A stretch of 64,000 bases of DNA. It comes from Acholeplasma sp. Lineage in GTDB: Bacteria > Bacillota_I > Bacilli_A > ML615J-28 > CAG-698. This document shows, piece after piece, positions 1 to 64,000 of this stretch. Where the stretch lies: contig DUOW01000011.1 in NCBI GenBank assembly GCA_012838635.1, positions 4,882-68,881 of the forward strand. The letters run 5' to 3'. The notes beneath the pieces were generated by a model, which was given only the letters and a program-made list of their open reading frames with translations, had not been told where the DNA came from and ran no database searches. Both the position numbers and the translations under genes were made by a program. Numbering within the stretch: position 1 is the stretch's first letter; each line of letters starts with the position of its first letter.

Positions 1-238
1 CTTCAACGCTCTCACTTAGATTATACTTTTCTCTAATTAACTCAATTGTCTTATTTACAATATTATTTTTAATCTTCGCTTTCTTTACAAAAACTTTAGT
101 TTCTGCAGCTTTTTTAAATTTCATCTCGTCATAAATATCAACTAAAGTAATTAAACTTTCTATATTATGATAACCATCTTCTCTTTTATCATAAACACGA
201 AGAGAAAGATTAATCTTTCCATAAGCTTTTTTCTTCAT
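1..238 (-). CDS. ispE: 4-diphosphocytidyl-2-C-methyl-D-erythritol kinase, 5' part (continues beyond window start)
   Basis: Reverse-complement translation from ATG at 238..236 gives MKKKAYGKINLSLRVYDKREDGYHNIESLITLVD..., matching the IspE N-terminal signature (KINLxLxV...DGYH). The ATG directly abuts the rsmA stop. The ORF is open to position 1. Confidence 0.7.
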   Translation of the reverse strand, partial: MKKKAYGKINLSLRVYDKREDGYHNIESLITLVDIYDEMKFKKAAETKVFVKKAKIKNNIVNKTIELIREKYNLSESVE

Positions 239-1000
239 CTAAAATAGCTCCTTATATAATTTTATTATATCTTCAATACTTAACTTTTCACTTCTTATTT
301 TCAGATCTAAACCTATGCTTGCAAAAACAAGTTCTAACTCGTTTTTGTCTTTCTTATATATCGAACTTAAATTATTAATTAAAGTCTTTCTTTTATTCAA
401 AAATATATTATTTAAAAATAAATAAAAATCATCATTTAACTTATTTTCATATAAATAAGATATCTTCACAAACGAACTAACTACTTTTGGTCTTGGCTTA
501 AAAGCGCTAGGCCCAATATCAAACAAGATTTCCATTTCTCCTTTTAAGTCAAGAAGTAAAGATAAAACATTCTTTTCTTTAGATCTTATTTTTAAAGCAA
601 CTTCTTTTTCCATCATTAAAAATGCATAATCTATTTTTCTTAGTTTTAAAATCTTTTCGATTAACGGGCTAGTTATATAATAAGGAAGATTACTAACCAA
701 GATTACATTAGAGTATTTATCCTTTTCTACTAAGGAATCGATATCTACTTTTAATGCATCTTCGTTTATAATTCTTAAATTAGGAATTTCTTCTTCCAAA
801 TAACGAACTAATCTTTGATCTAGTTCAATTGCAATTACATTTTTAGTTAACGCCATTATCGGTTTAGTAATTGCACCCATCCCAGGCCCAATTTCAATAA
901 CCAAACTATCTTTATTAATAGGAATACTATTAACAATTTTTTTAATAATCGTTTGGTCAACTAAAAAGTTTTGCCCTAAACTTATTTTAGCTTCAATCAT
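239..1000 (-). CDS. rsmA: 16S rRNA (adenine1518/1519-N6)-dimethyltransferase
   Basis: 253-aa ORF beginning GQNFLVDQ...IEIGPGMGAIT (SAM-binding) with an NLPYYITSP-like motif, as in KsgA/RsmA. Confidence 0.85.
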   Translation of the reverse strand: MIEAKISLGQNFLVDQTIIKKIVNSIPINKDSLVIEIGPGMGAITKPIMALTKNVIAIELDQRLVRYLEEEIPNLRIINEDALKVDIDSLVEKDKYSNVILVSNLPYYITSPLIEKILKLRKIDYAFLMMEKEVALKIRSKEKNVLSLLLDLKGEMEILFDIGPSAFKPRPKVVSSFVKISYLYENKLNDDFYLFLNNIFLNKRKTLINNLSSIYKKDKNELELVFASIGLDLKIRSEKLSIEDIIKLYKELF

Positions 1001-2123
1001 CGATAAACTTTAAAGCCTCTTTCATTCGTTTTAGTTCGTTTGGAATATCTATTTTTTGAGGGCATAAGCTTAAACACGCACCACATTCAATACAAGCATC
1101 ATATAAAGCATCTCTTTTCTTTAAAAGATTAATATTCCATTTAGTGTTAGGAATTGCTTGATACATTGCATAATCATTAAAAATCTCAAAATTTTCAGGA
1201 ATATCAACCCCTGCAGGGCAAGGCATACAATATCTACATTTAGTACAATCTACTTCAAAAATCTCATTTAATTTAGTTTCAACTTGTTTGATTAATTCTT
1301 GTTCTTCCTTATTTAAAGGTTTAGGATTTTTAAAAGTTTTTAAGTTATCTTCTAATTGAGCCATATCGTTCATCCCGCTTAAAATAACTTTTACGCCTTC
1401 TAGCCCAAATAGATATCTAAAGCCAAAACTTGCTGTACTAGCATTGGGATCATAATCAGTTAATAACTTACTTACCTTTGTATTAAAGTTAGCAAGTTTT
1501 CCTCCCTTTAAAGGTTCCATAATAATAACAGGTATTTCTTTTTCTAAAGCATCATAATAACCTTGAAGGCCTTGTTGGAAAGAGGTATCCATATAATTTA
1601 ATTGGATCTGGCAAAAATCCCAATGGTAATAATCTAAGATCTCTTTGAAAGTTTTATAATCATCATGAAAAGAAAAACCAATATATCTTATTTTACCTTC
1701 TTTTTGCCACCTTCTTAAAATATCAATAACTCCCCACTCTTTAACTTTCTTAAAAAGATTTTTATCCATTGAATGAAGCAAATAAAAGTCTACATAATCA
1801 ACACCTAATTGTTCTAATTGTCTTTCAAAAAAACTATAAATTTCTTCCTTTTCTTTAATTCTAAACAAAGAAAGTTTTGTAGCTAAAAAGTAACTTTCAC
1901 GAGGATATCTTTTTAAACTTTGACCTAAAAACTTTTCGTTTCTTCCATCGGTATAAGTTGCAGCAGTATCAAAATAATTAACACCATTTTGATATGCCTT
2001 ATCTATTAAAGCATTTCCTAATTCATAATCAATATCACCATTTGTTTTAGTCTTTAATCTCATAGCGCCAAAACCTAATAAAGAAGGACTAATGTTAAGT
2101 TTTCTCATTTTTCTGTATTCCAT
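993..2123 (-). CDS. Aldo/keto reductase with C-terminal 4Fe-4S ferredoxin domain
   Basis: The N-terminal region is AKR-like (GVNYFDTAATY). The C-terminus carries two Cys clusters, CTKCRYCMPCP and CIECGACLSLCP, typical of 2x[4Fe-4S] binding. Confidence 0.75.
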   Translation of the reverse strand: MEYRKMRKLNISPSLLGFGAMRLKTKTNGDIDYELGNALIDKAYQNGVNYFDTAATYTDGRNEKFLGQSLKRYPRESYFLATKLSLFRIKEKEEIYSFFERQLEQLGVDYVDFYLLHSMDKNLFKKVKEWGVIDILRRWQKEGKIRYIGFSFHDDYKTFKEILDYYHWDFCQIQLNYMDTSFQQGLQGYYDALEKEIPVIIMEPLKGGKLANFNTKVSKLLTDYDPNASTASFGFRYLFGLEGVKVILSGMNDMAQLEDNLKTFKNPKPLNKEEQELIKQVETKLNEIFEVDCTKCRYCMPCPAGVDIPENFEIFNDYAMYQAIPNTKWNINLLKKRDALYDACIECGACLSLCPQKIDIPNELKRMKEALKFIDD

Positions 2124-2140
2124 AATTTGCTCCTTTTCTC

Positions 2141-2194
2141 TTTTCTAATATTATACCATATAATAAAAAATAGGACCAAATATAATTTGGTCCT
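2141..2194 (-). terminator. Intrinsic terminator of the lipoprotein/ABC operon, followed by an extended -10 promoter (TGGTATAAT) for the AKR-rsmA-ispE operon
   Basis: Minus-strand hairpin AGGACCAAATTATATTTGGTCCT (2172..2194) followed by AUUUUUU. Downstream on the minus strand are TATGGTATAAT and an AAAGGAG RBS before the start at 2123. Confidence 0.6.
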
Positions 2195-2217
2195 ACTCTT
2201 TTATCTTTTATTTATTT

Positions 2218-4932
2218 TTATTTAAATAATGTAACATCATCAACAACAATTGCATATTCAGTGTTGCCATCAGCAGTCGCATTTGGTGTATGATAATAGA
2301 ATCTGTATAATCCTGGATTAAAATTAGATGTGATTTCTACATACTTATCTTTTTCTAATTTTGATAGGAAGTTAGGATTTTCTTCACCAGTTAATGTAAT
2401 ATCAACCCAATTTTCTCCATCTTTAATTTGAATTTTTAAAACTGAGTCAGCTAAGCCCATAATTTTATCATACTTTGATTGGTTCCAAGCTGCAATCTTA
2501 AATTTCACGCCTGTAGCTTCAGTATATGAAGTAAAATCAAATTCAACCCAAGCTTCTTGAGCAGATTTTTTTGTTGCTAAAACTAACATACAACCACTTT
2601 CTTCATGCGGAGCATATGTTGAATTATTTAGTTGTGCTCTTTGTTTTTGAAGCGTCATTGTCTCGCCATCAGCGTTAGTAAATGTAAACGAACTGCTTCC
2701 GTATCCTTCATCCGTTGTAGGAGATGTGCCAAAATCAATTGCTTTTATAACAGTCATTGCGATTGGTGCTTTAGCAACAAGTGTAGCTGTATATGTTTCT
2801 TGTAATTCACCTAAAGTTAATGTAACAGTTAATGCAACTTCAGTATCTGCTTCTGGTGCAGTATAAACACCTTCATTTGAAATAACTTCTGGTTTATCTG
2901 TTTCCCAAGCAAGTGCTACTTCTTTACCTTCAACATCTACTGTTGCAGAGAAAGTTAGATTTGAAACAACTTCTTTGTTATTTGGATAAGCATCTTCTAC
3001 TCTAGCTTTTGCCTCTGCTAGTGCTTGTTCGTCAGTTAATCCTACCCAAACAACTGAATCTGGAACTAATACATATCTCCATTTTTCGCTGTCATGAGGT
3101 CCCATAACTACTACTAGTGCTGATGCAATTTCTCTACCAACTTTACCTTCAAGTTGAGCTAATGCTTCAGCAGTATTATTGTAATAAATATATACTTTAT
3201 TGTCTGTAGTTGTTGTTTCATCGTCTAATGCAGCAATATATGAGTTATTATATGAACCCGCAGTAACATACTTACCAGATACTTTATAAACTTTACCAAT
3301 ATTTGATAAATCTGATGCTTCAATTGCGCAAAGATCTGCAACTGATTTTTCTACAGCTTTAGCAGCATGATCATATCCTGTTCCTTCAGTAACAACAATA
3401 ACTGTAGGTGATGCAAGTTGAGGTAATCCTTTATAAGCATCTTTCTTACCTATTACATCTACAACATCGCCATAGCCAGCAGCAATACCATTTTTATCAT
3501 AAATTAAAATTGCTCCTGTAGCATCTTCTACAACAATACCATCTTTAAGTACACCAATTACTGTTCCTTGAATATAAAGCATATCGTCTTTTGCTGCTGC
3601 ATGTGCTTCAGCAATTGTAGATAATTCATAAACAGGAACTTTAACTGTTAAACTAACTTCTTGACTAACTTCTCTTAAAGTAACTGTAGCAGTTAATACT
3701 ACCGTAGTTTCTTCAGCTGGTTTAGTAAGTTTACCATCAACAGCAATTACTTCTGGATGATCAGAAGCCCAACTAATTGTTAGTGCTTCATCTAAATCTG
3801 AAGTTACTGGTAAAACTAAATCTTTAAGGACTAACATATTTTCAGGGAATTGATTGTTTAAGTTAGTAACTGCTCCAGCAACTTTTTCTTCATCTGTTAA
3901 TTCAGGTGCAGCAACTTCTACTACAGTTCCTGGAATAACTGAAATTCTCCATCCATCTGAGTATGCATATAAAACAGCATCTAATTCTACATACTTATCT
4001 ATTTTAGCATTGAAGTCTTCTATTCCTTGAGGATGTCCACCATAATAAATAGCAAGTTCTTTTCCTGAAAGTTCATCTAATAAGTATGAGTTAGTATAAT
4101 CTCCTTCAGTCTTTTGGATAGCTTTTCCCGTTACTTTTACTAAAGTTCCTGGAAGTTTAATTCCATCGCCCAATGCCTCAATTTCAGCAGCTGTTTTAGC
4201 CACACCTAAATCACCATAATTATAGCCTTCAGCTGGTGCTTCTTCTAATACTGTAATTGTTGCTGAATCGCCACCAATTTGTTGACAATTATTATAAGCT
4301 TTTCTTTCTCCTGAAACTCTAATTCTTGCACCTGGTTTTACTTTATCAGGGTGTTCACTTTTAGCCATATAGACAAAAAATGTTCCTGTATCATCTTTGA
4401 AGTAAGCACAAATAGAATTGCTTTTGTCTGCCCAAGCGTGAATTACAACACCTTCACCTTCAACATCTTGATTTAGTTGAGCATCGAATAATTCTGCTAC
4501 TGTTAAAACGCTTGGAGCTGGAGCAATATAAATTGTGAACTCTCTTATTTTAGAACCTTCTTTACCTTCAATAGTTAAAGTAGCAACTAAAGTAGCTTCA
4601 CCTTGCTCATTGCCTGTAGGGCGTGTAACACGTAACATTGTTTTTCCTTCATTAGTTTTTTCAACTTCTAAATATTCTGCTCCTTTTGAGATAGACCAAG
4701 TTACTTTAACTGTAACGTCGTTTCCATCTGCATCTTTTACAACTACTGTATCTTGTAATTGTTCATCTTGTTTTAAGTTATTAGCATCTCCCAAGAAAAC
4801 AATTCTTCCTTGAGCGTCTTCTAAATAACCCATCGTTGGGTCTTCTTCTGTTGGATTACAAGAACAACCCACAACTACAAATGCAAATAATGCAAATAGT
4901 AGTACCAAACCTAATCTTCTAAGTTTTTTCAA
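2218..4932 (-). CDS. Large surface lipoprotein (904 aa), possibly with two OB-fold-like segments
   Basis: Signal peptide with a lipobox (LFAFVVVGCS). Internally repeated segments (…GEGVVIHAWADKSNSICAYFKDDTGTFFVY… and …GTVIGVLKDGIVVEDATGAILIY…) resemble OB-fold nucleic-acid-binding domains. It is the last gene of the ABC/nuclease operon. Confidence 0.6.
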   Translation of the reverse strand: MKKLRRLGLVLLFALFAFVVVGCSCNPTEEDPTMGYLEDAQGRIVFLGDANNLKQDEQLQDTVVVKDADGNDVTVKVTWSISKGAEYLEVEKTNEGKTMLRVTRPTGNEQGEATLVATLTIEGKEGSKIREFTIYIAPAPSVLTVAELFDAQLNQDVEGEGVVIHAWADKSNSICAYFKDDTGTFFVYMAKSEHPDKVKPGARIRVSGERKAYNNCQQIGGDSATITVLEEAPAEGYNYGDLGVAKTAAEIEALGDGIKLPGTLVKVTGKAIQKTEGDYTNSYLLDELSGKELAIYYGGHPQGIEDFNAKIDKYVELDAVLYAYSDGWRISVIPGTVVEVAAPELTDEEKVAGAVTNLNNQFPENMLVLKDLVLPVTSDLDEALTISWASDHPEVIAVDGKLTKPAEETTVVLTATVTLREVSQEVSLTVKVPVYELSTIAEAHAAAKDDMLYIQGTVIGVLKDGIVVEDATGAILIYDKNGIAAGYGDVVDVIGKKDAYKGLPQLASPTVIVVTEGTGYDHAAKAVEKSVADLCAIEASDLSNIGKVYKVSGKYVTAGSYNNSYIAALDDETTTTDNKVYIYYNNTAEALAQLEGKVGREIASALVVVMGPHDSEKWRYVLVPDSVVWVGLTDEQALAEAKARVEDAYPNNKEVVSNLTFSATVDVEGKEVALAWETDKPEVISNEGVYTAPEADTEVALTVTLTLGELQETYTATLVAKAPIAMTVIKAIDFGTSPTTDEGYGSSSFTFTNADGETMTLQKQRAQLNNSTYAPHEESGCMLVLATKKSAQEAWVEFDFTSYTEATGVKFKIAAWNQSKYDKIMGLADSVLKIQIKDGENWVDITLTGEENPNFLSKLEKDKYVEITSNFNPGLYRFYYHTPNATADGNTEYAIVVDDVTLFK

Positions 4933-4957
4933 AATTGTATACCTCCTAATTTTGTAT

Positions 4958-6436
4958 TTATTCTGAAACTAAAACGAAATCATTAATTCCGTTTGTTTGA
5001 TTTCCTATCATTACTTGATAAGTGTCATGGAATTTTGAAACTCCACCAATACCATTATAAATCTTTCCAACTTGAATGCTGTTGTAGTCTAATTTAGGAT
5101 AAGCTCCGCCATCAATTCTAAAGTTGATTTCTGCATTAGCTTCTGTTTTACAATAAATTGTATAAGCTCCTTCATCATTAGGTGTGCCAACACTTGTAAC
5201 AGTTACATTTCTTACAATAACAACATATCCTTCATAGTCTACTAAAGATGTAAAATCGGCAGGAACTTCTGTATATTCTACTTCAGCTCCATCTTCGTTG
5301 TCTAAAATTCTTACTTGTTTTGGATTAGTCAATTGCATACCATAAATATCATTAAGCACTGCTTGACATTGGAATCTAACAATAGTTCCAACCTTCAAAG
5401 CTCCAAGTCCAGAGCCATAACCACTAAAGATATAGATACCTGCTTTTTTGATTTCATCATCAAAGTCAGTTGCTTCTAAATCTTCTAAATATAGGTTGTC
5501 TCCTACAATTCTCATAATTTGAGCTTCAATTAAAAGATTTGAACCATCATCATATTGATCAAAGTTTTTCCTAATTTCCGCAATCGAAACTTCAATAACT
5601 TCACCAGTGTAATTAAAGCTTGGATCAGGTTCACCAAAAACTCTCCTTCTTGATGTTCCCGCTTTATATGCGGCATCAATAAATGTATCTACATAATTAT
5701 CATTGGCACCAGTTGAACCAGTATAGTTAGAGTACGCATTTTCAACTATTTCAAGATTTAATAATCTAAAGTCTTCATTAGCACTATTACGATACCAAAC
5801 TAAACCTAAATATCTTTTTCCTGTAGCATCAATTTGAGCTGCTTTACCATCAGATGATTCTAAAACAATTTGCTCGGCACCTCTTAAAATCTCCCCTACA
5901 AAACTACTTGCAGCTTTACCCCAAGGATCAATTCTACCCGTAGATTCTGGTGTATTGATATATAAGAATCTTGTTGTGAAAGTAAATCTTTCGCCTTTAT
6001 TACGGAAATGGGCTGTATCGCCATCAACCAACTGGCTTAATTCAACTTCTCCAATACCATCAGCTATAAAACTTTTGCCAGCAAAACTTTTTGTTAGTTT
6101 AAGTTCATCAGTATAACCAGTATCTAAATGCCCATAAATCTCAAAGTTAGCTGCAGCAGTTAATTTACCACTAATAGCTCTAACTGTAACTCTACCAGGA
6201 GCAACTGCCGTAACTAAACCATCCTTAACAGTTGCTACCTTTTCGTTACTTGATTCCCATTTATATTTAGCTTTCTCTGGAACAACAGTTGCTTCTAGTT
6301 GATATGTTTCACCAACCATAAGACTTTCTTTTTCTGTATTTAATTTGATTGTATCTGCTGTTTTACAACCAACTAAAAGAAAGGCTAAAAGTAAGAATAA
6401 TAAACTAAATATTATTCTTCTTGTGCATTTTATCAT
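4958..6436 (-). CDS. Membrane lipoprotein nuclease with SNase (thermonuclease)-like domain
   Basis: Lipobox LLVGCKT. An N-terminal Big_2-like region (YKWESSNEKVATV). The motifs LVDGDTAHF and TRFLYINTPES resemble the staphylococcal-nuclease VxDGDT and GIDxPE motifs. It is co-oriented with the ABC transporter genes, as for mycoplasma MnuA/mhp379-type nucleases. Confidence 0.6.
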   Translation of the reverse strand: MIKCTRRIIFSLLFLLLAFLLVGCKTADTIKLNTEKESLMVGETYQLEATVVPEKAKYKWESSNEKVATVKDGLVTAVAPGRVTVRAISGKLTAAANFEIYGHLDTGYTDELKLTKSFAGKSFIADGIGEVELSQLVDGDTAHFRNKGERFTFTTRFLYINTPESTGRIDPWGKAASSFVGEILRGAEQIVLESSDGKAAQIDATGKRYLGLVWYRNSANEDFRLLNLEIVENAYSNYTGSTGANDNYVDTFIDAAYKAGTSRRRVFGEPDPSFNYTGEVIEVSIAEIRKNFDQYDDGSNLLIEAQIMRIVGDNLYLEDLEATDFDDEIKKAGIYIFSGYGSGLGALKVGTIVRFQCQAVLNDIYGMQLTNPKQVRILDNEDGAEVEYTEVPADFTSLVDYEGYVVIVRNVTVTSVGTPNDEGAYTIYCKTEANAEINFRIDGGAYPKLDYNSIQVGKIYNGIGGVSKFHDTYQVMIGNQTNGINDFVLVSE

Positions 6437-7911
6437 TTTTGATATGCTTTACCTAAAGTAGCATAAGCTGCTTCAAGACGTGTCTTAACGTCATGTTTAT
6501 TAACAACAATTGATACTAAAGCACTACCAACTTCATCTCTTACTTTTGAAGAACCTACAAAGGCAGGGTCTACAAAGAATTGATATCCTTGTTCACGATA
6601 TTGTAAAGCTAAGTTAGCTGCTTTAGAGAATGATCTTTTTTCTAGTGGAGGATTAGTTAAGTATTCTTGATAATCTGCTGTTTCATAAGCTGAAGCTCTA
6701 ACAGGTAGGTATCCACCAGAAGCCATTGCAAATTTGGCTGTGTTTTCAGGTCTTAATAAATATTTAATAAATAACCAAGCAGCTGCTCTTTCTAAGTTTG
6801 TAGATTGAGCTAGCATAGCGATGTTAGTTCCTTGTTGGATAACAAATTTAGCATCTTCAGTAAAGTAAGGAACAGTAGAAATTCCAATTTGGAATTTATT
6901 TCCTTCTGGTTCATTATATTTAATACCAGCTGATGATCCAACTGTAAATAGAACTTGTCCTCTCTTGAAAGCATCTGATGCATAGTTAGAACCAAATGTT
7001 TCTGCTACGGCAAAACGTTTAGCTGTATTTTCATTTTGGAAATATGTTAAGTTAGCTACGTTTTCTGGAGTATCAAATACTAAATATCCTTGTTCGTTAT
7101 TTGCTCTTTCAGTATAAGTGCTCTTTACTTGTCTTGTGAAAGTAATGAATGCGTTAGCTGATGAGTCATAAGCAAAAGTATAGAATGTTCCAGCATTAAT
7201 ATGTTCTGAAATTTCTAACTCTCCAGTTGCAACTTGAATAATGCCATCTAATTTTCCTTGACTTCCTAAAGCTAAAAGCTTTTCAGAAACTGATTTAACT
7301 TCTGCCCAAGTTTTAGGAACAGAAATTGTTGGGTCAAGTTCAATTGCTTTATCTAAAATAGTTTTATTGTAAACTAAAACTTCTGTTGATTTATTAAACG
7401 GTAATGAATAATAATCGTTTGGATTTTCATCATCAAATCCCGCACCTTCAGCTAAATATGAAGGAATAAAATCTGCTAATTCTTCTTCAGTATAACCATT
7501 AGGTCCTTTAATAAAGTTTGATAAATTAATCATCGCACTTGCTGAATAGTATTCTGCAAAGTGATCTGGATAACCTAATGTAATTGTTGGTGCTTGGTTT
7601 GATTGAAGTTGTAAAATGTTTGTTTTTCTTAATTCAGTATATCCACCACTAATAGTATTTAGTGTTACACCAACATGTGGATATTCTGCTTCAAATTCAG
7701 GAACAAGTGGAGTTAATGAATCACTTACGATACCACTAGTTACATTAACTGTAATTTGAACTTTTTCAATAGCTACACCATCTTGCTCTCCTGCCTTAAC
7801 AACTTCTGTTAAGTCTTCAAACTCTTTGTCTATCTTTTTTGTTTGGCAAGAGCAGCCTGTAACCAAAGCTAAACTGAACATTGCTATAAGTACTAATAAA
7901 ATTTTTCTCAT
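6433..7911 (-). CDS. ABC transporter substrate-binding lipoprotein (sugar/oligomer family)
   Basis: Lipobox LVTGCSC. 492 aa. Sits immediately downstream of two MalFG/UgpAE-like permeases. Its start overlaps the stop of the next gene by 4 nt, suggesting translational coupling. Confidence 0.65.
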   Translation of the reverse strand: MRKILLVLIAMFSLALVTGCSCQTKKIDKEFEDLTEVVKAGEQDGVAIEKVQITVNVTSGIVSDSLTPLVPEFEAEYPHVGVTLNTISGGYTELRKTNILQLQSNQAPTITLGYPDHFAEYYSASAMINLSNFIKGPNGYTEEELADFIPSYLAEGAGFDDENPNDYYSLPFNKSTEVLVYNKTILDKAIELDPTISVPKTWAEVKSVSEKLLALGSQGKLDGIIQVATGELEISEHINAGTFYTFAYDSSANAFITFTRQVKSTYTERANNEQGYLVFDTPENVANLTYFQNENTAKRFAVAETFGSNYASDAFKRGQVLFTVGSSAGIKYNEPEGNKFQIGISTVPYFTEDAKFVIQQGTNIAMLAQSTNLERAAAWLFIKYLLRPENTAKFAMASGGYLPVRASAYETADYQEYLTNPPLEKRSFSKAANLALQYREQGYQFFVDPAFVGSSKVRDEVGSALVSIVVNKHDVKTRLEAAYATLGKAYQK

Positions 7912-7945
7912 AAATTAATTTCCTCTCTTTCTTATGAATAAATTC

Positions 7946-9082
7946 TTAACCTTTTGTTCCACCACGAACAACTCCACGCATAATGTATTTCTTTAAAGTA
8001 AAGAAGACAATTAGTAATGGAAGTGTGACAATTAACGATCCAGCCATTTGTTGGTTAAGTACGTTGCCTGGACCGGTTAATTCAATTGTTGATCTAAATG
8101 CATTCGATAAGCCGTTACTTACTAACCACATCTTGTAGTTTTGGAAGTCCGTAACTAAGTTTGGCCAAATATATGCATTCCATGAGCCCATTAAACTTAA
8201 AATCGTAATTGTAATAATTGTTGGCTTTGCAATTGGAATCATAATTTTAAATAAATATTTAAAATCTCCAACTCCATCTACTTTAGCCGCATAATATAAC
8301 TCATCAGATACTTGCTTGAACGTTTGCCTCAAATAGAAAGTATAAAAGACACTTCCAATAAACGGCAAGATCATCGCCAAGTAGTTACCTATTATTTTTA
8401 CAGTATCATCGTTTAATCTTGCTCCTACCCAACCTAACCTTGAAACTGTACCATAGTTAGTAATAATGAATACTTCCCCAGGAACCATCATTGTTGATAA
8501 TAGGATTGTGAATAAAACGTCGCTTCCTTTAAATCTTAATCTAGAAAAAGCAAATGCTGAGAAAACAACAGATATTACTGTAAATACCGTTGTAAAGAAA
8601 CCAACCAAAATTGTATTTCCAAACATATATAAGAATGGTACTCCTCGCTTTAAAGTTCCGTTTGGATTTAACTCTAATTGGAAAATATTCTTATATGCCT
8701 CAAAAGTAATTTTGTTTGGAATTAAAGAGGGCTTTGTTGCCGCAATCTCTTCTGCTGATTTGAATGATGTAATTACCATCCAATAGAACGGAATCAAAAT
8801 AAATAAAGCAATTAAGATTAAAAAGATATATGTAATTACTTTTAATGTTGTTCTTTTGACTCTAAATGCTCTTAATTGATCTGCTGGAACATACGCTTCT
8901 TTTTCTTTTCTTTGGATTTCTTTTGCTCTTGCAAGTTCGGCTGCATTTGCGCCACTTTCTAAAGCTAATTGTTCAGCCTTTTTCTTTTCTTTGTATTTAC
9001 CTACTAGATAAACTACTAAGTAACCAATTCCAAAAAGTGCAGCTAAACCTAAAAGAATTAATAAAATTTCTTTAAAACCCAT
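7946..9082 (-). CDS. ABC transporter permease (MalG/UgpE-like)
   Basis: Multi-TM protein with an N-terminal hydrophilic extension (KKKAEQLALESGANAAELARAKEIQRKEKE) followed by a typical binding-protein-dependent permease core. Confidence 0.7.
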   Translation of the reverse strand: MGFKEILLILLGLAALFGIGYLVVYLVGKYKEKKKAEQLALESGANAAELARAKEIQRKEKEAYVPADQLRAFRVKRTTLKVITYIFLILIALFILIPFYWMVITSFKSAEEIAATKPSLIPNKITFEAYKNIFQLELNPNGTLKRGVPFLYMFGNTILVGFFTTVFTVISVVFSAFAFSRLRFKGSDVLFTILLSTMMVPGEVFIITNYGTVSRLGWVGARLNDDTVKIIGNYLAMILPFIGSVFYTFYLRQTFKQVSDELYYAAKVDGVGDFKYLFKIMIPIAKPTIITITILSLMGSWNAYIWPNLVTDFQNYKMWLVSNGLSNAFRSTIELTGPGNVLNQQMAGSLIVTLPLLIVFFTLKKYIMRGVVRGGTKG

Positions 9083-9092
9083 TTAGCACCTC

Positions 9093-9998
9093 CTAGTAAT
9101 GTACCCTTGATTTACTTACTCTTCTTTGAATAAGTGTAATCAATAGAATAATTACAAATAAAATTACAGATCCAGCTGATGCAACACCAAATGGTGTTCC
9201 TGCTTCCCATAATTTATTGTAAATGTAACCAACAACTGTAATTAACATGTTGTCAGGTCCAAACGAGTTACTTGCACCAGCACCTTTACCAAATAGGGAA
9301 ATTACGCTAGTGTACACTTTGAATGCTCCGATAAACGAAGTAATTGTTGTATATAAAATCATTGGTGACAATAAAGGAATAGTTATTTTTCTAAAAATTC
9401 TCCATTTAGATGCTCCATCAATAGCGGCAGCTTGATAATATTGTTTATCAATATTTTGTAAGCCTGAAAGTAAAACGATAATCTTGAAGGCAAGTCCGTT
9501 CCAAACTGTATAAACCATTAAAACGAAGAATGCTCTCCAATATGTTGTTTCTGCTCCTAACCAGTCTACTGCACCTAAATTAAATAAAGAATTGAATAAA
9601 CCAAAGTCTTTGTGGAATACTGTGTTGAATACTAATCCTAACGCAATTGTGTTAGTAACGTAAGGTAAGAAAAAGATTGTTTGGAAAAATCCTCTTAATC
9701 TTTCAATAGAATTCAAAGCAACTGCAATTAAAATACTTAAGATAACTGTTATTGGTACTGAAACAACAACCATTAACAATGTATTTTTAAGCGCCCCTAA
9801 AAATCTTGGATCACTAAGAACAGTTACAAAGTTTTGAATTCCAAACCCTTCATCAACTCCACTTAAGAATTTGTAGTTATTCCTAAACGCCATTATAAAG
9901 GTATTAACTATTGGGTAGAAAGTAAACACAGCCATAATAAGTAGCGTAGGACCTAAGGCTATTGCTGCTTTCCAACCATCTTTTTTCCATTCTAACAT
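9093..9998 (-). CDS. ABC transporter permease (MalF/UgpA-like)
   Basis: 301 aa, 6-TM permease. An EAA-like loop (YYQAAAIDGASKWRIFRKITIPLL) is typical of the MalF/UgpA family. Confidence 0.75.
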   Translation of the reverse strand: MLEWKKDGWKAAIALGPTLLIMAVFTFYPIVNTFIMAFRNNYKFLSGVDEGFGIQNFVTVLSDPRFLGALKNTLLMVVVSVPITVILSILIAVALNSIERLRGFFQTIFFLPYVTNTIALGLVFNTVFHKDFGLFNSLFNLGAVDWLGAETTYWRAFFVLMVYTVWNGLAFKIIVLLSGLQNIDKQYYQAAAIDGASKWRIFRKITIPLLSPMILYTTITSFIGAFKVYTSVISLFGKGAGASNSFGPDNMLITVVGYIYNKLWEAGTPFGVASAGSVILFVIILLITLIQRRVSKSRVHY

Positions 9999-9999
9999 C

Positions 10000-11226
10000 T
10001 TAGATTAATCTTTCTCCGGTCTCCGCATTAAATACAAAGTAGGAAGAATAATTAAATCTGATCTTGTGTCCTACCTCCAAGTCTTTGATTGTTTGAGCAG
10101 ATACTAATGCTTTAAATGTTTTGCTAGCATCTTCAATTGAAGCAATAACCATTGTATCTCTACCAATGTGTTCTAAGAATTCAATCTCTGCTTCTAATCT
10201 TCCCTTTGGATCTACTTGGAAAAACTCGGCTCTAATACCTAGATGAATCGGTTGATCCTCTAGTTTAACCTTTTCTAAAACTTTACCATTTACGATAAGT
10301 TTTCCATCTTCAATTTTACCTTCAATAATGTTAATTGGAGGATTTCCTAAGAACTTAGCTACAAACTCATCTACTGGTTCATTGTAAACATGTTGAGGTT
10401 TGTCTTTTTGATGTAAAACGCCATCTTTCATAACGACGATTTCATCAGAAATACTCATTGCTTCTTCTTGGTCGTGTGTTACAAAGATTGTTGTAATACC
10501 AGTTTCTCTTTGAATTCTTCTAATTTCTTCTCTCATTTGCATTCTTAAACGTGCATCTAAGTTAGATAAAGGTTCATCAAGAAGTAATACTCTTGGCATT
10601 TTAACTAAAGCTCTTGCGATAGCAACTCTTTGTTGTTGACCTCCAGATAATTGATTTGGTTTACGATTCATTAAGTCTCCAATTTGAACAAGCTCAGCCA
10701 TATATTGTGCTCTTTTTTCCGCTTCTTCTTTTGGAACTTTCATGTTTTCTAATGGGAACATAATGTTTTGTTTTACCGTCATATGAGGATATAACGAATA
10801 GTTTTGGAAAACTAAACCAATTCCTCTTTTTTCTGGCGGTAAGTTAGTAACATCATCATCACCAAAGTAGATTCTTCCCGCTGTAGGTTGGTGTAAACCC
10901 GAAATCATGTAAAGTGTTGTTGATTTCCCACAGCCCGAAGGTCCTAATAGTCCAACTAACTTGCCTGCTGGAATTGTTACATCAAAATTGTCAACAGCTA
11001 CTGTAATTCTGTTTGTCTTTTTTTCTACGAATTCCTTAGTTAGTCCTTCTAGCCTAATTTCAACCCCCATATTTTTCATGTCTTTTTTGATTGTCTCAGT
11101 ATCAAAAACGGCCTCTTCTTTTGTAGATTCTAAAGCTAAATCTTTTTCTTTTACTTCTTTAGAATCTCCTGCTTGGGGTTTTTCCTTTTTCTTAAATTTT
11201 TCTTTGATTTTGTCAAAAATTCCCAT
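10000..11226 (-). CDS. ABC transporter ATP-binding protein (MalK/UgpC family) with ~55-aa Lys-rich N-terminal extension
   Basis: Walker A GPSGCGKST, signature LSGGQQQRVAIARAL, Walker B LLLDEP. A C-terminal MalK-like regulatory domain is present. Confidence 0.85.
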   Translation of the reverse strand: MGIFDKIKEKFKKKEKPQAGDSKEVKEKDLALESTKEEAVFDTETIKKDMKNMGVEIRLEGLTKEFVEKKTNRITVAVDNFDVTIPAGKLVGLLGPSGCGKSTTLYMISGLHQPTAGRIYFGDDDVTNLPPEKRGIGLVFQNYSLYPHMTVKQNIMFPLENMKVPKEEAEKRAQYMAELVQIGDLMNRKPNQLSGGQQQRVAIARALVKMPRVLLLDEPLSNLDARLRMQMREEIRRIQRETGITTIFVTHDQEEAMSISDEIVVMKDGVLHQKDKPQHVYNEPVDEFVAKFLGNPPINIIEGKIEDGKLIVNGKVLEKVKLEDQPIHLGIRAEFFQVDPKGRLEAEIEFLEHIGRDTMVIASIEDASKTFKALVSAQTIKDLEVGHKIRFNYSSYFVFNAETGERLI

Positions 11227-11254
11227 ATCATCTCTCCTATTTCTTAAGTATTAA

Positions 11255-11290
11255 AAAAGTCCACTCAATTAAAAAGTGGACTTAGTTATG
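11255..11290 (-). terminator. Intrinsic terminator / putative attenuator between recR and the ABC-nuclease operon
   Basis: Minus-strand hairpin AAGTCCACTTTTTAATTGAGTGGACTT followed by UUUUUU. About 35 nt further downstream is the RBS AGGAGAG for the ATPase gene. Confidence 0.6.
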
Positions 11291-11382
11291 TTAAAATATG
11301 GCATAAGAATGCCAAAAGTAGTACTAACTAACATAGTACTACAAGAGTTCATATTCACATTAGCTTGCTGAGACAAATTCAT
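11269..11382 (-). CDS. Candidate 37-aa leader peptide ORF (MNLSQQANVNMNSCSTMLVSTTFGILMPYFNITKSTF) overlapping the terminator
   Basis: An extended -10 (TGTAGTATAAT) and a strong RBS (AAGGATAAGGAG, 7 nt from the ATG) lie upstream. The stop codon TAA sits in the loop of the terminator hairpin. There is no other promoter between the hairpin and the ABC ATPase start. Confidence 0.35.
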   Translation of the reverse strand: MNLSQQANVNMNSCSTMLVSTTFGILMPYFNITKSTF

Positions 11383-11408
11383 GAAATACACTCCTTATCC
11401 TTATTATA

Positions 11409-12002
11409 CTACATTTTCCTTTTTCCTTCAAGGGCTTTTATCAAAGTTGTTTCATTAGCATACTCGATATTTGTCCCCGCAGGAAGACCATAACCAATTC
11501 GATAAACTTCCAATTCGTCTTTCAATAAATTGTTTATGTAATAAGCTGTCATTTCTCCATCTAGCGTAGGATTTGTAGAAATAATAACTTCGGTAATTCC
11601 TTCATCTTTAATTCTTTGTTTTAAACTACCTAAGTTAATATCATCTGGACCAACACCATTTAAAGCTGAAATTACACCATTTAAGATATGATATCTTCCA
11701 TGATATTGTCCTGTTGCTTCAATACTAATCATATCTTTATTGTTTTCTAAAATCATAAGTTGTTTTGTTCTTGTATAATCTTTACAAACAAAACAAAGAT
11801 CTTGATCAGTTAAAATCCCACAGTTTTTACATGGATGAACTTCTTCTAAAGCTTTAAGTAAATTGCTAGATAAGCTTTTAACATCTTCTTGATCTGCTCC
11901 AAGTAAAACATGTAAAGCAAGTCTTTCTGCTGTTTTGGGTCCTATTCCAGGAAATTTCTTAAAACTTGCAATTAGTTCTTCTAAAGCTTTTGGATATTTC
12001 AA
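11409..12002 (-). CDS. recR: Recombination protein RecR
   Basis: An HhH motif near the N-terminus (FPGIGPKTAERLA), a C4 zinc finger (CKNCGILTDQDLCFVC) and a Toprim domain. Standard dnaX-ybaB-recR synteny. Confidence 0.9.
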   Translation of the reverse strand: MKYPKALEELIASFKKFPGIGPKTAERLALHVLLGADQEDVKSLSSNLLKALEEVHPCKNCGILTDQDLCFVCKDYTRTKQLMILENNKDMISIEATGQYHGRYHILNGVISALNGVGPDDINLGSLKQRIKDEGITEVIISTNPTLDGEMTAYYINNLLKDELEVYRIGYGLPAGTNIEYANETTLIKALEGKRKM

Positions 12003-12004
12003 AA

Positions 12005-12313
12005 TTAAAACCCACCATATCCTAGCATACTTTGATATTTTCTCATCTTCTCTTCGGTAAATTTATCAATGTCATCAATTGCAATCTGACAAGCAGCTAC
12101 AATCATATCGCTTAACATCTCAAAATCATCACTATCATGAGCTTCAAAAGAAGGATCGATATCAACTTTGACTAATTTCTTATTACCTAGCATTTCAATA
12201 GTGACAACACCGCCTGCTGAAGCAGTAAATAAAGTTGCTTCAATTTCACGTTGTGTTTCAACCATTTCTTCTTGTAATTGTTTAATCTTTTTCATTAATG
12301 CTTGTTGGTTCAT
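12005..12313 (-). CDS. ybaB: Nucleoid-associated protein YbaB/EbfC
   Basis: 102 aa, conserved small protein between dnaX and recR. Its C-terminus (…YQSMLGYGGF) ends like YbaB family members. Confidence 0.85.
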   Translation of the reverse strand: MNQQALMKKIKQLQEEMVETQREIEATLFTASAGGVVTIEMLGNKKLVKVDIDPSFEAHDSDDFEMLSDMIVAACQIAIDDIDKFTEEKMRKYQSMLGYGGF

Positions 12314-12314
12314 A

Positions 12315-15300
12315 TTATTCCTCCGTCTTCACAATTTCAGAACCGAAGATATCTGCTAATTCTTCAGTAATTGATTTTTCTTTTTGATTAGATATATTTT
12401 TTAAATAAGGATTTCTTATTGGTGATAATTTTTTCGGGATTGAGCCCATTAAATAAGAACTTGCAAACTCTTCCCTTTTCTCACTAAAGTCTGATTCGGG
12501 TAAAGCCATATAGTTATAGAAAGCTCCTAATTTATCTTCTAGGATACTTAATGCTCTTCTTCTAGTTTTTCTATCCATAATTTGATTACAAACCATTGGA
12601 CTTTCATATACTAAAATAATCTCATTTTTACCTACCGCTCTAACATCACCTTGTTTTAATAAATTTGCAACTGAAACATCTTGAGGTAAGACACTTTCGC
12701 CTAAATAAGGCCAAAGTTCAGCTATCCTGCGTTTATCTTCTCTTGCATCTTTATCTAAAGCATCAATCATTATCCTTAAGATTATTTCTTCTGAATAATT
12801 TTCATATGCTTCTTCTTCATTTAAGTCTTTTTTAACTACTGGTTTAGTTGTTTGTGCTTGTTCAACTGGTTGTGGTTCTGCTGGTGCAGATTTTGGTTCT
12901 ACAAGATCAATTAAATCAGCTAAACTATCAATTGATTTAACTTCTTCTTGAACTTTTTGAACCGGCTCTTCTACTTTTGGCTCTTCAGTTTCAACTTCTT
13001 GTGTTTCTAAACCCATAGATTTTTGTTCATAATAATCATCTTTAGATTGTTTTCTAACGATTGTTGAATGAGTGCTGTGAACAACAACTCCATCTTCAGT
13101 TGTATATGTTTCTTTTTTATCTTCTTTAACTTTTGTTTCTGGTTTAACATTAAATAAATTATAAACTTCTTTATCTAAAGCTTTGTTCTTATCTTTATCT
13201 GCAGAATAAGCTGCATCAGTAATATCATATTCATCTTTATTTTTTTCATGCTTATAGATATAACCACTTGATATTTCGCCAGGTTTAACATCTGCTTGAT
13301 ATTTCAAACGATAACTCATTGAAGCTTTATCAATTTCACCATCGCCATAACTATCTTCATCTTCAGTTTCTTCAACTTCAATAGCATCATAAGTTTCTTC
13401 ATCTAAAGTTTCATCTTCATAATCATCTGATGCTTCTAGTTCGTTATCTTGTTCTTCTGTTTCTAATTCGTATTCTTCTTGTTCTAAATTTTGTTCATCA
13501 TCTTCGCTAGTTGTTTCTAATTCGATATCTTCTTCTAGTGTTTCCTCATGTTTAAGATCTTCTTTTTCCTCTTTAGCAATAGCACCAAAATCAAAATCTT
13601 GTTCGTCTCTTGTTTCAAATTCAGAAACAGTAATAACTTCATCACCAAAAAACATAATTTGGTTATCAGAAACTTTTTTGCTTGATCTTTTTGGTTTGCG
13701 TTTTTGATCAGCTTCAAAATAGTTTTCAGCACTTAAACGATAAACTTGTTCTTCCATTTGGCGAACTCGTCTTTCAATATCTGCTAATCCTACTGTAGAT
13801 ACTTTGTTTTGATTATCTATGTGTTCTTCTGGTTTTGCTTCTTCTAAAGCATCGATTCTCGCACGTAAGATATCTAAATCTTCATTTCCTTGCGCTTTGC
13901 TTTGTTTTAAAAGCTCATTTACCTTTTTTGAAATTTCTTCTACATTAACTTCGTTAGAAGATGCCTTAAAACTTTTAACCTTGTTTTCAAGCTCTTCAAT
14001 TCTTTCTAAAAGTTCTGGATCAACTTCGTTACTACTAACAGGTGTACTTGATTCAAACTTCTTCCCTTCAATTTTAGATTCAATTATCTTTAATCTGCCT
14101 TCTAAATAAGATGGATTTAAAGTAGCTAAATCTCCTCTTAATGTCTTTATTTCTTTTTCGTAAGTATTTAATTTTGTATTAACTGATCTAACATCTTCTA
14201 CATCTAAAGTATTAGCTGTTTTTCTTTCTAACGCTTCTACTTTATTTTTTAATACCGGAAGCTCTAATTTACTTAATTCACTCGTAATTCTAACAACTGT
14301 TCTTTCTAAGTTTTGAACAGAAGCGCTACTGCCGCCAGTTCCACTTCCACCTTCTTCTAATCTAGTTTCAAGATCATTCAAACGACGAACGATATCTAAA
14401 TCTTCACTAGAAGCATTAATCATTTTAATAATCGCTACTTCTAAGAAAATTAAAGGATTTGCTGAATACTTAATTTTGTTTTGTGTGTCGCTTAAGATAT
14501 CTACATAATAGAAAATCTTGTTATTTTCTATGGTTTTAGCTAATTCTTTAAATTGTTCTTTTTGGAAAATATATTTTTCATTCTTTTCATGTTGGAAAGA
14601 TTTGTATACCAAAATATCGCGGTATAAGCTAATTAACGAAGAAGACATTTTTAAAGCTTCTTTACCTAAATTGTAAAGTTCGGTAACTGCTTTTAGTGTT
14701 TTTTCAATTTCTTTATCTTCAATATGTTTAGCAATTTCTAAAAGTTTGTCATAACTTAAATTACCAGTAATATCATTAACGATATCCAAAGTAATTTCTC
14801 CTTCTGCTAAAGCTATTGCTTGATCTAGATAACTTAAGGCATCACGCATTGCCCCTTCAACACTTTCGGCTAAAGCTATTGCTGCTTCATCTTCAATTTT
14901 TGTGTTTTCTTGTTCGCAAACAAATTTAATATGTTTATAGATATCTGAAATAGCAATTGGTCTAAAATCAAATCTTTGACAGCGAGATAGGATTGTGGGT
15001 ATAACACGATTTGGTTCTGTTGTTGCTAGAATGAAAATTGCATGTGCTGGTGGTTCTTCTAATGTTTTTAATAAAGCATTAAAAGCACTACCACTAAGCA
15101 TATGAACTTCATCAATAATATAGATCTTATACCTAGCACCACTTGGTAAAAACTTAACTTTTTCTCTAATGTCTCTAATTTGTTCAACACCATTATTACT
15201 TGCAGCGTCAATTTCAATAACATCTGGGCTTGTGGTAATGGCAATTTCTGTACAAGATGTACACTCTGAACAAGGTTCGCCGGTTTCTTTATTAACATAA

Positions 15301-15494
15301 TGGCAGTTTAAAGCCTTTGCAAAAATTCTTGCAATTGAAGTTTTACCTGTTCCTCTTGGCCCACTAAATAAATAAGCATGAGAAATTTTTCCTGTAATTA
15401 TTGAATTTTGTAATGTCTTGATAATAATGTCTTGACCAATAACTTCTGAAAATTTTTGGGGACGATATGTCCTATAAAGTGCTTTATAACCCAT
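12315..15494 (-). CDS. dnaX: DNA polymerase III subunit gamma/tau, unusually long (1059 aa)
   Basis: The N-terminal AAA+ region has GPRGTGKTS (Walker A), the zinc module CxxC...CxxC and the SRC motif. About 600 aa follow, containing coiled-coil and highly acidic D/E-rich low-complexity segments. Confidence 0.9.
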   Translation of the reverse strand: MGYKALYRTYRPQKFSEVIGQDIIIKTLQNSIITGKISHAYLFSGPRGTGKTSIARIFAKALNCHYVNKETGEPCSECTSCTEIAITTSPDVIEIDAASNNGVEQIRDIREKVKFLPSGARYKIYIIDEVHMLSGSAFNALLKTLEEPPAHAIFILATTEPNRVIPTILSRCQRFDFRPIAISDIYKHIKFVCEQENTKIEDEAAIALAESVEGAMRDALSYLDQAIALAEGEITLDIVNDITGNLSYDKLLEIAKHIEDKEIEKTLKAVTELYNLGKEALKMSSSLISLYRDILVYKSFQHEKNEKYIFQKEQFKELAKTIENNKIFYYVDILSDTQNKIKYSANPLIFLEVAIIKMINASSEDLDIVRRLNDLETRLEEGGSGTGGSSASVQNLERTVVRITSELSKLELPVLKNKVEALERKTANTLDVEDVRSVNTKLNTYEKEIKTLRGDLATLNPSYLEGRLKIIESKIEGKKFESSTPVSSNEVDPELLERIEELENKVKSFKASSNEVNVEEISKKVNELLKQSKAQGNEDLDILRARIDALEEAKPEEHIDNQNKVSTVGLADIERRVRQMEEQVYRLSAENYFEADQKRKPKRSSKKVSDNQIMFFGDEVITVSEFETRDEQDFDFGAIAKEEKEDLKHEETLEEDIELETTSEDDEQNLEQEEYELETEEQDNELEASDDYEDETLDEETYDAIEVEETEDEDSYGDGEIDKASMSYRLKYQADVKPGEISSGYIYKHEKNKDEYDITDAAYSADKDKNKALDKEVYNLFNVKPETKVKEDKKETYTTEDGVVVHSTHSTIVRKQSKDDYYEQKSMGLETQEVETEEPKVEEPVQKVQEEVKSIDSLADLIDLVEPKSAPAEPQPVEQAQTTKPVVKKDLNEEEAYENYSEEIILRIMIDALDKDAREDKRRIAELWPYLGESVLPQDVSVANLLKQGDVRAVGKNEIILVYESPMVCNQIMDRKTRRRALSILEDKLGAFYNYMALPESDFSEKREEFASSYLMGSIPKKLSPIRNPYLKNISNQKEKSITEELADIFGSEIVKTEE

Positions 15495-15655
15495 TAAATA
15501 CCAACTCCTTGCGCGTATATTATTATACCATAAAAAATCGTTATTTTAAACAGTTTTATTTAAAGAAGATTTATTTTTAAAAAGCTCTTTTTTACTGTCC
15601 TTGTTTTTATATAAATTTTATAGTATAATTAAAAAATAATAGAGGTGATGTAAAA

Positions 15656-16240
15656 GTGAAAAAAGAAAAAAAGCCTAAACACATTTTTGAACTTTTTTGG
15701 ATTTTCTTTAAAATCGGCGCTTTTACCTTTGGTGGTGGTTTAGCTATGTTACCTCTAATTAGAAGAGAACTTGCGGAAAGGAAAAAATGGATCTCAGATG
15801 AAGATATGTTAGATATGTTAGCCTTAGCTGAATGTACTCCTGGAGTTATTGCTGTTAATAGTGCTACCTATGTAGGATATTCTGTAGGTGGTTTTTGGGG
15901 TTCTCTCCTTGCAACAATCGGAGTAATCTTACCTTCAATAATAGTAATAACTATTATTTCCTTTTTCTATCAAGCTTTCTTAGAAAACAAAGTAATTACC
16001 CAAATCTTTTATGGCGTAAGAATTGGAGCTGTGGTTTTAATCTTAAATACCTTAATGAAATTATATAAAGTATTAAAAAAAGACTATATGTCTTATGGTT
16101 TTATCGTCGTTGCCTTAGTATTTGCTTTACTTTTAGATATTCCTACAATCACTATTATTATTTTTGGAATGTTAATTGGAGCAATTTTTGCTGTGATTAG
16201 CGCTAAAAAAGAAGTGGAGACTTATGATGGCATATATTAA
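15656..16240 (+). CDS. chrA: Chromate transporter ChrA, short-chain half 1
   Basis: CHR family signature FKIGAFTFGGGLAMLPLI. GTG start. Overlaps the second half-gene by 17 nt. Confidence 0.8.
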   Translation: MKKEKKPKHIFELFWIFFKIGAFTFGGGLAMLPLIRRELAERKKWISDEDMLDMLALAECTPGVIAVNSATYVGYSVGGFWGSLLATIGVILPSIIVITIISFFYQAFLENKVITQIFYGVRIGAVVLILNTLMKLYKVLKKDYMSYGFIVVALVFALLLDIPTITIIIFGMLIGAIFAVISAKKEVETYDGIY

Positions 16241-16784
16241 AATACTTTTAGAATTATTCTTTGTTTTCTTTAAAATAGGTTTATTTACTATCGGTGGCGG
16301 TTACGCCATGATCCCAATGATAGAAGATGAAATTGTAATGCAAAAAGGTTGGATTACATCAAATGAGATTTTAAACTTCTTAGCAATCTCTGAGTCAACT
16401 CCTGGCCCATTTGCAATTAATATAGCAACTTTAATTGGTTTCCAACAAGCCGGCATCCTAGGTGGTATTGTTGCCACAATCGGTGTTGTTACACCTTCAT
16501 TTATTATTATCTATGTAATAGCGAAATTTATGTCTAAATTTTCTGAAAACTATTATGTGAAAACTGTCTTTAAAGTTTTAAAACCAATAATAATTGGTCT
16601 TTTGATTTCCGTAGTTGTTTCTTTAGTTGCCAAAAATTTATTCATTACTGAAGGAACAAATCAGCTTTTAGATTGGAAGGCTATTATAATAATGGTTGTT
16701 ATTTTTGCCTTGTCCCAAATCTTTAAAAAAGCTCACCCAATCTTTTTAATTTTAATTTCAGGTGTGCTCGGATATATCTTTTAA
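16224..16784 (+). CDS. chrA: Chromate transporter ChrA, short-chain half 2
   Basis: Second CHR half with FKIGLFTIGGGYAMIPMI. Paired short-chain CHR arrangement. Confidence 0.8.
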   Translation: MMAYIKILLELFFVFFKIGLFTIGGGYAMIPMIEDEIVMQKGWITSNEILNFLAISESTPGPFAINIATLIGFQQAGILGGIVATIGVVTPSFIIIYVIAKFMSKFSENYYVKTVFKVLKPIIIGLLISVVVSLVAKNLFITEGTNQLLDWKAIIIMVVIFALSQIFKKAHPIFLILISGVLGYIF

Positions 16785-16808
16785 GGCCTTATTCCTTAGT
16801 TTTTAATC

Positions 16809-17075
16809 TTGACAAAAAAGCTGCATAATGATAAAATTAAACTATAAAGCGATGAATAGAAAAGTACTATAAAAATCATTTACAGAGATATGATGGTGGT
16901 GAGAATCATAATTATCTTTTATAGGAAAGAACACTAGGAGCTGTTAGAAGAAATTTAAGTAGAACTAACCGTAAACTTTGCGTTAAAAAGTCAAATGAGT
17001 ATTGCGTATTTTATACGAACTAAGGTGGTACCGCGGAAATTTTTCGTCCTTAAATTAATTTTTTAAGGACTTTTT
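16809..17075 (+). promoter_or_regulatory. Promoter (TTGACA-17-TAAAAT) plus T-box riboswitch leader of asnS
   Basis: -35 TTGACA at 16809..16814 and -10 TAAAAT at 16832..16837. The conserved T-box sequence AAGGTGGTACCGCG is at 17022..17036. The terminator hairpin CGTCCTTAAATTAATTTTTTAAGGAC plus UUUUU is at 17045..17075. A possible specifier loop, GAAAGAACACUAG, contains the Asn codon AAC. Confidence 0.75.
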
Positions 17076-17096
17076 ATATTTTAGGAGGAAATAAAA

Positions 17097-18479
17097 ATGG
17101 ATTTATATTTACTAGACAAAAACTATAAACAACTAGAAAACAAAGAAATTACGGTTGAAGGTTGGGTAAGGTCAAACAGAGATCAAAAAGAATTTGGTTT
17201 TATTGCTTTATCTGATGGAACAACTCTAGGAACTTTGCAACTTGTTTATGATAACAAACTAGAAAATTTTAGTGAAGTATCAAAAATCAGAATTGGCTCA
17301 AGTATTACCGCTAAAGGAATAGTTGTTTTAACACCTAATGCAAAACAACTATATGAACTTAAAGTTACAAAATTAAAGTTAATTGGTGACTCTCCCGAAG
17401 ATTACCCAATCCAACCAAAAAGACATTCACGCGAGTTTTTAAGAGAACAAGCTTATTTAAGACCGAGAACTAATTTATTTAATGCTGTCTTTAGAGTAAG
17501 AAGCGTCCTTGCTTATGCAATTCATAATTACTTCTACGAAAACAGATTTGTCTACTTACATTCACCAATCATTACCGCAAGCGATGCAGAAGGTGCTGGA
17601 GATATGTTCCAAGTAACAACTTTAGATTTAGACAATTTACCAAAAACAAAAGACAAAAAAGTCGATTATTCTCAAGACTTCTTTAAAAAAGCAGCTCATC
17701 TAACTGTATCAGGACAACTTGAAGCTGAAACGTTTGCCACTGCATTTAAGAAAGTTTATACTTTCGGGCCAACATTTAGAGCAGAAAACTCCAACACACA
17801 ACGCCATGCTTCAGAGTTTTGGATGATTGAACCAGAAATTTGCTTTGCGGACTTAAACGATGATATGGCTTTAATTGAAGATCTTTTAAAATATGTAATT
17901 AGATATGTTTTAAAACATGCTAAAGAAGAAATGGACTTCTTTGATAAGTTTGTTGCTAAAGGTAAAATCAAAGAATTAGAAGCTTTCCTTGATTCAAAAA
18001 TTGCTGTTTGTACACATAAAAATGCAATTAAAATCATGAAAGAATCTGATCATAAATTTACAGAAAAACCTGAATATGGAAAAGACCTAGCAACAGAACA
18101 CGAAAAATACTTAACTGATATTCATTTTAAAGGCCCAGTATTTGTAATTGATTGGCCAAAAGATATCAAAGCATTCTATATGAGACTAAACGAAGATGGC
18201 GAAACAGTAGCAGCTGTAGACTTACTAGTTCCTGGTTGTGGTGAATTAGTCGGTGGAAGCCAAAGAGAAGAACGTTATGACTTACTAGAAAAACGTATGA
18301 AAGAAATGAACGTTCCTGTTGATGAAATGCAGTGGTATCTAAACTTAAGAAAATACGGTACTGTAAAACATGCAGGATTTGGTATTGGATTTGAAAGATT
18401 AGTGATGTATGTTACTGGTATTGAAAACATTAGAGATGTTTTACCATATCCAAGAACACCAGGAAATTGCGAATATTAA
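17097..18479 (+). CDS. asnS: Asparagine--tRNA ligase
   Basis: An N-terminal OB anticodon-binding domain and the class IIb core motifs (FRAE...GGSQRE...GFGIGFERL). 460 aa with an AsnS-like C-terminus. Confidence 0.85.
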   Translation: MDLYLLDKNYKQLENKEITVEGWVRSNRDQKEFGFIALSDGTTLGTLQLVYDNKLENFSEVSKIRIGSSITAKGIVVLTPNAKQLYELKVTKLKLIGDSPEDYPIQPKRHSREFLREQAYLRPRTNLFNAVFRVRSVLAYAIHNYFYENRFVYLHSPIITASDAEGAGDMFQVTTLDLDNLPKTKDKKVDYSQDFFKKAAHLTVSGQLEAETFATAFKKVYTFGPTFRAENSNTQRHASEFWMIEPEICFADLNDDMALIEDLLKYVIRYVLKHAKEEMDFFDKFVAKGKIKELEAFLDSKIAVCTHKNAIKIMKESDHKFTEKPEYGKDLATEHEKYLTDIHFKGPVFVIDWPKDIKAFYMRLNEDGETVAAVDLLVPGCGELVGGSQREERYDLLEKRMKEMNVPVDEMQWYLNLRKYGTVKHAGFGIGFERLVMYVTGIENIRDVLPYPRTPGNCEY

Positions 18480-18505
18480 ACTTGTTATTAATATATTAAA
18501 ACAAA

Positions 18506-18535
18506 AACACATTAGAAACTAATGTGTTTTTTTAT
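18506..18535 (+). terminator. Intrinsic terminator after asnS
   Basis: Hairpin AACACATTAG-AAA-CTAATGTGTT followed by TTTTTTT. Confidence 0.6.
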
Positions 18536-19273
18536 TTATACTTCTATTGTACATATCTTATTTGCTTTTCCAAAAACAAACAGTTTTCCTTCGTCGTTCT
18601 TTAAAGTTAATATTCCTTTTTTTAAATGAACTTTAATTTCACTTGGAATCCTTTCTTTATCTTGAAGAACTAAATACACAAAAGCGCAAGAAAAATCTTT
18701 TCCTTCTAACCAGCCATCTTCATTATATGTATAGATAACAACATTATCTTTATTAACTAATCGGGCAAAACTGATATCTTTTTCTTCAGAAAAATAAGGG
18801 TTTTCATATAATTCTTCAGCTAAACCACTACTTGCTAACTCATCTAAATTTTTAGTAAGAACTAAAACTTGTTCTCTTTTATCTAAATAACGATAAATAG
18901 GAATCTTGCCTTTAGTTGTTAAGATTTCGTCTTCAATTAGTTTATCTTGATTAATTTCAATTTCATAGCCAATTAGATCTTGCCCTACAATTTTAATTTT
19001 TTTGCCATCATAATTTATTTCATTTTGATAATTGATTTTATAATCTTGAAAATATTTAGAAATAGCTCTTATTCCCCCAAAGTAGATATCTTTTTTATCT
19101 CCCTTTGCATTAAAAACTTTAATTTTGTTATTGAAATAGACTATTAATCCCTTAGCTCCAATTCCAAGTTTTCGATTGCATAGTTTAATTGCTTCTTTTG
19201 TATAATCAATATTTTGTCTTTCTTCGCCAATAAGAAAATCATTTCCTTCTTCATGATATTTATAATATTGCAT
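18536..19273 (-). CDS. DapF (diaminopimelate epimerase)-fold protein, short, lacking the N-terminal catalytic Cys
   Basis: MQYYKYHEEGNDFLIGEE parallels DapF MQFSKMHGLGNDFMVVD, and LCNRKLGIGAKGLIVY parallels LADRHLGVGFDQLLVV. The position of the catalytic CGNG motif reads FGG. 245 aa versus about 275 for DapF. Confidence 0.5.
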   Translation of the reverse strand: MQYYKYHEEGNDFLIGEERQNIDYTKEAIKLCNRKLGIGAKGLIVYFNNKIKVFNAKGDKKDIYFGGIRAISKYFQDYKINYQNEINYDGKKIKIVGQDLIGYEIEINQDKLIEDEILTTKGKIPIYRYLDKREQVLVLTKNLDELASSGLAEELYENPYFSEEKDISFARLVNKDNVVIYTYNEDGWLEGKDFSCAFVYLVLQDKERIPSEIKVHLKKGILTLKNDEGKLFVFGKANKICTIEV

Positions 19274-19302
19274 AAAATCACCTCGTTAGTAATTATACCA
19301 TA

Positions 19303-19337
19303 AAAAGAAAAAGGAGTAAAAATTTTACTCCTTTTTT
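19303..19337 (-). terminator. Bidirectional intrinsic terminator (ppdK / upstream gene)
   Basis: Palindrome AAGGAGTAAAAATTTTACTCCTT flanked by an A-run and a T-run. Confidence 0.55.
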
Positions 19338-19349
19338 ATATCGTTTGCT

Positions 19350-21977
19350 TTATTTACCGTGTTTAATTGCAGCTTGAGCAGCAGCTAAAATTGCAATTGG
19401 TACACGATATGGTGAACAAGATACATAGTCTAAACCAGCTCTATGGAAGAAGTCTACAGATGAAGGATCTCCTCCGTGCTCTCCACAAATACCAATCTTA
19501 AGTTTCTTGTTTGCTTTTCTGCCTTTTTCTACTGTCATTTTAACTAATTGGCCAACACCTTCTTGGTCTAAACGAGCAAATGGGTCATTTAGATAAATTC
19601 TTTTAGCATAATAGTTCTTTAAGAAGTCGGCTCCATCATCACGACTAAAACCAAATGTCATTTGTGTTAAGTCGTTTGTACCAAAACTGAAGAAGTCAGC
19701 TTCAGCGCCAATAATATCAGATAATAAAGCTGCACGAGGAACTTCAATCATTGTTCCAATCTTGTATTCACCTTTCATCTTGTTTTCTTTTAAAACTTGA
19801 TCAGCAGTTTCTTTAATAATATCCTTGAGATATCTTAATTCTCTAATTTCGCCTACTAAAGGAATCATAATTTCTGGAACTGCTTTATAAGCAGGATTAC
19901 GTTTCTTTACAGCACAATATGCTTCTATAATAGCTCTTGTTTGCATAATTGGTAATTCCGGATAGGAAATAGCAAGACGGCATCCTCTATGTCCTAACAT
20001 TGGGTTAGCTTCTTCAAGTTCAGAAATTCTTAATTTCATCTTTTCTAAACTAACACCTAAGTCTTTTGCTAGAGCAACGATATCTTTTTCTTCTTTTGGT
20101 AAGAACTCATGTAGAGGTGGATCTAGAAGTCTAATTGTAACCGAATAGTCACCCATTGCTTCAAAAAGAGCTTCAAAATCTTGTTCTTGCATTGGTTGAA
20201 TTTTTGCTAAAGCTTTTTCTCTTTCTTTAGTAGTGTCTGCAATAATCATTTCTCTTATTGCTTTAATTCTTTCTTCCCCAAAGAACATATGTTCAGTTCT
20301 ACATAATCCAATACCAGTAGCTCCAAATTCACGAGCTTGTTTAGCATCTTTAGGTGTATCAGCATTAGCTCTAACGCCAAGACGTTTTCTTTCAGTTGCC
20401 CATTCCATGATTGTTGCAAAATCACCAGAAATAGTAGCTGGTTCAGTTGGAATTGCTTCATTATAAATTAAACCTGTAGAGCCATCTAAAGAAATAACAT
20501 CTCCTTCTTTAATTTTTACATCATTAATTAAAGCATAGTCTTTTTGGAATCTTAATTCATGGCAACCAGCAACACAGCATTTACCCATACCACGAGCAAC
20601 AACTGCTGCATGTGATGTCATACCACCTCTAGCAGTTAAGAATCCTTCAGAAATATCCATACCTTCAATATCTTCAGGTGATGTTTCAAGTCTAACTAAA
20701 ACAACTTTACGGCCTGCATTATGCGCTTCAATTGCTTTTTCAACTGTAAATGCTACTTCGCCAGTAGCTGCTCCTGGAGATGCAGGTAACCCTTGACCGA
20801 TTGGTTTTGCTTGTTTTAGTTCTTCTAAAACAAAGTGTGGGTGCAATAAGTCATCTAATTGAGCAGGTTGTAACAATAACAAAGCTTCATCTTTTGTAAT
20901 TAAGCCTTCATTATGCATATCGATTGCAATTTTAATTGCTGCTTGGGCAGTTCTTTTACCACTTCTTGTTTGAAGTAAATATAATTTATCTTCTTCAATC
21001 GTAAATTCAATATCTTGCATATCTTTATAGAATGTTTCAAGTTTTTTCATTGAACCGATTAATTGATTGTATAATTTTTCGCTATAGTCTTTTAAGTGAT
21101 CAATGTGTTCTGGAGTTCTAATACCAGCTACAACATCTTCTCCTTGAGCATTCATTAAATACTCTCCATAGCAATGGTCATCTCCAGTAGCAGGGTTACG
21201 AGAGAAAGCTACTCCCGTTCCAGATGAATCTCCCATATTACCAAATACCATTGATTGAACATTTACTGCAGTACCCCATTCGTGTGGAATATCATTCATT
21301 CGGCGATAATAAATTGCTCTTGGTGTATTCCATGATAAGAACACAGCATTAATTGCTCCAAATAATTGTTCTTCTGGATTTTCTGGAAAGTCTTTTCCAA
21401 CTGCTTCTTTGTAAATAGCTTTAAAGCGTTTAATCATTTTCTTAAAATCATCAACACTAAACTCAGTATCTAATTTAATACCTTTTGCTTCTTTCATTTC
21501 ATCAATGATTTTTTCAAATTCGCTTTTGCCTACACCCATAACTACATCTGAATACATTTGAACGAAACGACGATATGAATCATAAACAAATCGTGGATTG
21601 TTTGTTCTACGTGCTAAACCAGTAGCAACAATATCATTTAATCCTAAATTCAAAATCGTATCCATCATACCAGGCATTGAAACCCTAGCACCTGATCTTA
21701 CAGAAAGTAGTAATGGATTGTTTGGATCACCAAATTTTTTACCCGTTTGCTTTTCTAGTGTTTTTAGTGACTCTTTAACTTGTTCCATAATTTCTTTTGA
21801 TAGTTTTTGACCATGTTTATAAAAGTATAAACATGCTTCAGTAGTTACAATAAATCCTTCTGGAATAGGTAATCCTAATTTAGTCATCTGGCCTAAGTTC
21901 GCACCCTTACCTCCACAAAGGTTTCGCATTGTCGCATCTACTTCATTAAACATATACGTGTATTGTTGTTTTGACAT
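19350..21977 (-). CDS. ppdK: Pyruvate, phosphate dikinase
   Basis: 875 aa. N-terminal ATP-grasp region (NLCGGKGANLGQMTKLGLPIPEGF), the central phospho-His segment (GGMTSHAAVVARGMGKCCV) and a C-terminal PEP-utilising TIM barrel (CGEHGGDP). Confidence 0.95.
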   Translation of the reverse strand: MSKQQYTYMFNEVDATMRNLCGGKGANLGQMTKLGLPIPEGFIVTTEACLYFYKHGQKLSKEIMEQVKESLKTLEKQTGKKFGDPNNPLLLSVRSGARVSMPGMMDTILNLGLNDIVATGLARRTNNPRFVYDSYRRFVQMYSDVVMGVGKSEFEKIIDEMKEAKGIKLDTEFSVDDFKKMIKRFKAIYKEAVGKDFPENPEEQLFGAINAVFLSWNTPRAIYYRRMNDIPHEWGTAVNVQSMVFGNMGDSSGTGVAFSRNPATGDDHCYGEYLMNAQGEDVVAGIRTPEHIDHLKDYSEKLYNQLIGSMKKLETFYKDMQDIEFTIEEDKLYLLQTRSGKRTAQAAIKIAIDMHNEGLITKDEALLLLQPAQLDDLLHPHFVLEELKQAKPIGQGLPASPGAATGEVAFTVEKAIEAHNAGRKVVLVRLETSPEDIEGMDISEGFLTARGGMTSHAAVVARGMGKCCVAGCHELRFQKDYALINDVKIKEGDVISLDGSTGLIYNEAIPTEPATISGDFATIMEWATERKRLGVRANADTPKDAKQAREFGATGIGLCRTEHMFFGEERIKAIREMIIADTTKEREKALAKIQPMQEQDFEALFEAMGDYSVTIRLLDPPLHEFLPKEEKDIVALAKDLGVSLEKMKLRISELEEANPMLGHRGCRLAISYPELPIMQTRAIIEAYCAVKKRNPAYKAVPEIMIPLVGEIRELRYLKDIIKETADQVLKENKMKGEYKIGTMIEVPRAALLSDIIGAEADFFSFGTNDLTQMTFGFSRDDGADFLKNYYAKRIYLNDPFARLDQEGVGQLVKMTVEKGRKANKKLKIGICGEHGGDPSSVDFFHRAGLDYVSCSPYRVPIAILAAAQAAIKHGK

Positions 21978-22080
21978 ATGTTACCTCCTTCAACAACTAC
22001 TTTCTATCATTATAACACTAATTATAAGAAAATAAAAGCGTTTTTATTATTTTCTTTTTCAAAAATAAAAAAGCGATTGT

Positions 22081-22905
22081 TTAATCATCATCGCTTTTTT
22101 TACTCTCGTTATAAAAATCTAAAAAGTTAAATTTTTCGTCATTATATTCCCAACCTAAAACACAATCTAAATTTACATTTAATGTTGCTTTAAAAATGTG
22201 CTTTTCAATAATTGGATTGTCTTTTTTAAGTTTAGCAATTAACGCTTTAACTTCTGCTCTTTTGCTATCTAAATCGCGCGAAGCAATTCTACATCCACAC
22301 TGCATTGTCTCTATTTCTGCATATTTCATATAAGTAATGATATCTTTTTCTTTAATATAATACATTGGTCTAATAACTTCCATACCTTCAAAGTTCTTTG
22401 ATCTTAACTTTGGCATCATTGTTTTAAAACAACCAGCATAGAGAATATTAAGCATTGTTGTTTCAATAACATCATTCATATGGTGCCCTAAAGCTATTTT
22501 ATTACAACCTAAATCTTGAGCTGCTTTATATAAAAATCCTCTGCGCATTCTTGCACACAAGTAACAAGGATTTTCTTCTTGCTCAGTAATTGAAAAAATT
22601 TCTGATCCTTTAATATTTATTGGAATTCCTAATTTTTCCGCATTCTCTTTTAATAACTTTAAATTAGCCTCATTATAGCCAGGATCCATTACTAAAAAAA
22701 CTAAGTCGAATTCTTTTTTGCCATGTCGATGTAATTCTTGGAAAAGTTTTGCTAGAGTAAAACCATCTTTTCCCCCTGAAATACAAACAGCAATTTTATC
22801 ACCATCTTTAATCATATCAAAGTCATTAATAGCCTTAACAAATGGTACATATAGCTTAGTTCGATATCTTTTAATTAATGCTCTTTCAATTTCATATAGT
22901 TCCAT
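22081..22905 (-). CDS. PP-loop ATPase, tRNA 2-thiocytidine synthase TtcA-like
   Basis: PP-loop CISGGKDG. Cys motifs CYLCARMRRG and MQCGCR. About 274 aa, as in the TtcA/TtuA family. Confidence 0.65.
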   Translation of the reverse strand: MELYEIERALIKRYRTKLYVPFVKAINDFDMIKDGDKIAVCISGGKDGFTLAKLFQELHRHGKKEFDLVFLVMDPGYNEANLKLLKENAEKLGIPINIKGSEIFSITEQEENPCYLCARMRRGFLYKAAQDLGCNKIALGHHMNDVIETTMLNILYAGCFKTMMPKLRSKNFEGMEVIRPMYYIKEKDIITYMKYAEIETMQCGCRIASRDLDSKRAEVKALIAKLKKDNPIIEKHIFKATLNVNLDCVLGWEYNDEKFNFLDFYNESKKSDDD

Positions 22906-22944
22906 ATTTATTCTCCTATTAAATAAGGAATTGTTTCCAATTCC

Positions 22945-23913
22945 TTATTTATCTTCTTCATTTTTTTTAATTAAAAATGTTAAGCCAAAAGGTACAATAA
23001 CAGCACCACTTACTACTAGTGCAATTAAGCTTTGCCACCAAACATATTTTTTGAAAACAATGCCTTTATATTGTTTGCTTATCATAGCATCAAAAGAACT
23101 ACTCATACCGTCTTCAAAGTCTTCCATATTTCTTGTACTTGCATCAGTATTAATTGGTAAATTAATAGTTTTAAATGCTATTTCTGGTGTATTTGAATCT
23201 GTAATGATAATTTTTGCATTAATATCTATTGTTAGTGTTTCTGCTTGAGCAAATCTTAAAGCAGCACGAAATTCACAAGTTTGAACTTGTTTTGTCCTTA
23301 AATCTGAATCCATATCTGTAATTACACCAGCTACATCAGTAAACTTATATTGCCTTTCTTCATCTTTTACTTCATCGGTATTATGATTATAAAAAGGTGC
23401 TGTGAATTTTACACTTAATTCAATATCTTCAATATCTTCAATTACGTCCGGATCAACCATAAATTCTGCTTTAATCTTGCCATACTGAACATCATATAGA
23501 TAGATTTGTGGTGAAACGATATCATAATATTCTTTTTCATCTTCAACTCTTTTCCAAATGCCATCATATACGACCATGTTAAATAATTTTTCACCTTTGT
23601 CATTATAAACAGTTTCTTCATAGATTGGGTCTGGATTGTATTTTTGACTCCTATATTCAACATACTTTTGAATTCTTTCGCGTGGAAAACCAGCGCCTTT
23701 CATTAACTCAATAAAGGCATTTGCTCTTAAGTCACTCATGATTTTATCAGTAACACTTGTTTCGGCGTGCTTTGAATTTGGATTATATCTTTTGTTTAAA
23801 CCATAGTCAGCTACAAATGCTGCTATAGCTAAAGGTATAGCAATTGTAAATAAAATTATAATGAAGTTTATGATTCTTCTTTTTGTTTTAAAACTTAATT
23901 TCTTTTGACTCAT
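22945..23913 (-). CDS. Hypothetical membrane-anchored protein (N- and C-terminal TM helices)
   Basis: 322-aa ORF with hydrophobic segments at both ends. No recognisable motifs. Confidence 0.5.
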   Translation of the reverse strand: MSQKKLSFKTKRRIINFIIILFTIAIPLAIAAFVADYGLNKRYNPNSKHAETSVTDKIMSDLRANAFIELMKGAGFPRERIQKYVEYRSQKYNPDPIYEETVYNDKGEKLFNMVVYDGIWKRVEDEKEYYDIVSPQIYLYDVQYGKIKAEFMVDPDVIEDIEDIELSVKFTAPFYNHNTDEVKDEERQYKFTDVAGVITDMDSDLRTKQVQTCEFRAALRFAQAETLTIDINAKIIITDSNTPEIAFKTINLPINTDASTRNMEDFEDGMSSSFDAMISKQYKGIVFKKYVWWQSLIALVVSGAVIVPFGLTFLIKKNEEDK

Positions 23914-24028
23914 CTTGATTCCTCTTTTCGTTTTTATATTATAGCAATTAATTTAGTTTTTTTCAAGGTTTATTATTAAATTGACTTTAAAATAAAGATA
24001 GGTTAAAATAATATGTGGAGGAGTTGAT

Positions 24029-24940
24029 ATGCGTAATTTTGAATTAGATATTTCTCGCTTTTTTAGAAGCATAAGCACAGAGACCTTAGATAAAATTGTT
24101 CAAATCCTAACATTTATGGGGTCACAAATTGTAATTATTGTTATTGTAGCTATTATTTATTTCGTTTTAGATAAAAAGGCAGGCGAAAAAATTATTTATA
24201 TAACTTTAACTTCGTATGGAGTAAACAATGCATTGAAAGGTTTATTTGCGATTAAAAGACCATTCCAAGTAGATCCAGATATTGAAGCTGCTGGAGTCAG
24301 TGATGCAACAGGCTATTCTTTCCCAAGTGGGCACTCACAAGGAGCTGCTTCTGTTTATTTCTCAATCGCAAATCATTTTAAAAAAAGATGGTTATGGATT
24401 ATTTCAATTGTAATTATTACTATTATTGGGTTTACAAGAATTTGGCTGGGCGTTCACTTCTTATCTGATGTTGTTGTAGGAATTAGTTTGGGAATTGGTA
24501 TCTCACTACTTTGTGGTTCTTTATACGATACTTTCGAACATTCATTTAAATCAAAAATCATTTTACTAGCAACTACTTTAATAATTTTTGCCCCATTCTT
24601 GTTTATCTTTTATCGTCCTAATGTTGACGATATGTTAGTTTATCGAGATTTCTATATCTCATATGCTGCTTATTTAGGATTCTTTGGTGCTGTTATTATT
24701 GAAAACAAACTTGTAAAGTTTACTGATCTAACAACTTTAGGAATGAAAATTTTAAGAGCCGCTATTGGTATTGCTATTATGGTTGGGGTTTATCTAGGTT
24801 TAAAATTTGCTTTTCCTGACGGATATATGATTTTAGATATGCTTAGATACTTTTTAGTTATCTTTATTGGTTTAGGCATCTATCCTCTTATCTTTAAAAA
24901 CACTCCTTTATTTAAATACATTTATAAAGAAGTAGAATAA
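24029..24940 (+). CDS. PAP2-family phosphatase (undecaprenyl-diphosphatase/BcrC-like)
   Basis: PAP2 motifs KRPF...PSGHSQGAAS...SRIWLGVHFLSDV. Multi-TM. Confidence 0.75.
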   Translation: MRNFELDISRFFRSISTETLDKIVQILTFMGSQIVIIVIVAIIYFVLDKKAGEKIIYITLTSYGVNNALKGLFAIKRPFQVDPDIEAAGVSDATGYSFPSGHSQGAASVYFSIANHFKKRWLWIISIVIITIIGFTRIWLGVHFLSDVVVGISLGIGISLLCGSLYDTFEHSFKSKIILLATTLIIFAPFLFIFYRPNVDDMLVYRDFYISYAAYLGFFGAVIIENKLVKFTDLTTLGMKILRAAIGIAIMVGVYLGLKFAFPDGYMILDMLRYFLVIFIGLGIYPLIFKNTPLFKYIYKEVE

Positions 24941-24949
24941 AACAAAATA

Positions 24950-24985
24950 AAAAACCGAAGCATCTAGCTTCGGTCTTTTTTTTAT
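24950..24985. terminator. Bidirectional intrinsic terminator
   Basis: Hairpin CCGAAGC-ATCTA-GCTTCGG flanked by an A-run upstream and a T-run downstream, between convergent genes. Confidence 0.6.
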
Positions 24986-24992
24986 TATTTAA

Positions 24993-25595
24993 TCATTCTA
25001 GATTAATAACTTCTTTTTCTTTCTCTTCTTTTTCTTTAGCTTTTGCTTCTTCGTTCTTTTGCTTTAAGTTAGCAACTTTGTCAGCAAAGAACTCTCCTTT
25101 ACTATCACCTGCAAGAACGATAATTCCTTGACCGGCATAAGATAGAATTAAACCAACAGCTACAAACACTAATGAAGCTGGGGCGTCGTTAACAAGAAAG
25201 AAAATAAATAAAGCTAAACCTACAGCAGCTAAAGCAAATACAGCAATAGCTGTTAGAATTTTTCCTTTTACTTTAATGCCATAATAGACAATTCCTGCTA
25301 CAGCTACAAGTAATGATAAAAAGAAAAATAAATAAATTACGTTGTTTACATCCATATATGCATGAGCAAATAAAGAAAGTGAAACAAAAGAAACAATAAA
25401 ATATAAAAACTTTTCTGTTGCTACTGCTAATACTAAGCCAAAGATTGCTCCTAATACAGCTATAAGCCCTAAAATTCCTCCAGGTATTCCGCCACCAAAA
25501 ATTGCGGAAATAACTGCTACTATTAATCCTGACACTAAAATTGCTCCACCTATAATGCTAAGTAGATTCTTTTTTAAAACTGCTTCTGTTTTCAT
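24993..25595 (-). CDS. Hypothetical polytopic membrane protein with charged KE-rich C-terminal tail
   Basis: 200 aa. Six hydrophobic segments. C-terminus KQKNEEAKAKEKEEKEKE. Confidence 0.5.
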   Translation of the reverse strand: MKTEAVLKKNLLSIIGGAILVSGLIVAVISAIFGGGIPGGILGLIAVLGAIFGLVLAVATEKFLYFIVSFVSLSLFAHAYMDVNNVIYLFFFLSLLVAVAGIVYYGIKVKGKILTAIAVFALAAVGLALFIFFLVNDAPASLVFVAVGLILSYAGQGIIVLAGDSKGEFFADKVANLKQKNEEAKAKEKEEKEKEVINLE

Positions 25596-25616
25596 ATACC
25601 CTCCTCTACATCTTGT

Positions 25617-26969
25617 TTATTTACCTAAACAAAACTGCAAAAACATTTCATCAAGTAGCTCTTCACTACTAACTTCTCCTAAAATTTCTCCTAGGCTTTG
25701 CCATGCGCTACGCAAGTCGGTACTTGCTAGGTCAATTGGCATTCCTGATTCTAAAGAACTTAAAGCATCTTTTAATGACTGCAAAGCTTTTTTTAACTTT
25801 GTAATTGCTCTTACTGACGTTACATACTTAATTTCGCTATCATCAATTTGCTTAATGTTACATACTTCTTTTACTGCTTTTTCTAGTCTTTCGATATCTT
25901 TTTCATCAAAAGCGCTAATAATTATATAATTATCAAATAAACTTAGATCTATTTTTTGCGGTAGATCTTTTTTATTAATAACCGTTAGAACATGTTTATC
26001 TTTGGTTAGTTTAATTATTTCTAAATCATTATGATCTAGTTTAGAAGAATAATCAAATACCAAAATAATTAACTCAGCCTTCTCTAAAACTTCTTGAGTT
26101 TTTAAAACTCCAATTTGTTCAATAATATCATCGGTTTTTCTAACTCCTGCGGTATCAATTAAATTTAAGGTTAGTCCGCCGATATTAACACTACCTTCAA
26201 CAACATCTCTAGTAGTCCCAGCTATATCAGTTACAATTGCTTTATTCTCTCTTAATAAAGCATTTAGAATACTACTTTTACCAACATTAGGTTTTCCAAT
26301 AATAGCAGTAGTAATACCTTCTTTAATTTTAATTGAGTTTTCACTTTTCTCAATAATTGTTTCAATTTCTTGAATGTTTTCTTTTATATTAGGAATTAAA
26401 TATTCTTCAGTAATTTGTTCTTCGTCTTCATATTCTGGATAATCAATATTAACTTCAATTTTCAAAATTATTTCTAAGATTTTAGATCTAAACTCTTGAA
26501 TAATTCTTTTGATATCACCTCTTAAACCATAATTAGACATTTTTAATGTTTCTTTGTTTTTAGCATCAATAACGTCCATGACAGCTTCAGCTTGAGTTAA
26601 ATCAATTCTTCCATTTAAGAATGCTCTTTTTGTAAATTCGCCCGGTTCAGCAAGTCTTGCCCCCTTAACAATACAAAGTTCTAAAACTTTGTTTGTGACA
26701 AAAACACCGCCATGACAATTAATTTCCACAACATCTTCTTTGGTGTATGTCCTGGGCGACTTAAAAACACTAACTAAAACTTCATCTAACATTTGATCGC
26801 CATCATAGATAAATCCGTAATGAATAGTATGGCTACTAACTTTAGTTAAGTCTTTACCGCGAAAGATTTTATTTACAATATCGATTGCGCCTTTCCCACT
26901 TAACCTCACAATAGAAATTGCACTTCTTGTATTGGCTGTAGAAATTGCACAAATAACATCATCATACAT
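25617..26969 (-). CDS. mnmE: tRNA modification GTPase MnmE
   Basis: G-domain GKPNVGKSSILNAL, DTAGVR, and a C-terminus ending FCLGK (MnmE FCIGK motif). The start was trimmed to the ATG at 26969, which has an AGGGG RBS. The ORF-track start 26999 lies upstream in the same frame. Confidence 0.9.
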   Translation of the reverse strand: MYDDVICAISTANTRSAISIVRLSGKGAIDIVNKIFRGKDLTKVSSHTIHYGFIYDGDQMLDEVLVSVFKSPRTYTKEDVVEINCHGGVFVTNKVLELCIVKGARLAEPGEFTKRAFLNGRIDLTQAEAVMDVIDAKNKETLKMSNYGLRGDIKRIIQEFRSKILEIILKIEVNIDYPEYEDEEQITEEYLIPNIKENIQEIETIIEKSENSIKIKEGITTAIIGKPNVGKSSILNALLRENKAIVTDIAGTTRDVVEGSVNIGGLTLNLIDTAGVRKTDDIIEQIGVLKTQEVLEKAELIILVFDYSSKLDHNDLEIIKLTKDKHVLTVINKKDLPQKIDLSLFDNYIIISAFDEKDIERLEKAVKEVCNIKQIDDSEIKYVTSVRAITKLKKALQSLKDALSSLESGMPIDLASTDLRSAWQSLGEILGEVSSEELLDEMFLQFCLGK

Positions 26970-27091
26970 ACGCATTCCCCTATTATAATAATTATACAAT
27001 ACCTTATTTTTATTTTCAAGTTTTTTCGTTTTTTGCTTTATTATTATCGTTTTATATGTTATAATTAAGATATAGATAACAAGGAGGTTAT

Positions 27092-27784
27092 ATGGAAAAA
27101 TTTTTACAAGAAAAGTACGAAGCTTTTAAAAAGCTTGCTGCTGAACGCTTTTCATACGATAAGATTGATTTAGAGTTTATTGTAGATTTGGTTTACAATT
27201 CACTTACTTTTGAAAGAAGAGTAGTTACTAGAGAAGATATCAAAAATATTTTGTCAGGTAAACACGAAAACTATGATGAAAATTTGGTAACTACTGCTGA
27301 AAATCATCGAAAAGCATTTTTGTTTATGGCGGATTTAGCTAAAAGAGGTGAACCACTTACAGAATCAAAATTAAAAGATTGCCATTCTATTTTAATGGAT
27401 GAGCACGGGGGAATGTATAGAACTTTTAATATTTCGATTCAAGGATCACAACATACTCCACCACCACACTACAAAATTTATGCTCGTATTGATGAATATT
27501 TTGAAGTTTTAAGAGGAGACGATCTTCCTATCAATAAAATTGCTTATAGTCACTTACAACTTGCAAAAATCCATCCCTTTTTAGATGGTAACGGAAGACT
27601 TGCTCGTCTAGTATTAAACTACTATATGTTGGTTTCTGGACTTGCTCCTATCATTATTCCTTCTGCAGATAAAGAAAAATATTTTCAATGCTTAGAAGAC
27701 TATAAAGTAAAAAAGACTACCCTTACTTTTATAAATTATTTAATTCAATTAGAAGAAGTTTCATTTGAAAAATACTTTAAATAA
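27092..27784 (+). CDS. Fic family protein (AMPylase), putative class II with N-terminal inhibitory motif
   Basis: Fic motif HPFLDGNGRLARL. An upstream SGKHEN segment fits the (S/T)xxxE(G/N) inhibitory-helix motif. 230 aa. No adjacent antitoxin ORF. Confidence 0.8.
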   Translation: MEKFLQEKYEAFKKLAAERFSYDKIDLEFIVDLVYNSLTFERRVVTREDIKNILSGKHENYDENLVTTAENHRKAFLFMADLAKRGEPLTESKLKDCHSILMDEHGGMYRTFNISIQGSQHTPPPHYKIYARIDEYFEVLRGDDLPINKIAYSHLQLAKIHPFLDGNGRLARLVLNYYMLVSGLAPIIIPSADKEKYFQCLEDYKVKKTTLTFINYLIQLEEVSFEKYFK

Positions 27785-27788
27785 ATAA

Positions 27789-27815
27789 AAACCACGAAAT
27801 TATTCGTGGTTTTTT
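27789..27815. terminator. Bidirectional intrinsic terminator (fic / jag)
   Basis: Hairpin AACCACGAA-ATTA-TTCGTGGTT plus a T-run. Confidence 0.6.
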
Positions 27816-27823
27816 TATTTTAA

Positions 27824-28438
27824 TCATTCGTGCGTAGGTTCAATAATTAAATGTCTATCTTTGCCTTCACCTTCAGAATGTGTTGTAACTCCTTTTAGGC
27901 TGGCTACTTTATCGTGAATGATTTTTCTTTCATATGAGTTTAGATTACTTAAAGCTATTGGTCTTTTTGTTTCTTTAACTCGTCTTGCATGTTGACTAGC
28001 TAAGCTTTCTAAATAATCAATTCTTTTTTGTTTATATTCTGCTACATCTACAATTACATTTAAATCTGTAGATTTAGTAACATTATAAATAGCTGTCGAT
28101 ACTAAAGCTTGTAAAGCAATTAGATATCTAGATCTTCTACCAATTAGATATCCATTATCTTCACCGGCATTGATATTGTAATAAATAAGATTATCTCTTA
28201 TTTTCTTTTCTACAATACCTTTAATATTGTTTGCTTTTAATATTTCTTTTAAATATTCTTCGCCTACTTTTACAGGGTCTTTTTTAACACTAACTTCAAC
28301 TAAAAGTTTAGTTTTAAAAAGTCCCTTTTTTTCTAATACTTCGATATCTACTTGGTCAGGCTCTAAACCCATATCTTCTTTAATTAGTTCATAAACTTCA
28401 TCTAAAGTTTTAACTTCATATGTTTTCTTTTCCATCAT
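27824..28438 (-). CDS. jag: Jag/KhpB RNA-binding protein (KH + R3H)
   Basis: Conserved position downstream of yidC. C-terminal R3H-like segment (YERKIIHDKVASLKGVTTHSEGEG). Confidence 0.8.
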   Translation of the reverse strand: MMEKKTYEVKTLDEVYELIKEDMGLEPDQVDIEVLEKKGLFKTKLLVEVSVKKDPVKVGEEYLKEILKANNIKGIVEKKIRDNLIYYNINAGEDNGYLIGRRSRYLIALQALVSTAIYNVTKSTDLNVIVDVAEYKQKRIDYLESLASQHARRVKETKRPIALSNLNSYERKIIHDKVASLKGVTTHSEGEGKDRHLIIEPTHE

Positions 28439-29401
28439 TTACTCCTTGTTGTATTTTGCTCTTAATTTCGCTAGTCGTTTTTCTGTTAACATAAAACTGA
28501 TTTGTGCTTGGATCATTGTATAAAGATTACCAACTAACCAATATAAACCTAAACCCGCTGGGTTTCCTAAAACAAACACAACCATCATAACTGACATTGC
28601 AAAAGCAAAAACGTTCATCATGATATTTTGTGATTTGTTTTGTTGCGTTTGTTGTGGTTTACGATATTCAGGAATATCTGAATATACTTGTTTCTTTTGC
28701 CATTTTTGTCTTAAGATTGTAAGTATTTGCGATAATACTTGAAGTACTCCAACAGCGATTGCTAGAATCCAAATTTTAGTTGCTTGTTCTGGCATATCTG
28801 TCTTATTCATAAATAAGTTTAATCCTAAGAAATTTTGGTTCATAAAGGCAAAGTTCATTTTTAAAGTTGTATCTAATGTATCTGGAATTCTTCTTAACGC
28901 TTGGAAGAATCCTAAGAATAGTGGCATTTGTAAGAAAGGTAATAAACATCCTCCAATGCCAATACCATACTTTTTGTATAGTTGCATCATTTCCATTTGT
29001 TTTCTTTGTTGTGACTCTTGATCATCTTTACCCGCGTATTTTGCTTCTAGTTTTTCCATTTCTGGTGCCATTAGTTGTGTTTTTAATGACATATCGTTTG
29101 TTTTTGTATAGATTGGCCAAGCTGCGGTTCTTACTAAAATTGTTGTAATAATAATTGTAAGACCATAGTTTCCACCTACTGCTTTACCAACAACCCACAT
29201 AAGAGCGGCCATTGGCCAAACAAACAAGTCCCAAAAACTTTTAAACCCAACAATTGGATTTGGTTCAACTGTGCCATCTCCACTACTTTGACCTGCACAA
29301 CCACAACCAACTAAAAATAATGCCACAAACAAAACTAAAACAGTAACCCCTATCATCTTAATTGTTTTATTATTTAAGATTTTGTTCATTAATAGTTTCA
29401 T
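28439..29401 (-). CDS. yidC: Membrane protein insertase YidC/OxaA (lipoprotein type)
   Basis: Gram-positive-type lipobox LVGCGC followed by a 5-TM YidC core. Synteny rnpA-yidC-jag. Confidence 0.85.
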   Translation of the reverse strand: MKLLMNKILNNKTIKMIGVTVLVLFVALFLVGCGCAGQSSGDGTVEPNPIVGFKSFWDLFVWPMAALMWVVGKAVGGNYGLTIIITTILVRTAAWPIYTKTNDMSLKTQLMAPEMEKLEAKYAGKDDQESQQRKQMEMMQLYKKYGIGIGGCLLPFLQMPLFLGFFQALRRIPDTLDTTLKMNFAFMNQNFLGLNLFMNKTDMPEQATKIWILAIAVGVLQVLSQILTILRQKWQKKQVYSDIPEYRKPQQTQQNKSQNIMMNVFAFAMSVMMVVFVLGNPAGLGLYWLVGNLYTMIQAQISFMLTEKRLAKLRAKYNKE

Positions 29402-29741
29402 TAATAGTCTCCTTTTGTTTTTTCATTTTTTTAATTAAATAATTAATGTTCTCTTCTTTTTCCGTATAACTTAACTCTGTGCTTTTATCTTTAACAACAA
29501 TTAACATCTTATAATGCTCAATCGTTTCTAAAAGCGGCCTAATAATTTCTCGAATAACTCTTTTTTCATAATTTCTTTCAACTGCGTTGCCTACTTTTCG
29601 TGAAACAGACAAAGCTATAAGAGGGTCTTTTCTTTCCATATAATCATAGTAGATTACATAGTTTCGATTACCCACAGATTGTTTCTTCTGGAGTAATTCT
29701 TTAATATCATAATTTTTCTTTAAGCTATATTTACGATTCAT
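29370..29741 (-). CDS. rnpA: Ribonuclease P protein component
   Basis: 123 aa, basic. Immediately downstream of rpmH. RnpA-like core (RNRIKRRLRE-type region represented by NYEKRVIREIIRP). Confidence 0.85.
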   Translation of the reverse strand: MNRKYSLKKNYDIKELLQKKQSVGNRNYVIYYDYMERKDPLIALSVSRKVGNAVERNYEKRVIREIIRPLLETIEHYKMLIVVKDKSTELSYTEKEENINYLIKKMKKQKETINETINEQNLK

Positions 29742-29809
29742 TTTACACCTCTATCATTAAATAAAAAGACCACTCACATAAAAATGACAAAAGTGGTCCT
29801 AGAGTTTAT

Positions 29810-29947
29810 TTATGCAGATATTTGTTTTCTGCCTTTACGTCTTCTGCTAGCTAGAACCCTTCTGCCTCCTACAGTTGACATACGAGCACGAAATCCATGT
29901 ACCTTGCTTCGTTTTCTTTTATTAGGTTGATATGTTCTTTTTGACAT
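29810..29947 (-). CDS. rpmH: 50S ribosomal protein L34
   Basis: Not in the ORF track (<60 aa). Reverse-complement translation gives [45 protein letters not shown] (45 aa). The RBS GGAGGTG lies 5 nt upstream. Confidence 0.95.
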
Positions 29948-30031
29948 AATTTCACCTCCTATGTTTTAAACCATGCCTTGCTATTATATACAAATTTTTG
30001 GCGATTGTCAATTATTTTCTAAATTTTAATT

Positions 30032-30943
30032 TTATTCACTTTCTTGTTGATAAAAGTCTTTGGGGAAAGGAATTTCAAAAAGATAGTATTTTGTCTCTTT
30101 GTTTGTTTTATCATAATATTTTACTTTGAAGTATAAAGTTTCAGGATGTGTAACTTCTGTAATGTATTCATCTGTAAGTACATGCGAATTAATTACTTCC
30201 CCGTTATGATAGTTTCCTTCAAAATGATACAAACCAACAGTAGTATAAATTTCTCCATCTTTTGTTTCTACAAATCCTTGGATATCAAACTCATAGTTTT
30301 CTACTTTTGACCTAAAATCTAAATTGAAATAATAATCTGTTTTCCCTGCTTTTTCTTTAGGAACAAAATTCAATAAAAAGATATCATTTACTGTTTCTGG
30401 ATCAGTCACTTTTTCTTTTTTATTAAAAGTTAACATTGGTTCTGTGAATTTATAAACATATTCTTCTTTTGTTGTGTTACCTTCTTCGTTAGGTTCACTT
30501 TCTTCATAAAAGTGGACCATTGAAGTAAGTGTCTTTAAATCTGCTCCAGCTTTATTAGAAGCCATAATAAAAGAATTTGTATGGCCTGTACTGTCAACAG
30601 TTGAAAAATAATAAACTTTACCATCAACATAAGAGACATTATAACTAGATCTAAATAAGTCTACTTTAATTTCTGAGGTTCCCATAACATATCCTGTAAT
30701 ATAATGCCTGTTACTCAAAGGGTTTCCTTCAACATATTGTTCTTTAGATAATCTGTTACTTATCTTAATATAATTAAAATAACCTTTTTCATTATCTACA
30801 TGTTCTTCATAAGCTGGCGCTTGAAGAATTTCTTTTTCTTTAGTAACTGCAACACCAACAACCGCAGCTGAAAGTGCGTATATTAATAGGATTGCTAAAA
30901 TTACAAAATTATTTAATTTTTCTGGAAATCTAATTATTTTCAT
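30032..30943 (-). CDS. Membrane-anchored extracytoplasmic protein of unknown function (third gene of the nuclease operon)
   Basis: Likely start MKIIRFPEKLNNFVILAILLIYALSAAVVGVAV (signal anchor) with the RBS GAAGGAAG. The ORF-track 5' extension overlaps the upstream gene and was trimmed. Confidence 0.55.
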   Translation of the reverse strand: MKIIRFPEKLNNFVILAILLIYALSAAVVGVAVTKEKEILQAPAYEEHVDNEKGYFNYIKISNRLSKEQYVEGNPLSNRHYITGYVMGTSEIKVDLFRSSYNVSYVDGKVYYFSTVDSTGHTNSFIMASNKAGADLKTLTSMVHFYEESEPNEEGNTTKEEYVYKFTEPMLTFNKKEKVTDPETVNDIFLLNFVPKEKAGKTDYYFNLDFRSKVENYEFDIQGFVETKDGEIYTTVGLYHFEGNYHNGEVINSHVLTDEYITEVTHPETLYFKVKYYDKTNKETKYYLFEIPFPKDFYQQESE

Positions 30944-31412
30944 CTTTTTTCTTCCTTCTTGTTCTTCTTTTCTTTTTTTCTTTAATTGTATAGTCTCCAA
31001 TAATAATATTTCCATTTTCTTCTTCAATAATTATAGTATCTTGTTCTAAATAAACAAATCCTGAATTAGGAAAGTTTTCAATACCTAAAATAGAAAAAGG
31101 AAATAGCTTGTTTTTACCATATTTAGTTATATTCAAAATACAAATGGTTTTTGTTTCTAAGATTATCTCATGAATAACTTTTCTTTTAGAATATAACGAT
31201 AGGTTGCCTTTTGGGGAAAAAGTATATAAAGTAATGCCTTGGCATTTAATTTTCTTTAATTTTTCTGGTTGTTCATTTTTTCTATTAAACTTACTAATTA
31301 CTTTTTCAGCCCACTTTTTACAATAAGGTTTATTAGCAACCGCATAATAGATATCTCCTATATAATAATAACCCGGTTTTAAGACTAGATCTTTCTTTTT
31401 CCTAAAACACAT
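30930..31412 (-). CDS. Small cytoplasmic protein with poly-Lys/Arg C-terminal tail (middle gene of the nuclease operon)
   Basis: 160 aa. No signal peptide. C-terminus KEKKKRRTRRKKKDENN. Its start overlaps the stop of the nuclease gene by 11 nt, suggesting translational coupling. Confidence 0.5.
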   Translation of the reverse strand: MCFRKKKDLVLKPGYYYIGDIYYAVANKPYCKKWAEKVISKFNRKNEQPEKLKKIKCQGITLYTFSPKGNLSLYSKRKVIHEIILETKTICILNITKYGKNKLFPFSILGIENFPNSGFVYLEQDTIIIEEENGNIIIGDYTIKEKKKRRTRRKKKDENN

Positions 31413-32616
31413 ATGTATACTCTTCCTTATAGTAGTAGATTGGTTTAACCCTTAATTTTGTTAGTTCATCTATCGTTTTGCCTTCCCAAATTAAGTGAAC
31501 ATATTCTGGTTTATCAATAAATGGATTGCGGTTGTTTTGTTCTTGGCTAATAATATCATTTCTTTGAAGTTCAAAATCATCAACTGGATCTTCGCGATGC
31601 CATTTTAATAATATAGGCAATAATCCCATTTTAGCTCCAGATAATTGATATGTTTCTCCAGTCAATAACTCGGCTGCTGTTTCTACTAAACTTAACTCAT
31701 TATACATTACATCCATATAAAATAAGATTCTTGCTACATCTCCTTTATGCTCATCGCCTGGAAACCAAGAAGTAGAAGTAACGGCTCCGTATGTTGTTGT
31801 TTCAGTTGTTGGATTATCAAAATATGAATTTCCTCTTGAAGAGTTTACACTTTGAACAATAGCTCTTAAATTATGTAAGTCACTAGCTTGATTTCTAGTA
31901 CTATTAGTAATTTTATCAGTCTCTGTTCCTAAACGTGATCGTGGCCAAACGTGTTCTCTTGTCCAACTAGTTCCGTCCCATGTGGCATCGATTTTATCCC
32001 CACTATAGATTGTCCAAACTTTTGTTGGGTCTTCTAAATCAGCATCAGCTCTACCTAAAATCTCTCTAGCATCTCCATAAGTTCTTGGAGTAAAGTTTTC
32101 TCTCATGATACTATTAAGTTCTCTTCTTAAGTCTTCGCCTTCTTTGTTGTTAGCAGAAGCATAATAAGTTCCTTTGGCTTCCTCAATATATATATAAAAA
32201 CCATCATCATTAGTTTCGTCATTAGGCTCTAACTTAAAAACAGTAATTTTATATGTGTTAGATATCTTACCGACTGTTATGGTAACGTCGGTCTTCCCAA
32301 CTTGATGGGCTGTCATCTTTCCCGTTTGATCAATTGATAAAATTTCTGGATTGCTTGAAGTAAAACTTGCTTCATTATACTCAGCTGCCGTTTCGGGAAT
32401 AGTCTTATATGTTATCGTTTGACTAGCGTCAACACTAATATTATATTTATCTATTCTAACTTCTAAATCCCTAACAGTTCGAGGTTCTAAATATAAAAAC
32501 CAAATAGCAAGAAAAATTAAAACTAAAACAACTAAAATTATTCCGCCAATAGATAAAGAAGATATCTTTTTAGCAGCTTTTTTTGCTATTTTTACGTTAT
32601 CTTTCTTTTTAGCCAT
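31402..32616 (-). CDS. Secreted/membrane-anchored nuclease of the Endonuclease I (EndA/Vvn) family with Big_2-like domain
   Basis: N-terminal TM anchor (ISSLSIGGIILVVLVLIFLAIWFLYL) and a Big_2-like segment (ILSIDQTGKMTAHQVGKTDVTITV). Motifs EHVWPRS, DLHNL and NSSRGN fit the Endonuclease_1 catalytic signature. Confidence 0.55.
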   Translation of the reverse strand: MAKKKDNVKIAKKAAKKISSLSIGGIILVVLVLIFLAIWFLYLEPRTVRDLEVRIDKYNISVDASQTITYKTIPETAAEYNEASFTSSNPEILSIDQTGKMTAHQVGKTDVTITVGKISNTYKITVFKLEPNDETNDDGFYIYIEEAKGTYYASANNKEGEDLRRELNSIMRENFTPRTYGDAREILGRADADLEDPTKVWTIYSGDKIDATWDGTSWTREHVWPRSRLGTETDKITNSTRNQASDLHNLRAIVQSVNSSRGNSYFDNPTTETTTYGAVTSTSWFPGDEHKGDVARILFYMDVMYNELSLVETAAELLTGETYQLSGAKMGLLPILLKWHREDPVDDFELQRNDIISQEQNNRNPFIDKPEYVHLIWEGKTIDELTKLRVKPIYYYKEEYTYVF

Positions 32617-32817
32617 GAAACCACCTCGTTATTCATTATATCATTTTTTTTGCTTTTTTCAATCTTTATAATTAACATTTCCACATTGATAAATTGTTTA
32701 TTCTTTATTAAAAAGTTTTCCTTGCTTTTTACACTGTGGAAAAGTAGATAAAAATTATTTAATTTTTATGTTTATTATTCTTTCTTTTTGTGGTATCATA
32801 TATGGGAGGAGTTCAGT
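32617..32817. promoter_or_regulatory. oriC part 1: DnaA-box cluster and dnaA promoter region
   Basis: ATTTCCACA, TTTTACACT and TGTGGAAAA (the reverse complement of TTTTCCACA) lie within 170 bp upstream of dnaA. Gene-strand bias switches here. Confidence 0.55.
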
Positions 32818-34209
32818 ATGAGTAATTTAGATATGGAAAATGCTTTAAACATTTGGCAAAAGACGCTCGAGCATTTAAAAACTGAAATAGATGACATTTC
32901 TTATAATGATTTGTTTTCTAAAACAAAAGAAGTTTTTAAAGTTAAAGATAGTACAATCTGGATTATCGTTGATAGTACTTTAACAAAATTTAGAATTGAT
33001 AAATTTTATAAAAATAGTATTAACGATTTTGCTTTAAATAATTTTGGTTGTCATTTTACTTTCATTGAATGTAAAGAAGCAGAAGAACAAAAAAGTAAAG
33101 TAGATTTAGTAAATACTACACAAACAGATATCGAAAACAGCAAAAAACCAAGATCTTTGCTCCCTGAATATTCTTTCGACAATTTCGTTATTGGAGAAAG
33201 CAATCGTTTTGCTTTTCTAGCAGCAACTAAAGTAGCTAACGATCCTGTACCAGTTTTAAACCCACTATATATCTTTGGTGGTGTTGGTTTAGGAAAAACG
33301 CATCTTATGTTTGCGGTAGGTAACGAAATCTTGCAATTTAAACCAGAAACAAATGTTGTTTACACAACAGCACAACAATATGCTCAAGATTACTTTACAG
33401 CTTCTAGTAGTAAAGATCCTAAAGCTTTTCAAAAGTTTTATGATTATTATCAATCAGCTGATGTCTTGTTAGTTGATGATATTCAGTTCTTAGAACAAAA
33501 AACAAAAACACAAGAAGAGTTTTTTAAATTATTTGAGCTTTTATATACTGAAAAGAAAAAAATGGTTGTTACATCAGATAGACCAGCTAATCAACTTCAA
33601 AACTTTATGGACAGGTTAAAGAGCAGATTAAGCTATGGTTTAGCTGTAGATATTAAAAAACCAGATAAAAACTTAAGATTAGGTATCTTACAAAAGAAAC
33701 TTCCAACTCATATCCCTAATCCAGAAGATGTTCCGATTGAAGCGTTAGAATTAATTGCTGAAATTTACGAAGATCGCAACGTTAGAGAATTAGAAGGTGC
33801 TTTGAGTAGATATATTTGGTATTGTGTGTCGGCTAATCTTCCTTTCACAAAAGAAAATGTTTATCCAATTTTAGAACCGTTAGTTAAAGGTATGGGTAAA
33901 GAAGGAGCTCCGGCCGACGTTAAGGTAAGAGATATAAAAGAATTGGTAGCTAGTTATTATCAAGTTTCGGTTTCTGAATTAGAATCTGAATCAAGAAAAG
34001 CAAAAATTGTTTTCGCAAGACAAATGGCTATTTATTTAATTAGAACTCTTTATGACTTACCATTAAAACAAATAGGTAGTTATTTCGGAAATAGAGATCA
34101 TGCCACAGTATCTTATTCAATCGATAAAATTGAAAAAGATATGAAGCAAAATAAAGGCATAAAACAAGATATTATATATCTAACTCATAAAATTCAAGGT
34201 GAAAAATAA
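32818..34209 (+). CDS. dnaA: Chromosomal replication initiator DnaA
   Basis: AAA+ Walker A GGVGLGKTHL, box VII, and a C-terminal DNA-binding helix (SRKAKIVFARQMAIYL...GNRDHATV). The start was set at the ATG at 32818, which has a GGGAGG RBS. Confidence 0.95.
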   Translation: MSNLDMENALNIWQKTLEHLKTEIDDISYNDLFSKTKEVFKVKDSTIWIIVDSTLTKFRIDKFYKNSINDFALNNFGCHFTFIECKEAEEQKSKVDLVNTTQTDIENSKKPRSLLPEYSFDNFVIGESNRFAFLAATKVANDPVPVLNPLYIFGGVGLGKTHLMFAVGNEILQFKPETNVVYTTAQQYAQDYFTASSSKDPKAFQKFYDYYQSADVLLVDDIQFLEQKTKTQEEFFKLFELLYTEKKKMVVTSDRPANQLQNFMDRLKSRLSYGLAVDIKKPDKNLRLGILQKKLPTHIPNPEDVPIEALELIAEIYEDRNVRELEGALSRYIWYCVSANLPFTKENVYPILEPLVKGMGKEGAPADVKVRDIKELVASYYQVSVSELESESRKAKIVFARQMAIYLIRTLYDLPLKQIGSYFGNRDHATVSYSIDKIEKDMKQNKGIKQDIIYLTHKIQGEK

Positions 34210-34281
34210 AAGTTATTAACATTTCCACATATGCTAATAATAATAAAAAAATAAATATAAATATAAAAGGAGAAATAAATT
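34210..34281. promoter_or_regulatory. oriC part 2: dnaA-dnaN intergenic DnaA box plus AT-rich unwinding element
   Basis: ATTTCCACA followed by AATAATAATAAAAAAATAAATATAAATATAAAA. Confidence 0.5.
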
Positions 34282-35409
34282 ATGAATGTTACAATTAACA
34301 GAGATTTATTGTTAGAGAACTTAACTAACGTAAGTAGAGCTCTATCAACAAAAACACCAATGCCGGTGCTTACTGGAATCAAATTCGAAATCACAAAAAA
34401 CAAAATGTACTTAACAGCTTCAAATAACGAAATATCAATTCAAGCACAACTAAACGAAGGAAACAAACTAAAGCTTGAAGGAGAAGGAAGTTTTGTTGTA
34501 CCAGGCAAAATATTAAGTGATATTATTAGAAAACTAGATGCAAACGAAGTTCAATTCAAAGTTGTAGAAGATAATGTAATTAAAATTTATGCTAATAGAA
34601 GCGACTTTACTTTAAATGCATTAGAAAAGGATAACTTTCCGTTAATCTCATTTGCTGAATCAAACACATTTATTAAATTAGACATTGGAACATTAAAACA
34701 AATTATTAGAAAAACAACATTTGCTACATCTTTATCAGAATCAAGAGCTATTCTTACTGGTGTTTGCTTAAACTTATCTAACAATAAATTAGAAGCTATC
34801 TCTACGGACAGCTTTAGATTAGCAAAGATATATTTAAATGTTAACGAAGAACTACCAGAATTATCTGTAGTAATCCCTTCAAAAAGCTTAGACGAACTAA
34901 ACAAAATTATTATTGACGACAATGAGAACGATATTGAATTACACTTCTCACCAACAAAGATCCTATTTAAGTATAAGAACTTGTTATTCCAATCAAGATT
35001 AATTGATGGCGTTTATCCAAATACATCTAGTTTAATTCCAACTGAATTCTTAACAAGTATCAAGTTTAATAAAACAGAACTTATTAAAACTATTGATTTA
35101 ATGTCGCTATTTACTAACATTGAATCATCAAACATTATTCAATTACAACTAAACCCAGACAAAACAGTTGAAATCAAATCAACAACAAGTGAAATTGGCG
35201 AAGGTAAAGAAGAACTAATTCCATTAGAGTGTTCTAATCCTGTTTCATTTAAGATAGCTTTTAGCGCTAAATACTTCTTAGAAGCTGTTAGATCGTTTGA
35301 TTCTTCTGAAATAGTTGTTCATTTTACTGGCGAAATCAAACCATTTATCGTTACTGGTGAATATGATGTTAACTTAACTCAATTAATTCTACCAGTAAGA
35401 GTATCTTAA
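34282..35409 (+). CDS. dnaN: DNA polymerase III beta sliding clamp
   Basis: 375 aa, three-domain clamp. Begins MNVTINRDLL..., typical of DnaN. Synteny with dnaA. Confidence 0.9.
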   Translation: MNVTINRDLLLENLTNVSRALSTKTPMPVLTGIKFEITKNKMYLTASNNEISIQAQLNEGNKLKLEGEGSFVVPGKILSDIIRKLDANEVQFKVVEDNVIKIYANRSDFTLNALEKDNFPLISFAESNTFIKLDIGTLKQIIRKTTFATSLSESRAILTGVCLNLSNNKLEAISTDSFRLAKIYLNVNEELPELSVVIPSKSLDELNKIIIDDNENDIELHFSPTKILFKYKNLLFQSRLIDGVYPNTSSLIPTEFLTSIKFNKTELIKTIDLMSLFTNIESSNIIQLQLNPDKTVEIKSTTSEIGEGKEELIPLECSNPVSFKIAFSAKYFLEAVRSFDSSEIVVHFTGEIKPFIVTGEYDVNLTQLILPVRVS

Positions 35410-35424
35410 TTAACATACAATAAA

Positions 35425-35452
35425 AAAAGAGGTGTAATAACCTCTTTTATTT
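35425..35452. terminator. Bidirectional terminator between dnaN and parA-like gene
   Basis: Hairpin AAGAGGT-GTAATAA-CCTCTT flanked by an A-run and a T-run. Confidence 0.55.
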
Positions 35453-36331
35453 TTTCTTTTTTAAGTTTAAAACAACTTTTTCTTGCGGCTGTTCTTGAGC
35501 AGCTGCTTTTTTACTTAATTTCTCTTCATGTTCGTCTACACTTTTAAAGATCCCTAACAATTCTTTTCTTACTTTTAAAGTTTCGGTCAAATCATAACGA
35601 GTTTCAAATACTTCATTTTTGTCAAAAGGAGTCTTACCTTGAGTTTGAATGTTTTGAATTGTTGATTTCTCTGAAAAATAAGGCAATATTAAAGCGTTTA
35701 ATCCCATTGTTCTTGAAAATTCTTTGGCTTGTTTATCCAATGTTTGTAAAGAATCTTTAGGAGCTCTTCTATTTGCAATAAATTTATTAGGTAAAATGTA
35801 TTGAATCTTACTAATAGGAATGTCTTGGTCCACAAAAAACTGGATAGTATTAATAAACCCATCAATCCCCATACTATCTAAACTAATAATTAAGATAATT
35901 CTATCACTATAATCCAACAAAACTTCTGTAGCTCTACAGCTAGAAGGTGGGAAATCAAGCAAAACATAGTCGAAATTCTCGTTATAGACATCAATAATGT
36001 TAAATAAGATCTTTTCTGTAGGTCTTTTTGTAATTAATTCTGTAGATAAAGCATCTGTATTTAAAGTTTTTATTAAATATAAGTTTTCTCTTACTTCATG
36101 TAATACTTCATCAAACGTCCTTTGTCCTACCATTAGGTACTCTAAATAGTCATCATTTCTTGCTGTAACAAGATCTTGGCGTCCAAAAAGAGTAAAAATA
36201 CTATTTTGATCATCAATACTGATGACTAAAACAGTCTTTTTCTTTACTTCTGTTAAATAATGAGCTAAATAACCAATAAACGTTGTTTTACCAACGCCAC
36301 CTTTCTTACAATATGTCGAAATAATGGCCAT
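35447..36331 (-). CDS. parA: ParA/Soj-type partition ATPase (deviant Walker A)
   Basis: KGGVGKTT deviant Walker A at residues 9 to 16. 294 aa. Encoded immediately after a small RHH gene and next to iteron arrays. No parB is present in the window. Confidence 0.8.
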   Translation of the reverse strand: MAIISTYCKKGGVGKTTFIGYLAHYLTEVKKKTVLVISIDDQNSIFTLFGRQDLVTARNDDYLEYLMVGQRTFDEVLHEVRENLYLIKTLNTDALSTELITKRPTEKILFNIIDVYNENFDYVLLDFPPSSCRATEVLLDYSDRIILIISLDSMGIDGFINTIQFFVDQDIPISKIQYILPNKFIANRRAPKDSLQTLDKQAKEFSRTMGLNALILPYFSEKSTIQNIQTQGKTPFDKNEVFETRYDLTETLKVRKELLGIFKSVDEHEEKLSKKAAAQEQPQEKVVLNLKKKK

Positions 36332-36334
36332 ATT

Positions 36335-36679
36335 CTATAATTTAACTCCCATTAATCGTAAATGACGTATAACAGCCTCTTCTACAAACTCAGAAAAAGT
36401 AACTCCTTGCTTCATTGCAGCTATTTTTGCCTCAGATCTAACAATGTGAGCCATAGTTGCAGTGTATTTTACCTTTTTATTCCCTCCATATACGTCATAA
36501 ATCTCATCTTTTTTCGATTTAGTAGGGGTTACTGTCCTAGAAACAGGTTCTTTTTGATAAACTACAGGTTCTTCAACAACTGGTTCTGATAGAGTCTCTT
36601 CCTTAATAATTTCTGCTACATTTACAGTTTTATTTAGGCCCGATAAAGGACTTTGGCCTCTTTTTTTAATTTTTCCCAT
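36335..36679 (-). CDS. Small ribbon-helix-helix DNA-binding protein (ParG/omega-like centromere-binding candidate)
   Basis: 114 aa. A disordered basic N-terminus. The C-terminal KVKYTATMAHIVRSEAKIAAMKQGVTFSEFVEEAVIRHL fits a beta-strand, helix, helix RHH fold. Separated from parA by a 3-nt gap. Confidence 0.6.
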   Translation of the reverse strand: MGKIKKRGQSPLSGLNKTVNVAEIIKEETLSEPVVEEPVVYQKEPVSRTVTPTKSKKDEIYDVYGGNKKVKYTATMAHIVRSEAKIAAMKQGVTFSEFVEEAVIRHLRLMGVKL

Positions 36680-36720
36680 CTTTTTTCACTCCTTTTTCTT
36701 ATAAAAATCACAATTTTAGT

Positions 36721-36840
36721 CAAAAACCATAAAAACATTTATACATTTTTACACAAAACCTTATAACCATTTATATGTTTTTACATTTATACACAAAACC
36801 ACATTTACATTTATACACTTATACATAAAAACATACTTTT
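36721..36840. repeat. Promoter-proximal iteron array: 4 to 5 direct copies of CATTTATACA(C/T) with two ACACAAAACC half-sites
   Basis: Copies at 36736, 36768 (variant), 36784, 36808 and 36818 (extended to TATACATAAAAACATAC). They sit 40 to 160 bp upstream of the RHH-parA operon start. Confidence 0.7.
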
Positions 36841-37835
36841 TTAAGGTCATTTTTTAGGCGATTTTAAGCTTTTAAAACTCGTTTTTTCCTGAATTTTAAA
36901 AATATTGCTTCCTAAAAAAGGGAAATATTTTTTAGCGCTCAAAAAAACATTTTGAATTTAAATTAAGCTAGATTTTTGACCCCCAGTAAAGTATTTATTA
37001 AGGCCGATTCTTAAAAACGCTTAAAAACGAAATTTGAAAGGTTGCAAAAAACTGTTTTTTGCCATATACAGGGGTTTTAAGGCCTTTTAAAAAGACAAAT
37101 ATACATAAAACCATACAGCTGTATATATGGTTTTATGGGTATACATAAAACCATATTAAGAAATGTTGGTTAAAAACAAATTTTTTGTTTTTTTTGGTCT
37201 TTTATTGAGACTATTATACACAATAAAAACATAAAAAGCAATACATAAAGCCATAAAAATGCAAAAAAAAGCACTTTTTATAGCTTTAAAAACGAGTATT
37301 TTCCGGATCTGACGTTTAATACAACAAAAACAACCAAATAAGAGTTGAAATAAGGCTAAAATCAGAAGAAAAACAATATAAATAAAGCTAAAAAGTTAGA
37401 AAATACGCCAGTTTAAGCGTTAGAAAAACCATAAAACTGAAAAACAAACATGATTTTGGCCTTAATAATAAAGAAAACATAATATTTTCAGCGTTTTAAG
37501 GTCCATTTATACATAAAACCATACACAAAAGAGCATTAAATTATGCTTTTGGAAGTAAAAAAACAGGTTTATATGTAAAATGGTTAATAAAAGGGTAAAA
37601 TTATATATTTAATGACCTTAAAATAAGAAATATACATAAAACCATACTCAGAAAAGCTAAAATGTTATGCTTTTTAAAGACGTAAAATAAGAATTTAACA
37701 TAATACACACAATTAATGGACGATAATTTACTTTTTTCAAGAATAAAACATCTTTATATCCAAAATCATACCCAACGAAAGATCCCAAACACCAATTAAC
37801 AACAACAAAAACGAAGTTTATACATAAAACCATAC
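36821..37835. repeat. Dispersed 17-mer family TATACATAAAACCATAC (5 exact + 2 degenerate copies) in a 1.5-kb non-coding island
   Basis: Exact copies at 37100..37116, 37140..37155, 37508..37524, 37631..37647 and 37819..37835. Degenerate copies at 36821..36836 and 37241..37255. An inverted copy lies at 37126..37140. No ORF of 60 aa or longer spans the region. Confidence 0.8.
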
Positions 37836-38237
37836 AGCTTCTTTTAAATAAAAGTAGGAAAACTAAGCTTTAATACAAGATTTGTTTCACTTATTGGGTT
37901 CTATATTCTATATTATTCCTTTTAATGGTTAAATTATCTATTAATTATTCATAAAAGCAGTTATAAACCATCTTTTTGTGTTTTATATTTCAACTTAAAC
38001 CATTTTTAAATAAAAAAGGCAAATAAAACAAGATATTGTTAAAAAACGCAACTAAAACGAAAATAAACGAGTTTTTTGGCTCAATAAATATAATTGGAAA
38101 GATTTTAATAAAAGTCTTTAAAAATAAGCGAAAATGTGGTATAATATCTATGAATTATTCAGGAATTAAAAATGGTTCAAAAGTTTATTTAATAGACCGT
38201 TTTATCCGTTTATTTATAAAAGATAATGGAGAAAGAG

Positions 38238-39323
38238 ATGTTTTATATTGAAAAGCTGAAATTAACCAACTTTCGTTGTTATAAAGATAAAAGAATAAAT
38301 TTTAAACCTCATGTTAATATAATAGTAGGGGAAAATGCTGTTGGTAAAACATCTTTAGTGGAAGCTATTTATTGTCTAGGACTTACCAAATCATACAAAG
38401 CAAGCAAAGATTCTTTTTTAATTAAACATGATCAACCTTTTTATGTGTTAGAAGGTGAATTTGTCAATCAAGAAAGAAAGCACAATGTTTTGTTATCATA
38501 TGAAATAGATAAATCAAGAAAAAGATTATTAGTTGATAATAATGTGGTTAAAAAGTTAAGTGATTATATAGGGACATTTAAAGTTGTTATGTTTTCTCCT
38601 GATGATTCTGAACTAATAAAAGGCTATTCTCCTCAACGAAGAAGATTCTTAGATATTTATTTAGGCCAAATTAATAATAAGTATTTAAAAGATTTATCTA
38701 ATTACAACAAAGTGTTAAAAAATAGAAATGAGTTATTAAAGCAAACTAATCAAAGCGAGCAAGATTTAGAACTCTTAAAGATCTATTCCGAAGCTTTAGT
38801 AAAATACGGCAAAAACCTAATTATTGAAAGAGAAAAGTTTATTAATATGCTTAATCCAGAAGTGGCAAAAATTAGTTTAGCTATCTCTAATGGAGAAGAA
38901 AAAACTGAACTAAAATATATGCCAAATGTGGAAAACGAAGAATTTATGTTGAAAACTTTTCGACAACTTAAAAAAGATTTGTATTTACAAACAACAGGGC
39001 TTGGACCTCATAAAGATGACTTCTTATTTACAATAAAAGGGGTTGATGCAGCATCGTTTGCTTCACAAGGCCAACAAAGAACATCTAGTATAGCTTTAAA
39101 GTTAGGTCTAGCTAGTTTGTTTGATAAATTGGGTTTAGATAATATCGTAATTTTAGATGATGTTTTTAGCGAATTAGATAAAGAAAGACAAAACGAGATT
39201 ATGAAACTCTTTAAAAACAATAAACAAATATTTATTACAACCACAACAATCAAGGCAATTAATGAAGAATTGCTTGAAAGTAGTAATGTTATTAAAATAG
39301 AAAGGGAAGAAAAAGATGAGTGA
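38238..39323 (+). CDS. recF: DNA replication and repair protein RecF
   Basis: Walker A GENAVGKTS. SMC-like ABC fold. Start at the ATG at 38238 (RBS GGAGAAAGAG). An extended -10 TGTGGTATAAT lies at 38125..38135. Confidence 0.9.
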   Translation: MFYIEKLKLTNFRCYKDKRINFKPHVNIIVGENAVGKTSLVEAIYCLGLTKSYKASKDSFLIKHDQPFYVLEGEFVNQERKHNVLLSYEIDKSRKRLLVDNNVVKKLSDYIGTFKVVMFSPDDSELIKGYSPQRRRFLDIYLGQINNKYLKDLSNYNKVLKNRNELLKQTNQSEQDLELLKIYSEALVKYGKNLIIEREKFINMLNPEVAKISLAISNGEEKTELKYMPNVENEEFMLKTFRQLKKDLYLQTTGLGPHKDDFLFTIKGVDAASFASQGQQRTSSIALKLGLASLFDKLGLDNIVILDDVFSELDKERQNEIMKLFKNNKQIFITTTTIKAINEELLESSNVIKIEREEKDE

Positions 39324-41232
39324 AGATAAAAGATTAAATGAACAGTATAGTGGTTCCGATATTCAGATATTGGAAGGGTTAGAGGCTGTTAGAACTAGAC
39401 CAGGTATGTATATTGGTAGTACTAGTGATACTGGACTACACCATTTAGTTAGAGAAATTGTAGATAACTCAATCGATGAGGCTTTAGCTGGATACTGTAC
39501 TCACATTGAAGTTGCAATTCAACCAAATGGGGCAGTTTCTGTTACTGATAACGGTAGAGGTATACCAGTTGATATTCATCCTAAAACAGGTGAATCAGCA
39601 CTAGAAGCTGTTTTTACAGTTCTTCATGCTGGTGGTAAATTTGGTGGTAAGAGTTATAAAGTATCTGGAGGGTTACATGGCGTTGGTGCTGCAGTAGTTA
39701 ATGCCTTAAGTGAATGGTTAAAAGTTACTGTTTTTAAAGATGGTTTCGTTTATGAACAAGAATATGGTCGCGGTAAGAAATTATACAATGTTAGAAGAAT
39801 TGGTGTTACAGACAAAACAGGAACTGTAGTTCTTTTTAAACCAGACTCTTTAATTTTTAAAGAAGGAACAGAATTTGACTATGAGACTTTAGCATCTCAC
39901 TTGCAACAATCAGCCTTTCTAAATAAAGGATTAAAACTAACATTAACTGATTTTCGTAACCCATATCGTGTTAGAACCAATACATATCAATATGATGATG
40001 GTATTGTAGAGTATGTTAGATATCTAAATCAAAGCAAAACATTAATTCACAATGAAATTATTTATCTTTCGGGGAAAATGGATAATGTTGAAGTTGACAT
40101 TGCTATGCAATATACAGCTGATGATATTTGTAGAATCCATTCTTATGCAAACAATATTAATACTCCTGATGGTGGTACACACGAAGAAGCATTTAAATCA
40201 AGACTTACGCAAGTAATTAACCAATATGGTAAAAAGATGGGGCTTTTTAAAAAGAGAGAATCTTTAAGCGGAGAAGATACAAGAGAAGGTTTAACAGCTA
40301 TTGTAAGCGTAAGACACCCATCACCTGAGTTTGAAGGACAAACTAAGTCTAAATTAGGTAATGCTGACGCAAGAAGAATTGTATCGCAAATTTTTGGAGA
40401 TCAATTAGAACAATATTTAGATGAAAACCCAGATACTGGAAAAGAAATTATAAATAAAGCTTTAGAATCATCACGAGCAAGAATCGCTGCTAAGAAAGCA
40501 AGAGAAGCTTCTCGTAAGAGTCCTCTTGAAACGTTAGGATTTGCTTCTAAGTTAAGTGATTGCCGTTCTAAAGATCCAACAAAAAGCGAATTATACCTTG
40601 TCGAGGGTAATTCAGCTGGTGGTAGTGCGGAAATGGGAAGAGATGCAGAATTTCAAGCTATTCTACCTTTAAGGGGAAAAGTTTTGAATGTAGAGAAAGC
40701 AACAAAAGCTAACGTTTTAAGTAATAACGAAATCATTTCTATGGTTCAAGCAATTGGAGCAGGAATTGGAAAAGAATTTGATATCGAAAACGTGAGATAT
40801 CATAAAGTAGTTATTATGACCGATGCTGATGTTGACGGTGCCCATATTAGAACGCTATTGTTAACTTTCTTTTATCGATATATGAGGCCTTTGATTGAAG
40901 CAGGATATGTATATATTGCTCAACCACCACTATATAAAGTTAGTTATAGTAAGAGAATTGAATATGCTTATAGTGAAAATGAATTACAAGAAATATTAGA
41001 AACATTTAATGTTAAACCCAATATCCAAAGATATAAGGGACTAGGTGAAATGAATGCTGATCAGCTATGGGAAACAACAATGGATCCCAAAACTAGAACT
41101 TTATTAAGAGTTAAATTAGATAGTGTAGCTGTAGCAGATACTGTATTTAGTATGTTAATGGGAGATGACGTTGCTCCAAGACGCGAGTTTATTGAAAGCA
41201 ATGCTATCTACGCTGAGAATTTAGACGTATAG
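39316..41232 (+). CDS. gyrB: DNA gyrase subunit B
   Basis: GHKL ATPase, Toprim (EGNSAGGS) and the typical C-terminus. 638 aa. Confidence 0.95.
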
Positions 41233-41242
41233 GAGGACTCTT

Positions 41243-43795
41243 ATGGAAAAAGATATTGTTGATATTGAAATAGAGAGTTCAAACGAAGAAGAACAAAGTA
41301 TTGATAAAAAGTTCTACCATAAAGGTGGAGTGAAAAATGTCGATATTGTTAAGGAAATGAAAAACTCATTTTTAAGTTATGCAATGAGTGTTATTGTTTC
41401 AAGAGCAATCCCCGATGTAAGAGATGGACTAAAACCCGTTCAAAGAAAGATTTTATATGCAATGAATGGACTAGGTTTATATTCTGATAAACCATATAAA
41501 AAATCCGCAAGAATTGTGGGGGACGTTATGGGTAAATATCACCCACATGGTGACTCAGCAATTTATGATGCGATGGTAAGAATGGCTCAAGATTTTAGTT
41601 TTCGATATCCTTTAGTTGATGGACAAGGAAACTATGGTTCTATTGGTGGGGCTCAAGCAGCAGCTATGCGTTATACTGAAGCAAGAATGAGCAAAATTAG
41701 TATGGAGTTATTGCGAGATTTAAACAAGAATACAGTAGACTATCAAGATAACTATGATGCTACAGAAACAGAACCAGTGATTTTACCTGCTCGTTTTCCT
41801 AACTTGCTAGTTAATGGTGGAACAGGTATTGCTGTTGGTATGGCTACAAACATTCCTCCTCACAATTTAGAAGAAATTATGAATGCTTTACTTGCTTTAA
41901 TTAATAATCCAAAAGTTACAGTTGAAGAGTTAATGCAATATGTAAAAGGACCAGATTTTCCAACAGGTGGTATTATTATGGGCTTAACAGCAATTCGTGA
42001 AATGTATAAAACAGGACAAGGATCTTTAGTTGTTAGAGCTAAAACACACTACGAAGATTTAGGCCGTGATCGCCAACAAATCGTTGTTACAGAAATTCCT
42101 TATTCTGTAAATAAGACTTTCTTAGTAGATAGAATCGTTCGTTTAGTTAAAAGCAAAACAATTGAAGATATTACTGATTTAAGAGACGAGTCTACAAGAG
42201 ATGGTTTACGTATTGTTATTGAATTAAAACGAGGAGCTAATGCTGGTGTAGTTTTAAATAATTTATTTAAACACACTCAACTTCAATCTACTTTTAGTGC
42301 TAATATGCTAGTTTTAGATGGTGGCCAACCAAAAACATTAAACTTAAAAGAAATTTTAGAATGTTATTTGGCCCACCAACACGAAGTAATTAGAAGAAGA
42401 ACAGAGTTTGATTTAGAAAAAGCCGAAGCTAGAGCTCATATTCTAGAAGGATTAATTATCGCTCTTGCGAATATTGAAGAAGTTGTAAAGGTAATTAAAG
42501 CTAGTAAGAGTGGAGATATTGCTATTAGCCGTTTAATGGAAAAATTTGTTTTAACTGAAGAACAAAGCAAAGCAATTCTCGATATGAGATTACAAAGACT
42601 TACAAGTTTAGAAGTTGAAAAGATAAAAGCAGAACTTGTAGAGTTAGAAAAGTTTATTGCTGAATGCAAAGAGATCTTACAAAATCCTCAAAAGAAAAAA
42701 GAACTAATGATCAAAGAGATTACAGAAACAAAAGAAAAATATAAAGATCCTCGAAGAACCGAAATTAGTTTAGCTGAAGATTTAGGTCTAGAAGATGAAA
42801 ACTTAATTCCAGTAGAAGATGTTATTATTACTATTACGGAAAGAGGATATGTAAAGAGAATGACATCAGATACATACCAAGCCCAAAATAAAGGCGGTAA
42901 AGGTATTATTGGAACAAAGATGGTAGAATCAGATGCTGTTACAAAAGTAATCTATACTTCTACTCATGATGATTTATTCTTCTTTACAAATTTTGGTAAA
43001 GTTTATACTCTAAAAGCATATCAAATAGCAGAAGCAAATAGGTTAGCTCGAGGAACTCCAATTGTAAACTTACTAAAGTTAGAAAACAATGAGAGACTAG
43101 CAACTGTTTTAAGTATTGATACAGATTCTATCAAAGAAACAGATTACTTATTCTTTGCCACAAAACAAGGTTTAGTTAAGAAAACGCAAATTGAAGAATA
43201 CAAAAACATTAGACGTAATGGTATTATTGCTATTAACTTAGTTGATGGAGATGAACTATTAAGCGTTGGTGTTACTGATGGGTCTAAAAACATTATTTTA
43301 GGAGCATCAAACGGTAAAGCAATTAAGTTTAGTGAAGATGATGTTCGTCCAATGCAAAGAGTCGCTCAAGGAGTAAGAGGAATCTTAGTTGAAGAAGGCG
43401 AAGAAGTTGTAGGAATGGCTATTATTAATAGTCCAGATGATGAAATAGTTATTGTTACTGAAAATGGTTATGGTAAAAGAACTAGCGTAAGAGAGTTTAG
43501 AACGCAAGTTAGAGGTGGTAAAGGTGTTACTGCCTTAAGCATAAACAAAAGAAACGGTAAAATGAAAGCTATGAAGACAGTTGAAGCTGAAGAAGATTTA
43601 ATTGTAATTACTAATTACGGTATTATTATTAGAGTTCCTTTAGCCCAAATCCTAACAATAGGAAGAATAACTCAAGGAGCTAAAATCATTACTTTAAGTG
43701 AAGACCAAAAAGTAGCTTCAATTGAAATTCTACCTAAAGAAGAATCAGAAGCAGATGTTGATGAAGATCTAGATCTGTTTGTAGAATATGAATAA
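41243..43795 (+). CDS. gyrA: DNA gyrase subunit A
   Basis: Active-site region [14 protein letters not shown]-like [11 protein letters not shown]-terminal beta-pinwheel repeats. An acidic tail. Confidence 0.95.
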
Positions 43796-43799
43796 CAAA

Positions 43800-43826
43800 A
43801 AGCACCCAAGTGGTGCTTTTTAAATT
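43800..43826 (+). terminator. Intrinsic terminator after gyrA
   Basis: Hairpin AGCACC-CAAG-TGGTGCT plus TTTTT. Confidence 0.65.
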
Positions 43827-43965
43827 TTATAATTAATTGCAAAAAAAAGAAGATTGTAGTATAATTAAATTTAGAAAAACAAAGCAACTAAAAAGCAAAA
43901 AAGGCCTTTTTAGTTGAATTAGATATCTTACAGAGCTAAAACAGCTTAAATTTAAGGAGGCAAAG

Positions 43966-45240
43966 ATGTTAGATATTAAATACTTACGAGAGAACTTAGA
44001 AGATGTAATTAAAAACCTTAATCAAAGAGGTTCTGATTTTTCATACTTAAGAGATGTTATTAAATTAGATGATGAAAAAAGAAATTTAATTACTGAAGTA
44101 GAAAAGTTAAAGAAACAAAGAAATGATGCAAGTAAACAAATTGGTGTTTTAAAAAGAGAGAAAAAAGATGCAAGTGGTATCTTAAAAGAAGTTGCTTCCT
44201 TAGGAGATGAGATTAAAGAAAAAGATGAAACAATTAAAGAGCTAGATGAAAAGATCTTTAATTACTTAGCTACAACTCCAAATCTAGTTCATAAGTCAGT
44301 TCCTGTTGGTCCAGATGATAGTTATAATAAAGAAATAAAGAAGTTTATGGAACCAACAAAATTTTCATTTGAACCAAAAGCTCATTATGAACTTGGTGAA
44401 GCTTTAGATATTTTAGATTTTGAAAGAGCAGCTAAAGTAACGGGTAGTAGATTTGTTATCTATAAAGGATTAGGTGCTCGTTTAGAACTTGCTTTAATTA
44501 AGTTTATGATGGACCTACATGCGGAAAGTGGATATACAGAAGTAATACCGCCATATATTGTTTCGGCTGCTTCAATGTTTGGGACAGGACAATTACCTAA
44601 GTTTGCAGAAGATGCATTTAAAATTGCTAATGGTAATGGTGATTGGTATCTAAACCCAACTGCAGAAGTACCTACAATCAATATGTTCAAAGAAGAAGTT
44701 ATTGATTATGCAAAACTACCAATTAAATTAACTAGTTATACAATGGCGTTTAGGTCTGAAGCAGGTAGTGCTGGTCGCGATACAAGGGGTTTAATTAGAC
44801 AACACCAATTTAACAAAGTTGAGTTAATTAAGATTGCATCTCCAGAAAATAGCTATCAAGAATTAGATGATATGCTTTTAGAGTCAGAAAAAGTCTTAAA
44901 GGCTTTAAAACTTCCATATCGAGTAGTTGTTTTATCAAGCGGAGATATGGGTTTTTCAATGAGTAAAACATACGATATTGAAGTATGGATTCCATCACAA
45001 AAAACATATCGTGAAATTGGTAGTATTAGTAATGCTGAAGACTATCAAGCAAGAAGAGCAAATATTAAATTTAGAAGATCACAAGATAGTAAATTAGAGT
45101 TTGTTCATACATTAAATGGATCAGGATTAGCAGTAGGACGTACTTTAGTTGCAATTTTAGAAAACTATCAAAACGAAGATGGTACGATTACAATTCCAGA
45201 GGTTTTAAGACCTTATATGAGAGTTGATAAAATAGGGTAG
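43966..45240 (+). CDS. serS: Serine--tRNA ligase
   Basis: N-terminal coiled-coil arm and class II core motifs (FRSEAGSAGRDTRGLIRQHQF...GSGLAVGRTL). Confidence 0.9.
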   Translation: MLDIKYLRENLEDVIKNLNQRGSDFSYLRDVIKLDDEKRNLITEVEKLKKQRNDASKQIGVLKREKKDASGILKEVASLGDEIKEKDETIKELDEKIFNYLATTPNLVHKSVPVGPDDSYNKEIKKFMEPTKFSFEPKAHYELGEALDILDFERAAKVTGSRFVIYKGLGARLELALIKFMMDLHAESGYTEVIPPYIVSAASMFGTGQLPKFAEDAFKIANGNGDWYLNPTAEVPTINMFKEEVIDYAKLPIKLTSYTMAFRSEAGSAGRDTRGLIRQHQFNKVELIKIASPENSYQELDDMLLESEKVLKALKLPYRVVVLSSGDMGFSMSKTYDIEVWIPSQKTYREIGSISNAEDYQARRANIKFRRSQDSKLEFVHTLNGSGLAVGRTLVAILENYQNEDGTITIPEVLRPYMRVDKIG

Positions 45241-45248
45241 GGATAAAG

Positions 45249-45626
45249 ATGTTTTGTAGGAAATGTGGTGCCGAAGCTAAAGAAGGGGCAATCTTCTGTC
45301 ATATTTGTGGTAGTATTTTAAAAGAAGAAAATACTCAAGCTAATGTTTTAGATGAACAAGGATATGAAACAGTAGCAAAAAGAAAAAGAGAAACACATAT
45401 ACTAGATACACTTAACTTTGTTCTTGCGCTTGTAAGCATAGGTTTAATGATTATAGCTTTTGTTCCGTTTATGCCTGTTGTTGCACTTATATTAGGTGTA
45501 GCAGCATTAATCATTGCAATTATTTTAGAAATCAAAAAGAAATATCGATTTTCTTTATTATCATTATATTTAGCTGCAGGCGGAATACTGGGAAATATCT
45601 TATTATTGATTTATTTCTTAGGTTAA
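45249..45626 (+). CDS. Zinc-ribbon membrane protein
   Basis: CRKCG...CHICG zinc ribbon followed by two TM helices. 125 aa. Confidence 0.55.
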   Translation: MFCRKCGAEAKEGAIFCHICGSILKEENTQANVLDEQGYETVAKRKRETHILDTLNFVLALVSIGLMIIAFVPFMPVVALILGVAALIIAIILEIKKKYRFSLLSLYLAAGGILGNILLLIYFLG

Positions 45627-45650
45627 TAAAAAATAGGAAGATTAAACTTC

Positions 45651-46049
45651 CTATTTTATTATTTTAGTATGTAGTTTTTTAAAATCTTCATCACTTAACT
45701 TTTTAGTTTGAACTTTAAATTCAAGATCGCCTTTTTTGTAAATAGGGATTACATGAATATGGAAATGATGAACTGATTGTCCAGCATTTTCTCCACAGTT
45801 ATTTACAATATTAAAATCCGAAACATTTAGTTTTTCTTTTAATAATAAAGCTACCTTTCTAGCAACATTCAAAGCTTCTTTAGCTGTTGCCTCATCAAGC
45901 TCTAAAAGGTTAGCATAGTGTTTTTTAGGGACGACTAAAGTATGCCCAACTGTTATTGGCGATAAATCAAGAAAAGCAAGAAAGTTATCATCTTCATAAA
46001 CAGTATATGAAGGAATTTCTTTATTAGCTATCTTACAAAATATACACAT
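45651..46049 (-). CDS. HIT family hydrolase (HinT-like)
   Basis: Histidine triad VHHFHIHVIP. 132 aa. Confidence 0.85.
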   Translation of the reverse strand: MCIFCKIANKEIPSYTVYEDDNFLAFLDLSPITVGHTLVVPKKHYANLLELDEATAKEALNVARKVALLLKEKLNVSDFNIVNNCGENAGQSVHHFHIHVIPIYKKGDLEFKVQTKKLSDEDFKKLHTKIIK

Positions 46050-46139
46050 AATATCAACTCCTTAAGTAAATTATATCAAATATCTTAAAAAAAGCAATAA
46101 TTTATGGTAGAATATGAGAAGGCAAGGAAAGGTGATTAT

Positions 46140-46721
46140 ATGCTTAATGGCAAAGTTAGTAAAGTTCAAGAACTAGCAATAGCTTCAATTATGGTAGCAA
46201 TGGCTGCCGTTTTGTCATTCTTTGATAAAACAATTAGCACAATTGCGTTTCCTTTTTTACCTGTTGCTAAAATAGGGCTAGCAAATATCGTTATTTTAAT
46301 TGCTATTTATATTTTTGATTTTAAAACTAGTTTATTAATTACTGTTTTAAAATCAGTTGTTGTTGGTTTAATATTTGGAAGTTTAAGTACTTTTATTATT
46401 GGTGGAAGTGCTAGTTTAGTTAGTTTCTTGGGGATGTTTTTAACCCACAAATTACTAAAAGATAAGACATCGCTGGTAGGGGTAAGTGTAATTGGAGGAT
46501 TTCTTCATATTATTACCCAACTTTTTGTGGTAATGTTTGTTTATCGTACGGGAGATGCGGTTTTTAAATCTGGTGCATTATTAGTACTAATATCTTTAAT
46601 TACGAGTATACTAGTAGGTCTAGCAGGTAATGGTTTATATAAATACTTACAAATCCATTATCACTTAACTCCTGAATTAGAAATTAAAGGAACAGAAGAA
46701 GGAGAAAAAAATGAACATTAA
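46140..46721 (+). CDS. Polytopic membrane protein, putative ECF-transporter S-component-like
   Basis: Start at the ATG at 46140, which has the RBS AAGGAAAGGTG and an extended -10 TGGTAGAAT upstream. Five to six TM helices. Weak resemblance to S-component proteins. Confidence 0.4.
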   Translation: MLNGKVSKVQELAIASIMVAMAAVLSFFDKTISTIAFPFLPVAKIGLANIVILIAIYIFDFKTSLLITVLKSVVVGLIFGSLSTFIIGGSASLVSFLGMFLTHKLLKDKTSLVGVSVIGGFLHIITQLFVVMFVYRTGDAVFKSGALLVLISLITSILVGLAGNGLYKYLQIHYHLTPELEIKGTEEGEKNEH

Positions 46722-47658
46722 AGCAATTAAAGAAAAAGTAGAACAATACGATCTTATTATTATTGAAAGACATGCAAATCCTGATGGCGATGCAATGGGA
46801 AGTCAATTGGGTTTAAAAGCAATTTTAAAAGAAAATTATCCAAACAAAAAAATCTATGCTGTTGGTGATACTAATAATCGTTTTGATTTTATGGGTAAAA
46901 CAGAAGAAATAGATATCGAATTATATGAAAAAGCATTAGTTTTTGTCTTAGATTCATCTACCGACGAAATGCTATTAAATAATAATTATAAAAATGCAAA
47001 TTTCTCAATAAAAATAGATCATCATAATACTGTAAGTGATTATTGTGATTTAAATTATACAGATACGAGTTTTGAAAGTTGTGCAGGAATGATTGCGCAA
47101 ATTGCTTTAGATTTAGATTGGAAAATAAATAAGGAAGCAGCAACACAATTATATACAGGTATTGTTACTGATAGTGGTCGTTTTCGTTATGATAAAACAA
47201 CAGCAAGAACTTTTGCAATTGCCTCTAAACTTATGGAGTATGAGATAGATATTGATAACATCTATTCCAATCTTTATCTTGAAAGTTTAGCTAGCGTTAA
47301 ATTAAAAGCAAAATTAATTAATGAGTTTAAGATTACAGAAAATAAAGTAGCTTATCTAAAAGTTACCAAAAAAGATGTAGAAGCATATGGCATTTCGCCT
47401 CATAATATAGCTAGAGGATATGTGAATATTATGGCTGGTATTAAAGAAATTGAAATTTGGGCGATGTTTGTAGAAGATGAAGAAAATAACCAAATCTTAT
47501 GTGAGTTTCGTTCATCTAAACACAATATTAATCAAGTTGCTGTTAAATATGGTGGAGGTGGCCATTTACTTGCAAGTGGGGCTAAAGTTGCAAGTTTTGA
47601 GATTTGTAAAAAGATTATTGAAGATTTCAATAAACTAGTTGCAGGGAGTGAAAAATGA
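46711..47658 (+). CDS. nrnA: DHH/DHHA1 phosphoesterase, NrnA-like (paralog 1)
   Basis: DHH motif HANPDGDAMGS. DHHA1 GGGH motif (GGGGHLLASG). Confidence 0.8.
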   Translation: MNIKAIKEKVEQYDLIIIERHANPDGDAMGSQLGLKAILKENYPNKKIYAVGDTNNRFDFMGKTEEIDIELYEKALVFVLDSSTDEMLLNNNYKNANFSIKIDHHNTVSDYCDLNYTDTSFESCAGMIAQIALDLDWKINKEAATQLYTGIVTDSGRFRYDKTTARTFAIASKLMEYEIDIDNIYSNLYLESLASVKLKAKLINEFKITENKVAYLKVTKKDVEAYGISPHNIARGYVNIMAGIKEIEIWAMFVEDEENNQILCEFRSSKHNINQVAVKYGGGGHLLASGAKVASFEICKKIIEDFNKLVAGSEK

Positions 47659-48632
47659 AAGAAATAAAAAAACAAATTTTGAAGAAAATTAAAGAATATG
47701 ATAGTATTATCATCTTAGGTCATCAAAGACCAGATGGGGATTGTATTGGTTCTGTTTTAGGTTTGAAAGATATCTTAAATACATCTTTTCCTAAGAAAAA
47801 AGTCTATGCCCCTGCTAATGATTCAGTTAGTTATTTAGATTTTTTAGAATCAAGAGAAAAAGAACTACAACCAGAAATATATCAAGAGTCTTTAGTTATT
47901 GTTTTAGATACAGCTACTAAAGAAAGAATTGATAGTAAATATTATCATCTAGCAAAAGAAACAATAAAAATAGATCATCATCTTCCTGTTGATGATTACG
48001 GCGATATCAATTATGTTGATGTTAAAGCACCAGCAACAGCAGAAATTATTGTTGATTTCTTACTAACTTTTAAAAAGCAATTAAAACTTACTAGTAAAGG
48101 CGCTAAAGCATTATTTACAGCTTTAATAACTGATACTGGAAGGTTTAGATATAGTAGTGTCACTTCTAAAACTTTAGAAGTTGGTGCTTATTTACTTACT
48201 TATGATGTAGATTTTGAAAAGATTTATAATAATTTATATTTAAAAGATCTAGAAGTTTTAAAATTAGAAGGTTATTTGAACTTGAATTTTAAAACTACAG
48301 AAAATGGTGTTGCATATTTTTATATTGATAAAAAAATTAGAAATCAGTATAATATAAGTATTGAAGATGCAGCATCGTTAGTTAATTGTTTAGACTCAAT
48401 TAAAGGCAGTCTAATTTGGGTCTTGTTTGTGGAACAAGAAGATGGTACAATTAGGGCTAGAATAAGAAGTAGATATGTAACTATCTCTGATGTAGCTAAT
48501 AATTATCGAGGTGGTGGGCATAAACAAGCTAGTGGTGCTACTCTATTAGAAGAAAAAGAAATTACTTTAATTTTAAAGGAATTAGATATGAGATTAAAGG
48601 AATTTAAAAAAGAAAACGGAGGATTAATGTAA
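47655..48632 (+). CDS. DHH/DHHA1 phosphoesterase, NrnA-like (paralog 2)
   Basis: HQRPDGDCIGS and RGGGHKQASG motifs. Overlaps the upstream paralog by 4 nt. Confidence 0.8.
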   Translation: MKEIKKQILKKIKEYDSIIILGHQRPDGDCIGSVLGLKDILNTSFPKKKVYAPANDSVSYLDFLESREKELQPEIYQESLVIVLDTATKERIDSKYYHLAKETIKIDHHLPVDDYGDINYVDVKAPATAEIIVDFLLTFKKQLKLTSKGAKALFTALITDTGRFRYSSVTSKTLEVGAYLLTYDVDFEKIYNNLYLKDLEVLKLEGYLNLNFKTTENGVAYFYIDKKIRNQYNISIEDAASLVNCLDSIKGSLIWVLFVEQEDGTIRARIRSRYVTISDVANNYRGGGHKQASGATLLEEKEITLILKELDMRLKEFKKENGGLM

Positions 48633-48633
48633 C

Positions 48634-49365
48634 TTGAAGATACTTGTTGTAAACGATGATGGAATTCAATCAGAAGGATTAAGAGTATTAGTTGAAAAAG
48701 CAAAGAAATATGGAGAAGTATTAGTTGTTGCTCCTAAATATAACCAATCAGCCACAAGCCATAAAATATTAGTTAGAGGTGGTTTTAGTGTTGAGAAAAT
48801 TGATTTATTTCCAGGAGTAGAAGCTTATGCAATTGATACAACACCGGCTGACTGTGTTCGTTTTGCTTGCTATCATTTAAATTATGATTATGATTTAGTT
48901 GTTTCTGGAGTTAATAAAGGATATAATTTAGGTTTTGATATCTTTTATTCAGGAACAGTAGCTGGCGCAACAGAAGCAGCATATACTAAAAAGCATGGAT
49001 TTGCTTTTTCTGCAAACTATAAATCATTAGCTGGTTTTGAAAAACACTTTGATGAAGTTATGGAATTACTTTTAAGTGAAGAATATTGGAATAAAGCTTT
49101 AGTATATAATGTAAACTTTCCTGTTGATCCTCAAGGTATTAAACTTGCCGTTCAAGGCGATACTTGCTTTGATACTTATTTTGAAGAAAAAGAAGGATTA
49201 TATTATCAGTTAGGAACAGGAAACTTAAGTTTAGATAATAATGAAGAAAGCGATGCTTATTTAATCCATCGCGGATACACAACAATTACACCTTTAAGTG
49301 GTGATCGTACAAATCACGAAGTATACAATCTTTTAAAAGGAGGAAGAAAAGATGGGAAAAGATAG
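48634..49365 (+). CDS. surE: 5'/3'-nucleotidase SurE
   Basis: TTG start. N-terminus KILVVNDDGIQSEGL is the SurE signature. Confidence 0.85.
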   Translation: MKILVVNDDGIQSEGLRVLVEKAKKYGEVLVVAPKYNQSATSHKILVRGGFSVEKIDLFPGVEAYAIDTTPADCVRFACYHLNYDYDLVVSGVNKGYNLGFDIFYSGTVAGATEAAYTKKHGFAFSANYKSLAGFEKHFDEVMELLLSEEYWNKALVYNVNFPVDPQGIKLAVQGDTCFDTYFEEKEGLYYQLGTGNLSLDNNEESDAYLIHRGYTTITPLSGDRTNHEVYNLLKGGRKDGKR

Positions 49366-49873
49366 AAATATCTATGAAGATATGTCAATGGTGAATGTAG
49401 CTTTAAAGATTTTAGAAGAAACTAAAAAGCCAGACACGATTGTAAATCTAGCAGCAGAAGTCTTTAAAAGAAAGGGAATTGAAAAAGTAGACCCTCAAGA
49501 TTATATCCAATTTGAAATTGACTTTATGTTAAGTGGCTATTTTATTTGTTGCGCAGAAGATAAAGAAGGAACAAGATTATGGGACTTAAAATATCGCCAA
49601 AACTCAAAATTACTTAATCAAGATAAAACATATATTGATGTTGTTGATGAAGTATTCTCAGAAGATGCCTTAAAATATGAAATGCAAGAAGAATTATTAG
49701 CTCAAGATGACGAAGAAGTTTTAGATGAAGATGAAGAAGAAGCTGATGATGACGATGCTATCTATGATGCAATTGAAGAAGATGAAGAAGATTACGATGA
49801 TTTTGAAGATTTATCTGATGAAGATGATGAAGATTATGATGAGGATGAAGACGACGAGTTTGATGACCTTTAA
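49352..49873 (+). CDS. rpoE: RNA polymerase delta subunit
   Basis: An N-terminal HARE-HTH-like domain followed by a roughly 70-aa D/E-rich tail. It sits immediately upstream of pyrG, as in Bacillus. Confidence 0.8.
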   Translation: MGKDRNIYEDMSMVNVALKILEETKKPDTIVNLAAEVFKRKGIEKVDPQDYIQFEIDFMLSGYFICCAEDKEGTRLWDLKYRQNSKLLNQDKTYIDVVDEVFSEDALKYEMQEELLAQDDEEVLDEDEEEADDDDAIYDAIEEDEEDYDDFEDLSDEDDEDYDEDEDDEFDDL

Positions 49874-49892
49874 TAATTATTAAAGATTGTTA

Positions 49893-49966
49893 TAGACAAA
49901 AGGTTTAATATTTGCTATAATAATAAAGAGCAAAATAGTTCTCTTAAAGAAAGAGGGCTATTTTTT
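49893..49966 (+). promoter_or_regulatory. pyrG promoter (TAGACA-17-TATAAT) and short leader with intrinsic terminator (candidate attenuator)
   Basis: -35 at 49893..49898 and -10 at 49916..49921. The hairpin AGUUCUCUU-AAAGA-AAGAGGGCU at 49937..49959 is followed by UUUUUU. The C/U-rich 5' stem strand resembles the Bacillus pyrG reiterative-transcription attenuator. Confidence 0.5.
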
Positions 49967-49987
49967 GTTTTTTAATGGAGGTAAAAA

Positions 49988-51568
49988 ATGAGTCGCGCTA
50001 AGTTTGTTTTTGTAACTGGAGGAGTTGTATCCAGTTTAGGAAAGGGCTTAAATGCTGCCTGTTTAGGAAGATTACTTAAGGATAGAGGCTTAAAGGTTTT
50101 TATTCAAAAATTTGATCCTTACATTAATGTAGACCCAACAAACATGTCACCATTACAACACGGTGAAGTTTTTGTGACCGAAGATGGGGCGGAAGCTGAT
50201 TTAGACTTAGGTCACTATGAAAGATTTATTGATATCAATTTATCTAAGCACTCAACAGTTACCTCAGGAAAAGTTTATTTAAGTGTTATTGAAAAAGAAA
50301 GAAGAGGAGAATTTGGTGGTCAAACAATTCAAGTTATTCCTCATATAACTAATGCTATTAAAAAATTAGTTTATGAAGCAGCAGAAACATCAGGTGCAGA
50401 TATTGTTATTACAGAAATAGGCGGTACTGTTGGTGATATTGAGTCATTACCGTTTATGGAAGCAATTAGACAAGTTAGAAGAGAATTGGGATATGAAAAT
50501 ACGATTTATATTCACACAACTTTAGTTCCTTACCTAACAGCTGCTAAAGAATTAAAAACAAAACCAACACAACACAGTGTTAAAGAATTAAGGTCAATTG
50601 GTATTATTCCTGATATTATTATTTTAAGATCAGATCGTCCGATTCCTGAATCACAAAAGCAAAAAATAGCTTTATTTTGTGATGTAAAAGACGATAGAGT
50701 AATTGATGTTCCAGATTGTAAATCAATTTATGAACTTCCATATCTATTGCAAGCGCAAAAATTAGATACTTTAGTCTTAAAACATTTTGGAATAAAAACA
50801 AAACCTATTAATTTAAAAGAATGGAACGAAATGCTTCAAAGAATTAAAAATTCTAAAGAAGAAGTTAAAGTTGCTTTAATTGGTAAGTATGTATCTTTAA
50901 AAGACGCTTATCTTTCTGTTTATGAGGCTTTGTCTCATGGTGGATTCCATAATTCAGTAAAAGTTAAAATAGACGCTATTGATTCTTCAAAAATAACGAA
51001 GAAAAATGTTGATAAAACTTTAGCTGGTTATCAAGGAATTATTGTTCCTGATGGTTTTGGTCAAGAAGCACTAGAGGGACTTTATTTAAGTATTAAATAT
51101 GCTCGTGAAAATAAAATTCCATTTTTAGGCATTTCGTTTGGAATGCATTTAGCATTACTTGAACATGCAAGAAATGTTTTAGGTCTTAAAGAAGCAGATT
51201 CTTTAGAATTAAATTCAAATAGTAAAATGCCAATTATTACTTCAAGAGCAGAAGGTAAAATGAAACTAGGAGCTGGCGAAGTTAAAATTAAGAAAGATTC
51301 TTATGTTTATAAGATATATAAAAAAGACTTAGTTAGCGAAAGATATCGCAATCGCTATCAAGTTAACTTAGATTATGCAGATAAATTAGAAAACGAAGAT
51401 TTTGTTTGGAGTGGCTTTTCTAAAAACGGCACACCAGTAGCTTTGGAATTGAAGAATCATCCTTTCTTTATTGCGGTTCAATATCGTCCAGAGTTTAAAT
51501 CAAGACCAAACAGAGCTCATCCATTATTTGGGAAATTTATAAAGGTTTGTTACGAAAACAAGAGGTGA
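49988..51568 (+). CDS. pyrG: CTP synthase
   Basis: N-terminus FVTGGVVSSLGKG. Glutamine amidotransferase domain with GISFGMH (Cys replaced in this motif region, but typical context). 526 aa. Confidence 0.95.
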   Translation: MSRAKFVFVTGGVVSSLGKGLNAACLGRLLKDRGLKVFIQKFDPYINVDPTNMSPLQHGEVFVTEDGAEADLDLGHYERFIDINLSKHSTVTSGKVYLSVIEKERRGEFGGQTIQVIPHITNAIKKLVYEAAETSGADIVITEIGGTVGDIESLPFMEAIRQVRRELGYENTIYIHTTLVPYLTAAKELKTKPTQHSVKELRSIGIIPDIIILRSDRPIPESQKQKIALFCDVKDDRVIDVPDCKSIYELPYLLQAQKLDTLVLKHFGIKTKPINLKEWNEMLQRIKNSKEEVKVALIGKYVSLKDAYLSVYEALSHGGFHNSVKVKIDAIDSSKITKKNVDKTLAGYQGIIVPDGFGQEALEGLYLSIKYARENKIPFLGISFGMHLALLEHARNVLGLKEADSLELNSNSKMPIITSRAEGKMKLGAGEVKIKKDSYVYKIYKKDLVSERYRNRYQVNLDYADKLENEDFVWSGFSKNGTPVALELKNHPFFIAVQYRPEFKSRPNRAHPLFGKFIKVCYENKR

Positions 51569-52998
51569 AAATTTTGAGTAAAAATAAATATAATTGTATT
51601 ATTGTAGGTGCAGGCCCTAGTGGTATGTATTGTGCTTATGAGTTGATGTTGAAAAGACCAGAATATAAAGTATTGTTAATTGATAAAGGAAACGATATCT
51701 ATGATCGTAAGTGCCCAATTCTCCAAGGTAAGATTGATAAGTGCCCGGTAGATAAAAATGGTTATCACGGATGTAAACCAAGTTGTTCTATTTCAACTGG
51801 TTTTGGGGGAGCTGGAGCTTATTCAGATGGTAAATATAATATTACTAATGAATTTGGTGGTTGGTTAAATGAATATTTAGATGATGATGAATTAATGGAA
51901 TTAATTAACTATGTTGATAAGTTAAACTTAGAGCATGGGGCAAATCCAGAAATTACCGATCCTTATACTGATGAAGTAAGAAAGATTGAAAAGTTAGCCA
52001 TTGGGGCAGGCCTAAAATTATTAAGAAGTAAAGTAAGACATTTAGGGACTGAAGAAAATATTCAAATTCTTAAAAACTTCCGTGATGAGATGGCAAATCA
52101 TGTTGATTATCGCTTCCGTACAAAAGTTGCAGATTTGCTTGTTGAAGAAGACAAATGTGTTGGTGTTGTTTTATGTGATGGTGAAAAAGTCTATGGCGAT
52201 AATGTTATCTTAGGTGTAGGTAGAGATGGCTCTAGCTGGCTTGAAGAAGTATTACAAAAACACAACATTAAGTTTAAAAACAATCAAGTAGATATCGGTG
52301 TTCGTGTTGAAACAAGCAATATTGTTATGGAAGATATCAACACTCATTTATATGAAGGTAAATTTATTTATCGTTCAAGTGTTGGAACAACAGTTAGAAC
52401 TTTTTGTTCTAATCCGAGTGGACACGTTGTTGTAGAAAACCAAAACGGAGCTATTTTATGTAATGGACACTCATTTAGAGATATTAGATATGGTACAGAG
52501 AATACAAACTTTGCTTTACTTGTTTCTCATGAATTTGAAAAACCATTTAATAATCCAAATGATTTTGCTCATGCTGTAGCAACACTTGCTAATATGTTAA
52601 GTTCAGGTTCAGTTATTGTGCAAACATACGGTGATATTATTAGAGGAAGACGCTCAACAGAAAAACGCATTAAAGAAGGATTTATTCGTCCCACTCTAAA
52701 AGAAGCAGTTCCTGGTGATTTAGGGTTAGCTTTACCATATAATACAATGAAATCAATTATTGAAATGATGGATGCATTAAACCATGTAACTCCTGGTATT
52801 GCTAGTGACCATACATTATTCTATGGTGTTGAAGCTAAGTTTTATTCTGCTCGTCCTGAAGTTAATGAAAATTTTGAAACTAAAATTAAAAATTTATATG
52901 TAGCAGGAGATGGAGCTGGTCTAACTAGAGGTTTAGCGCAAGCAGGTGCAAACGGAATTCATATTGCCAGAAGCATTGCTAAAAAAGACAAAGAATAA
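51547..52998 (+). CDS. FAD-dependent oxidoreductase (COG2509-like)
   Basis: Dinucleotide-binding motif IIVGAGPSGMYCAYEL. The true start may be the TTG at about 51574 (LSKNKYN...), which would avoid overlap with pyrG. Confidence 0.7.
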   Translation: MLRKQEVKILSKNKYNCIIVGAGPSGMYCAYELMLKRPEYKVLLIDKGNDIYDRKCPILQGKIDKCPVDKNGYHGCKPSCSISTGFGGAGAYSDGKYNITNEFGGWLNEYLDDDELMELINYVDKLNLEHGANPEITDPYTDEVRKIEKLAIGAGLKLLRSKVRHLGTEENIQILKNFRDEMANHVDYRFRTKVADLLVEEDKCVGVVLCDGEKVYGDNVILGVGRDGSSWLEEVLQKHNIKFKNNQVDIGVRVETSNIVMEDINTHLYEGKFIYRSSVGTTVRTFCSNPSGHVVVENQNGAILCNGHSFRDIRYGTENTNFALLVSHEFEKPFNNPNDFAHAVATLANMLSSGSVIVQTYGDIIRGRRSTEKRIKEGFIRPTLKEAVPGDLGLALPYNTMKSIIEMMDALNHVTPGIASDHTLFYGVEAKFYSARPEVNENFETKIKNLYVAGDGAGLTRGLAQAGANGIHIARSIAKKDKE

Positions 52999-53004
52999 GA
53001 TTAC

Positions 53005-53040
53005 AAGCATTAATTAGATATCTAATTAATGCTTTTTTAT
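53005..53040 (+). terminator. Intrinsic terminator
   Basis: Hairpin AAGCATTAATTAG-ATAT-CTAATTAATGCTT plus TTTTT. Confidence 0.65.
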
Positions 53041-53083
53041 TATTTAAAGAAAATATGATATAATTAAAAAGGAGGCTATAGTA

Positions 53084-53812
53084 ATGGATAAAATAAAAAA
53101 ATTAAAAAAGATTATTGAAGAATCAAATAACATTGTCTTTTTTGGTGGAGCAGGTGTATCAACAGCATCAGGTATTCCTGATTTTAGAAGTTCATCTGGT
53201 TTATATCAAGAAAAGTATAAAAACTTAAGACCAGAGTATATTATTTCTCATTCTTGTTTTATGAAAGATCCTGAACTTTTTTATGCTTTTTATAAAGAGA
53301 AGATGATCTTCCCTGAAGCAAAACCTAACTACGCTCACATTGCTTTAGCAAAACTAGAAAAAGAAGGCAAACTAAAAGCAGTTATAACTCAAAACATTGA
53401 TAACTTACACCAAATGGCGGGAAGTAGTCCAAGCAAAGTTGTAGAACTTCATGGCAGTGTTTATCGTAACAAATGTATGAAGTGTAAGGAAAAATATGAT
53501 TTGGCTTATATTTTAGATGCTAAAGGAGTTCCTTATTGTAAAAAATGTGGCGGACTTGTTAAACCAGAAGTTGTTTTATATGAAGAACCATTAAATAATT
53601 ATGATCTTGAAAGAGCAATTAACTATATTGCTAGCTGTGATACTTTAATTGTTGCCGGAACTAGTCTAACTGTTAATCCAGCTGCAGGTTTAGTTCAGTT
53701 TTTCAGGGGAATAAATTTTGTTATAATTAACTTATCAGAAACACCTTATGATTTTTTGGCAACTCTAGTAATTAAAGAACCAATTGATAAAGTTTTTGAA
53801 AAGGTAATTTAA
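53084..53812 (+). CDS. NAD-dependent protein deacylase (sirtuin, CobB-like)
   Basis: GAGVSTASGIPDFRS. Zn-binding CxxC...CxxC. Catalytic HG. Confidence 0.85.
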   Translation: MDKIKKLKKIIEESNNIVFFGGAGVSTASGIPDFRSSSGLYQEKYKNLRPEYIISHSCFMKDPELFYAFYKEKMIFPEAKPNYAHIALAKLEKEGKLKAVITQNIDNLHQMAGSSPSKVVELHGSVYRNKCMKCKEKYDLAYILDAKGVPYCKKCGGLVKPEVVLYEEPLNNYDLERAINYIASCDTLIVAGTSLTVNPAAGLVQFFRGINFVIINLSETPYDFLATLVIKEPIDKVFEKVI

Positions 53813-53869
53813 AACAAATATAAAGACTTATTTATTAAAAAATGATATAATGAGAAAAAGGAGAAAGAT

Positions 53870-54715
53870 ATGAGTCAAATACTAGATGGACAAATGGTTT
53901 CTAAAGAAATTAGAGAAAGAGTTAAAGAAGAAGTTGCTAGATTAGAAATTAAGCCTAAACTAGCAGTTATTTTAGTAGGTGATGATGATGCGAGCCAAAT
54001 CTATGTTCGTAATAAAGTTAAAACTTGTAATAGCGTAGGAATAATAGCTGAAGACTATCTTTTACCAAGTGATACAATAGAAAAAGAGTTATTAGATTTA
54101 ATTGAAAAATTAAACAAAGATAAATCGGTAAATGGGATTTTAGTCCAAATGCCACTACCAAAACATATTAATGAAAATACTGTGGTTAATACGATTTTAC
54201 CAATCAAAGATGTTGATGGTTTAAATCTTGTTAATCAAGGTAAACTTTTAAATCGCAATCCTGCTTTAGTACCAGCAACTCCTAAAGGGATTATAACTTT
54301 GCTTAAAAGATATTTTGTGGAGATTGAAGGTAAGAAAGTAGTAGTTATAGGAAGGAGTAAACTTGTAGGTATGCCTTTAGCATTACTATTTATCAACGCT
54401 AATGCTACAGTTACTATTTGTCATTCATATACAGAAAACTTAAAAGAAATTACAAAACAAGCAGATATTTTAGTATCTGCTGTTGGTAAGGCTAATTTTA
54501 TTTCTGGAGATATGATTAAAAAAGATGCCGTTGTAGTTGATGTCGGGATTAATAGACAAATGGGTAATATTGTTGGCGATGTAAACTTTAAAGAAGCAAT
54601 GGAAGTTGCCAGATTAGTAACACCAGTTCCAAAGGGAGTTGGACCAATGACAATTGCTAGTTTATTAGAAAATGTTTTAGAAGCATATGACTTACAAAAG
54701 CGTGATATCCAATGA
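53870..54715 (+). CDS. folD: Bifunctional methylenetetrahydrofolate dehydrogenase/cyclohydrolase
   Basis: 281 aa. N-terminus MSQILDGQMVSKEIRERVKEEVARL and GRSKLVGMPLALLF are typical of FolD. Confidence 0.9.
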   Translation: MSQILDGQMVSKEIRERVKEEVARLEIKPKLAVILVGDDDASQIYVRNKVKTCNSVGIIAEDYLLPSDTIEKELLDLIEKLNKDKSVNGILVQMPLPKHINENTVVNTILPIKDVDGLNLVNQGKLLNRNPALVPATPKGIITLLKRYFVEIEGKKVVVIGRSKLVGMPLALLFINANATVTICHSYTENLKEITKQADILVSAVGKANFISGDMIKKDAVVVDVGINRQMGNIVGDVNFKEAMEVARLVTPVPKGVGPMTIASLLENVLEAYDLQKRDIQ

Positions 54716-55278
54716 AACTAATAGTAGGCCTAGGAAATCCAGGCAAAAATTATGAAAAAACAAGACATAACATTGGCTTTATGTTTTTAGATGAAATTGC
54801 TAAAGAATACAACTTAACCTTTAAACTCCAAACAAAGTTTAAAGGAGCAATAGCTAACTTAAAATTAGACAATGATTATATTTTATTAAAGCCCCAAACA
54901 TTTATGAACTTATCAGGAGAAGCAGTAAAACTAGTTATGAACTATTACAATATTGCTTTAGAAGATATCTTAATTATTCATGATGAGCTTGCTTTACCAT
55001 TAGGAAAGTTAAAGATTAAACCTAAAGGTAGTAGTGGTGGTCATAATGGTGTTCAAAACATTATTGATAATTTAGGTTCTGAAGAATTTGCAAGAATAAG
55101 AATTGGAATTGATAATTTTAAAGAAGACATTATAGATTATGTTTTAGGAAAGTTTTCGCGTAAAGAAAGAAAACTACTTGATCCTATTTTAGAAGATGCT
55201 CCAAATATGCTTGCTTACTTTGATAAAAACAATCTAGAAAAATTTATGAGTTACTATAATACTAAATATAATGAATAA
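54712..55278 (+). CDS. pth: Peptidyl-tRNA hydrolase
   Basis: N-terminus LIVGLGNPGKNYEKTRHNIGF. Catalytic His. Synteny pth-mfd. Confidence 0.9.
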   Translation: MKLIVGLGNPGKNYEKTRHNIGFMFLDEIAKEYNLTFKLQTKFKGAIANLKLDNDYILLKPQTFMNLSGEAVKLVMNYYNIALEDILIIHDELALPLGKLKIKPKGSSGGHNGVQNIIDNLGSEEFARIRIGIDNFKEDIIDYVLGKFSRKERKLLDPILEDAPNMLAYFDKNNLEKFMSYYNTKYNE

Positions 55279-58200
55279 TATTTTAGATTTATTTAGAATT
55301 AATAATAATGTTATTTTGTATGAAGAAAGTTTAGAAAATAATTCATCTATTTATTTATATAATGCAGTAAACAATGCTAAGTATTTAGCGGTTTATGATG
55401 CTTATGTTTTAAAGCAAGAATCAGTTATTTATATTGCTTCAAACCTTTATAAAGCAAATCAAGCTTACAATGCATTTTTGCGTCTTGCAGGAGAAGAGAA
55501 TGTAGATTTATATGCCGTAGATGAAATTATCTCAGCTGATTTATTAGTAGTTAGTAATGATTTAAAAATAGAACGGATTAATACTTTAAAAAATATTATT
55601 GAAAAGAAAGTAAAAATCATAGTAACTCATGTTCAAGCAGTTTTAAAACCTTTAATTAGTCCAGAGCTATTTAGAAAACAAATTATTAACTTAAAGAAAA
55701 ACAAAATTATTAATCGCGAAGAGTTAATTAAACAATTAGTGATAATAGGCTATAACAGAACCCCCATTACTTTTCAAACGGGGGATTTTAGCGTGCGTGG
55801 GGAGGTCATCGATATCTTCCCTATTTTAAGTGAAAGGCCAATTAGAATTACTTTCTTTGATGATGAAATTGAAAGTATTAGGTATTTTGATGTTAAAGAA
55901 CAGTTATCTTCAGAAAAACTAGAGAGAATAGATATCTATCCTATCCAAGAATTAATATATAATGACGAACAACAAAAACAAGTTATTAAGAAATTAAAAA
56001 AATTTAATAATCCTCATCTTCAAGAGTTATTAAAAGATATCGAAAATCATAAAAATGATGAAAGAGTAAATAAGTTAATTAATTATTTTTATGATACACA
56101 AGCAAGTCTTTTAGATTATCAAAACACTTTAACATTTTATGACGAATATAACGATCTAAAGAATGTTTATAAAAAGATTTTAGTTGATATTCAAACTCAA
56201 AGAGAAAGTCTAGAACTAGAAATTGAATTACAATATACTCTAGAATATGAAGCGATTAATAAACCAAAACAAAAAGTTTATTTAGAGCAGTTCTCTCGTT
56301 ATATTGATGTTACTTTAGATAAGTTGATTGATCTTAATACTTATTCTATTATTGATTATCAAAATGATTTGAAGAATCTTGTTTTTGAGTTAAAACTAAA
56401 TAAACAAAAAACATATGTTTTAGCTTTTAAAACAAGCGAAAGATTAAAACTATTTAAAAAGATGGTAGATGAGAGTTTACAGTATGTAGAGCTTGAAAGT
56501 TTAGCGAAGATAGAGAAAAACAAAGTTAATTTGCTTGTTATAAAAAACGGAATTAGTTTTGGTTTTCTAGAAGAAAAGCTAGAAGTTATTTCTGAAGAAG
56601 ATATTTTTAAAGACTTAGCAATTAAAAAAGCTAAAAAAACAGTTACTTATCAAGGCAAAACTGTTTATGATAAAGATGAACTAAAATTAGGAGATTATGT
56701 TGTTCATTATGATTATGGATTAGCAATTTATGAAGGGATTAAAACAGTCGAATTAAATGGTTTAAAACAAGATTATCTTTCTTTAAAGTTTTCTAATAGT
56801 GATCTTTTAGTCCCAGTTGAAAGTATTAACTTAATTAGTAAATATGTTGGTAGTGAAGGAGTAGTACCAAAATTAAATAAACTTGGAACTAAATCTTGGG
56901 AAAAGAAAAGAAAGAAAATTAAAGAAAAGTTAGTAGATATTGCTACTGTTATTATTGAGAATGAAACAGAAAGAAGTAAGGCAACTGGCTATACTTATTT
57001 ACCCGATGATGAATTCCAAAAAATTATTGAAAGCGACTTTCCTCACGAAGAAACTTCAGACCAACTTGCTATTATTGAGAATATTAAAGAAGAGATGGAA
57101 AAAGGTAAAGTTATTGACCGTTTGATTTGTGGGGATGTTGGTTTTGGGAAAACAGAAATTGCTTTAAGAATAGCAGTTAAAACAGTTGTAAATAACAAGC
57201 GAGCAGCTTATCTTGCCCCAACAACAATCCTTTCTAACCAACATTATCATACTTTCAAAAGTAGATTAGAACCTTACGGAATTAGAGTTGAATTATTAAA
57301 CCGTTTAGTTCCGTTAAAAAAGCAAAGAGAAGTTATAGAAGATGCGAAAAAAGGTTTAGTCGATATCTTAATTGGAACTCATAGAATTTTATCTGATGAT
57401 GTTAATTTTTATGATTTAGGTTTATTGATTGTTGATGAAGAACAAAGATTTGGAGTTATGCATAAAGAGAAAATAAAATCTTTAAAAAGCAATATTAATA
57501 TTTTAACTTTAACGGCAACGCCAATTCCAAGAACTTTACATATTGCAATTTCTGGAATTAAAAGTTTGAGTTTACTTGAAACTCCTCCAAAAAGTAGATA
57601 TCCAATTCAAACTTATGTTTTATCAAAAAACGATACAATTATTAAGGAAGCAATATATCGAGAGCTAAATCGCGGAGGACAGATATTTTATTTACACAAT
57701 CAGATATCTACACTACACAAAACAGCTATTTATTTAAAAAGATTAGTTCCAGAAGCAAGAATAGTTATTGCTCATGGTCAAATGAATAAAGAAGAACTAG
57801 AAGATAATGTTGCATCATTTATTAATCTTGAATATGATATTTTGCTTTGTACGACAATTATTGAAACAGGAATTGATATTCCTAATGCTAATACTTTAAT
57901 TATTGAAAATGCTGATCACTTAGGTTTAGCTCAAATTTACCAAATTAGAGGAAGAGTAGGTAGAAGCGATAGAATTGCTTATGCTTTTTTAATGTATGAT
58001 AACAAAAAGATATTGACAGAAACAGCTTATAAAAGACTAGAAGCAATCAAAGAGTTTACAACATTAGGAAGCGGGTTTAATATTGCTATTAGAGATCTTT
58101 CTATTAGAGGAGCAGGAGATCTTTTAGGAAAAGAGCAATCTGGTTTTATTGATAGTATTGGTTTAGATTTATATTTGAAATTATTAGAAGAAGCGATTGA

Positions 58201-58678
58201 TGATGTAAAGGGAGTTACAAAGACTGAACCTAAGAGTTATAGTATTAAAGTTTCAAGGTTTGTAGATGATAGTTATGTTTCAGATGATGAGTTAAAGATT
58301 ATGATTCATAAAGAAATTGGCAAAATCGAATCTAAAGAAGATAAAGACAAAATTATTACCATCTTTACAGATAGGTTTGGCGAACTATCAGATGAGTTAC
58401 TTTTATATATAGAAAGTATTTACTTAAATGCTTTATTATTGAAATACGACATTGACAGGATTGTGGAAACTAAACTTTTTGCAACTGTCATCTTCACCAA
58501 AGAGAAAACAAAGCAATTAGATATGGAAAAGGTCTTTATGGTTGCTTATAATATTTCTAATGATTTTCATTTTGAATATAGACAAGATCAATTAGTTTTA
58601 AAACTAGGAAAAGAAGTTCAATCTAAAGATTGGATTTATACTTTCACTAATTTTTTTGAAAATTTGTCATATTTTTAA
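55271..58678 (+). CDS. mfd: Transcription-repair coupling factor
   Basis: 1135 aa. Superfamily 2 helicase motifs (GDVGFGKTE, DEEQRFG, TATPIPRT) and a TRG motif region. Confidence 0.9.
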   Translation: MNNILDLFRINNNVILYEESLENNSSIYLYNAVNNAKYLAVYDAYVLKQESVIYIASNLYKANQAYNAFLRLAGEENVDLYAVDEIISADLLVVSNDLKIERINTLKNIIEKKVKIIVTHVQAVLKPLISPELFRKQIINLKKNKIINREELIKQLVIIGYNRTPITFQTGDFSVRGEVIDIFPILSERPIRITFFDDEIESIRYFDVKEQLSSEKLERIDIYPIQELIYNDEQQKQVIKKLKKFNNPHLQELLKDIENHKNDERVNKLINYFYDTQASLLDYQNTLTFYDEYNDLKNVYKKILVDIQTQRESLELEIELQYTLEYEAINKPKQKVYLEQFSRYIDVTLDKLIDLNTYSIIDYQNDLKNLVFELKLNKQKTYVLAFKTSERLKLFKKMVDESLQYVELESLAKIEKNKVNLLVIKNGISFGFLEEKLEVISEEDIFKDLAIKKAKKTVTYQGKTVYDKDELKLGDYVVHYDYGLAIYEGIKTVELNGLKQDYLSLKFSNSDLLVPVESINLISKYVGSEGVVPKLNKLGTKSWEKKRKKIKEKLVDIATVIIENETERSKATGYTYLPDDEFQKIIESDFPHEETSDQLAIIENIKEEMEKGKVIDRLICGDVGFGKTEIALRIAVKTVVNNKRAAYLAPTTILSNQHYHTFKSRLEPYGIRVELLNRLVPLKKQREVIEDAKKGLVDILIGTHRILSDDVNFYDLGLLIVDEEQRFGVMHKEKIKSLKSNINILTLTATPIPRTLHIAISGIKSLSLLETPPKSRYPIQTYVLSKNDTIIKEAIYRELNRGGQIFYLHNQISTLHKTAIYLKRLVPEARIVIAHGQMNKEELEDNVASFINLEYDILLCTTIIETGIDIPNANTLIIENADHLGLAQIYQIRGRVGRSDRIAYAFLMYDNKKILTETAYKRLEAIKEFTTLGSGFNIAIRDLSIRGAGDLLGKEQSGFIDSIGLDLYLKLLEEAIDDVKGVTKTEPKSYSIKVSRFVDDSYVSDDELKIMIHKEIGKIESKEDKDKIITIFTDRFGELSDELLLYIESIYLNALLLKYDIDRIVETKLFATVIFTKEKTKQLDMEKVFMVAYNISNDFHFEYRQDQLVLKLGKEVQSKDWIYTFTNFFENLSYF

Positions 58679-58731
58679 GGTTAATATAATAAATGACCGC
58701 TATAATATAAAAGAATAAAAGAGAAATTAAG

Positions 58732-59144
58732 ATGACGAAGAAATCAAGGTTATTAAAGTTTCTACAAATTCTTGGTTATATTGGATTATTTGCGGCAATT
58801 TTAGCAACGGTAATGCCGGCTATTAATGCTGTTTTAATCTTTTTAAAATCTTACTTTTAGCAATAGTATTTATTATTACTTTAGGTTTAATTTTATTAAA
58901 TGACCAATATCGAGCCCTATGGAAAGATATAGACTACATACCCTTAGATTTGTTTCAAAGATTAGGAAATACTTTCTATCCCATTGCAATTGTGTTAGGA
59001 GTACTTACACTAGTAATGGTGCTTGTTAAAGGGAAGCAATTGCTGGGCTATAAAAAACATTTGACAACTTCGGTAGTTTTAACAGGAGTTTCGATTTTTG
59101 GAATTATCCTTCATTATTTAATTTACACTAATGTTTATCGTTAA
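58732..59144 (+). pseudogene. Small membrane protein gene apparently interrupted by a frameshift near 58850
   Basis: The ORF MTKKSRLLKFLQILGYIGLFAAILATVMPAINAVLIFLKSYF stops at the TAG at 58858. An overlapping frame is open from 58827 through 59144 with no in-frame ATG (the track uses TTG at 58950). A T/A homopolymer context occurs at 58841..58850. Confidence 0.35.
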
Positions 59145-59238
59145 TGTTAAAGGTGTGTAAAATCAAACGAGGACTGTTGAAAAATTGGGTTCAAAATGTT
59201 ATAATATTAAAGGTGGGAACAATTTTAAAGGAGGAAAA

Positions 59239-60117
59239 ATGAGTAAAATTGCAATTATTACTGACGTAAACGCAGGTTTAGATTACATCGGTTACGATCC
59301 ACAAATCCCAACATTACGTTCTGTAATTAATTTTGGGGAAGAACATTTAGTTGATGGTATTGAAATTAAAGCTGATGAGTTTTACGAAAGATTAAAACGC
59401 GTAAAAAGCAAAGAAGATATTCCATCAACGTCAGCACCTACTTTAGGTGATATGATGATTATGATTGAAGATCATATTAAAAAAGGTTATACAGATATTA
59501 TTTTATATTCAATATCTTATAATTTAAGTTCTATTGGTCAAACTTTTATGACCCTTAAAGATGAGTATGCTGGTAAAATTAATCTTTATTCAGTAAATAC
59601 TAAAACAGCTACATATTTACAAGGATATTTAGCATTAGTAGCTAAAAAAATGGTCGATGAAGGTAAAAGCGTTGAAGAGATTTTAGAGTATACTGATTAC
59701 TTAATCGAAAACTCACACGCTTATTTTGTAGTTGATAGTTTAGACTATCTTGTAAAGAATGGTAGATTAGGTCGTTTTAGTGGTACTTTAGGAAGTTGGC
59801 TTGCAATCAAGCCAGTTCTAGAGTTAAACAAAGAAGGCGCTATTGTAACTTATGAAAAAGTAAGAACTTATTCAAAAGCGATTGATAGACTAAAAGAATT
59901 AGTTATTAACGAAATTGGTGATTCGCAAGATGTTTTAATTCAAGTTATCCAAAGTGGCAATATTGAAACTTGTAAACAAATTGTGAAAGAAATGAAAGAA
60001 TATTATGGTAATCGCGCAGAAGTTGGGTTACAATATATTACACCAGCAGTAGGAGCACACATTGGTCGTGACGTTGTTGGTATTGGTTATTATATTTTAG
60101 ATAAGTTCAAGAAGTAA
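59239..60117 (+). CDS. DegV family fatty-acid-binding protein
   Basis: Start MSKIAIITD with a GGAGG RBS. DegV N-terminal consensus and 2-domain length. Confidence 0.8.
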   Translation: MSKIAIITDVNAGLDYIGYDPQIPTLRSVINFGEEHLVDGIEIKADEFYERLKRVKSKEDIPSTSAPTLGDMMIMIEDHIKKGYTDIILYSISYNLSSIGQTFMTLKDEYAGKINLYSVNTKTATYLQGYLALVAKKMVDEGKSVEEILEYTDYLIENSHAYFVVDSLDYLVKNGRLGRFSGTLGSWLAIKPVLELNKEGAIVTYEKVRTYSKAIDRLKELVINEIGDSQDVLIQVIQSGNIETCKQIVKEMKEYYGNRAEVGLQYITPAVGAHIGRDVVGIGYYILDKFKK

Positions 60118-60141
60118 TTAACAAAAGACAAGGAGGTAAAA

Positions 60142-61008
60142 ATGGCTTTAGTTAATATGAAAGAAATGCTTTTAAAAGCAAACAAGGAAGGTTATGCTGT
60201 TGGTCAATTCAATATTAATAACCTTGAATGGGCAAAAACTATTTTATTAGTAGCTCAAGAAAAAAACTCACCAGTAATTTTAGGAGTTTCTGAAGGTGCA
60301 GCTAAATATATGGGTGGCTACAATGTAGTAATGGGAATGGTTAAAGGATTAATGAAAGATCAAAACATTACAGTTGATGTAGCAGTGCACCTAGATCATG
60401 GAACAACATTTGAAGCTTGTAAAGCAGCAATTGATGCTGGTTTTACTTCAGTAATGATTGATGCTTCTAAACATCCAATTGATGAGAACATTAGATTAAG
60501 TAGACAAGTTGTAGATTATGCTCATCCAAAAGGTGTTACAGTAGAAGCTGAAGTAGGTATTGTTGGCGGTGAGGAAGATGGTATTACTGGTAAAGTTCAA
60601 TACGCAAAATTAGAAGATTGCGTACGTATTGTAAAAGAAGCAAAAGTAGACTGCTTAGCACCAGCTTTAGGTAGTGCACATGGACCTTATAAAGGTGTTC
60701 CTAAATTAGGATTTGACGAAATGGATGCTATCAATAAAGCTGCTAAAGTTCCTTTAGTATTACATGGTGGTTCTGGTATTCCAGATGATCAAATTAAAAA
60801 AGCTATCGCAAGAGGCACAGCTAAAATTAACGTAAATACTGAGCTTCAACAAGAATTTGCAAAAGACTTAAGAGCACTTTTAGCAGATCCTAAAAATGAT
60901 CCAGTATATGATCCAAGAAAAATTTTAGGACCATCTACAGCAGGAATTAAGAGAGCAATGATTGGAAGAATGGAAGTATTTGGTTCAATCGGAAAAGCTG
61001 CAAAATAA
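60142..61008 (+). CDS. fba: Fructose-bisphosphate aldolase class II
   Basis: Zn-binding His residues (VHLDHG, LHGGSG). 288 aa. A terminator hairpin, AAGGCTATTT-AAAA-ATAGCCTT, lies downstream. Confidence 0.9.
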   Translation: MALVNMKEMLLKANKEGYAVGQFNINNLEWAKTILLVAQEKNSPVILGVSEGAAKYMGGYNVVMGMVKGLMKDQNITVDVAVHLDHGTTFEACKAAIDAGFTSVMIDASKHPIDENIRLSRQVVDYAHPKGVTVEAEVGIVGGEEDGITGKVQYAKLEDCVRIVKEAKVDCLAPALGSAHGPYKGVPKLGFDEMDAINKAAKVPLVLHGGSGIPDDQIKKAIARGTAKINVNTELQQEFAKDLRALLADPKNDPVYDPRKILGPSTAGIKRAMIGRMEVFGSIGKAAK

Positions 61009-61071
61009 GATAAAAAAGGCTATTTAAAAATAGCCTTTTATTTTACTTTAAAAGTATGTATAATATAGAAG

Positions 61072-61617
61072 GTGATAAAAATGAAAGATATTAAAACATT
61101 TAAAATCAATAATGATGAAGAATTAACATTTGAGAAAGGGAAAATTATTTTTCGTGGGAAGCCTTATAAAAAGATTGAATGGTATAGTCTTTGCGCTAGT
61201 TTTCGCGAATTTAATGAAGAAGAAATAGAATTAAGATATCTACCATCAAACTTTAGCGCAAGTTATTTAAAAGAAACATATTTAAAGAATATAAAAAAAG
61301 CTACAATATTTAGTTTTATTATCCCTTCAATTATTTTCTTTTTATTTGGATTAGGTTCAATTATTATTCCTGTTTTAGTTGATAACTATAACAGTCAATT
61401 AGAAACAGAAGTAGAACCAATCTACAATAGTTTTTTTATTGCTATTGGAGTTTTTATGATTCTTGCTGCTTTTACACTTTTGTTTAGATATTTGTTGGGA
61501 TATCGCAGTTGTTTTAAAAAAGTAAAGGGACAAAATAGATATCATATTATGAGCAAACAAGAACATCAAAAAAACTTAACAATTTTTGATAAACACATTG
61601 AAAAAGAAAAGGAATAA
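61072..61617 (+). CDS. Hypothetical membrane protein
   Basis: 181 aa. Two TM segments. No recognisable motif. Confidence 0.45.
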   Translation: MIKMKDIKTFKINNDEELTFEKGKIIFRGKPYKKIEWYSLCASFREFNEEEIELRYLPSNFSASYLKETYLKNIKKATIFSFIIPSIIFFLFGLGSIIIPVLVDNYNSQLETEVEPIYNSFFIAIGVFMILAAFTLLFRYLLGYRSCFKKVKGQNRYHIMSKQEHQKNLTIFDKHIEKEKE

Positions 61618-61684
61618 AATGTATTTTTTCCTTAACAAAAAAACAATATTATGATATACTAATATGTAATAGAGGAGAAAAATT

Positions 61685-63691
61685 ATGAAAAAGAAAATAG
61701 CGATTATATTTTTATCTATCTTTGTTTTGTTTTTTACAGCCGGCTGTATTGCTAAAGACGGCTCAACAGATATATTTAGATTCGATAGTCACTCTGTGAG
61801 TATGGAAGTTGGACAAACAAAAATTCTATCAATTACGGGACAGTTCAATATTGAAAGTGAAATTGAATATATGATTACTGAAGAAAGCGAAGGCATTATT
61901 GAGTTTGAGAAAATAGCTAATGATAAAGTTAAGATTACGGCTTTATCGGTAGGTGTTGGTAATATCAAAGCCCATCTTGTGGAAAGAGATATCTATGCAC
62001 CAGCTATTATTGAAGTTTCAAATCCTAAAACTTCAGGAATTCGTATTAGTGTTCCCGAAGGCTTTGCAAACGAAATGGAAATTGGCGAAGAATTACAATT
62101 AGGATATTCTTTAACTTCTAATACTAATGAAACAACTAAAGTAACTTGGGAAGTAGGAGATAATGAAAAAGCTACGATTACCGCTGATGGAAAATTTATT
62201 CCTCAATTTGGCGGAAACCATTTTATTTATGCTAGAACTGTAGATGGTGGCTATGCTGTTTTAAAAGTTTTTGTTTATTACCACAATCCAACAGGAGTAT
62301 CTATAGAAGTTGTAGAAAACAATTCTGCAGCTGTTACTGAAACAAATAATAGAATTGCTTATTTAAGAGAAGTTATCAAATTAGGTAGTACAGTATTACC
62401 TGAAACTGCAGAAAATAAAGTTGAGTGGAGATTACTTCACCGTACAGATGATAGTATAGTTATTGAAGATCCTACAAGTGTTGGGTTAGTTATTAATCAA
62501 AAAGGTGAAATTTATTGTACTTCACTAGCAGCGCAAAGTAAATTCCGTATTCAAGCTGTAGCAATGTCAGGAGATGTAGAAATTAAATCTAATATCATTA
62601 CTTTAGACTATACATATGCTCCTGTTGAGAGTGTTCAAATAACTACTAAAGATGTTAGTGGTAGAACTGTTGCTGTACAAGATAGTGTAACTTTAATTGC
62701 GGGTCAATCAATTCAATTCAATGCTTTAGTTGCCCCAACAAACGCAGCAGGAACAGTATCTTGGAGTGTAAATGTTATTGAACCAGTTTTTACTCCAGCA
62801 CAACCATATGTTCTTGACCCAATTACTCGTAGAACAATTACCGCAAACACTTTAGCTTCTGTTACACAAGAAGGTTTATTAACAACAACATATCATGGAA
62901 TTGTTGAGTTAAAGTTATCTTCTCTTGCGGATAGTAGTATTTCACATACAATTACTGTTAATATTCTTCCAAAAGAAAAACCAGTAAAAATTGATTTATT
63001 AATGGATCTTGATGATAGATTATTGTCATATAAATTCTATAGCGACGCAAATGTCTCAACAGCTATTGATAGTGCTGATAACAAAAAGAAATTTATTATT
63101 GGAACAGTTGATATTGTAGCGCAAATTTATCCTGAAGAAACATACTTAGATTTGAAACTAGAAATTATAGAAAAAGATATTGCTTTTATAATTAAAGATG
63201 GAACAACATCAACTACAAAAGGAGTTACAACATTCAAGTTGGGTATTTTAAAAGAAGGTATTTTAAACTTTAAGATATCTTCTCAATATTCAGCTTTAAA
63301 TGAATATCTTGCTCCTATTGAAAAAGCTTTAAATATTAAAAGCGAAGATTTTGAAATTGATAGTTCAGCTGGATTAAACTCTGAAGTGTTTGATGGAGTA
63401 ACTTATGAATATTATGAAGCAATCAGCTTTAGTAATATTATTGATAAAGCTAAAGATAACAAAGAGTTTGGTATTCTAGAAGATAATATGACAGCAGAAT
63501 ATTGGAGTTTAGAAGCTTTGGATGGCTCAAATATTGAAAATGCCAAGTTATTGGTATATAAGACAGACATTGGACTTTTATCAGACTTCTTGATTTTAGG
63601 AGAAGGTAAATTCAAAATAACACTTCAACCAAAGAACTACACTAAACCATTATACACAGTTGTAGTTAATGTTGTTGATAAAGCAAAATAG
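61685..63691 (+). CDS. Surface lipoprotein with Big_2-like repeats
   Basis: Lipobox FFTAGCIAK. Repeated Ig-like segments. 668 aa. A terminator hairpin, GAGACAGATTAAATGTCTC, lies downstream. Confidence 0.65.
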   Translation: MKKKIAIIFLSIFVLFFTAGCIAKDGSTDIFRFDSHSVSMEVGQTKILSITGQFNIESEIEYMITEESEGIIEFEKIANDKVKITALSVGVGNIKAHLVERDIYAPAIIEVSNPKTSGIRISVPEGFANEMEIGEELQLGYSLTSNTNETTKVTWEVGDNEKATITADGKFIPQFGGNHFIYARTVDGGYAVLKVFVYYHNPTGVSIEVVENNSAAVTETNNRIAYLREVIKLGSTVLPETAENKVEWRLLHRTDDSIVIEDPTSVGLVINQKGEIYCTSLAAQSKFRIQAVAMSGDVEIKSNIITLDYTYAPVESVQITTKDVSGRTVAVQDSVTLIAGQSIQFNALVAPTNAAGTVSWSVNVIEPVFTPAQPYVLDPITRRTITANTLASVTQEGLLTTTYHGIVELKLSSLADSSISHTITVNILPKEKPVKIDLLMDLDDRLLSYKFYSDANVSTAIDSADNKKKFIIGTVDIVAQIYPEETYLDLKLEIIEKDIAFIIKDGTTSTTKGVTTFKLGILKEGILNFKISSQYSALNEYLAPIEKALNIKSEDFEIDSSAGLNSEVFDGVTYEYYEAISFSNIIDKAKDNKEFGILEDNMTAEYWSLEALDGSNIENAKLLVYKTDIGLLSDFLILGEGKFKITLQPKNYTKPLYTVVVNVVDKAK

Positions 63692-63776
63692 AGACAGATT
63701 AAATGTCTCTATTTTTTTGCTGTTTGATAAAGACAAAAGAAGGAAAATATGTTATAATTAAAAAAGGTGAAAAATA

Positions 63777-64000
63777 TGTATGAAGTAGTAGTTGTAGGCG
63801 GAGGCCATGCGGGAATTGAAGCTGCATTAGCCACTGCTAGAAGAAATCATAAAACTTTATTAATTGCAGGAAACTTTGATCATATTGCTAGTATGGCATG
63901 TAATCCTTCGATAGGTGGACCAGCTAAAGGTATTGTTGTTAGAGAAATAGATGCTTTAGGTGGAGAGATGGGAAAAGCAGTCGATAAGTGCTTAATCCAA
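63777..64000 (+). CDS. mnmG: tRNA uridine 5-carboxymethylaminomethyl modification enzyme MnmG, N-terminal part (continues beyond window)
   Basis: [22 protein letters not shown]...[13 protein letters not shown] is the GidA/MnmG FAD-binding N-terminus. Confidence 0.9.

Follow-up and report, generated by a model that had tools for sequence, protein, structure and literature searches.

The interval between rpmH and dnaA in a wall-less Acholeplasmataceae bacterium from biogas digesters is occupied by three minus-strand genes, which encode a predicted nuclease, a small cytoplasmic protein (p160), and a predicted exported protein (p303). The locus raises the question of what such an enzyme does at this position and whether the small protein coupled to it could protect the producing cell. 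We analyzed a 64,000-nucleotide stretch of DNA around this interval (here called the window), in which a sequence-only reading had described a three-gene operon; all of its features are present, and the genes are coupled by overlaps, as follows.

29947..29810: rpmH, flanking gene
29983..30011, minus strand: rpmH consensus promoter (TTGACA, 17 nt, TATAAT; 12 of 12 consensus positions), 20 nt past the p303 stop codon
30943..30032, minus strand: p303 gene, 303 aa, overlapping the p160 gene by 14 nt; predicted N-terminal signal/anchor helix at about residues 13 to 31 and a beta-rich, acidic ectodomain
31412..30930, minus strand: p160 gene, 160 aa, with an 11-nt overlap into the nuclease gene
32616..31402, minus strand: nuclease gene, 404 aa
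32617..32817, intergenic: nuclease-dnaA spacer, 201 bp, divergent, with two inverted TTTCCACA DnaA-box-like sites
32635..32662, minus strand: putative operon promoter (TTGAAA, 16 nt, TG-TATAAT; 11 of 12 consensus positions, with an extended -10 TG)
32818..34209: dnaA, flanking gene

The operon promoter-like site was assigned by its consensus match alone, and the nuclease gene has a GAGGTG ribosome-binding site 7 nt upstream of its ATG. All three are real genes, not chance open reading frames, and all show purifying selection in comparisons with two sister species (dN/dS 0.17 to 0.19 for the nuclease, 0.23 to 0.26 for p160, and 0.13 to 0.15 for p303). Their synteny extends to the two sister species and to 10 independent assemblies, in which the 404/160/303 gene set was called identically; only one assembly, at 2.3x coverage and with several broken genes, departs from this.

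The 404-aa protein is a predicted membrane-anchored Endonuclease I family enzyme whose active-site signature is intact and which also carries a Big_2 domain, in agreement with the sequence-only reading. Residues 160 to 371 match Pfam Endonuclease_1 (PF04231; E = 6.9e-34; 118.1 bits, cut-off 25) over profile positions 2 to 235 of 235, and residues 59 to 124 match Big_2 (PF02368; E = 7.5e-10). The nuclease domain carries the motifs EHVWP (residues 221 to 225), DLHNL (246 to 250), and SRGN (260 to 263), and its match in the PDB is the Vibrio vulnificus nuclease Vvn (1OUP). All of 14 homologues share residues E221, H222, R228, H248, N249, and N258, and the positions of REHVWP and VN258SSR are likewise invariant among them. 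Alignment places R228 and N258 at Vvn chain positions 81 and 109, which correspond to R99 and N127 if an 18-residue signal-peptide offset is added. On this basis E221, H222, R228, and N258 are taken to be the counterparts of the Vvn catalytic residues E79, H80, R99, and N127; the HMMER alignment to Vvn stopped short of E221 and H222, so these two were assigned by motif alone. We judged the export signal from a basic N terminus and Kyte-Doolittle hydropathy, which gives one hydrophobic segment at residues 23 to 41 (19-residue window, 3.15); a transmembrane anchor or lipobox is present in all of the nuclease homologues.

These features are consistent with a surface-exposed, sugar-non-specific, Mg2+-dependent His-Me finger nuclease that the N-terminal signal anchor would tether to the membrane and the Big_2 domain would space off it. 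Its likeliest task would be to salvage nucleotides by breaking down DNA and RNA outside the cell; nucleotide salvage is also the function ascribed to mycoplasma membrane nucleases (PMC11729948). In Paracholeplasma, the nuclease gene adjoins a gene for a Phosphodiest (PF01663) protein, and NUDIX and HAD-hydrolase genes lie close by, surroundings that suggest a nucleic-acid breakdown neighborhood.

How would a cell making such an enzyme be spared before export? Periplasmic endonuclease I is thought to be inactive in the reducing cytoplasm and activated by disulfides once exported (PMC5714182), and self-protection from Endonuclease I has so far been attributed to this disulfide-dependent activation. 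The 404-aa nuclease contains no cysteines, and so none whose disulfides could keep it inactive until export, and the nuclease domains of nine partner-bearing comparison loci contain only 0 to 2. With so few cysteines these enzymes cannot rely on the safety switch proposed for periplasmic endonuclease I, which makes a cytoplasmic inhibitor the best reading. We therefore favor, tentatively and without calling it probable, a surface salvage nuclease accompanied by a cytoplasmic partner that would bind and silence enzyme folding in the cytoplasm before export, taking the place of the disulfide switch. Co-translational membrane insertion alone could make such an inhibitor superfluous.

The pairing of the nuclease with a small protein extends well beyond this locus. 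Their genes are conserved side by side, usually with an overlap, across Acholeplasmataceae-type genomes and in most of the relatives sampled. The pair occurs in the 3 species of this clade and at 8 loci outside it, where a gene for a 127- to 130-aa protein lies directly downstream of the Endonuclease_1 gene (overlapping it by 4 to 20 nt in 7 of the 8, with a 4-nt gap in the other). The window itself holds no second, canonical copy of the pair. None of the 127- to 130-aa proteins has a Pfam match or a hydrophobic segment. Such a conserved pairing fits the genomic signature expected of a nuclease and its inhibitor, from which we infer inhibition. The family-invariant residues of the partner are rich in Asp and Gly (D16, GDG at 63 to 65, D73, G75), and most canonical partners are acidic, unlike the basic p160.

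Searches with the partner family found no relative in Pfam, NCBIfam, PADLOC, or the PDB, and its profiles together with p160 returned nothing relevant among all PDB sequences at E ≤ 10. DUF4241 (PF14025) was considered and rejected; only one partner (that of locus L005) matched it (E = 0.14, 12.7 bits against a cut-off of 27), and a literature search on DUF4241/PF14025 found nothing. The family does match the phage family phrog_20074, most strongly through two stand-alone proteins (L014, 4.6e-22; L013, 8.1e-20) and also through partners from nuclease loci (L006, 4.6e-9; L009 and L005, about 1e-4). Members occur alone, with no Endonuclease_1 gene nearby, in phages, on a Clostridium botulinum plasmid, and on small phage-like contigs. 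Among the phage carriers are T4-like Acinetobacter phages as well as others that infect Aeromonas, Stenotrophomonas, and Prevotella (Lak); in phages the gene stands amid small hypothetical genes. One of these proteins, the orf039 product of Acinetobacter phage Lazarus, ends in a polyacidic tail that is DNA-mimic-like. A metagenome scan with the partner alignment yielded 3 loci, too few for a partner-side census of co-occurrence, and a phage search with the nuclease domain yielded 4 uninformative records.

Three sampled loci have the nuclease without a nearby partner, so the partner is not obligatory. These loci, together with the stand-alone members in phages and on the plasmid, count against the inhibitor reading and in favor of some other linked cytoplasmic role for the partner. 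It might, for example, be an enzyme or a nucleic-acid- or oligonucleotide-binding factor that handles breakdown products after import, help the nuclease in export or insertion, or regulate expression. The invariant Asp and Gly residues would equally suit a metal or substrate site, and p160, with a pI of 9.7 and a KRRTRRKKK tail that is invariant in 6 orthologues, would then bind RNA, DNA, or anionic membrane lipids. We nevertheless regard such a role as somewhat unlikely: no family of enzymes or nucleic-acid-binding proteins in Pfam, NCBIfam, or the PDB matches the partners, p160 has lost the residues of such a site yet is still coupled to the nuclease gene and subject to purifying selection, and tight start/stop overlap is typical of proteins required in fixed proportion.

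The p160 protein itself is no isolated orphan, which is new here; it is best described as a diverged member of this uncharacterized, nuclease-linked family of small proteins and hence related to phrog_20074. The link was reached solely by way of synteny and then profile-profile comparison: against 11 family members, p160 aligned over 120 columns (hhalign, 96.5%, E = 8.1e-10, score 60.6), whereas reversed and column-shuffled controls gave E ≥ 0.06 and scores of at most 16.2. BLASTP of p160 against the L006 partner gave E = 4e-5. A HMMER profile of the p160 orthologues recovered only their own cluster and one 52-aa tail fragment from 1.84 billion representatives, and a direct scan of p160 against the phrog_20074 model gave nothing at E ≤ 0.1. 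The protein retains LKPGYYYIGD of the family N-terminal motif L..Y...D and has PKGNLSLYSKRKV at the GDG position and ETK at the DxG position. Its identity to canonical loci is 22%, compared with 50% for its nuclease, making it about twice as diverged. Lacking GDG and DxG, basic, and more diverged than its enzyme, p160 may therefore no longer do the family's job. An AlphaFold2 model from a 6-sequence alignment was unusable (pLDDT 42).

The description of p160 as a coupled cytoplasmic protein with a poly-K/R tail holds, since the overlap and the tail are present and Kyte-Doolittle analysis finds no hydrophobic segment. It had also been suspected that p160 might be a fragment split from p303 by a frameshift. 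We rejected this explanation because p160 is homologous to the free-standing 127- to 130-aa proteins, and rejected a p160/p303 frameshift or fusion more generally because the junction in a sister genome (L001) differs in frame (an ATGA overlap) with both open reading frames intact.

A nuclease gene followed by a gene for a small, coupled, fast-evolving cytoplasmic protein is also the order expected of an interbacterial effector/immunity pair of the polymorphic-toxin kind or of a toxin-antitoxin module, with p160 as the immunity protein or antitoxin, and such nuclease pairs are known in Bacillota (PMC13556189). We consider this the least probable of the readings weighed here. The nuclease bears a simple signal anchor, with no domain of the delivery, LXG, Rhs, or T7SS type; it has more than 1,200 homologues at E ≤ 1e-10, of which the named ones are nearly all from Acholeplasmataceae or related Bacilli; and in five sampled loci its gene occupies the same stable chromosomal setting, behind a Peptidase_M50 gene. 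Arrays of orphan immunity genes did not turn up, and PADLOC had no match for the three proteins or the partner family. The toxin/antitoxin logic that the sequence-only reading had invoked is, in its classical form, ill-suited to a membrane-anchored enzyme, because a type II toxin works in the cytoplasm and the present enzyme is predicted to be exported.

The third gene, p303, begins at ATG 30943; an alternative start at TTG 31027 was rejected. Its single hydrophobic segment (residues 13 to 31), close to the N terminus, bears out the proposal of a membrane-anchored extracytoplasmic protein. An AlphaFold2 model from a 4-sequence alignment suggests a transmembrane helix at residues 12 to 35 followed by all-beta strands, with a pLDDT of only 40. 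Searches of p303 against Pfam, NCBIfam, PHROG, PADLOC, and the PDB gave no match, and homologues fall in only 3 clusters among 5.8 billion sequences. It probably serves the surface enzyme as an accessory.

An exported p303 co-transcribed with a membrane-anchored, surface-exposed nuclease (each as predicted) could instead serve as a surface DNA receptor or accessory in a DNA-uptake module, the nuclease acting in competence like Streptococcus pneumoniae EndA, a membrane-attached DNA-entry nuclease (PMC3025545), or Bacillus subtilis NucA, whose gene adjoins nin (PMC5758888). This seems to us very unlikely, given that com genes are absent near the module in the window and in every sampled locus, that p303 is absent outside this clade, and that the reported effect of periplasmic Endonuclease I enzymes is to reduce transformation rather than to increase it (PMC5714182). 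Under the reading that we favor, with a salvage nuclease and a silencing partner, this clade would have kept a strongly diverged partner in p160 and added p303 as a clade-specific, exported, beta-rich component.

The module would also have been relocated to the rpmH-dnaA junction, a position that is specific to this clade in a scan of genome contigs that returned two sister species and one unrelated alphaproteobacterium. The placement noted in the sequence-only reading as unusual is real. The spacer between the nuclease gene and dnaA contains one strict DnaA box (32735 to 32743) and a second site, ATTTCCACA, read from the sequence; over the whole 64-kb window, strict DnaA boxes are no more numerous than chance predicts. 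The likely origin, judged from GC skew and DnaA-box-like repeats, is at about 36.7 to 38.2 kb rather than in the 201-bp spacer, probably some 5 kb from the operon, and therefore the insertion need not lie inside oriC. The minus strand from 30032 to 29947 showed no terminator-like site, and the operon, with a putative promoter of its own, may be transcribed on into rpmH.

If the partner does silence the nuclease, a coupled cytoplasmic partner of a cysteine-free Endonuclease I would represent a second solution to self-protection, and the window copy would illustrate how a partner diverges once its module relocates and acquires a new third gene. An uncharacterized family known from jumbo and T4-like phages would then gain a function as well, in those phages perhaps as a counter-defense or anti-nuclease factor. 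In its broadest form, which we think unlikely, the 127- to 130-aa family would be a new class of inhibitors of Endonuclease I-type His-Me finger nucleases, protecting wall-less Bacillota from their own cysteine-free surface nuclease and acting as an anti-nuclease early protein in phages of endonuclease I hosts, with p160 remodeled into a basic protein of changed function. An inhibitor of EndA-type enzymes would be practically useful because EndA contamination degrades plasmid preparations.

Compared with known systems, the window enzyme shares its full-length catalytic domain with Endonuclease I (Escherichia coli EndA, Vvn, Aeromonas Dns; PF04231; His-Me finger group 9, PMC5714182), along with the E-H, R, and N active-site residues and predicted export, but the classical enzymes are disulfide-dependent (PMC5714182) whereas the window enzyme is cysteine-free. 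It adds an N-terminal transmembrane anchor, a Big_2 spacer, and a conserved cytoplasmic partner gene behind it. To our knowledge, a protein partner has never been described for the classical enzymes, and we know of no protein inhibitor of EndA, Vvn, or Dns; literature searches also turned up none.

Bacillus subtilis NucA is membrane-associated, and nin, downstream of nucA, encodes a protein of about 130 aa. Nin inhibits both NucA and NucB, and its structure is available as PDB 4MQD (PMC5758888). That pair resembles ours in placing the gene of an exported non-specific nuclease beside the gene of a small cytoplasmic protein, but NucA belongs to another family (NucA/NucB, a glutamate-dependent beta-beta-alpha-metal variant), and our partner family has no sequence similarity to any PDB chain, Nin 4MQD included. 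The proposed logic, in which a small protein neutralizes a self-toxic exported nuclease within its producer, is likewise that of Anabaena NucA-NuiA, barnase-barstar, and colicin DNase-Im, to which there is no sequence relationship and whose nuclease folds or families differ. The PDB profile search (E ≤ 10) showed no homology between the partner and known nuclease inhibitors of the NucA-Nin, NucA-NuiA, or barnase-barstar type; NuiA, barstar, and the colicin immunity proteins are also present in that database. With phrog_20074, a phage family of unknown function, the relationship is direct for the canonical partners but is seen for p160 only by profile-profile comparison and without GDG and DxG, and the tail of one phage member is polyacidic where that of p160 is polybasic. 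Mycoplasma membrane nucleases such as MnuA belong to other protein families, are lipoproteins, and appear without a coupled cytoplasmic partner in the account of PMC11729948, but like the predicted enzyme described here they are surface or membrane nucleases of wall-less bacteria.

Gene calls and the sequence itself place a three-gene operon between rpmH and dnaA, as the sequence-only reading had described. The window (∼30% GC) uses the standard genetic code, with table 11 ORFs of at least 100 amino acids (aa) tiling it. The region is laid out as follows.

32818-34209, plus strand: dnaA
32662..32635, minus strand: predicted operon promoter, near consensus with an extended -10, upstream of the nuclease gene
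32616..31402, minus strand: nuclease gene (404 aa)
31412..30930, minus strand: p160 gene (160 aa), overlapping the nuclease gene by 11 nt
30943..30032, minus strand: p303 gene (303 aa), plausible start at the ATG at 30943, overlapping the p160 gene by 14 nt
30011..29983, minus strand: predicted promoter, perfect consensus, after the p303 gene and before rpmH
29947..29810, minus strand: rpmH

No terminator was found between the p303 gene and rpmH. The window DnaA is 92% identical to those of two metagenome-assembled genomes, one labeled Acholeplasmataceae bacterium and the other Bacilli bacterium, and the species is found repeatedly in metagenomes from biogas fermenters and similar sources.

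All three genes are real. Their synteny is kept in two sister species (loci L001 and L002), with protein identities to the window of 74% (nuclease), 66 to 70% (p160), and 74 to 75% (p303); flanking proteins are better conserved (DnaA, 92%; DnaN, 96%; RpmH, 93%). Nei-Gojobori dN/dS is 0.17 to 0.19 for the nuclease, 0.23 to 0.26 for p160, and 0.13 to 0.15 for p303, within the values spanned by rnpA, yidC, and jag. The 404/160/303 gene calls are identical in ten independent assemblies with identical RpmH, with one exception, a 2.3× coverage assembly in which several genes are broken. In this assembly, of the same species (L024, 4006-4916), p303 is in two pieces of 60 and 217 aa and dnaA, jag, and mnmE are truncated too, most likely through misassembly and not for a biological reason.

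The assignment of the first product to the Endonuclease I family was correct: it matches the full Pfam Endonuclease_1 profile (residues 160 to 371, E = 6.9e-34) and has invariant active-site positions. Its closest solved structures are the Vibrio vulnificus nuclease Vvn (1OUP) and Vibrio endonucleases I. Across an alignment of 14 homologues, R220-E221-H222-V223-W224, R228, H248-N249-L250, and N258 are invariant; R228 and N258 align to Vvn Arg99 and Asn127 (chain positions 81 and 109, converted with an 18-residue signal-peptide offset), and E221 and H222 are the presumed counterparts of Glu79 and His80, matched through the EHV(V/W)P motif rather than by alignment. A basic N terminus followed by a strongly hydrophobic segment at residues 23 to 41 indicates an N-in signal anchor, which would leave the nuclease domain and a Pfam Big_2 domain (residues 59 to 124, E = 7.5e-10) extracellular; the Big_2 domain and membrane anchor proposed earlier are thus borne out. 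The protein contains no cysteines. More than 1,200 homologues were recovered at E ≤ 1e-10, the nearest being ∼325-aa "endonuclease I" proteins of Acholeplasmataceae and Paracholeplasma, and all eight homologues inspected carry a transmembrane anchor or lipobox. The closest homologue outside this clade (P0012, 522 aa; comparison locus L006, 3836-5404) has two tandem Endonuclease_1 domains behind one transmembrane anchor, and an overlapping gene for a 128-aa partner still comes next.

Taken alone, p160 resembles an orphan: no match turned up in Pfam, NCBIfam, PHROGs, PADLOC, or PDB, its homologues form only five clusters (each at ≥60% identity) among 5.8 billion sequences, and a profile of its orthologues retrieved nothing beyond those orthologues from 1.84 billion representatives. 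At eight comparison loci (L005, L006, L008, L009, L016, L017, L018, and L019; L009 also has two near-duplicates, L010 and L012, arranged in the same way), the Endonuclease_1 gene is directly followed by a gene for a 127- to 130-aa protein with no Pfam match, overlapping the nuclease stop by 4 to 20 nt in seven and lying after a 4-nt gap in the other. These canonical partners are mutually homologous, and p160 is, by profile comparison, homologous to them. BLASTP against the L006 partner gives E = 4e-5 over 127 residues, and hhalign of the p160 alignment gives 96.2% (E = 2.6e-9) against five partners and 96.5% (E = 8.1e-10, score 60.6) against 11 family members, the latter collinear end to end over 120 columns. 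Every control scored ≤16.2 with E ≥ 0.06, whether the alignment was reversed, column-shuffled (20 versions), or replaced by that of the unrelated p303. The partners have no hydrophobic segments, so the family is predicted to be cytoplasmic. No partner gene was found within the flanks of the Paracholeplasma vituli, Paracholeplasma morum, and L011 nuclease loci. Where the pair occurs, the Endonuclease I family enzyme has a conserved partner whose family is uncharacterized.

The sequence-only reading had named, as something that would refute it, that p160 is a frameshift fragment of the downstream gene. At the p160/p303 junction of L001, a purine-run indel has shifted the phase to an ATGA overlap and left both ORFs intact; together with the homology to canonical partners, this rules the fragment out.

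Within its family p160 is atypical. Across 11 members L7, Y12, D16, G63-D64-G65, D73, G75, and T128 are invariant; p160 and its orthologues retain the N-terminal LKPGYYYIGD, with GGDG replaced by PKGNLSLYSKRKV and DTG by ETK. Of the eight canonical partners, all but that of L016 (pI 8.7) are acidic (pI 4.8 to 5.7), and p160 has a pI of 9.7, or 9.4 without its poly-K/R tail, which proved to be an invariant KRRTRRKKK at the C terminus of the orthologues. Nuclease domain identity falls only from 57% among canonical loci to 50% between these and the window, whereas partner identity falls from 44% to 22%; on these identities the partner has evolved disproportionately fast in this clade, with purifying selection retained. 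The interpretation given earlier is partly supported: its nuclease-plus-partner logic gains comparative support from the conserved pairing, and p160 is an atypical family member. We regard an effector/immunity or toxin-antitoxin module as very improbable.

Searches with canonical partners hit phrog_20074, a phage family with no assigned function, at E values from 4.6e-22 (a stand-alone L014 protein) to ∼1e-4 (L009 and L005 partners). By tblastn, relatives occur in 70 phage records, which belong to T4-like Acinetobacter phages, to Prevotella Lak megaphages, and to phages of Aeromonas, Stenotrophomonas, Acidovorax, and Variovorax. Two large Clostridium botulinum plasmids carry relatives as well. 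These members are set among small hypothetical genes, and no Endonuclease_1 neighbor was found for them. Acinetobacter phage Lazarus orf039 (L015, 3995-4405) has a polyacidic tail (DEDSDEDDDEDYFD) where that of p160 is polybasic; its neighborhood is a run of small hypothetical genes, with dCTP pyrophosphatase and O-acetyl-ADP-ribose deacetylase genes close by. The 146-aa L014 member (11-2123, on a small phage-like contig) neighbors a GroES-like protein (sub-threshold Cpn10 match), a DUF2204 nucleotidyltransferase, and an ORF of 153 aa with an HNH-like look by eye.

The third product, p303, has an N-terminal hydrophobic helix (residues 13 to 31) that may serve as an anchor or be cleaved off as a signal. 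Its predicted ectodomain is acidic, cysteine-free, and, in a low-confidence model, all-beta. Only three homologue clusters were found, each from this clade, and p303 is unrelated to the third genes of other loci. Being co-transcribed and coupled, p303 may well be an accessory of the surface enzyme. A different third gene, for a 107- to 111-aa acidic protein with no Pfam match, occurs at L009 (1836-2159), L010 (1832-2167), and L018 (3979-4302), in a lineage whose nuclease is a lipoprotein or Big_2 bearing.

In five sampled genomes, the nuclease/partner pair lies after a Peptidase_M50 gene, with ABC-transporter genes or CSD and Fic genes downstream. Among sampled nuclease loci, the rpmH-dnaA position is therefore derived and specific to a clade of at least three species, and its placement, which had been called unusual, is real. 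A Fic-domain gene in the window (27092-27784, plus strand) is 36 to 37% identical to those of L005, L008, and L017, which are found a few genes after the pair; it may be left over from the ancestral neighborhood. No CSD, CvfB, or Peptidase_M50 homologues were found within the window. Only two DnaA-box-like sites lie in the 201-bp nuclease-dnaA spacer, dnaA and dnaN are 72 bp apart, and cumulative GC skew is minimal near 38 kb. An ORF-free, AT-rich (∼25% GC) 1.5-kb stretch at 36680-38225 carries repeated TTATACA-type units, and it looks like a replication origin, a partition centromere, or both; the origin need not have been disturbed by the insertion. This stretch includes a cluster of TTTATACA(C/T) units (36723-36835) and at least five dispersed copies of TATACATAAAACCATAC, and 35447-38225 has no Rfam match at the gathering threshold. 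Between dnaN and recF-like, gyrB-sized, and gyrA-sized ORFs (identified from size and order only) lie two genes.

36331..35447, minus strand: ParA-like ATPase gene
36679..36335, minus strand: gene for a 114-aa protein with a ribbon-helix-helix-like C terminus

We propose, as the reading with the most support, that the nuclease would be a surface-tethered scavenging enzyme, with p303 as an add-on specific to this clade. In P. vituli and P. morum the nuclease gene follows a Phosphodiest (PF01663) gene, with NUDIX and HAD-hydrolase genes close by, a neighborhood that fits extracellular nucleic-acid breakdown, a role reported for mycoplasma membrane nucleases (PMC11729948). A competence-type uptake nuclease seems improbable. 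The coupled cytoplasmic partner would neutralize nuclease molecules that fold before export. We hold such inhibition tentatively, as it is weakened by loci without a partner, by stand-alone phage and plasmid members, by the Asp/Gly-rich invariant residues, which would suit an enzyme or ligand site just as well, and by their loss from p160. That the partner instead has another linked cytoplasmic function is somewhat less likely. The reading of the partner as neutralizing the nuclease draws on two known systems. Periplasmic endonuclease I is thought to be inactive in the reducing cytoplasm and activated by disulfides formed after export (PMC5714182), whereas Acholeplasmataceae nucleases have zero to two cysteines, so this switch would be unavailable to them. 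The missing switch is joined by an arrangement like that of Bacillus subtilis nucA-nin, whose Nin inhibits the nuclease (PMC5758888): there, as here, where coupling is tight, a small cytoplasmic protein is encoded beside the nuclease gene.

Follow-up and report, generated by a model that had tools for sequence, protein, structure and literature searches.

The interval between dnaN and recF in Acholeplasma sp. is occupied by a gene pair encoding a ParA-superfamily ATPase and a small ribbon-helix-helix (RHH) protein together with a 1,546-bp ORF-free, repeat-rich tract, and by sequence comparison this ParA-RHH-repeat module is a fixed chromosomal feature and no recent insertion. It is probably an origin-proximal module for chromosome partition or origin positioning that resembles type Ib systems and has been inherited vertically. 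The wider proposal, that in the Acholeplasmatales, RF39 and related wall-less 'Bacilli' a clade-wide RHH-based, ParB-independent ParA system segregates or positions the origin with a kilobase box field beside oriC as its centromere, is held tentatively and with a little less than even confidence. Among the three readings offered by the first-pass annotation of the window (the whole 64-kb stretch of DNA that was analysed), an origin-segregation system in a ParB-less lineage fits best, with no use of ParB seen there. A full-text literature search found no description of the module.

In the window dnaA (32788-34209) and dnaN (34282-35409) lie on the plus strand and are followed on the minus strand by parA (35447-36331) and rhh (36335-36679), then by the tract (36680-38225), in which no conserved ORF of at least 60 aa was found, and by recF (38226-39323, plus strand), gyrB and gyrA. 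The order dnaA-dnaN-(parA, rhh)-long noncoding tract-recF-gyrB-gyrA was recovered in all 80 species-level relatives compared, comprising Acholeplasmatales, RF39-like and other "Bacilli" MAGs (all named cluster members being MAGs), with the cassette in identical position and orientation at protein divergence down to 44%. As the same position is occupied in all 80 related genomes, the cassette is not a recent insertion, contrary to its initial description as an insert into a normally contiguous dnaA-dnaN-recF block. In Firmicutes yaaA usually separates dnaN from recF, as it does in 57 of the related loci, and yaaA is missing from the Acholeplasma sp. window. The module sits at a fixed position between dnaN and yaaA/recF in every relative.

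An integrated partition or replicon cassette from a plasmid or other mobile element would suit the type-Ib-like anatomy and the weak best NCBIfam match of the ATPase, the plasmid ParA PrgP (45.8 bits vs a cut-off of 400), but this explanation is largely refuted by the fixed site and orientation across such divergent relatives and is now very improbable. Neither rep nor an integrase nor flanking repeats accompany the cassette. Identity to the best plasmid ParA is only 28-30%, the plasmid searches found no match for the RHH protein and a viral-contig search found no relative; searches of plasmids, viral contigs and PHROG for an origin from a mobile element returned distant ParA matches only. Any capture from a plasmid would be at most ancient, in the common ancestor of the clade.

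By sequence and predicted fold the 294-aa protein is a ParA/MinD-fold ATPase, matching Pfam AAA_31 at 9.8e-23 and carrying the deviant Walker A motif KKGGVGKT at residues 9-16 (encoded at 36284-36307), which is invariant across 22 homologues. The Walker A, A' and B residues are likewise invariant in the homologue alignment. The AF2 model (pLDDT 85.5) predicts a single ParA/MinD-fold domain over the whole length, with no N-terminal HTH domain as in type Ia, and the protein in this lineage ends in a lysine-rich C-terminal extension of ~30 aa (encoded at 35450-35548), its length being 294 aa as against about 260 in relatives. Assignment to a subfamily by fold was rejected, the PDB neighbours (McdA, ParA, Soj, MinD, delta and ParF at the top, and Borrelia PF32 as well) being mixed, with ParF at fold rank 46. 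The best sequence match to a solved structure is H. pylori Soj at only E 1.7e-7, neither ParF nor delta was among the PDB sequence matches, and no NCBIfam equivalog cut-off was reached. The label of "plasmid-type" given at first has accordingly been dropped, with the protein about equidistant from Soj, McdA, Borrelia PF32, MinD, delta and ParF in sequence and fold, and these comparisons place it neither in the plasmid Ib clade nor in any other.

The lack of a defined subfamily, together with structural neighbours that include McdA, MinD, FlhG and MipZ, would be in keeping with a ParA that positions other cargo or acts in division like MinD or MipZ, the RHH protein then being a repressor of the operon only. 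This is quite unlikely, as it accounts neither for the phased boxes that extend for a kilobase past the promoter nor for the strict conservation of the basic peptide at the RHH N-terminus or the fixed site beside oriC.

The rhh stop codon and the parA start codon are separated by 3 nt, and a small ORF ending at the parA start is present in all 80 related loci with an N-terminal K/R motif, a variable linker and a C-terminal RHH, its members currently being annotated as 'hypothetical protein'. The 114-aa product, a candidate centromere-binding protein and autorepressor, begins with the basic peptide MGKIKKRGQSPL, for which the family motif is PFKKRxNP[LF] (found in 77 of the 80 predicted ORFs, with K6, R7 and P11 invariant or nearly so). 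From there a disordered linker, in which P, E, V and Q are frequent, leads to the ribbon-helix-helix at residues about 68-111 (encoded at 36347-36478), where residues K71, T73 and T75 of the predicted DNA-reading beta-strand are invariant or nearly so.

Alone the protein has no Pfam match, whereas a profile built from 52 orthologues matches the RHH protein SvtR (2kel) at 1.4e-8 and individual orthologues match the Pfam models RHH_10, 56B_RHH, RHH_3, Omega_Repress and ParG. Omega_Repress was matched weakly by 12 of the 52 (best E 3.7e-4) and ParG by two (E 0.016), and ParG, omega and SegB were not among the PDB matches of the orthologue profile. In the AF2 model a disordered N-terminus (pLDDT below 70) and an extended segment precede two helices, 78-91 and 95-110 (pLDDT above 90), and the Foldseek neighbours of the model are nearly all RHH proteins at weak E-values. 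From sequence and model the protein thus carries a ribbon-helix-helix fold with a flexible N-terminal tail. The family is small and discrete, with 66 representatives at E<=1e-10 among 1.84 billion. Together with the repeat scans described below, these Pfam, profile and AF2 results bear out the original recognition of a ParA and RHH pair with upstream iterons.

In the main iteron array at 36726-36837 (plus strand) 14 units of 8 bp follow one another without a break, each combining a tetramer box [T/A][A/C]CA with a 4-bp AT spacer (12 of the 14 units match), and the array is kept in the related loci L001 and L002. It stops 47 bp before the rhh start codon and therefore overlaps or abuts the operon promoter, and it is presumed from its sequence and position to be the operator and core centromere. 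Beyond an iteron-free spacer (36838-37099) lie a cluster in which three 17-mer double units alternate in orientation (direct, inverted, direct; 37100-37156, again kept in L001 and L002) and a degenerate cluster (TTATACACAA...AATACATAAAGCCATAAAAA) at 37214-37262 on the plus strand. Perfect copies of the 17-mer TATACATAAAACCATAC follow on the plus strand at 37502-37524, where one further unit comes before it, at 37631-37647 and, most distally, at 37819-37835.

This 17-mer occurs in four perfect and two one-mismatch copies, which within the 64 kb are confined to 36820-37835. The 1.5-kb tract contains 16 phased double units, compared with 6 in the remaining 62 kb. Across 58 tracts 325 pairs of boxes 8 bp apart were observed against 15.8 in shuffles, an excess of about 20-fold, and the density of double units is 3.06 per kb in the tract vs 0.185 per kb outside. 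The repeats of the tract are far beyond chance.

Arrays occupy the same position upstream of rhh in relatives, and even the RF39-like loci, which are the most distant, keep the [T/A][A/C]CA core beside their rhh promoter. Most Acholeplasmatales-like tracts hold dozens of dispersed sites; in RF39-like tracts the boxes are few and near the promoter and a different repeat dominates, such that the long box field may not be essential. When blocks of the tract were compared with all loci by blastn and nhmmer, only the two closest relatives matched beyond the iterons. The one natural variant of the beta-strand, KFTSVM (L048 and L062), keeps TACA/ACCA boxes and for this reason RHH-box covariation gives no signal.

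The retention of promoter-proximal boxes with few distal ones in RF39-like relatives would also be expected if the pair mainly regulated replication initiation, with ParA acting on DnaA like B. subtilis Soj, the RHH protein serving as its autoregulator and activator and the repeat field next to oriC providing a platform for regulation or titration instead of being physically moved as a centromere. In keeping with this, the module adjoins dnaA-dnaN and the unwinding module in every relative, and control of DnaA by Soj is established in B. subtilis (PMC7022226). Such a main role is nevertheless unlikely, with contact between ParA and DnaA finding no support in the present data and the dozens of dispersed sites in most Acholeplasmatales-like tracts exceeding the need of an operator, although roles in initiation and partition are not mutually exclusive.

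From its sequence elements oriC lies in the dnaA-dnaN spacer and not in the tract. A DnaA-box scan upstream of dnaA identified the left half of oriC at 32677-32743, with ATTTCCACA at 32677-32685 and TTTTCCACA on the minus strand at 32735-32743. The unwinding module is at 34213-34268 (plus strand) in the dnaA-dnaN spacer, where two tandem degenerate DnaA boxes, TTATTAACA and ATTTCCACA (34213-34229), are followed by the spacer TATGC, the trios TAATAATAATAA (34235-34246) and an AT-rich run that extends as far as the ribosome-binding site of dnaN. This arrangement, GTTATCCAC-TTATCCACA, 4-5 nt, TAATAATAA... and an AT-rich stretch, recurs in the dnaA-dnaN spacer of essentially every related locus and fits the published definition of a basal unwinding system (PMC8287927). 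The tract of the window holds no perfect DnaA box and two with one mismatch, a perfect box is missing from 53 of 57 related tracts, and near-consensus boxes are rare in the tracts of most relatives, with a few having a separate cluster near yaaA/recF. With a complete unwinding module between dnaA and dnaN in every genome and near-consensus boxes so scarce in the tract, the first-pass suggestion of a second origin-like element is not sustained.

It has to be asked whether the repeat units are themselves low-affinity DnaA boxes, bound by DnaA and forming a datA-like or DnaA-box-cluster titration site or an extra oriC. The unit TTATACACA at 36787 and 37214 fits the relaxed A. laidlawii DnaA-box consensus TT(A/T)T(A/C/T)(C/A)ACA (PMC3322544), the tandem DnaA boxes of the dnaA-dnaN spacer also repeat every 8 bp and in a few relatives true DnaA boxes occur at other places in the tract. 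Most units, however, either combine T, where C would stand, at box position 8 with A at position 5 or are of ACCAT type, and while near-perfect TTATCCACA or TTTTCCACA boxes are kept at oriC in the same genomes, nearly all related tracts are without a perfect box. The densest array, moreover, stands exactly where the operator of an RHH autorepressor is expected, and a DnaA-box field is distinctly improbable.

Plotting cumulative GC skew, as had been proposed, placed the minimum at 37-38 kb, which is where two minus-strand genes after dnaN would put it, and third-position skew cannot place the origin. Over about 80 loci the third-position skews of dnaN (-0.17) and parA (-0.165), encoded on opposite strands, are equal, hence the skew reflects coding-strand composition and not a replication switch, and GC skew was rejected as an origin locator. 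In A. laidlawii a plasmid with only the DnaA-box region upstream of dnaA replicates and is quickly lost without selection (PMC10805103), from which it follows that replication and stable inheritance are separable.

The tract contains other elements besides the iterons. Within the spacer, a block at about 36945-37070 that includes GACCCCCAGTAAAGTATTTATTAAGG (36978-37003) has motifs recurring at the same relative position in distant relatives. The conserved non-iteron cis element, consisting of GGTAAAGTTATTAG, a GC-rich stretch and then AAAACAAACCAAGCGAAA, is left over by the partition reading. A structured RNA was considered for it and rejected, RNAalifold on 14 orthologous segments giving zero pairs, and Rfam searches of the whole window (gathering thresholds) and of the tract (E-value thresholds) returned only an unrelated T-box plus noise. 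A small protein was likewise rejected; the frame is shared by L005 and L011 but interrupted by in-frame stops in L033 and L007, and the stops in relatives indicate that the element is not coding. A promoter-like site with an extended -10 (TGTGGTATAAT) lies in front of recF at 38117-38145 (plus strand), within a ~190-bp block conserved with L001 and L002 that forms the right-hand limit of the tract.

That the region has no ParB or parS-like site, as first noted, was confirmed for the window by motif, domain and parS scans. The ParB box motif (GERRxRA) was not found in a six-frame translation of the 64 kb, a ParB domain was absent from the 30 other or neighbouring ORFs scanned, and the 16-bp parS palindrome TGTTNCACGTGAAACA gave four 3-mismatch matches in the window, none near the locus and no more than chance. 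By extension from the window, ParB may be absent genome-wide. The first-pass annotation had also raised the case of related genomes universally carrying the cassette as an ordinary soj with a known partner; the relatives do all carry the cassette, but its partner is not one known for Soj.

Under the partition reading, the rhh-parA operon would be transcribed leftward from a promoter overlapping the array of 14 phased boxes, with RHH dimers binding one box each via K71, T73 and T75 of the beta-strand. Cooperative coating of the array would both repress the operon and nucleate a partition complex, and eight or more further box clusters over about 1.1 kb would recruit more RHH dimers, building up a large, hard-wired assembly of protein and DNA at 2.5-3.6 kb from the site of oriC unwinding, with no need of a spreading or sliding ParB. 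The PFKKRxNP[LF] peptide on its disordered linker would contact nucleoid-bound ParA-ATP dimers and stimulate ATP hydrolysis, the conserved basic motif being circumstantial evidence for such stimulation, and a ParA diffusion ratchet would then separate sister origin regions. The sequence analysis shows the folds of both proteins, the catalytic motifs, the layout and place of the repeats, the universal synteny and the separate site of the DnaA-box unwinding module, whereas box binding by the RHH protein, autoregulation, ATPase stimulation and a role of the module in segregation are inferred. Counted against the partition reading are the rhh-then-parA order, a ParA that fits no defined clade, the sparse boxes of RF39-like tracts, the lack of covariation and the resemblance of some repeat units to weak DnaA boxes.

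Bacterial ParA-mediated segregation is known almost entirely through ParB/parS, in which ParB is a CTP-dependent clamp spreading from a few sites. Type Ib systems, which use an RHH protein, are regarded as peculiar to plasmids, the sole chromosomal exception in the literature searched being archaeal SegAB. If the partition reading is true, the module would provide plasmid type Ib and archaeal SegAB with their first counterpart on a bacterial chromosome, indicating that chromosomes can use a fixed many-site solution in place of spreading and offering a natural experiment on the size of partition complex that is required. It would also give a function to 'hypothetical protein' entries and to a long noncoding tract ignored by annotation pipelines, in a clade of ecologically abundant gut and anaerobic-digester bacteria. 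The proposal is directly testable, given the small size of the RHH protein, the predictability of its sites and the existence of the unstable A. laidlawii oriC plasmid pAL1 (PMC10805103).

The anatomy matches the likeness first drawn to type Ib plasmid systems (ParF/ParG/parH and delta/omega), with a small ParA, an RHH protein with a flexible tail and, at sequence level, a repeat array in the operator position. Type Ib systems are plasmid-borne, whereas this is a fixed chromosomal locus in its 80 relatives, and because it is chromosomal and without close plasmid or viral homologues it would work like type Ib but is not classed as a plasmid member. NCBIfam and PDB sequence and profile searches found no specific homology to ParF/ParG, delta/omega or PrgP/PrgO.

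In TP228, as here, a small ParA without an N-terminal DNA-binding domain is paired with an RHH protein with a flexible N-terminal tail, and an array of tetramer boxes with 4-bp spacers lies upstream of the operon, the ParG operator OF having 8 boxes and the centromere parH 12, with one ParG dimer per box (PMC3130281). The TP228 system differs in being plasmid-borne and not beside oriC and lineage-wide, in its ACTC box (as against [T/A][A/C]CA), in the parF-parG order, which is the reverse of rhh-parA, and in an extent of about 160 bp as against clusters over 1-3 kb, and ParG and ParF have no detectable specific sequence relationship to the proteins described here. pSM19035 likewise combines a ParA (delta) with an RHH protein (omega) that has an unstructured N-terminus, and its centromeres are arrays of short repeats, direct or inverted, overlapping promoters, with several parS arrays dispersed on the replicon. 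Its repeats, however, are heptads and not octads, omega, whose gene is separate from that of delta, regulates the plasmid globally, and its sequence similarity to the RHH family is marginal.

With Soj/Spo0J the module shares an origin-proximal chromosomal ParA and an expected role in origin segregation, possibly also in DnaA control. It differs in having an RHH partner in place of an HTH/CTPase ParB and its 16-bp palindromic parS, in lying between dnaN and recF and not in the rsmG-noc-soj-spo0J neighbourhood, and in a complex that would use many hard-wired sites instead of ParB spreading. SegAB of Sulfolobus, the only well-studied chromosomal ParA-RHH pair, also couples a chromosomal ParA-like ATPase to a site-specific RHH protein binding upstream of its own operon (PMC9178275, PMC8682754). 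The SegAB system is archaeal, SegB binds a few palindromic sites (S1 and S2) and the gene order is segA-segB as against rhh-parA; SegA and SegB chains were not among the PDB sequence and profile matches and the likeness is organisational only. By this analogy, archaeal SegAB is best read as the closest chromosomal analogue of the module.

Between dnaN (34282-35409, + strand), which follows dnaA (32788-34209, +), and recF (38226-39323, +), which precedes gyrB and gyrA on the same strand, the window carries two minus-strand ORFs, parA (294 aa, 35447-36331) and rhh (114 aa, 36335-36679); the next 1,546 bp, up to recF, contain no credible ORF. This confirms the ParA and RHH ORFs and the ORF-free repeat tract described in the first-pass annotation, which had taken the whole as an insertion between dnaN and recF, possibly an integrated plasmid cassette. 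When one genome per GTDB species was scanned, ParA relatives turned up in 123 stretches, of which the best 80 were retrieved; their ParA identities span 44% to 83%. The source genomes are MAGs with the labels Acholeplasmataceae, Acholeplasmatales, Mollicutes, Tenericutes or Bacilli, together with gut 'CAG' genomes, the latter usually placed in RF39. Every locus reaching far enough (79 reach dnaN and 57 recF) had the same order of dnaA-dnaN, opposite-strand parA and rhh, a gap and recF-gyrB-gyrA, arguing against an insertion. The gap in the relatives is 1.3-3.7 kb, its longest ORFs (68-147 aa) having sizes consistent with rhh and, in 57 loci, with yaaA, a 68-aa S4-domain gene directly before recF as it likewise is just upstream of recF in B. 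subtilis. No yaaA was found in the window (compared at 37975-38225, and none anywhere in the 64 kb), nor in L001 and L002, the two loci most closely related to it. The closest plasmid ParA in PLSDB was only 28-30% identical, the RHH protein matched no PLSDB plasmid and IMG/VR contained no relative. Because of this fixed synteny, the distance of plasmid ParA proteins and the lack of plasmid RHH or IMG/VR relatives, the module appears to be ancient and vertically inherited in this clade, with integration of a plasmid cassette essentially excluded. The first-pass annotation identified the type of machinery correctly but misjudged its past: the module is neither an insert nor a plasmid remnant nor a second origin. 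No description of the module was found in the literature searched.

To the left of dnaA lie endonuclease I, two unknown genes, rnpA, yidC, jag, a Fic gene and mnmE. The usual block in such a neighbourhood is rsmG-noc-soj-spo0J, which is absent from this region of the window. In keeping with the earlier statement that ParB and parS are lacking, the 64-kb window held no parS-like site, its six-frame translation no GERRxRA or ENxQRxxL motif and the 30 other ORFs scanned no ParB domain. A review describes par genes as missing from Mycoplasmataceae chromosomes (PMC7022226).

Several other features of the window were observed. Endonuclease I (31402-32616, -), immediately upstream of dnaA, carries a Big_2 domain and, at its N-terminus, a hydrophobic segment, and is possibly exported, with two overlapping ORFs without a Pfam match (30032-31027 and 30930-31412) between it and rnpA. 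The Fic/DOC-domain gene (27092-27784, +) sits between jag and mnmE but on the other strand. The dnaX ORF (clamp-loader tau/gamma; 12315-15494, -) encodes 1,059 aa, much longer than usual, with Pfam domains in only about its first 363 residues. A class II aminoacyl-tRNA synthetase gene of the Asp/Lys/Asn type (17097-18479) has a T-box leader in front of it (16843-17054, +; 121 bits), and a split chromate-transporter gene pair comes before the leader. Two tandem DHH/DHHA1 phosphoesterase paralogues followed by surE occupy 46711-48632 (+).

The 294-aa protein is a ParA, matching Pfam AAA_31 at 9.8e-23 and carrying the deviant Walker A motif KKGGVGKT, with Walker A' and B residues invariant in an alignment of 22 homologues and a confident ParA/MinD fold in its AF2 model (pLDDT 85.5). 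The label 'plasmid-type' was not borne out, since the protein reached no curated family cut-off (the best was PrgP, 45.8 bits against a cut-off of 400) and its fold neighbours were mixed, including McdA, ParA, Borrelia PF32, Soj, MinD, delta and ParF. The closest solved structures by sequence were H. pylori Soj and a ParA (~1e-7). In the window lineage the C-terminus has a lysine-rich tail of ~30 extra residues (…EEKLSKKAAAQEQPQEKVVLNLKKKK; residues about 262-294, window 35450-35548), which may help the protein to bind DNA nonspecifically or to associate with membranes; of the 22 homologues aligned, only P0002, a close relative, and P0086 have a similar tail.

Searched alone, the 114-aa protein had no Pfam match and a word-indexed database search returned four proteins only. 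The small ORF ending at the parA start was extracted from each of the 80 related loci and was found in all of them, with the basic motif PFKKRxNP[L/F] common to their N-termini (window version MGKIKKRGQSPL), a linker of variable length rich in P, Q, E and V, and a shared C-terminus, REKYTATMDxxLRxRIKIAAxxxGxxxSxFIEEAxxEKLEREG. A profile from 52 of these ORFs matched the RHH regulator SvtR (2kel) at 1.4e-8, with Pfam matches among the 52 members to RHH_10 (25), 56B_RHH (19), RHH_3 (16), Omega_Repress (12) and ParG (2). In the AF2 model the N-terminal two-thirds is disordered, and an extended segment (70-77) leads into two helices, residues 78-91 and 95-110 (pLDDT above 90). Its Foldseek neighbours were nearly all RHH proteins (Arc, CopG, antitoxins, NikA and PutA; rmsd 0.6-1.3 Å over ~35 residues) with weak E-values, as one would expect from a monomer model of a domain of 45 residues. 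Profile, Pfam families and structure thus uphold the original reading of the small protein as RHH. From threading on CopG, we take K71, T73 and T75, invariant or nearly so among the orthologues, to be the DNA-facing strand residues. The family is small and discrete, with 66 representatives at E<=1e-10 among 1.84 billion and a sharp drop beyond, and public records label its members 'hypothetical protein'.

The tract (36680-38225) is as dense in repeats as first described. Fourteen consecutive 8-bp units lie in register from 36726 (ACCATAAA AACATTTA TACATTTT TACACAAA ... TACATAAA AACATACT), 12 of them beginning [T/A][A/C]CA followed by four A/T-rich bases, and since this array ends 47 bp from the rhh start codon it must overlap or abut the promoter. 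An iteron-free stretch of ~260 bp separates it from distal clusters at 37100-37156 (three double units: direct, inverted, direct), 37214-37262, 37502-37524, 37631-37647 and 37819-37835. The 17-mer TATACATAAAACCATAC, equal to two units, is confined to the tract within the 64 kb, four of its copies being perfect and two differing by one mismatch. In 58 tracts together, TACA/ACCA pairs on the same strand and 8 bp apart numbered 325 against 15.8 in shuffles, with additional peaks at 16, 24, 32 and 40 bp, and window-type double units occurred at 3.06 per kb in tracts against 0.185 per kb in flanks, with up to about 40 repeat copies per genome. Relatives with 83%-identical ParA keep the array and first clusters but not much of the intervening DNA. 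In RF39-like genomes two to four boxes (TACA/CCA) are left beside the rhh promoter, within a segment of strong conservation immediately upstream of its -35 (TATATACATACAGCCATAAAAAAATAAATATTGC), the rest of the tract being filled by a different repeat, GTTTTAAATTAAAAC, roughly every 32 bp (between rhh and yaaA in L045, L057, L062, L064, L073, L075 and L079).

The iteron-free spacer of many relatives contains a composite element about 250-370 bp from the rhh start (AAATTT..TAnAATCGATTTT, GGTAAAGTTATTAG, a GC-rich stretch and AAAACAAACCAAGCGAAA), represented in the window at ~36945-37070 with the core GACCCCCAGTAAAGTATTTATTAAGG at 36978-37003. Its motifs hold the same relative position even in relatives with ~50% ParA identity, and in RF39-like genomes the GC-rich stretch consists of CCCCC..GGGGG palindromes. 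A C5-6/G5-6 palindrome ~250-300 bp from the rhh start was seen in some RF39-like relatives, for example L045 and L064, and also L038, L046, L060 and L061. The element gave no consensus RNA structure and no Rfam match, and a protein-coding role was rejected because some genomes have stops within it. It may serve as a second promoter, or another DNA-binding protein may bind there.

A second origin within the tract, one of the earlier suggestions, is not supported, as the tract has no perfect DnaA box (two have one mismatch) and the unwinding module sits instead in the dnaA-dnaN spacer. A perfect box is likewise absent from 53 of 57 related tracts. In essentially every locus the 70-190 bp dnaA-dnaN spacer holds GTTATCCAC-TTATCCACA, 4-5 nt, TAATAATAATAA and an AT-rich run, read in the window as TTATTAACA/ATTTCCACA-TATGC-TAATAATAATAA at 34213-34246. 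Judged by sequence, this arrangement corresponds to the basal unwinding system as published (PMC8287927), which consists of tandem DnaA boxes, a short spacer, three or more NAN trios and an AT-rich region. Further DnaA boxes lie upstream of dnaA in the window; a plasmid can replicate in A. laidlawii with just the DnaA-box region found upstream of dnaA, and is rapidly lost when selection is absent (PMC10805103). The skew plot that had been proposed as a check has its cumulative GC minimum at 37-38 kb, as the two minus-strand genes after dnaN would give, and third-position skew is equal for dnaN and parA despite their opposite strands. That the repeats are themselves weak DnaA boxes is very unlikely: the relaxed A. 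laidlawii consensus (PMC3322544) does accommodate TTATACACA at 36787 and 37214, and tandem oriC boxes share the 8-bp repeat distance, but at the critical position 8 most units have T, and near-consensus boxes are retained at oriC in the same genomes. Three near-consensus boxes (TTTTCCACA), two as an inverted pair, were seen in the tract of L010, where they are separate from the iterons and lie near the yaaA-recF promoter side, ~1.27-1.33 kb away from the rhh start in the direction of yaaA/recF; the tracts of L022 and L034 have several each.

In TP228, OF has eight and parH 12 ACTC boxes with 4-bp AT-rich spacers, OF serving as both operator and centromere, with one ParG dimer binding cooperatively per box and the flexible ParG tail recruiting and activating ParF (PMC3130281). 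The array in the window is alike, its units of a tetramer box and a 4-bp AT spacer following one another head-to-tail in front of an operon of RHH and small ParA genes, so that the resemblance to type Ib systems noted at first extends to an experimentally defined organisation. Because the organisation equals that of TP228, a three-step mechanism is proposed. RHH dimers would coat the main array, repressing the operon and nucleating a complex; dimers would also fill the dispersed clusters, so that a large complex forms at a distance of 2.5-3.6 kb from the unwinding module; and the tethered basic N-terminal peptide would stimulate nucleoid-bound ParA-ATP. It is the anatomy that was observed, from which we infer that partition is the most likely function, together with binding, autoregulation, stimulation and segregation. 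A Soj-like role in regulating DnaA, instead of a motor, is plausible given the location of the module and is compatible with partition. It is unlikely that ParA positions some other cargo with the RHH protein merely a repressor, which would leave the kilobase of sites and the conserved N-terminal peptide unexplained. Beyond the shared fold, no sequence relationship of the RHH protein to SegB, ParG or omega was detected. The closest chromosomal precedent of the module is archaeal SegAB, in which the ParA-like SegA is paired with the RHH protein SegB, binding sites upstream of segAB (PMC9178275).

Follow-up and report, generated by a model that had tools for sequence, protein, structure and literature searches.

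A tandem 8-bp iteron array upstream of an RHH-ParA operon beside oriC: a probable operator and candidate centromere in Acholeplasma and related genomes

Introduction

At the start of a long non-coding spacer in a chromosomal origin region, directly upstream of a 114-codon RHH gene that shares its strand with a gene for a ParA-type ATPase, a dense set of short repeats is found, raising the question of which protein binds these repeats and whether they serve as an operator, as a centromere, or as both. An earlier note on the same DNA had taken them for a centromere-operator of the parC/parH type to which the RHH protein would bind. Chromosomal centromere-binding proteins are described in a review as being all HTH ParBs (PMC5002424), and some Mollicutes are said to lack par genes (PMC7022226, PMC4368675). 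The literature that we searched revealed no earlier description of a chromosomal RHH-ParA pair in Acholeplasma, Mollicutes, or Tenericutes, a result that does not prove the absence of such a description.

Results

Genomic context

The window, i.e., the whole stretch of 64,000 nucleotides that was analyzed, represents the chromosomal origin region of a low-G+C (27–34%) bacterium using the standard genetic code. Upstream of dnaA it displays rnpA, yidC, jag, and mnmE, and beyond the 1.5-kb spacer recF, gyrB, and gyrA follow on the + strand. The ParA and RHH genes lie between dnaN and the spacer/recF, on the strand opposite to dnaA/dnaN, with the ParA start located 3 nt past the RHH stop codon, a gap so short that both genes can be assigned to one operon. 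Cumulative GC skew revealed its minimum at 36–38 kb. The repeat region has a G+C content of 27%, and its words resemble TA-rich microsatellites. About 2.4 kb separate the proximal array from the oriC unwinding module (Table 1).

Table 1. Features of the origin region, with positions in the window.
Feature	Position	Strand	Basis or remarks
dnaA	32788–34209	+	
oriC unwinding module, dnaA-dnaN spacer	34210–34281	+	tandem degenerate DnaA boxes, TAA-type trinucleotide repeats, AT-rich stretch
dnaN	34282–35409	+	
ParA-type ATPase gene, 294 aa	35447–36331	-	Pfam, NCBIfam
RHH protein gene, 114 aa, putative centromere-binding protein and repressor	36335–36679	-	ORF, profile, model
RHH-recF spacer, non-coding, about 1.5 kb	36680–38225		
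TTGACT, -35-like hexamer	36718–36723	-	directly abuts the last array unit; sequence reading
Proximal iteron array, 14 contiguous in-phase 8-bp units	36724–36835	-	unit table, autocorrelation, repeat families
Iteron-free gap between proximal and distal repeats	36836–37098	.	well conserved with two congeneric genomes
Distal triplet of 16-mers	37100–37115, 37126–37141, 37140–37155	+ / - / +	palindrome from the inverted pair
Candidate promoter P2, towards the RHH gene	37213–37241	-	-35 TTGCTT 37241–37236, 17-nt spacer, -10 TATAAT 37218–37213
Two-unit site AATACATAAAGCCATA, 2 mismatches	37240–37255	+	abuts the -35 of candidate P2; kept in L001 and L002
Exact 16-mer TATACATAAAACCATA	37508–37523	+	
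Exact 16-mer TATACATAAAACCATA	37631–37646	+	
Exact 16-mer TATACATAAAACCATA, outermost copy	37819–37834	+	

Repeat unit of the proximal array

In the orientation of the RHH gene, the units of the proximal array follow the consensus WRTGKWWW. From 36835 downwards, they are TATGTTTT, TATGTATA, AGTGTATA, AATGTAAA, TGTGGTTT, TGTGTATA, AATGTAAA, AACATATA, AATGGTTA, TAAGGTTT, TGTGTAAA, AATGTATA, AATGTTTT, and TATGGTTT, the last of them ending at 36724. Autocorrelation of the array revealed z-scores of 5.0 at lag 8 and of 6.0 at lag 32 (66% identity), the 14 units corresponding to about 3.5 copies of a 32-bp super-repeat, whose spacing was also returned by a repeat finder. With 32 bp amounting to about three helical turns, like units would come to lie on one face of the helix. 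Between the end of the array and the start codon of the RHH gene lie 45 bp, and the array is kept in both congeneric genomes, L001 and L002.

Four to five direct copies of a 10 to 11-mer upstream of the RHH gene, together with two half-sites, had been described in the earlier note, and these copies are indeed present: three exact copies of CATTTATACAY were located at 36736, 36784, and 36808, and two more, each with a single mismatch, at 36744 and 36816, and both occurrences of ACACAAAACC in the window fall into the spacer. The 11-mer is, however, not the unit, as the lag-8 autocorrelation and the 14 in-phase units point to a true unit of 8 bp; the 11-mer consists of one unit and the start of the next, and ACACAAAACC straddles a unit junction. 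The extent given there, 36721–36840, does contain the array, but the element continues to 37834, and instead of the RHH dimer-of-dimers that had been suggested, an array of 14 units implies a multi-dimer coat. In the whole window, the 11-mer was counted six times versus 5.35 times in shuffles, with all six copies falling within 36736–37514, including an additional exact one at 37504 beyond the proximal array; since this count equals the shuffle expectation, the signal lies in the clustering.

Spacer-specific words and distal sites

Sharper words were found to be exclusive to the spacer. All seven occurrences of ATACATAA in the 64-kb window fall into it, every one on the + strand, and CATTTATACA and ATACATAAAACC occur four and five times in the spacer, respectively, versus zero times elsewhere. 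Allowing up to 3 mismatches, the 16-mer TATACATAAAACCATA revealed 11 matches, whereas 2.65 were expected; the spacer holds 10 of these matches, and five are exact. That the motif might be a common genome-wide AT-rich word, an outcome which the earlier note had named as speaking against its proposal, is thus not the case within these 64 kb.

Taken together, proximal array, gap, and distal two-unit sites out to 37834 form a composite element of about 1.1 kb. A single-sequence nhmmer search with the gap matched the two congeners only. The distal triplet (inverted repeat I25) is likewise kept in L001 and L002. GRCCTTAAWA, which clusters and is enriched in the spacer of the window, was considered as a second family-wide motif and rejected, being present in only 10 of 58 loci.

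Promoters

For the -35-like hexamer next to the proximal array, no convincing -10 box at a suitable distance emerged from a consensus scan or from reading by hand, TTGACT being separated from TATAAG by only 14 nt. Candidate P2, also a reading of the sequence, comprises TTGTGTATAAT, which is identical in L001 and L002, and its layout resembles the RHH promoter of clade B (RF39-like). In clade B, the core TATGGTT(G/A)TATGTAT is located directly upstream of, or overlaps, the -35 of a clear TTGnnn-17-TATAAT promoter, which begins 54–60 nt ahead of the start codon.

The RHH protein and its ParA partner

In the RHH protein, a KIKKRGQSPL motif at the N-terminus is followed by a disordered linker and, towards the C-terminus, by a strand-helix-helix. 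Taken alone, the 114-aa protein of the window was matched by no Pfam model, and a profile built from 56 family members matched the RHH protein of PDB 2KEL (E = 1.5e-8); omega from the PDB was not retrieved by this profile. Among the 56 members, matches were obtained to RHH_10 (28 members), 56B_RHH (21), and RHH_3 (18), as well as weak ones to Omega_Repress (16) and ParG (3). In an AlphaFold (AF2) model based on a 54-sequence alignment, residues 1–70 have a low pLDDT, and residues 71–112, with a pLDDT above 90, form an extended KYTATM segment followed by helices 78–91 and 95–110. A Foldseek search with this model returned almost only RHH proteins (CopG, Arc, and antitoxin DNA-binding domains) with no significant E-value, which gives qualitative support; this also applies to the CopG match, which superimposes with 0.8 Å over 34 residues at an E-value that is not significant.

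Invariant residues of the family are R7 and P11 of the N-terminal KKRxNP motif and K71, T73, T75, and M76 of the strand. Comparing the strand variants KYTATM, KYTSTM, KFTSVM, and KYTAVM with the DNA core by eye showed no clear difference; as the DNA-facing strand residues are conserved and so is the DNA core, this comparison of covariation is uninformative. The family comprises at least 414 sequence clusters. Among the 120 clusters listed, none carries a precomputed Pfam domain, and the few named ones are called hypothetical. According to sequence and predicted structure, the partner protein thus belongs to an RHH family that lacks annotation and whose N-terminal tail is disordered.

The ATPase carries a deviant Walker A motif, KKGGVGKTT, at residues 9–17. 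It matches Pfam AAA_31 from residue 2 (9.8e-23) as well as CbiA, and the Pfam scan found no HTH or N-terminal DNA-binding domain. Its best NCBIfam matches, PrgP and ParA_partition, are weak, and remote matches (E = 1e-10 to 1e-7) link it to the solved structures of pNOB8 ParA, Helicobacter pylori Soj, and delta.

Conservation in related genomes

Scanning one genome per species, we obtained 80 loci at 44–83% ParA identity, which come from MAGs of Acholeplasmatales, 'Bacilli', and RF39-like bacteria. As far as the contigs reach, the order dnaA, dnaN, ParA, RHH, spacer, recF, gyrB is kept in 80 of 80 loci, with dnaN found in 79 and recF plus gyrB in 57 of them, and the RHH-recF spacer has a length of 0.9–3.4 kb among the relatives. 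Divergence of ParA from the window tracks that of DnaN and GyrB (rho about 0.64), which fits vertical inheritance.

The core TTATGTAT was observed 211 times in the spacers of clade A and 42 times in those of clade B, versus 3.8 and 0.8 times expected from the flanks; it is about 50-fold enriched over the flanks and was found in 57 of 58 loci. Same-strand distances from ATGTA to ATGTA across all related spacers revealed the same 8-bp register, with 96 pairs at 8 bp, 39 at 16, 34 at 24, 41 at 32, and 33 at 40, most other distances occurring zero to two times, and with a minor class at 4 plus 8n. Two-unit sites in relatives peak 0–200 bp upstream of the RHH gene, where the strand of the gene is preferred 54:7, are nearly absent at 200–400 bp, and return at 400–1500 bp upstream. 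Their density in the spacer amounts to 0.2–0.6 per 100 bp compared to 0.0043 in the flanks, the peak being roughly 100 times the flank density, and in total the relatives carry dozens of units over 1–3 kb.

Other identities considered

An oriC cluster of DnaA boxes was rejected as the identity of the repeats. A perfect DnaA box, TTATCCACA, is not found anywhere in the window. Across the loci, the density of the relaxed consensus TTATNCACA amounts to 2.5 per kb upstream of dnaA and to 5.5 per kb in the dnaA-dnaN spacer, but stays at a background level of 0.15 per kb in the RHH-recF spacers. In every relative, the dnaA-dnaN spacer combines a tandem pair of boxes with TAA-type trinucleotide repeats and an AT-rich stretch, reading GTTATCCAC TTATCCACA and then CTAATAATAA at the position of the module. 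With DnaA boxes clustering around dnaA and the unwinding module located in the dnaA-dnaN spacer, the repeats are not part of oriC.

Chromosomal ParABS was rejected as well, since ParA has an RHH protein as its neighbor. The search for a ParBc domain covered the 56 ORFs of 100 aa or more in the window that are not embedded in another one, as the ORF at 8466–8786 (+) is in 7946–9082, and revealed none. The parS palindrome TGTTNCACGTGAAACA has zero matches at up to 2 mismatches in the 64 kb and, at 3 mismatches, four matches versus 2.0 expected. An iteron-type plasmid replication origin, made up of 17–22-bp iterons and a rep gene, does not agree with a unit of 8 bp and a locus lacking rep; neither an integrase nor anything else that would point to a mobile element was found nearby.

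A structured RNA, in the conserved gap or as the P2 transcript, was also dismissed: Rfam gave no match at E up to 1 for 30–42 kb of the window and none at the gathering score in 11 relatives, and the gap folds no better than shuffles (z-scores -0.35 and +0.13). Searches for relatives of the RHH family in phages or viral contigs, and for plasmid relatives of the RHH protein of the window, revealed none. A typical family member gave one marginal plasmid match (E = 7e-3) to an unannotated ORF immediately after the parA of a Dietzia plasmid, which is the right kind of neighbor for this family.

Discussion

A probable operator and centromere

All computational tests that were run favor the proposal made at the outset, a site of the parH/operator type that would be bound by the neighboring RHH protein. 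The partner belongs to an RHH family, the ATPase carries a deviant Walker A, the repeats keep an 8-bp register and are specific to the spacer, the core lies upstream in 57 of 58 relatives, and DnaA boxes were excluded. Binding of the array by some protein is, in our view, very probable, and binding by the RHH protein encoded next door is nearly as probable, a link that draws on adjacency, co-conservation, and analogy. By analogy with characterized systems, the downstream RHH protein would probably use a composite operator and centromere, of which the segment 36724–36835 would form the part next to the promoter. It is likewise probable that this protein would autoregulate the RHH-parA operon via the array, and the same comparison somewhat favors the array also acting as a centromere.

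According to this model, RHH dimers would bind cooperatively to successive 8-bp units, with one dimer per unit and its paired β-strands (K71, T73, T75) inserted in the major groove, and the 14 units would be coated as a spiral, similar to what is seen for ParG, omega, and MetJ. The coat would overlap the RHH-parA promoter region and thereby cause repression, and coated array and two- to three-unit satellites over the next 1 kb would together build a partition complex, which, lying about 2.4 kb from the oriC unwinding site, would mark the origin as parS does elsewhere. The disordered N-terminal tails (KKRxNP, R7) would touch nucleoid-bound ParA-ATP and stimulate its ATPase activity, and hydrolysis by ParA would separate the newly replicated origin regions. 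In the case of omega, at least four contiguous heptad repeats are needed to activate the ATPase (PMC9499535); by analogy, the role of active centromere would fall to the 14-unit array and the satellites would be auxiliary. The distal two-unit sites might, compared with omega (PMC9499535), be too short for ParA activation, and their auxiliary roles could be control of the P2 promoter, bridging, or enlargement of the complex.

Comparison with known systems

Judged by sequence and by analogy, the locus is in kind most likely a type Ib partition system, consisting of a small ParA, an RHH partner with a predicted tail, and a putative tandem-repeat centromere/operator at the promoter. A plasmid location, which is usual though not strictly defining for this type, does not apply, as the locus is situated between dnaN and recF wherever the flank suffices.

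ParF-ParG of TP228 likewise has an RHH partner, in its case a centromere-binding protein whose N-terminal tail is flexible, as is predicted here, together with short degenerate boxes that make up an 8-bp period with their AT-rich spacers, and a promoter-proximal array, there acting as operator and centromere, with more boxes upstream in mixed direct and inverted orientation (PMC3130281). ParG binds OF and parH, 8 plus 12 boxes with an 8-bp period, one dimer per box, both arrays being centromeres (PMC3130281). TP228 is, however, plasmid-borne, whereas the locus described here is chromosomal and close to oriC, has a TGT/TGG core instead of ACTC, displays the order RHH then ParA, and includes an iteron-free gap of about 260 bp as well as scattered two-unit satellites in an element of about 1.1 kb. 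At the sequence level, the family hardly resembles ParG, the Pfam model ParG matching 3 of 56 members weakly.

The delta-omega system of pSM19035 also pairs a Firmicute ParA with an RHH protein that is both repressor and centromere-binding protein, and it displays contiguous short repeats of mixed orientation upstream of promoters at several sites per replicon (PMC9499535, PMC4498918). Omega_Repress matches 16 of the 56 family members, weakly, and the locus studied here differs from delta-omega in its period of 8 bp instead of 7 bp, its single operon, and its chromosomal position.

The closest chromosomal analogue is archaeal SegAB of Sulfolobus, in which a chromosomal ParA-type ATPase is combined with a small, site-specific DNA-binding partner of the RHH-type fold and the sites adjoin the operon (PMC8682754, PMC12139799). 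SegAB is, in contrast, archaeal, has no detectable sequence relationship to the proteins described here, and possesses a different site architecture for which no tandem 8-bp array has been reported. Soj/Spo0J (ParA-ParB-parS) resembles our locus in its position close to the origin, its ParA without N-terminal DNA-binding domain, and its presumed role in origin segregation; here, in contrast, the partner is an RHH protein instead of an HTH/CTPase ParB, and an iteron array takes the place of the 16-bp palindrome. A further likeness is offered by MetJ, whose RHH dimers occupy tandem 8-bp metboxes and contact bases from a Lys-x-Thr strand; MetJ differs in being a metabolic repressor that uses a co-repressor and has no ParA partner.

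Alternative explanations

It is unlikely that the array is an operator only, with the RHH protein repressing its own operon and perhaps the distal promoter, with no centromere involved, and with ParA doing another job, e.g., controlling DnaA in the manner of Soj or placing a cargo other than DNA. Such a role would fit the repeats lying at promoters, a ParA that is just remotely related to characterized partition ATPases, and a locus adjoining dnaA, dnaN, and oriC, given that Soj regulates DnaA (PMC7022226). The sites are, however, too many and too widely spread for an operator, both here and in the relatives, the basic N-terminal tail typical of ParA-activating partners is conserved in the RHH protein, and in characterized type Ib systems operator and centromere are the same kind of array (PMC3130281). 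We consider it improbable that a protein encoded elsewhere, e.g., a nucleoid-associated or origin-organizing one, binds the repeats and that the adjacency of the RHH gene is incidental. The link between RHH protein and repeats being indirect, and the unrelated GRCCTTAAWA clustering in the spacer too, would agree with another binder, but the repeats adjoin the RHH-parA operon in every locus examined, their density peaks right upstream of the RHH gene with a bias in orientation, and a tandem geometry of 8 bp is the signature of RHH arrays (PMC3130281).

It is very improbable that the repeats belong to oriC, be it as atypical DnaA boxes or in some other function: TTATACACA, present at 36787 and 37214, fits the relaxed consensus, the skew minimum falls close by, and the window lacks a perfect box, yet the consensus stays at background in the RHH-recF spacer, a canonical module occupies the dnaA-dnaN spacer, typical units of the relatives such as TATGTATT and TATGTAAA do not fit a DnaA box, and the two genes on the minus strand displace the skew minimum. 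Given the same position and gene order in all 80 genomes, at 44–83% ParA identity, a ParA divergence that tracks core genes, the lack of phage or viral and essentially of plasmid relatives, and no integrase or rep gene nearby, we also see hardly any likelihood that the locus is left over from the partition cassette of an integrated plasmid or phage and has no chromosomal role, even though the system is plasmid-like in type and its best, weak plasmid relative follows a plasmid parA. Non-functional AT-rich simple sequence produced by replication slippage, to which the low G+C content and microsatellite-like words of the region might point, appears the most far-fetched, since the core is conserved in distant genomes at about 50-fold over equally AT-rich flanks, and the repeats keep a strict 8-bp register with five exact 16-mers separated by unrelated sequence.

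Conclusions

With an operator and centromere for the RHH protein as the preferred reading, the system stands apart from known type Ib loci, as far as sequence can tell, by its fixed place on the chromosome next to oriC, its vertical conservation throughout a group of the rank of an order, and its lack of annotation. In Acholeplasmatales and RF39-like wall-less Firmicutes, ParB-parS may have been replaced by an RHH protein, ParA, and a kilobase-scale iteron "regional centromere" beside oriC, a tentative proposal that we consider nearly as probable as its opposite; if true, this would be the first bacterial chromosome shown with an RHH centromere-binding protein. The neighboring dnaA/dnaN might also couple the system to the control of replication initiation. 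Should the proposed roles hold, the compact three-part module of array, RHH protein, and ParA could be used to stabilize oriC plasmids in Mollicutes. Contrary to what the reviews cited above state, a large, mostly uncultured group of wall-less Firmicutes appears to carry a conserved RHH-based origin system, which, if confirmed, would provide a testable answer to how origins are segregated in these small-genome bacteria and a bacterial counterpart of SegAB.

Organization of the RHH-recF Spacer and Neighboring Features

The proximal and distal iterons of the non-coding spacer between the RHH gene and recF are separated by an iteron-free gap, which is strongly conserved in comparison with two congeneric genomes (L001 and L002) and matches a family-wide low in repeat density, located 200-400 bp upstream of the RHH gene. 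The gap harbors two copies of CGTTTTTAAG, and revealed neither an Rfam match nor an RNA-fold signal. A second motif, GRCCTTAAWA, occurs in seven copies in the window versus 1.08 expected; six of them lie in the spacer, several only 3-15 bp from iteron sites. It is not a shared feature of the family and, being present in just 10 of the 58 loci, is lineage-specific.

Within the distal repeats, a candidate promoter directed at the RHH gene has its -35 box adjoined by an iteron pair, with TTGTGTATAAT at this site being identical in both congeners, and could produce either a transcript of its own or an extended leader. Downstream of it, a palindromic iteron triplet (37137-37104) scored as a terminator-like hairpin. 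At the other end of the spacer, relatives such as locus L033 carry a 70-aa gene before recF, whose product, judged by eye, resembles YaaA (S4-type). This gene is missing in the window (at 37850-38225) and in the congeners; in its place, all three share a highly conserved block, some 190 bp long, that precedes the recF promoter.

Features of the window and of related loci (window coordinates unless a locus is named)
Feature	Location	Strand	Description
Endonuclease I domain protein with Big_2 domains	31402-32616	-	gene immediately upstream of dnaA
Candidate oriC unwinding module	34210-34281		dnaA-dnaN spacer; degenerate DnaA boxes, trinucleotide repeats, AT-rich run
Iteron-free gap	36836-37098		~260 bp; between proximal and distal repeats
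GRCCTTAAWA, spacer copies	36839, 36996, 37075, 37458, 37494, 37614		
Candidate promoter	37213-37241	-	TTGCTT-17 nt-TATAAT; ~530 nt upstream of RHH gene
Spurious repeat-array ORFs	37657-37833; L002, L009, L018, L023, L027, L036, L037, L039 and others		
recF promoter	38117-38145		TTTAAA, 17 nt, TGgTATAAT
70-aa gene	L033, 4068-4280		between spacer and recF
Small unannotated ORF	L081, 785-1018		directly after plasmid parA

The dnaA-dnaN spacer likely contains the oriC unwinding module, in which the tandem, degenerate DnaA boxes GTTATTAAC and ATTTCCACA are followed by trinucleotide repeats (TAATAATAATAA) and an AT-rich stretch. Relatives show GTTATCCAC TTATCCACA and CTAATAATAA at the equivalent place; no perfect TTATCCACA was found in the whole window. 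The Endonuclease I/Big_2 protein is presumably a secreted or surface nuclease, and several further Big_2 proteins are encoded in the window (4958-6436, 61685-63691).

If translated, the repeat arrays yield long, spurious ORFs with a high content of Y, V, C, F, I, and M, e.g., MYVLVYICICFYMCLHIYVYVYIFM. Such ORFs lengthen the RHH gene at its start or imitate that start, and gene callers could be misled by them; the true RHH starts lie behind a strong ribosome-binding site (AGGAGG), immediately ahead of the PFKKR motif. The small ORF on the Dietzia kunjamensis plasmid pDK2035-59 (L081) displayed weak similarity to a typical RHH family member (31.6% identity, E = 7e-3), which hints at a distant link of the RHH family to plasmid type Ib partners.

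Follow-up and report, generated by a model that had tools for sequence, protein, structure and literature searches.

Phased 8-bp repeats and a ribbon-helix-helix/ParA operon form a candidate partition locus beside the chromosomal origin of an Acholeplasma-like bacterium

The window (the whole stretch of 64,000 nucleotides analysed here) carries mnmE, jag, yidC, and rnpA upstream of dnaA. Beyond dnaA lie genes for a ParA-family ATPase and a ribbon-helix-helix (RHH) protein, and a long tract free of genes:

32788-34209: dnaA.
34210-34281, plus strand: module in the dnaA-dnaN gap, with the DnaA box ATTTCCACA, GC, TAATAATAATAA trios, and an AT-rich stretch.
34282-35409: dnaN.
35447-36331, minus strand: ParA-family ATPase gene (294 aa), following the RHH gene.
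36335-36679, minus strand: RHH gene (114 aa), encoding a candidate centromere-binding protein.
36680-38225: gene-free tract of 1.55 kb, between the RHH gene and the recF side.
Beyond 38225: recF, gyrB, gyrA, and serS.

The tract has a GC content of 24%, compared with about 30% for the bacterium, and the cumulative GC skew reaches its minimum there. This minimum and the surrounding gene set identify the region as that of the chromosomal origin in an Acholeplasma-like bacterium of low GC content. In the nearest public relative, an Acholeplasmataceae bacterium, DnaN is 96% identical.

Origin unwinding likely takes place in the dnaA-dnaN gap, approximately 2.4-3.6 kb from the repeat arrays described below. 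An unwinding arrangement of DnaA boxes followed by DnaA-trios has been described for Bacillus subtilis and many other bacteria. The gap in the window holds such a module, and in six other species the gap contains two tandem DnaA boxes of the TTATCCAC type, a GC cluster, TAATAATAA trios, and an AT-rich run. DnaA boxes in the long tract are few and not consistently present across species; given the module in the gap, the repeat tract appears not to be the origin itself.

Between 36680 and 38225 there is no credible open reading frame, just short and unconserved ones. Several of these begin MVLCI, the translation of a reverse-complemented 17-mer that recurs through the tract (ATG GTT TTA TGT ATA). 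The motif itself supplies these codons, so the reading frames are a by-product. A coding explanation of the repeats was accordingly set aside: the short minus-strand frames have neither a ribosome-binding site nor conservation, and none of those tested matched Pfam.

The 17-mer was first noticed in a sequence-only reading of the same DNA, as a repeat family in a non-coding region. That description holds. A search of the 64-kb window for TATACATAAAACCATAC, allowing up to three mismatches, gives nine matches, all within 36788-37835 and thus in the tract without a credible reading frame; in dinucleotide-preserving shuffles the mean is 0.51 and the highest count 2. No copy occurs in the other 62.5 kb of the window. 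(The motif count covers the window and its relatives; the public collections scanned were without the source species.)

Four copies are exact, starting at 37100, 37508, 37631, and 37819. The earlier count was five; the copy at 37140 has one mismatch (final C to T). An inverted copy on the minus strand (37125-37141) has three mismatches, as do degenerate copies at 36788 and 37240; a further degenerate copy, at 36820, has one. The interval originally proposed, 37099-37835, takes in most of these but misses 36788 and 36820, to its left. Start-to-start spacings of 40, 368, and 123 bp were given correctly, and the last is 188 bp instead of 187. Irregular spacing, one inverted copy, and a repeat of just 17 bp agree with the initial judgement that this is not a CRISPR array. 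AGCT does follow the first and last copies (37100 and 37819), and the reported palindrome, ATACAGCTGTAT, is present at 37113-37124.

What that account overlooked is that the 17-mer is a pair of phased 8-bp boxes, and that the family runs on into a 14-unit array. CATA occupies positions 5-8 and again positions 13-16, which makes the 17-mer two consecutive 8-bp units. The elementary unit is a box with an A/C-CAT core and a 4-bp AT-rich spacer. Of the same-strand [AC]CAT pairs lying within 48 bp of each other, 65% are separated by a multiple of 8 bp, versus 12.5% expected. The units and associated features are arranged as follows:

36723-36836, plus strand: proximal array of 14 contiguous 8-bp units, NNNN-A/C-CA-T/C, abutting the ribosome-binding site of the RHH gene.
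36837-37098: spacer between the proximal and distal arrays.
37099-37156, plus strand: direct-inverted-direct cluster of seven 8-bp units in one register (two direct, a central ACAGCTGT, two inverted, two direct).
37213-37241, minus strand: predicted sigma-70 promoter (-35 TTGCTT at 37241-37236, 17-nt spacer, -10 TATAAT at 37218-37213).
37239-37256, plus strand: degenerate two-box site, CAATACATAAAGCCATAA, which overlaps the predicted -35 element.
37499-37524, plus strand: distal site of three in-phase boxes, including the exact 17-mer at 37508-37524.
37630-37647, plus strand: distal site with the exact 17-mer at 37631-37647.
37818-37835, plus strand: distal site with the exact 17-mer at 37819-37835, approximately 300 bp upstream of the recF promoter.

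In total, about 30 boxes spread over 1.1 kb in seven or more clusters, some of them more than 1 kb from the RHH gene. Units of the proximal array begin AAAACCAT AAAAACAT TTATACAT TTTTACAC, and Tandem Repeats Finder (TRF) reports periods of 8, 32, and 40 in it. This array presumably serves as an operator and as part of a centromere. The predicted promoter, read from the sequence, points towards the RHH-ParA operon; a transcript starting there would open with about 527 nt of leader, in which the cluster, the spacer, and the proximal array all lie. The pattern TTGnnn-17-TATAAT occurs at the same position in five other species (L092, L010, L013, L196, and L197).

A sister species shows which of these elements persist. 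It keeps the proximal array, which is present in other species too; the direct-inverted-direct cluster; and the site at 37239 (copy start 37240), as AATACATAAAACCATAA. The arrangement of the cluster, seen in the sister sequences L092/L009, therefore survives from the sequence-only reading. The AGCTG dyad to which that reading drew attention does not, because the central ACAGCTGT is replaced there by AAACCCAT. Part of the spacer (about 36930-37060) also is highly conserved in the sister species. In nine species the spacer is 260-400 bp long, and its alignment across nine species shows patchy conservation with no usable RNA covariation.

The distal sites behave differently from the kept elements. 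The copy at 37508 has no positional counterpart in the sister species; the site at 37630 has three mismatches there, and its first base varies among strains; and the copy at 37819 is absent. The three distal exact copies thus lack positional conservation, and this suggests that individual sites are dispensable. A conserved cluster in which single sites come and go fits arrays bound by a protein and does not fit an RNA gene. (Polymorphism among strains, with nine sequences and 25 variable columns, is too sparse to show constraint on the boxes.)

The wider comparison comprised the window and ten further species (Acholeplasmataceae and 'Bacilli' MAGs), whose contigs were chosen by homologues of either protein. 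ParA in the further species is 48-83% identical, and DnaA identity falls to about 45%. All 11 species share the same order: dnaA-dnaN, ParA-RHH, a non-coding tract of 1.1-2.5 kb, and (yaaA)-recF-gyrB-gyrA. In all 11, arrays abut the RHH-ParA operon. The octamer ATACATAA occurs in the tract 3-23 times in each species, compared with 0.1-1.1 times in shuffles, and is nearly absent from the flanks. It is missing altogether from the other 62.5 kb of the window, where 4.6-6 copies would be expected; avoidance of the TAA stop codon in coding DNA confounds this depletion, and no claim is made for it. Pairs of [AC]CAT are phased at 8 bp in 50-91% of cases in ten of the species and in 33% in L015, the weakest, with 12.5% again the expectation. 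The two-box consensus of each species is either ATACATAAATACATA or ATACATAAAACCATA.

An exact scan for the 17-mer in 596 Gb of genomes and a metagenome collection found 177 loci, most of them single chance matches in unrelated phyla. On Acholeplasma-like contigs, every exact match lies in the same tract, including those of two 'Bacilli' MAGs with ParA 48-49% identical and of species with DnaA approximately 45% identical. The exact 17-mer is conserved far beyond the proteins around it, as would be expected of the optimal site for an invariant DNA-reading strand.

Could the repeats be functionless debris of a mobile element, or recent local duplications? Four copies are identical in every base, and the distal copies are species-specific, as such an origin would leave them. 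Against it, the exact 17-mer stands in the same tract where DnaA has diverged to about 45% identity, enrichment and phasing recur in 11 of 11 species, and the locus contains neither a transposase nor an integrase. Debris therefore is extremely improbable.

Another alternative is an RNA element, in which the repeats would belong to a structured noncoding RNA or a long leader, with the inverted repeat at 37104-37137 acting, for example, as an attenuator hairpin. The conserved predicted promoter would indeed drive transcription through the cluster; on the minus strand, a hairpin of 14 pairs (37137-37104) leads into a T-rich run and scores like a terminator; and the sister species retains the spacer block. 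However, a scan of the tract with Rfam 15 found no match at the gathering threshold (one snoRNA model reached E=0.023, a chance level). The copies lie in both orientations and their positions turn over between species. The hairpin-forming inverted pair is confined to the window and the sister species, other species having mostly direct repeats, and strain variants beside the distal copies break putative short stems without compensation. Finally, 8-bp phasing is a signature of DNA binding. An RNA explanation thus is very improbable.

The position of the tract raises another alternative, that the repeats are a replication element: either iterons of an integrated plasmid-type replicon, as the sequence-only reading had considered, or degenerate DnaA boxes, making up either another part of oriC or a cluster that titrates DnaA. 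The AT-rich tract sits at the GC-skew minimum, and the true DnaA boxes in the dnaA-dnaN gap likewise are tandem and offset by 8 bp. Moreover, units TTATACACA (36787 and 37214) and TTTTACACA (36747) fit the relaxed consensus TTWTNCACA. Yet these are just three of approximately 30 units. Positions 1, 2, and 8 set the family-wide box, (A)TACATAA, apart from TTATCCACA, in agreement with the original view that the motif is distinct from DnaA boxes. Canonical boxes and the DnaA-trio module reside beside dnaA, in the dnaA-dnaN gap, in all species checked, whereas boxes in the tract are inconsistent; a DnaA-box cluster, as part of oriC or resembling datA, was rejected on these grounds. The iteron proposal lacks support as well: a Rep gene is absent, the spacings are irregular, conservation in 11 species is vertical and chromosomal, tblastn detects no relative of the RHH protein on plasmids or phages, and the unwinding module lies elsewhere. 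A replication role for the repeats is accordingly quite improbable.

The neighbouring operon suggests a different function. Its first gene encodes a protein of 114 aa with a basic N-terminal peptide (KKR..P), a disordered linker, and a C-terminal RHH domain formed by the strand KYTATM and helices at residues 78-91 and 95-110. Alignment with relatives shows the same plan: the peptide (P)FKKRxNP(L/F) at the N-terminus, a linker that varies, and an invariant KYTATM strand in the C-terminal domain. K6, R7, and P11 are invariant in the disordered tail. On its own, the protein has no Pfam match. A profile of 55 family members, on the other hand, matches the RHH protein SvtR/56B (PDB 2kel) with E=5.5e-8, and members match Pfam RHH_3, 56B_RHH, and RHH_10. 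A match to Omega_Repress is weak (three of 55 members, best E=0.03). An AF2 model gives the C-terminal strand-helix-helix a pLDDT of about 95 and leaves the N-terminus disordered. Its top fold matches all are RHH proteins (PutA, Arc, CopG, SvtR, ORF56, and antitoxins), with E-values that are weak for so short a domain.

Clustering at 90% identity divides the family into 467 groups, and clustering at 50% identity into about 66. None of its names is meaningful: one 90% cluster is labelled 'uncharacterized protein YxeA' (a JGI label), and a few others 'hypothetical protein'. The residue preceding KYT (V/I or D/E) trends with CCAT or ACAT in the second box, a trend that is not clean and is phylogenetically confounded.

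The second gene starts 3 nt after the RHH stop codon, which argues that the two form an operon. Residues 10-16 of its 294-aa product are a deviant Walker A motif, KGGVGKT, and the protein thus lacks an N-terminal DNA-binding domain. It matches Pfam AAA_31 (E=9.8e-23), CbiA, and the PHROG 'ParA-like partition protein' (E=5.8e-23). The best-scoring named model is NCBIfam PrgP, at 46 bits versus a cut-off of 400, so the protein is not a PrgP member. To characterised partition ATPases it is only distantly related, the best PDB match being HpSoj (E=1.7e-7).

A plasmid or phage origin of the locus was considered and rejected: a tblastn search with a member of the RHH family found no plasmid or phage relatives, and plasmid ParAs are less than 30% identical to the locus ParA. 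Among the reading frames scanned in the 64 kb around the origin, there is no ParB gene; matches to parS in the same 64 kb are at chance level, with at least three mismatches.

The operon and its arrays have several features of type Ib partition systems. The ATPase is a small Walker-type ParA without an N-terminal DNA-binding domain; its RHH partner has a flexible N-terminal tail; and a 14-unit array abuts the gene, with six or more further clusters beyond. The context departs from the usual one, a plasmid carrying parA and then parB: the locus is chromosomal, between dnaN and recF, with the RHH gene first. Plasmid context and gene order are usual for type Ib rather than strictly defining.

Probably, then, each 17-mer is a two-box site that dimers of the adjacent RHH protein bind with high affinity, in a type-Ib-like partition system beside oriC. 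This is the best explanation of the repeats at hand, and it refines the suggestion, made in the sequence-only reading and here the best supported of its proposals, that they are a centromere-like array recognised by the RHH protein encoded beside them. The comparisons above establish the repeats, the 8-bp phasing of the boxes, the restriction of the repeats to the tract, the architecture common to 11 species, the RHH fold, and the membership of the ATPase in the ParA family. From these we infer protein-DNA binding, autoregulation, ATPase stimulation, and a role in segregation.

A near point-by-point match with the type Ib design of plasmid TP228, set out below, suggests a specific mechanism. 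One RHH dimer would bind each 8-bp unit, with cooperation between adjacent dimers, and the 17-mer would be a high-affinity site for a dimer of dimers. The 14-unit array, together with the sites sandwiching the predicted promoter upstream, would repress the RHH-ParA operon. All of the arrays, about 30 boxes over 1.1 kb, would assemble into a nucleoprotein partition complex, at a distance of 2.4-3.6 kb from where the origin unwinds. The conserved basic KKR tail of the RHH protein would stimulate the ATPase activity of ParA, and nucleoid-bound ParA would then move the complex and so separate sister origin regions.

Parts of this scheme could stand alone. The arrays may be nothing other than operators, through which the RHH repressor regulates its own and neighbouring genes, while ParA serves a purpose other than DNA partition, for example control of DnaA or the positioning of another cargo. 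In B. subtilis, Soj is a regulator of DnaA, and a regulator of that kind would be well placed beside oriC. The operon is abutted by the proximal array, sites flank the conserved predicted promoter, and RHH proteins, as the fold matches illustrate, are classic repressors. But about 30 boxes in seven or more clusters over 1.1 kb exceed the needs of an operator, some of them being more than 1 kb from the gene, and the conserved basic N-terminal tail of the partner is typical of centromere-binding proteins that activate ParA. A purely regulatory function is on balance unlikely. It also overlaps the partition reading and does not exclude it, since operator and centromere roles coexist in type Ib systems (PMC3130281).

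A broader and more tentative hypothesis is that the Acholeplasmataceae and related 'Bacilli' may segregate their origins by a vertically inherited RHH protein and ParA, without ParB, the arrays between dnaN and recF being the chromosomal centromere. If so, a ribbon-helix-helix protein, in place of an HTH/CTPase ParB, would for the first time be the reader of a chromosomal centromere in bacteria, and the position of the arrays beside the DnaA-trio unwinding site might couple the centromere to the initiation of replication. An RHH-ParA cassette fixed with its arrays beside oriC throughout a family would show that type Ib machinery can serve as, or replace, a chromosomal system. The two-box 17-mer would offer a simple and well-defined centromere for wall-less bacteria with small genomes. 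In addition, the RHH family, which lacks a curated name and forms roughly 66 clusters at 50% identity, is a ready target for annotation.

A literature search, in which subscription-only papers were outside the scope, turned up no account of the RHH-ParA locus or of the repeats in it. Several known systems invite comparison.

The closest is ParF-ParG-parH/OF of plasmid TP228. ParG, an RHH protein, binds tetramer boxes, some direct and some inverted, that alternate regularly with 4-bp AT-rich spacers; the operator beside parFG has eight such boxes, and the centromere parH, further upstream, has twelve (PMC3130281). Both systems pair a small Walker-type ParA with an RHH binder whose flexible N-terminal tail carries a basic activating motif (PMC3130281). 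In ParG, this motif resembles an arginine finger, to which the basic KKR of the locus tail may be likened (PMC3130281). Also shared are the 8-bp period, the mixture of direct and inverted boxes, and the combination of a gene-adjacent array with a further array upstream (PMC3130281). The box, however, is (A/C)CAT in the locus and ACTC in TP228, and no sequence relationship beyond the fold can be detected. Unlike TP228, the locus is chromosomal, lies beside oriC, and is conserved across a bacterial family; its RHH gene precedes parA, its two-box sites are dispersed over more than 1 kb, and it has the conserved spacer of 260-400 bp.

The delta/omega system of pSM19035, a type Ib system of Firmicutes with heptad parS arrays, also offers a parallel. 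The RHH protein omega binds contiguous short repeats, direct and inverted, that lie upstream of several promoters, and it serves as repressor and as centromere binder together with a ParA-like ATPase (PMC4498918, PMC3074150). There the period is 7 bp, the system is plasmid-borne, and the genes are transcribed separately.

Cassettes of the RepB(PrgP)-RepC(PrgO) type of pAD1/pCF10, and those of the pXO2 type, likewise differ from the locus in being plasmid-borne, with parA first and the small gene second. RepC reportedly binds iterons, a result ascribed to Francia et al. 2007. Like the locus, these cassettes combine a ParA-like ATPase and a small partner with flanking 8-bp repeats in both orientations, and the ATPase and the small protein are needed for stability (PMC1626470).

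Among chromosomal systems, archaeal SegA-SegB similarly joins a ParA-type ATPase to a small, site-specific binder of RHH type with sites beside the operon (PMC8682754, PMC12139799). It is archaeal, and its sites differ in sequence and organisation. Soj-Spo0J-parS shares with the locus a ParA ATPase and centromere-like sites clustered beside oriC. That system relies on an HTH/CTPase ParB as binder and on a 16-bp palindrome as its site, neither of which is present in the 64-kb origin region. Indeed, all known bacterial chromosomal centromere-binding proteins were assigned in a review to the HTH class (PMC5002424). What appears to be new here, judged from sequence comparison, is a type-Ib-like partition locus that is chromosomal, lies beside oriC throughout a bacterial family, reverses the gene order, and distributes its putative binding sites over more than 1 kb.

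The gap between dnaA and dnaN contains a compact module in which one or more DnaA boxes are accompanied by a short cluster of GC, TAATAATAATAA trios and an AT-rich stretch. The module is also present in the dnaA-dnaN gaps of related species (contigs L010, L013, and L194 to L197), and the relatives carry two tandem DnaA boxes with an 8-bp offset (TTATCCACTTATCCACA). The module is the likely site of origin unwinding. The features considered here are:

34210-34281, dnaA-dnaN gap: compact origin-unwinding module (likely)
36837-37098: spacer separating the proximal array from the distal ones; block at about 36930-37060
38000-38225: recF promoter region, with an extended −10 element, TGTGGTATAAT, ending at 38145
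L194 4403-4576, same tract: tandem repeats of 31/96-bp period
L048 about 1880-2150, same tract: tandem repeats of 31/96-bp period

Within the gene-free tract, the spacer between the arrays maintains a length of 260–400 bp in the window and in the equivalent spacers of eight other species. Its patchily conserved elements include AAATTTCGTTTT and TAATAAGTTTA, along with G/C clusters followed by A-tracts (for example, GGTCAAAAAT); between the window and its sister species, the spacer is near-identical. The tract also has a second repeat class: in two more distant species, L194 and L048, it contains the tandem repeats listed, which share the core GTTTTAATTTAAAA. A similar element occurs in the window as a single copy (36951-36970; ATTTTGAATTTAAATTAAG).

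The ribbon-helix-helix (RHH) proteins, presumed to bind the two-box sites, differ in the residue that immediately precedes their KYT(A/S)TM strand: V or I in the window, L092, L015, L048, and L194; D or E in L010, L013, L070, and L195 to L197. The second box is often CCAT in the V/I species, whereas it is mostly ACAT in the D/E species. This trend is not clean and is confounded by phylogeny. Separately, the window ParA (35447-36331) carries about 30 extra carboxyl-terminal residues, the last of them a run of lysines (…VVLNLKKKK); such an extension is missing from most homologues, which are 257–265 residues long.

Elsewhere, a T-box leader (16843-17054; Rfam RF00230, 121 bits) precedes a 460-residue open reading frame (17097-18479). 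A gene for a Fic/DOC-domain protein (27092-27784, opposite strand) sits between mnmE and jag, within an otherwise conserved origin-proximal gene block. The mnmG-rsmG-noc-soj-spo0J block, which usually adjoins mnmE, is missing beside it in the window.

Upstream of the recF promoter, a stretch of approximately 150 bp shows good conservation in the sister species; AAAACG motifs recur within it. A 71-residue open reading frame at 38036-38251 has no Pfam match. Nowhere does the 64-kb window contain a yaaA (S4_2) gene, which in other species precedes recF.
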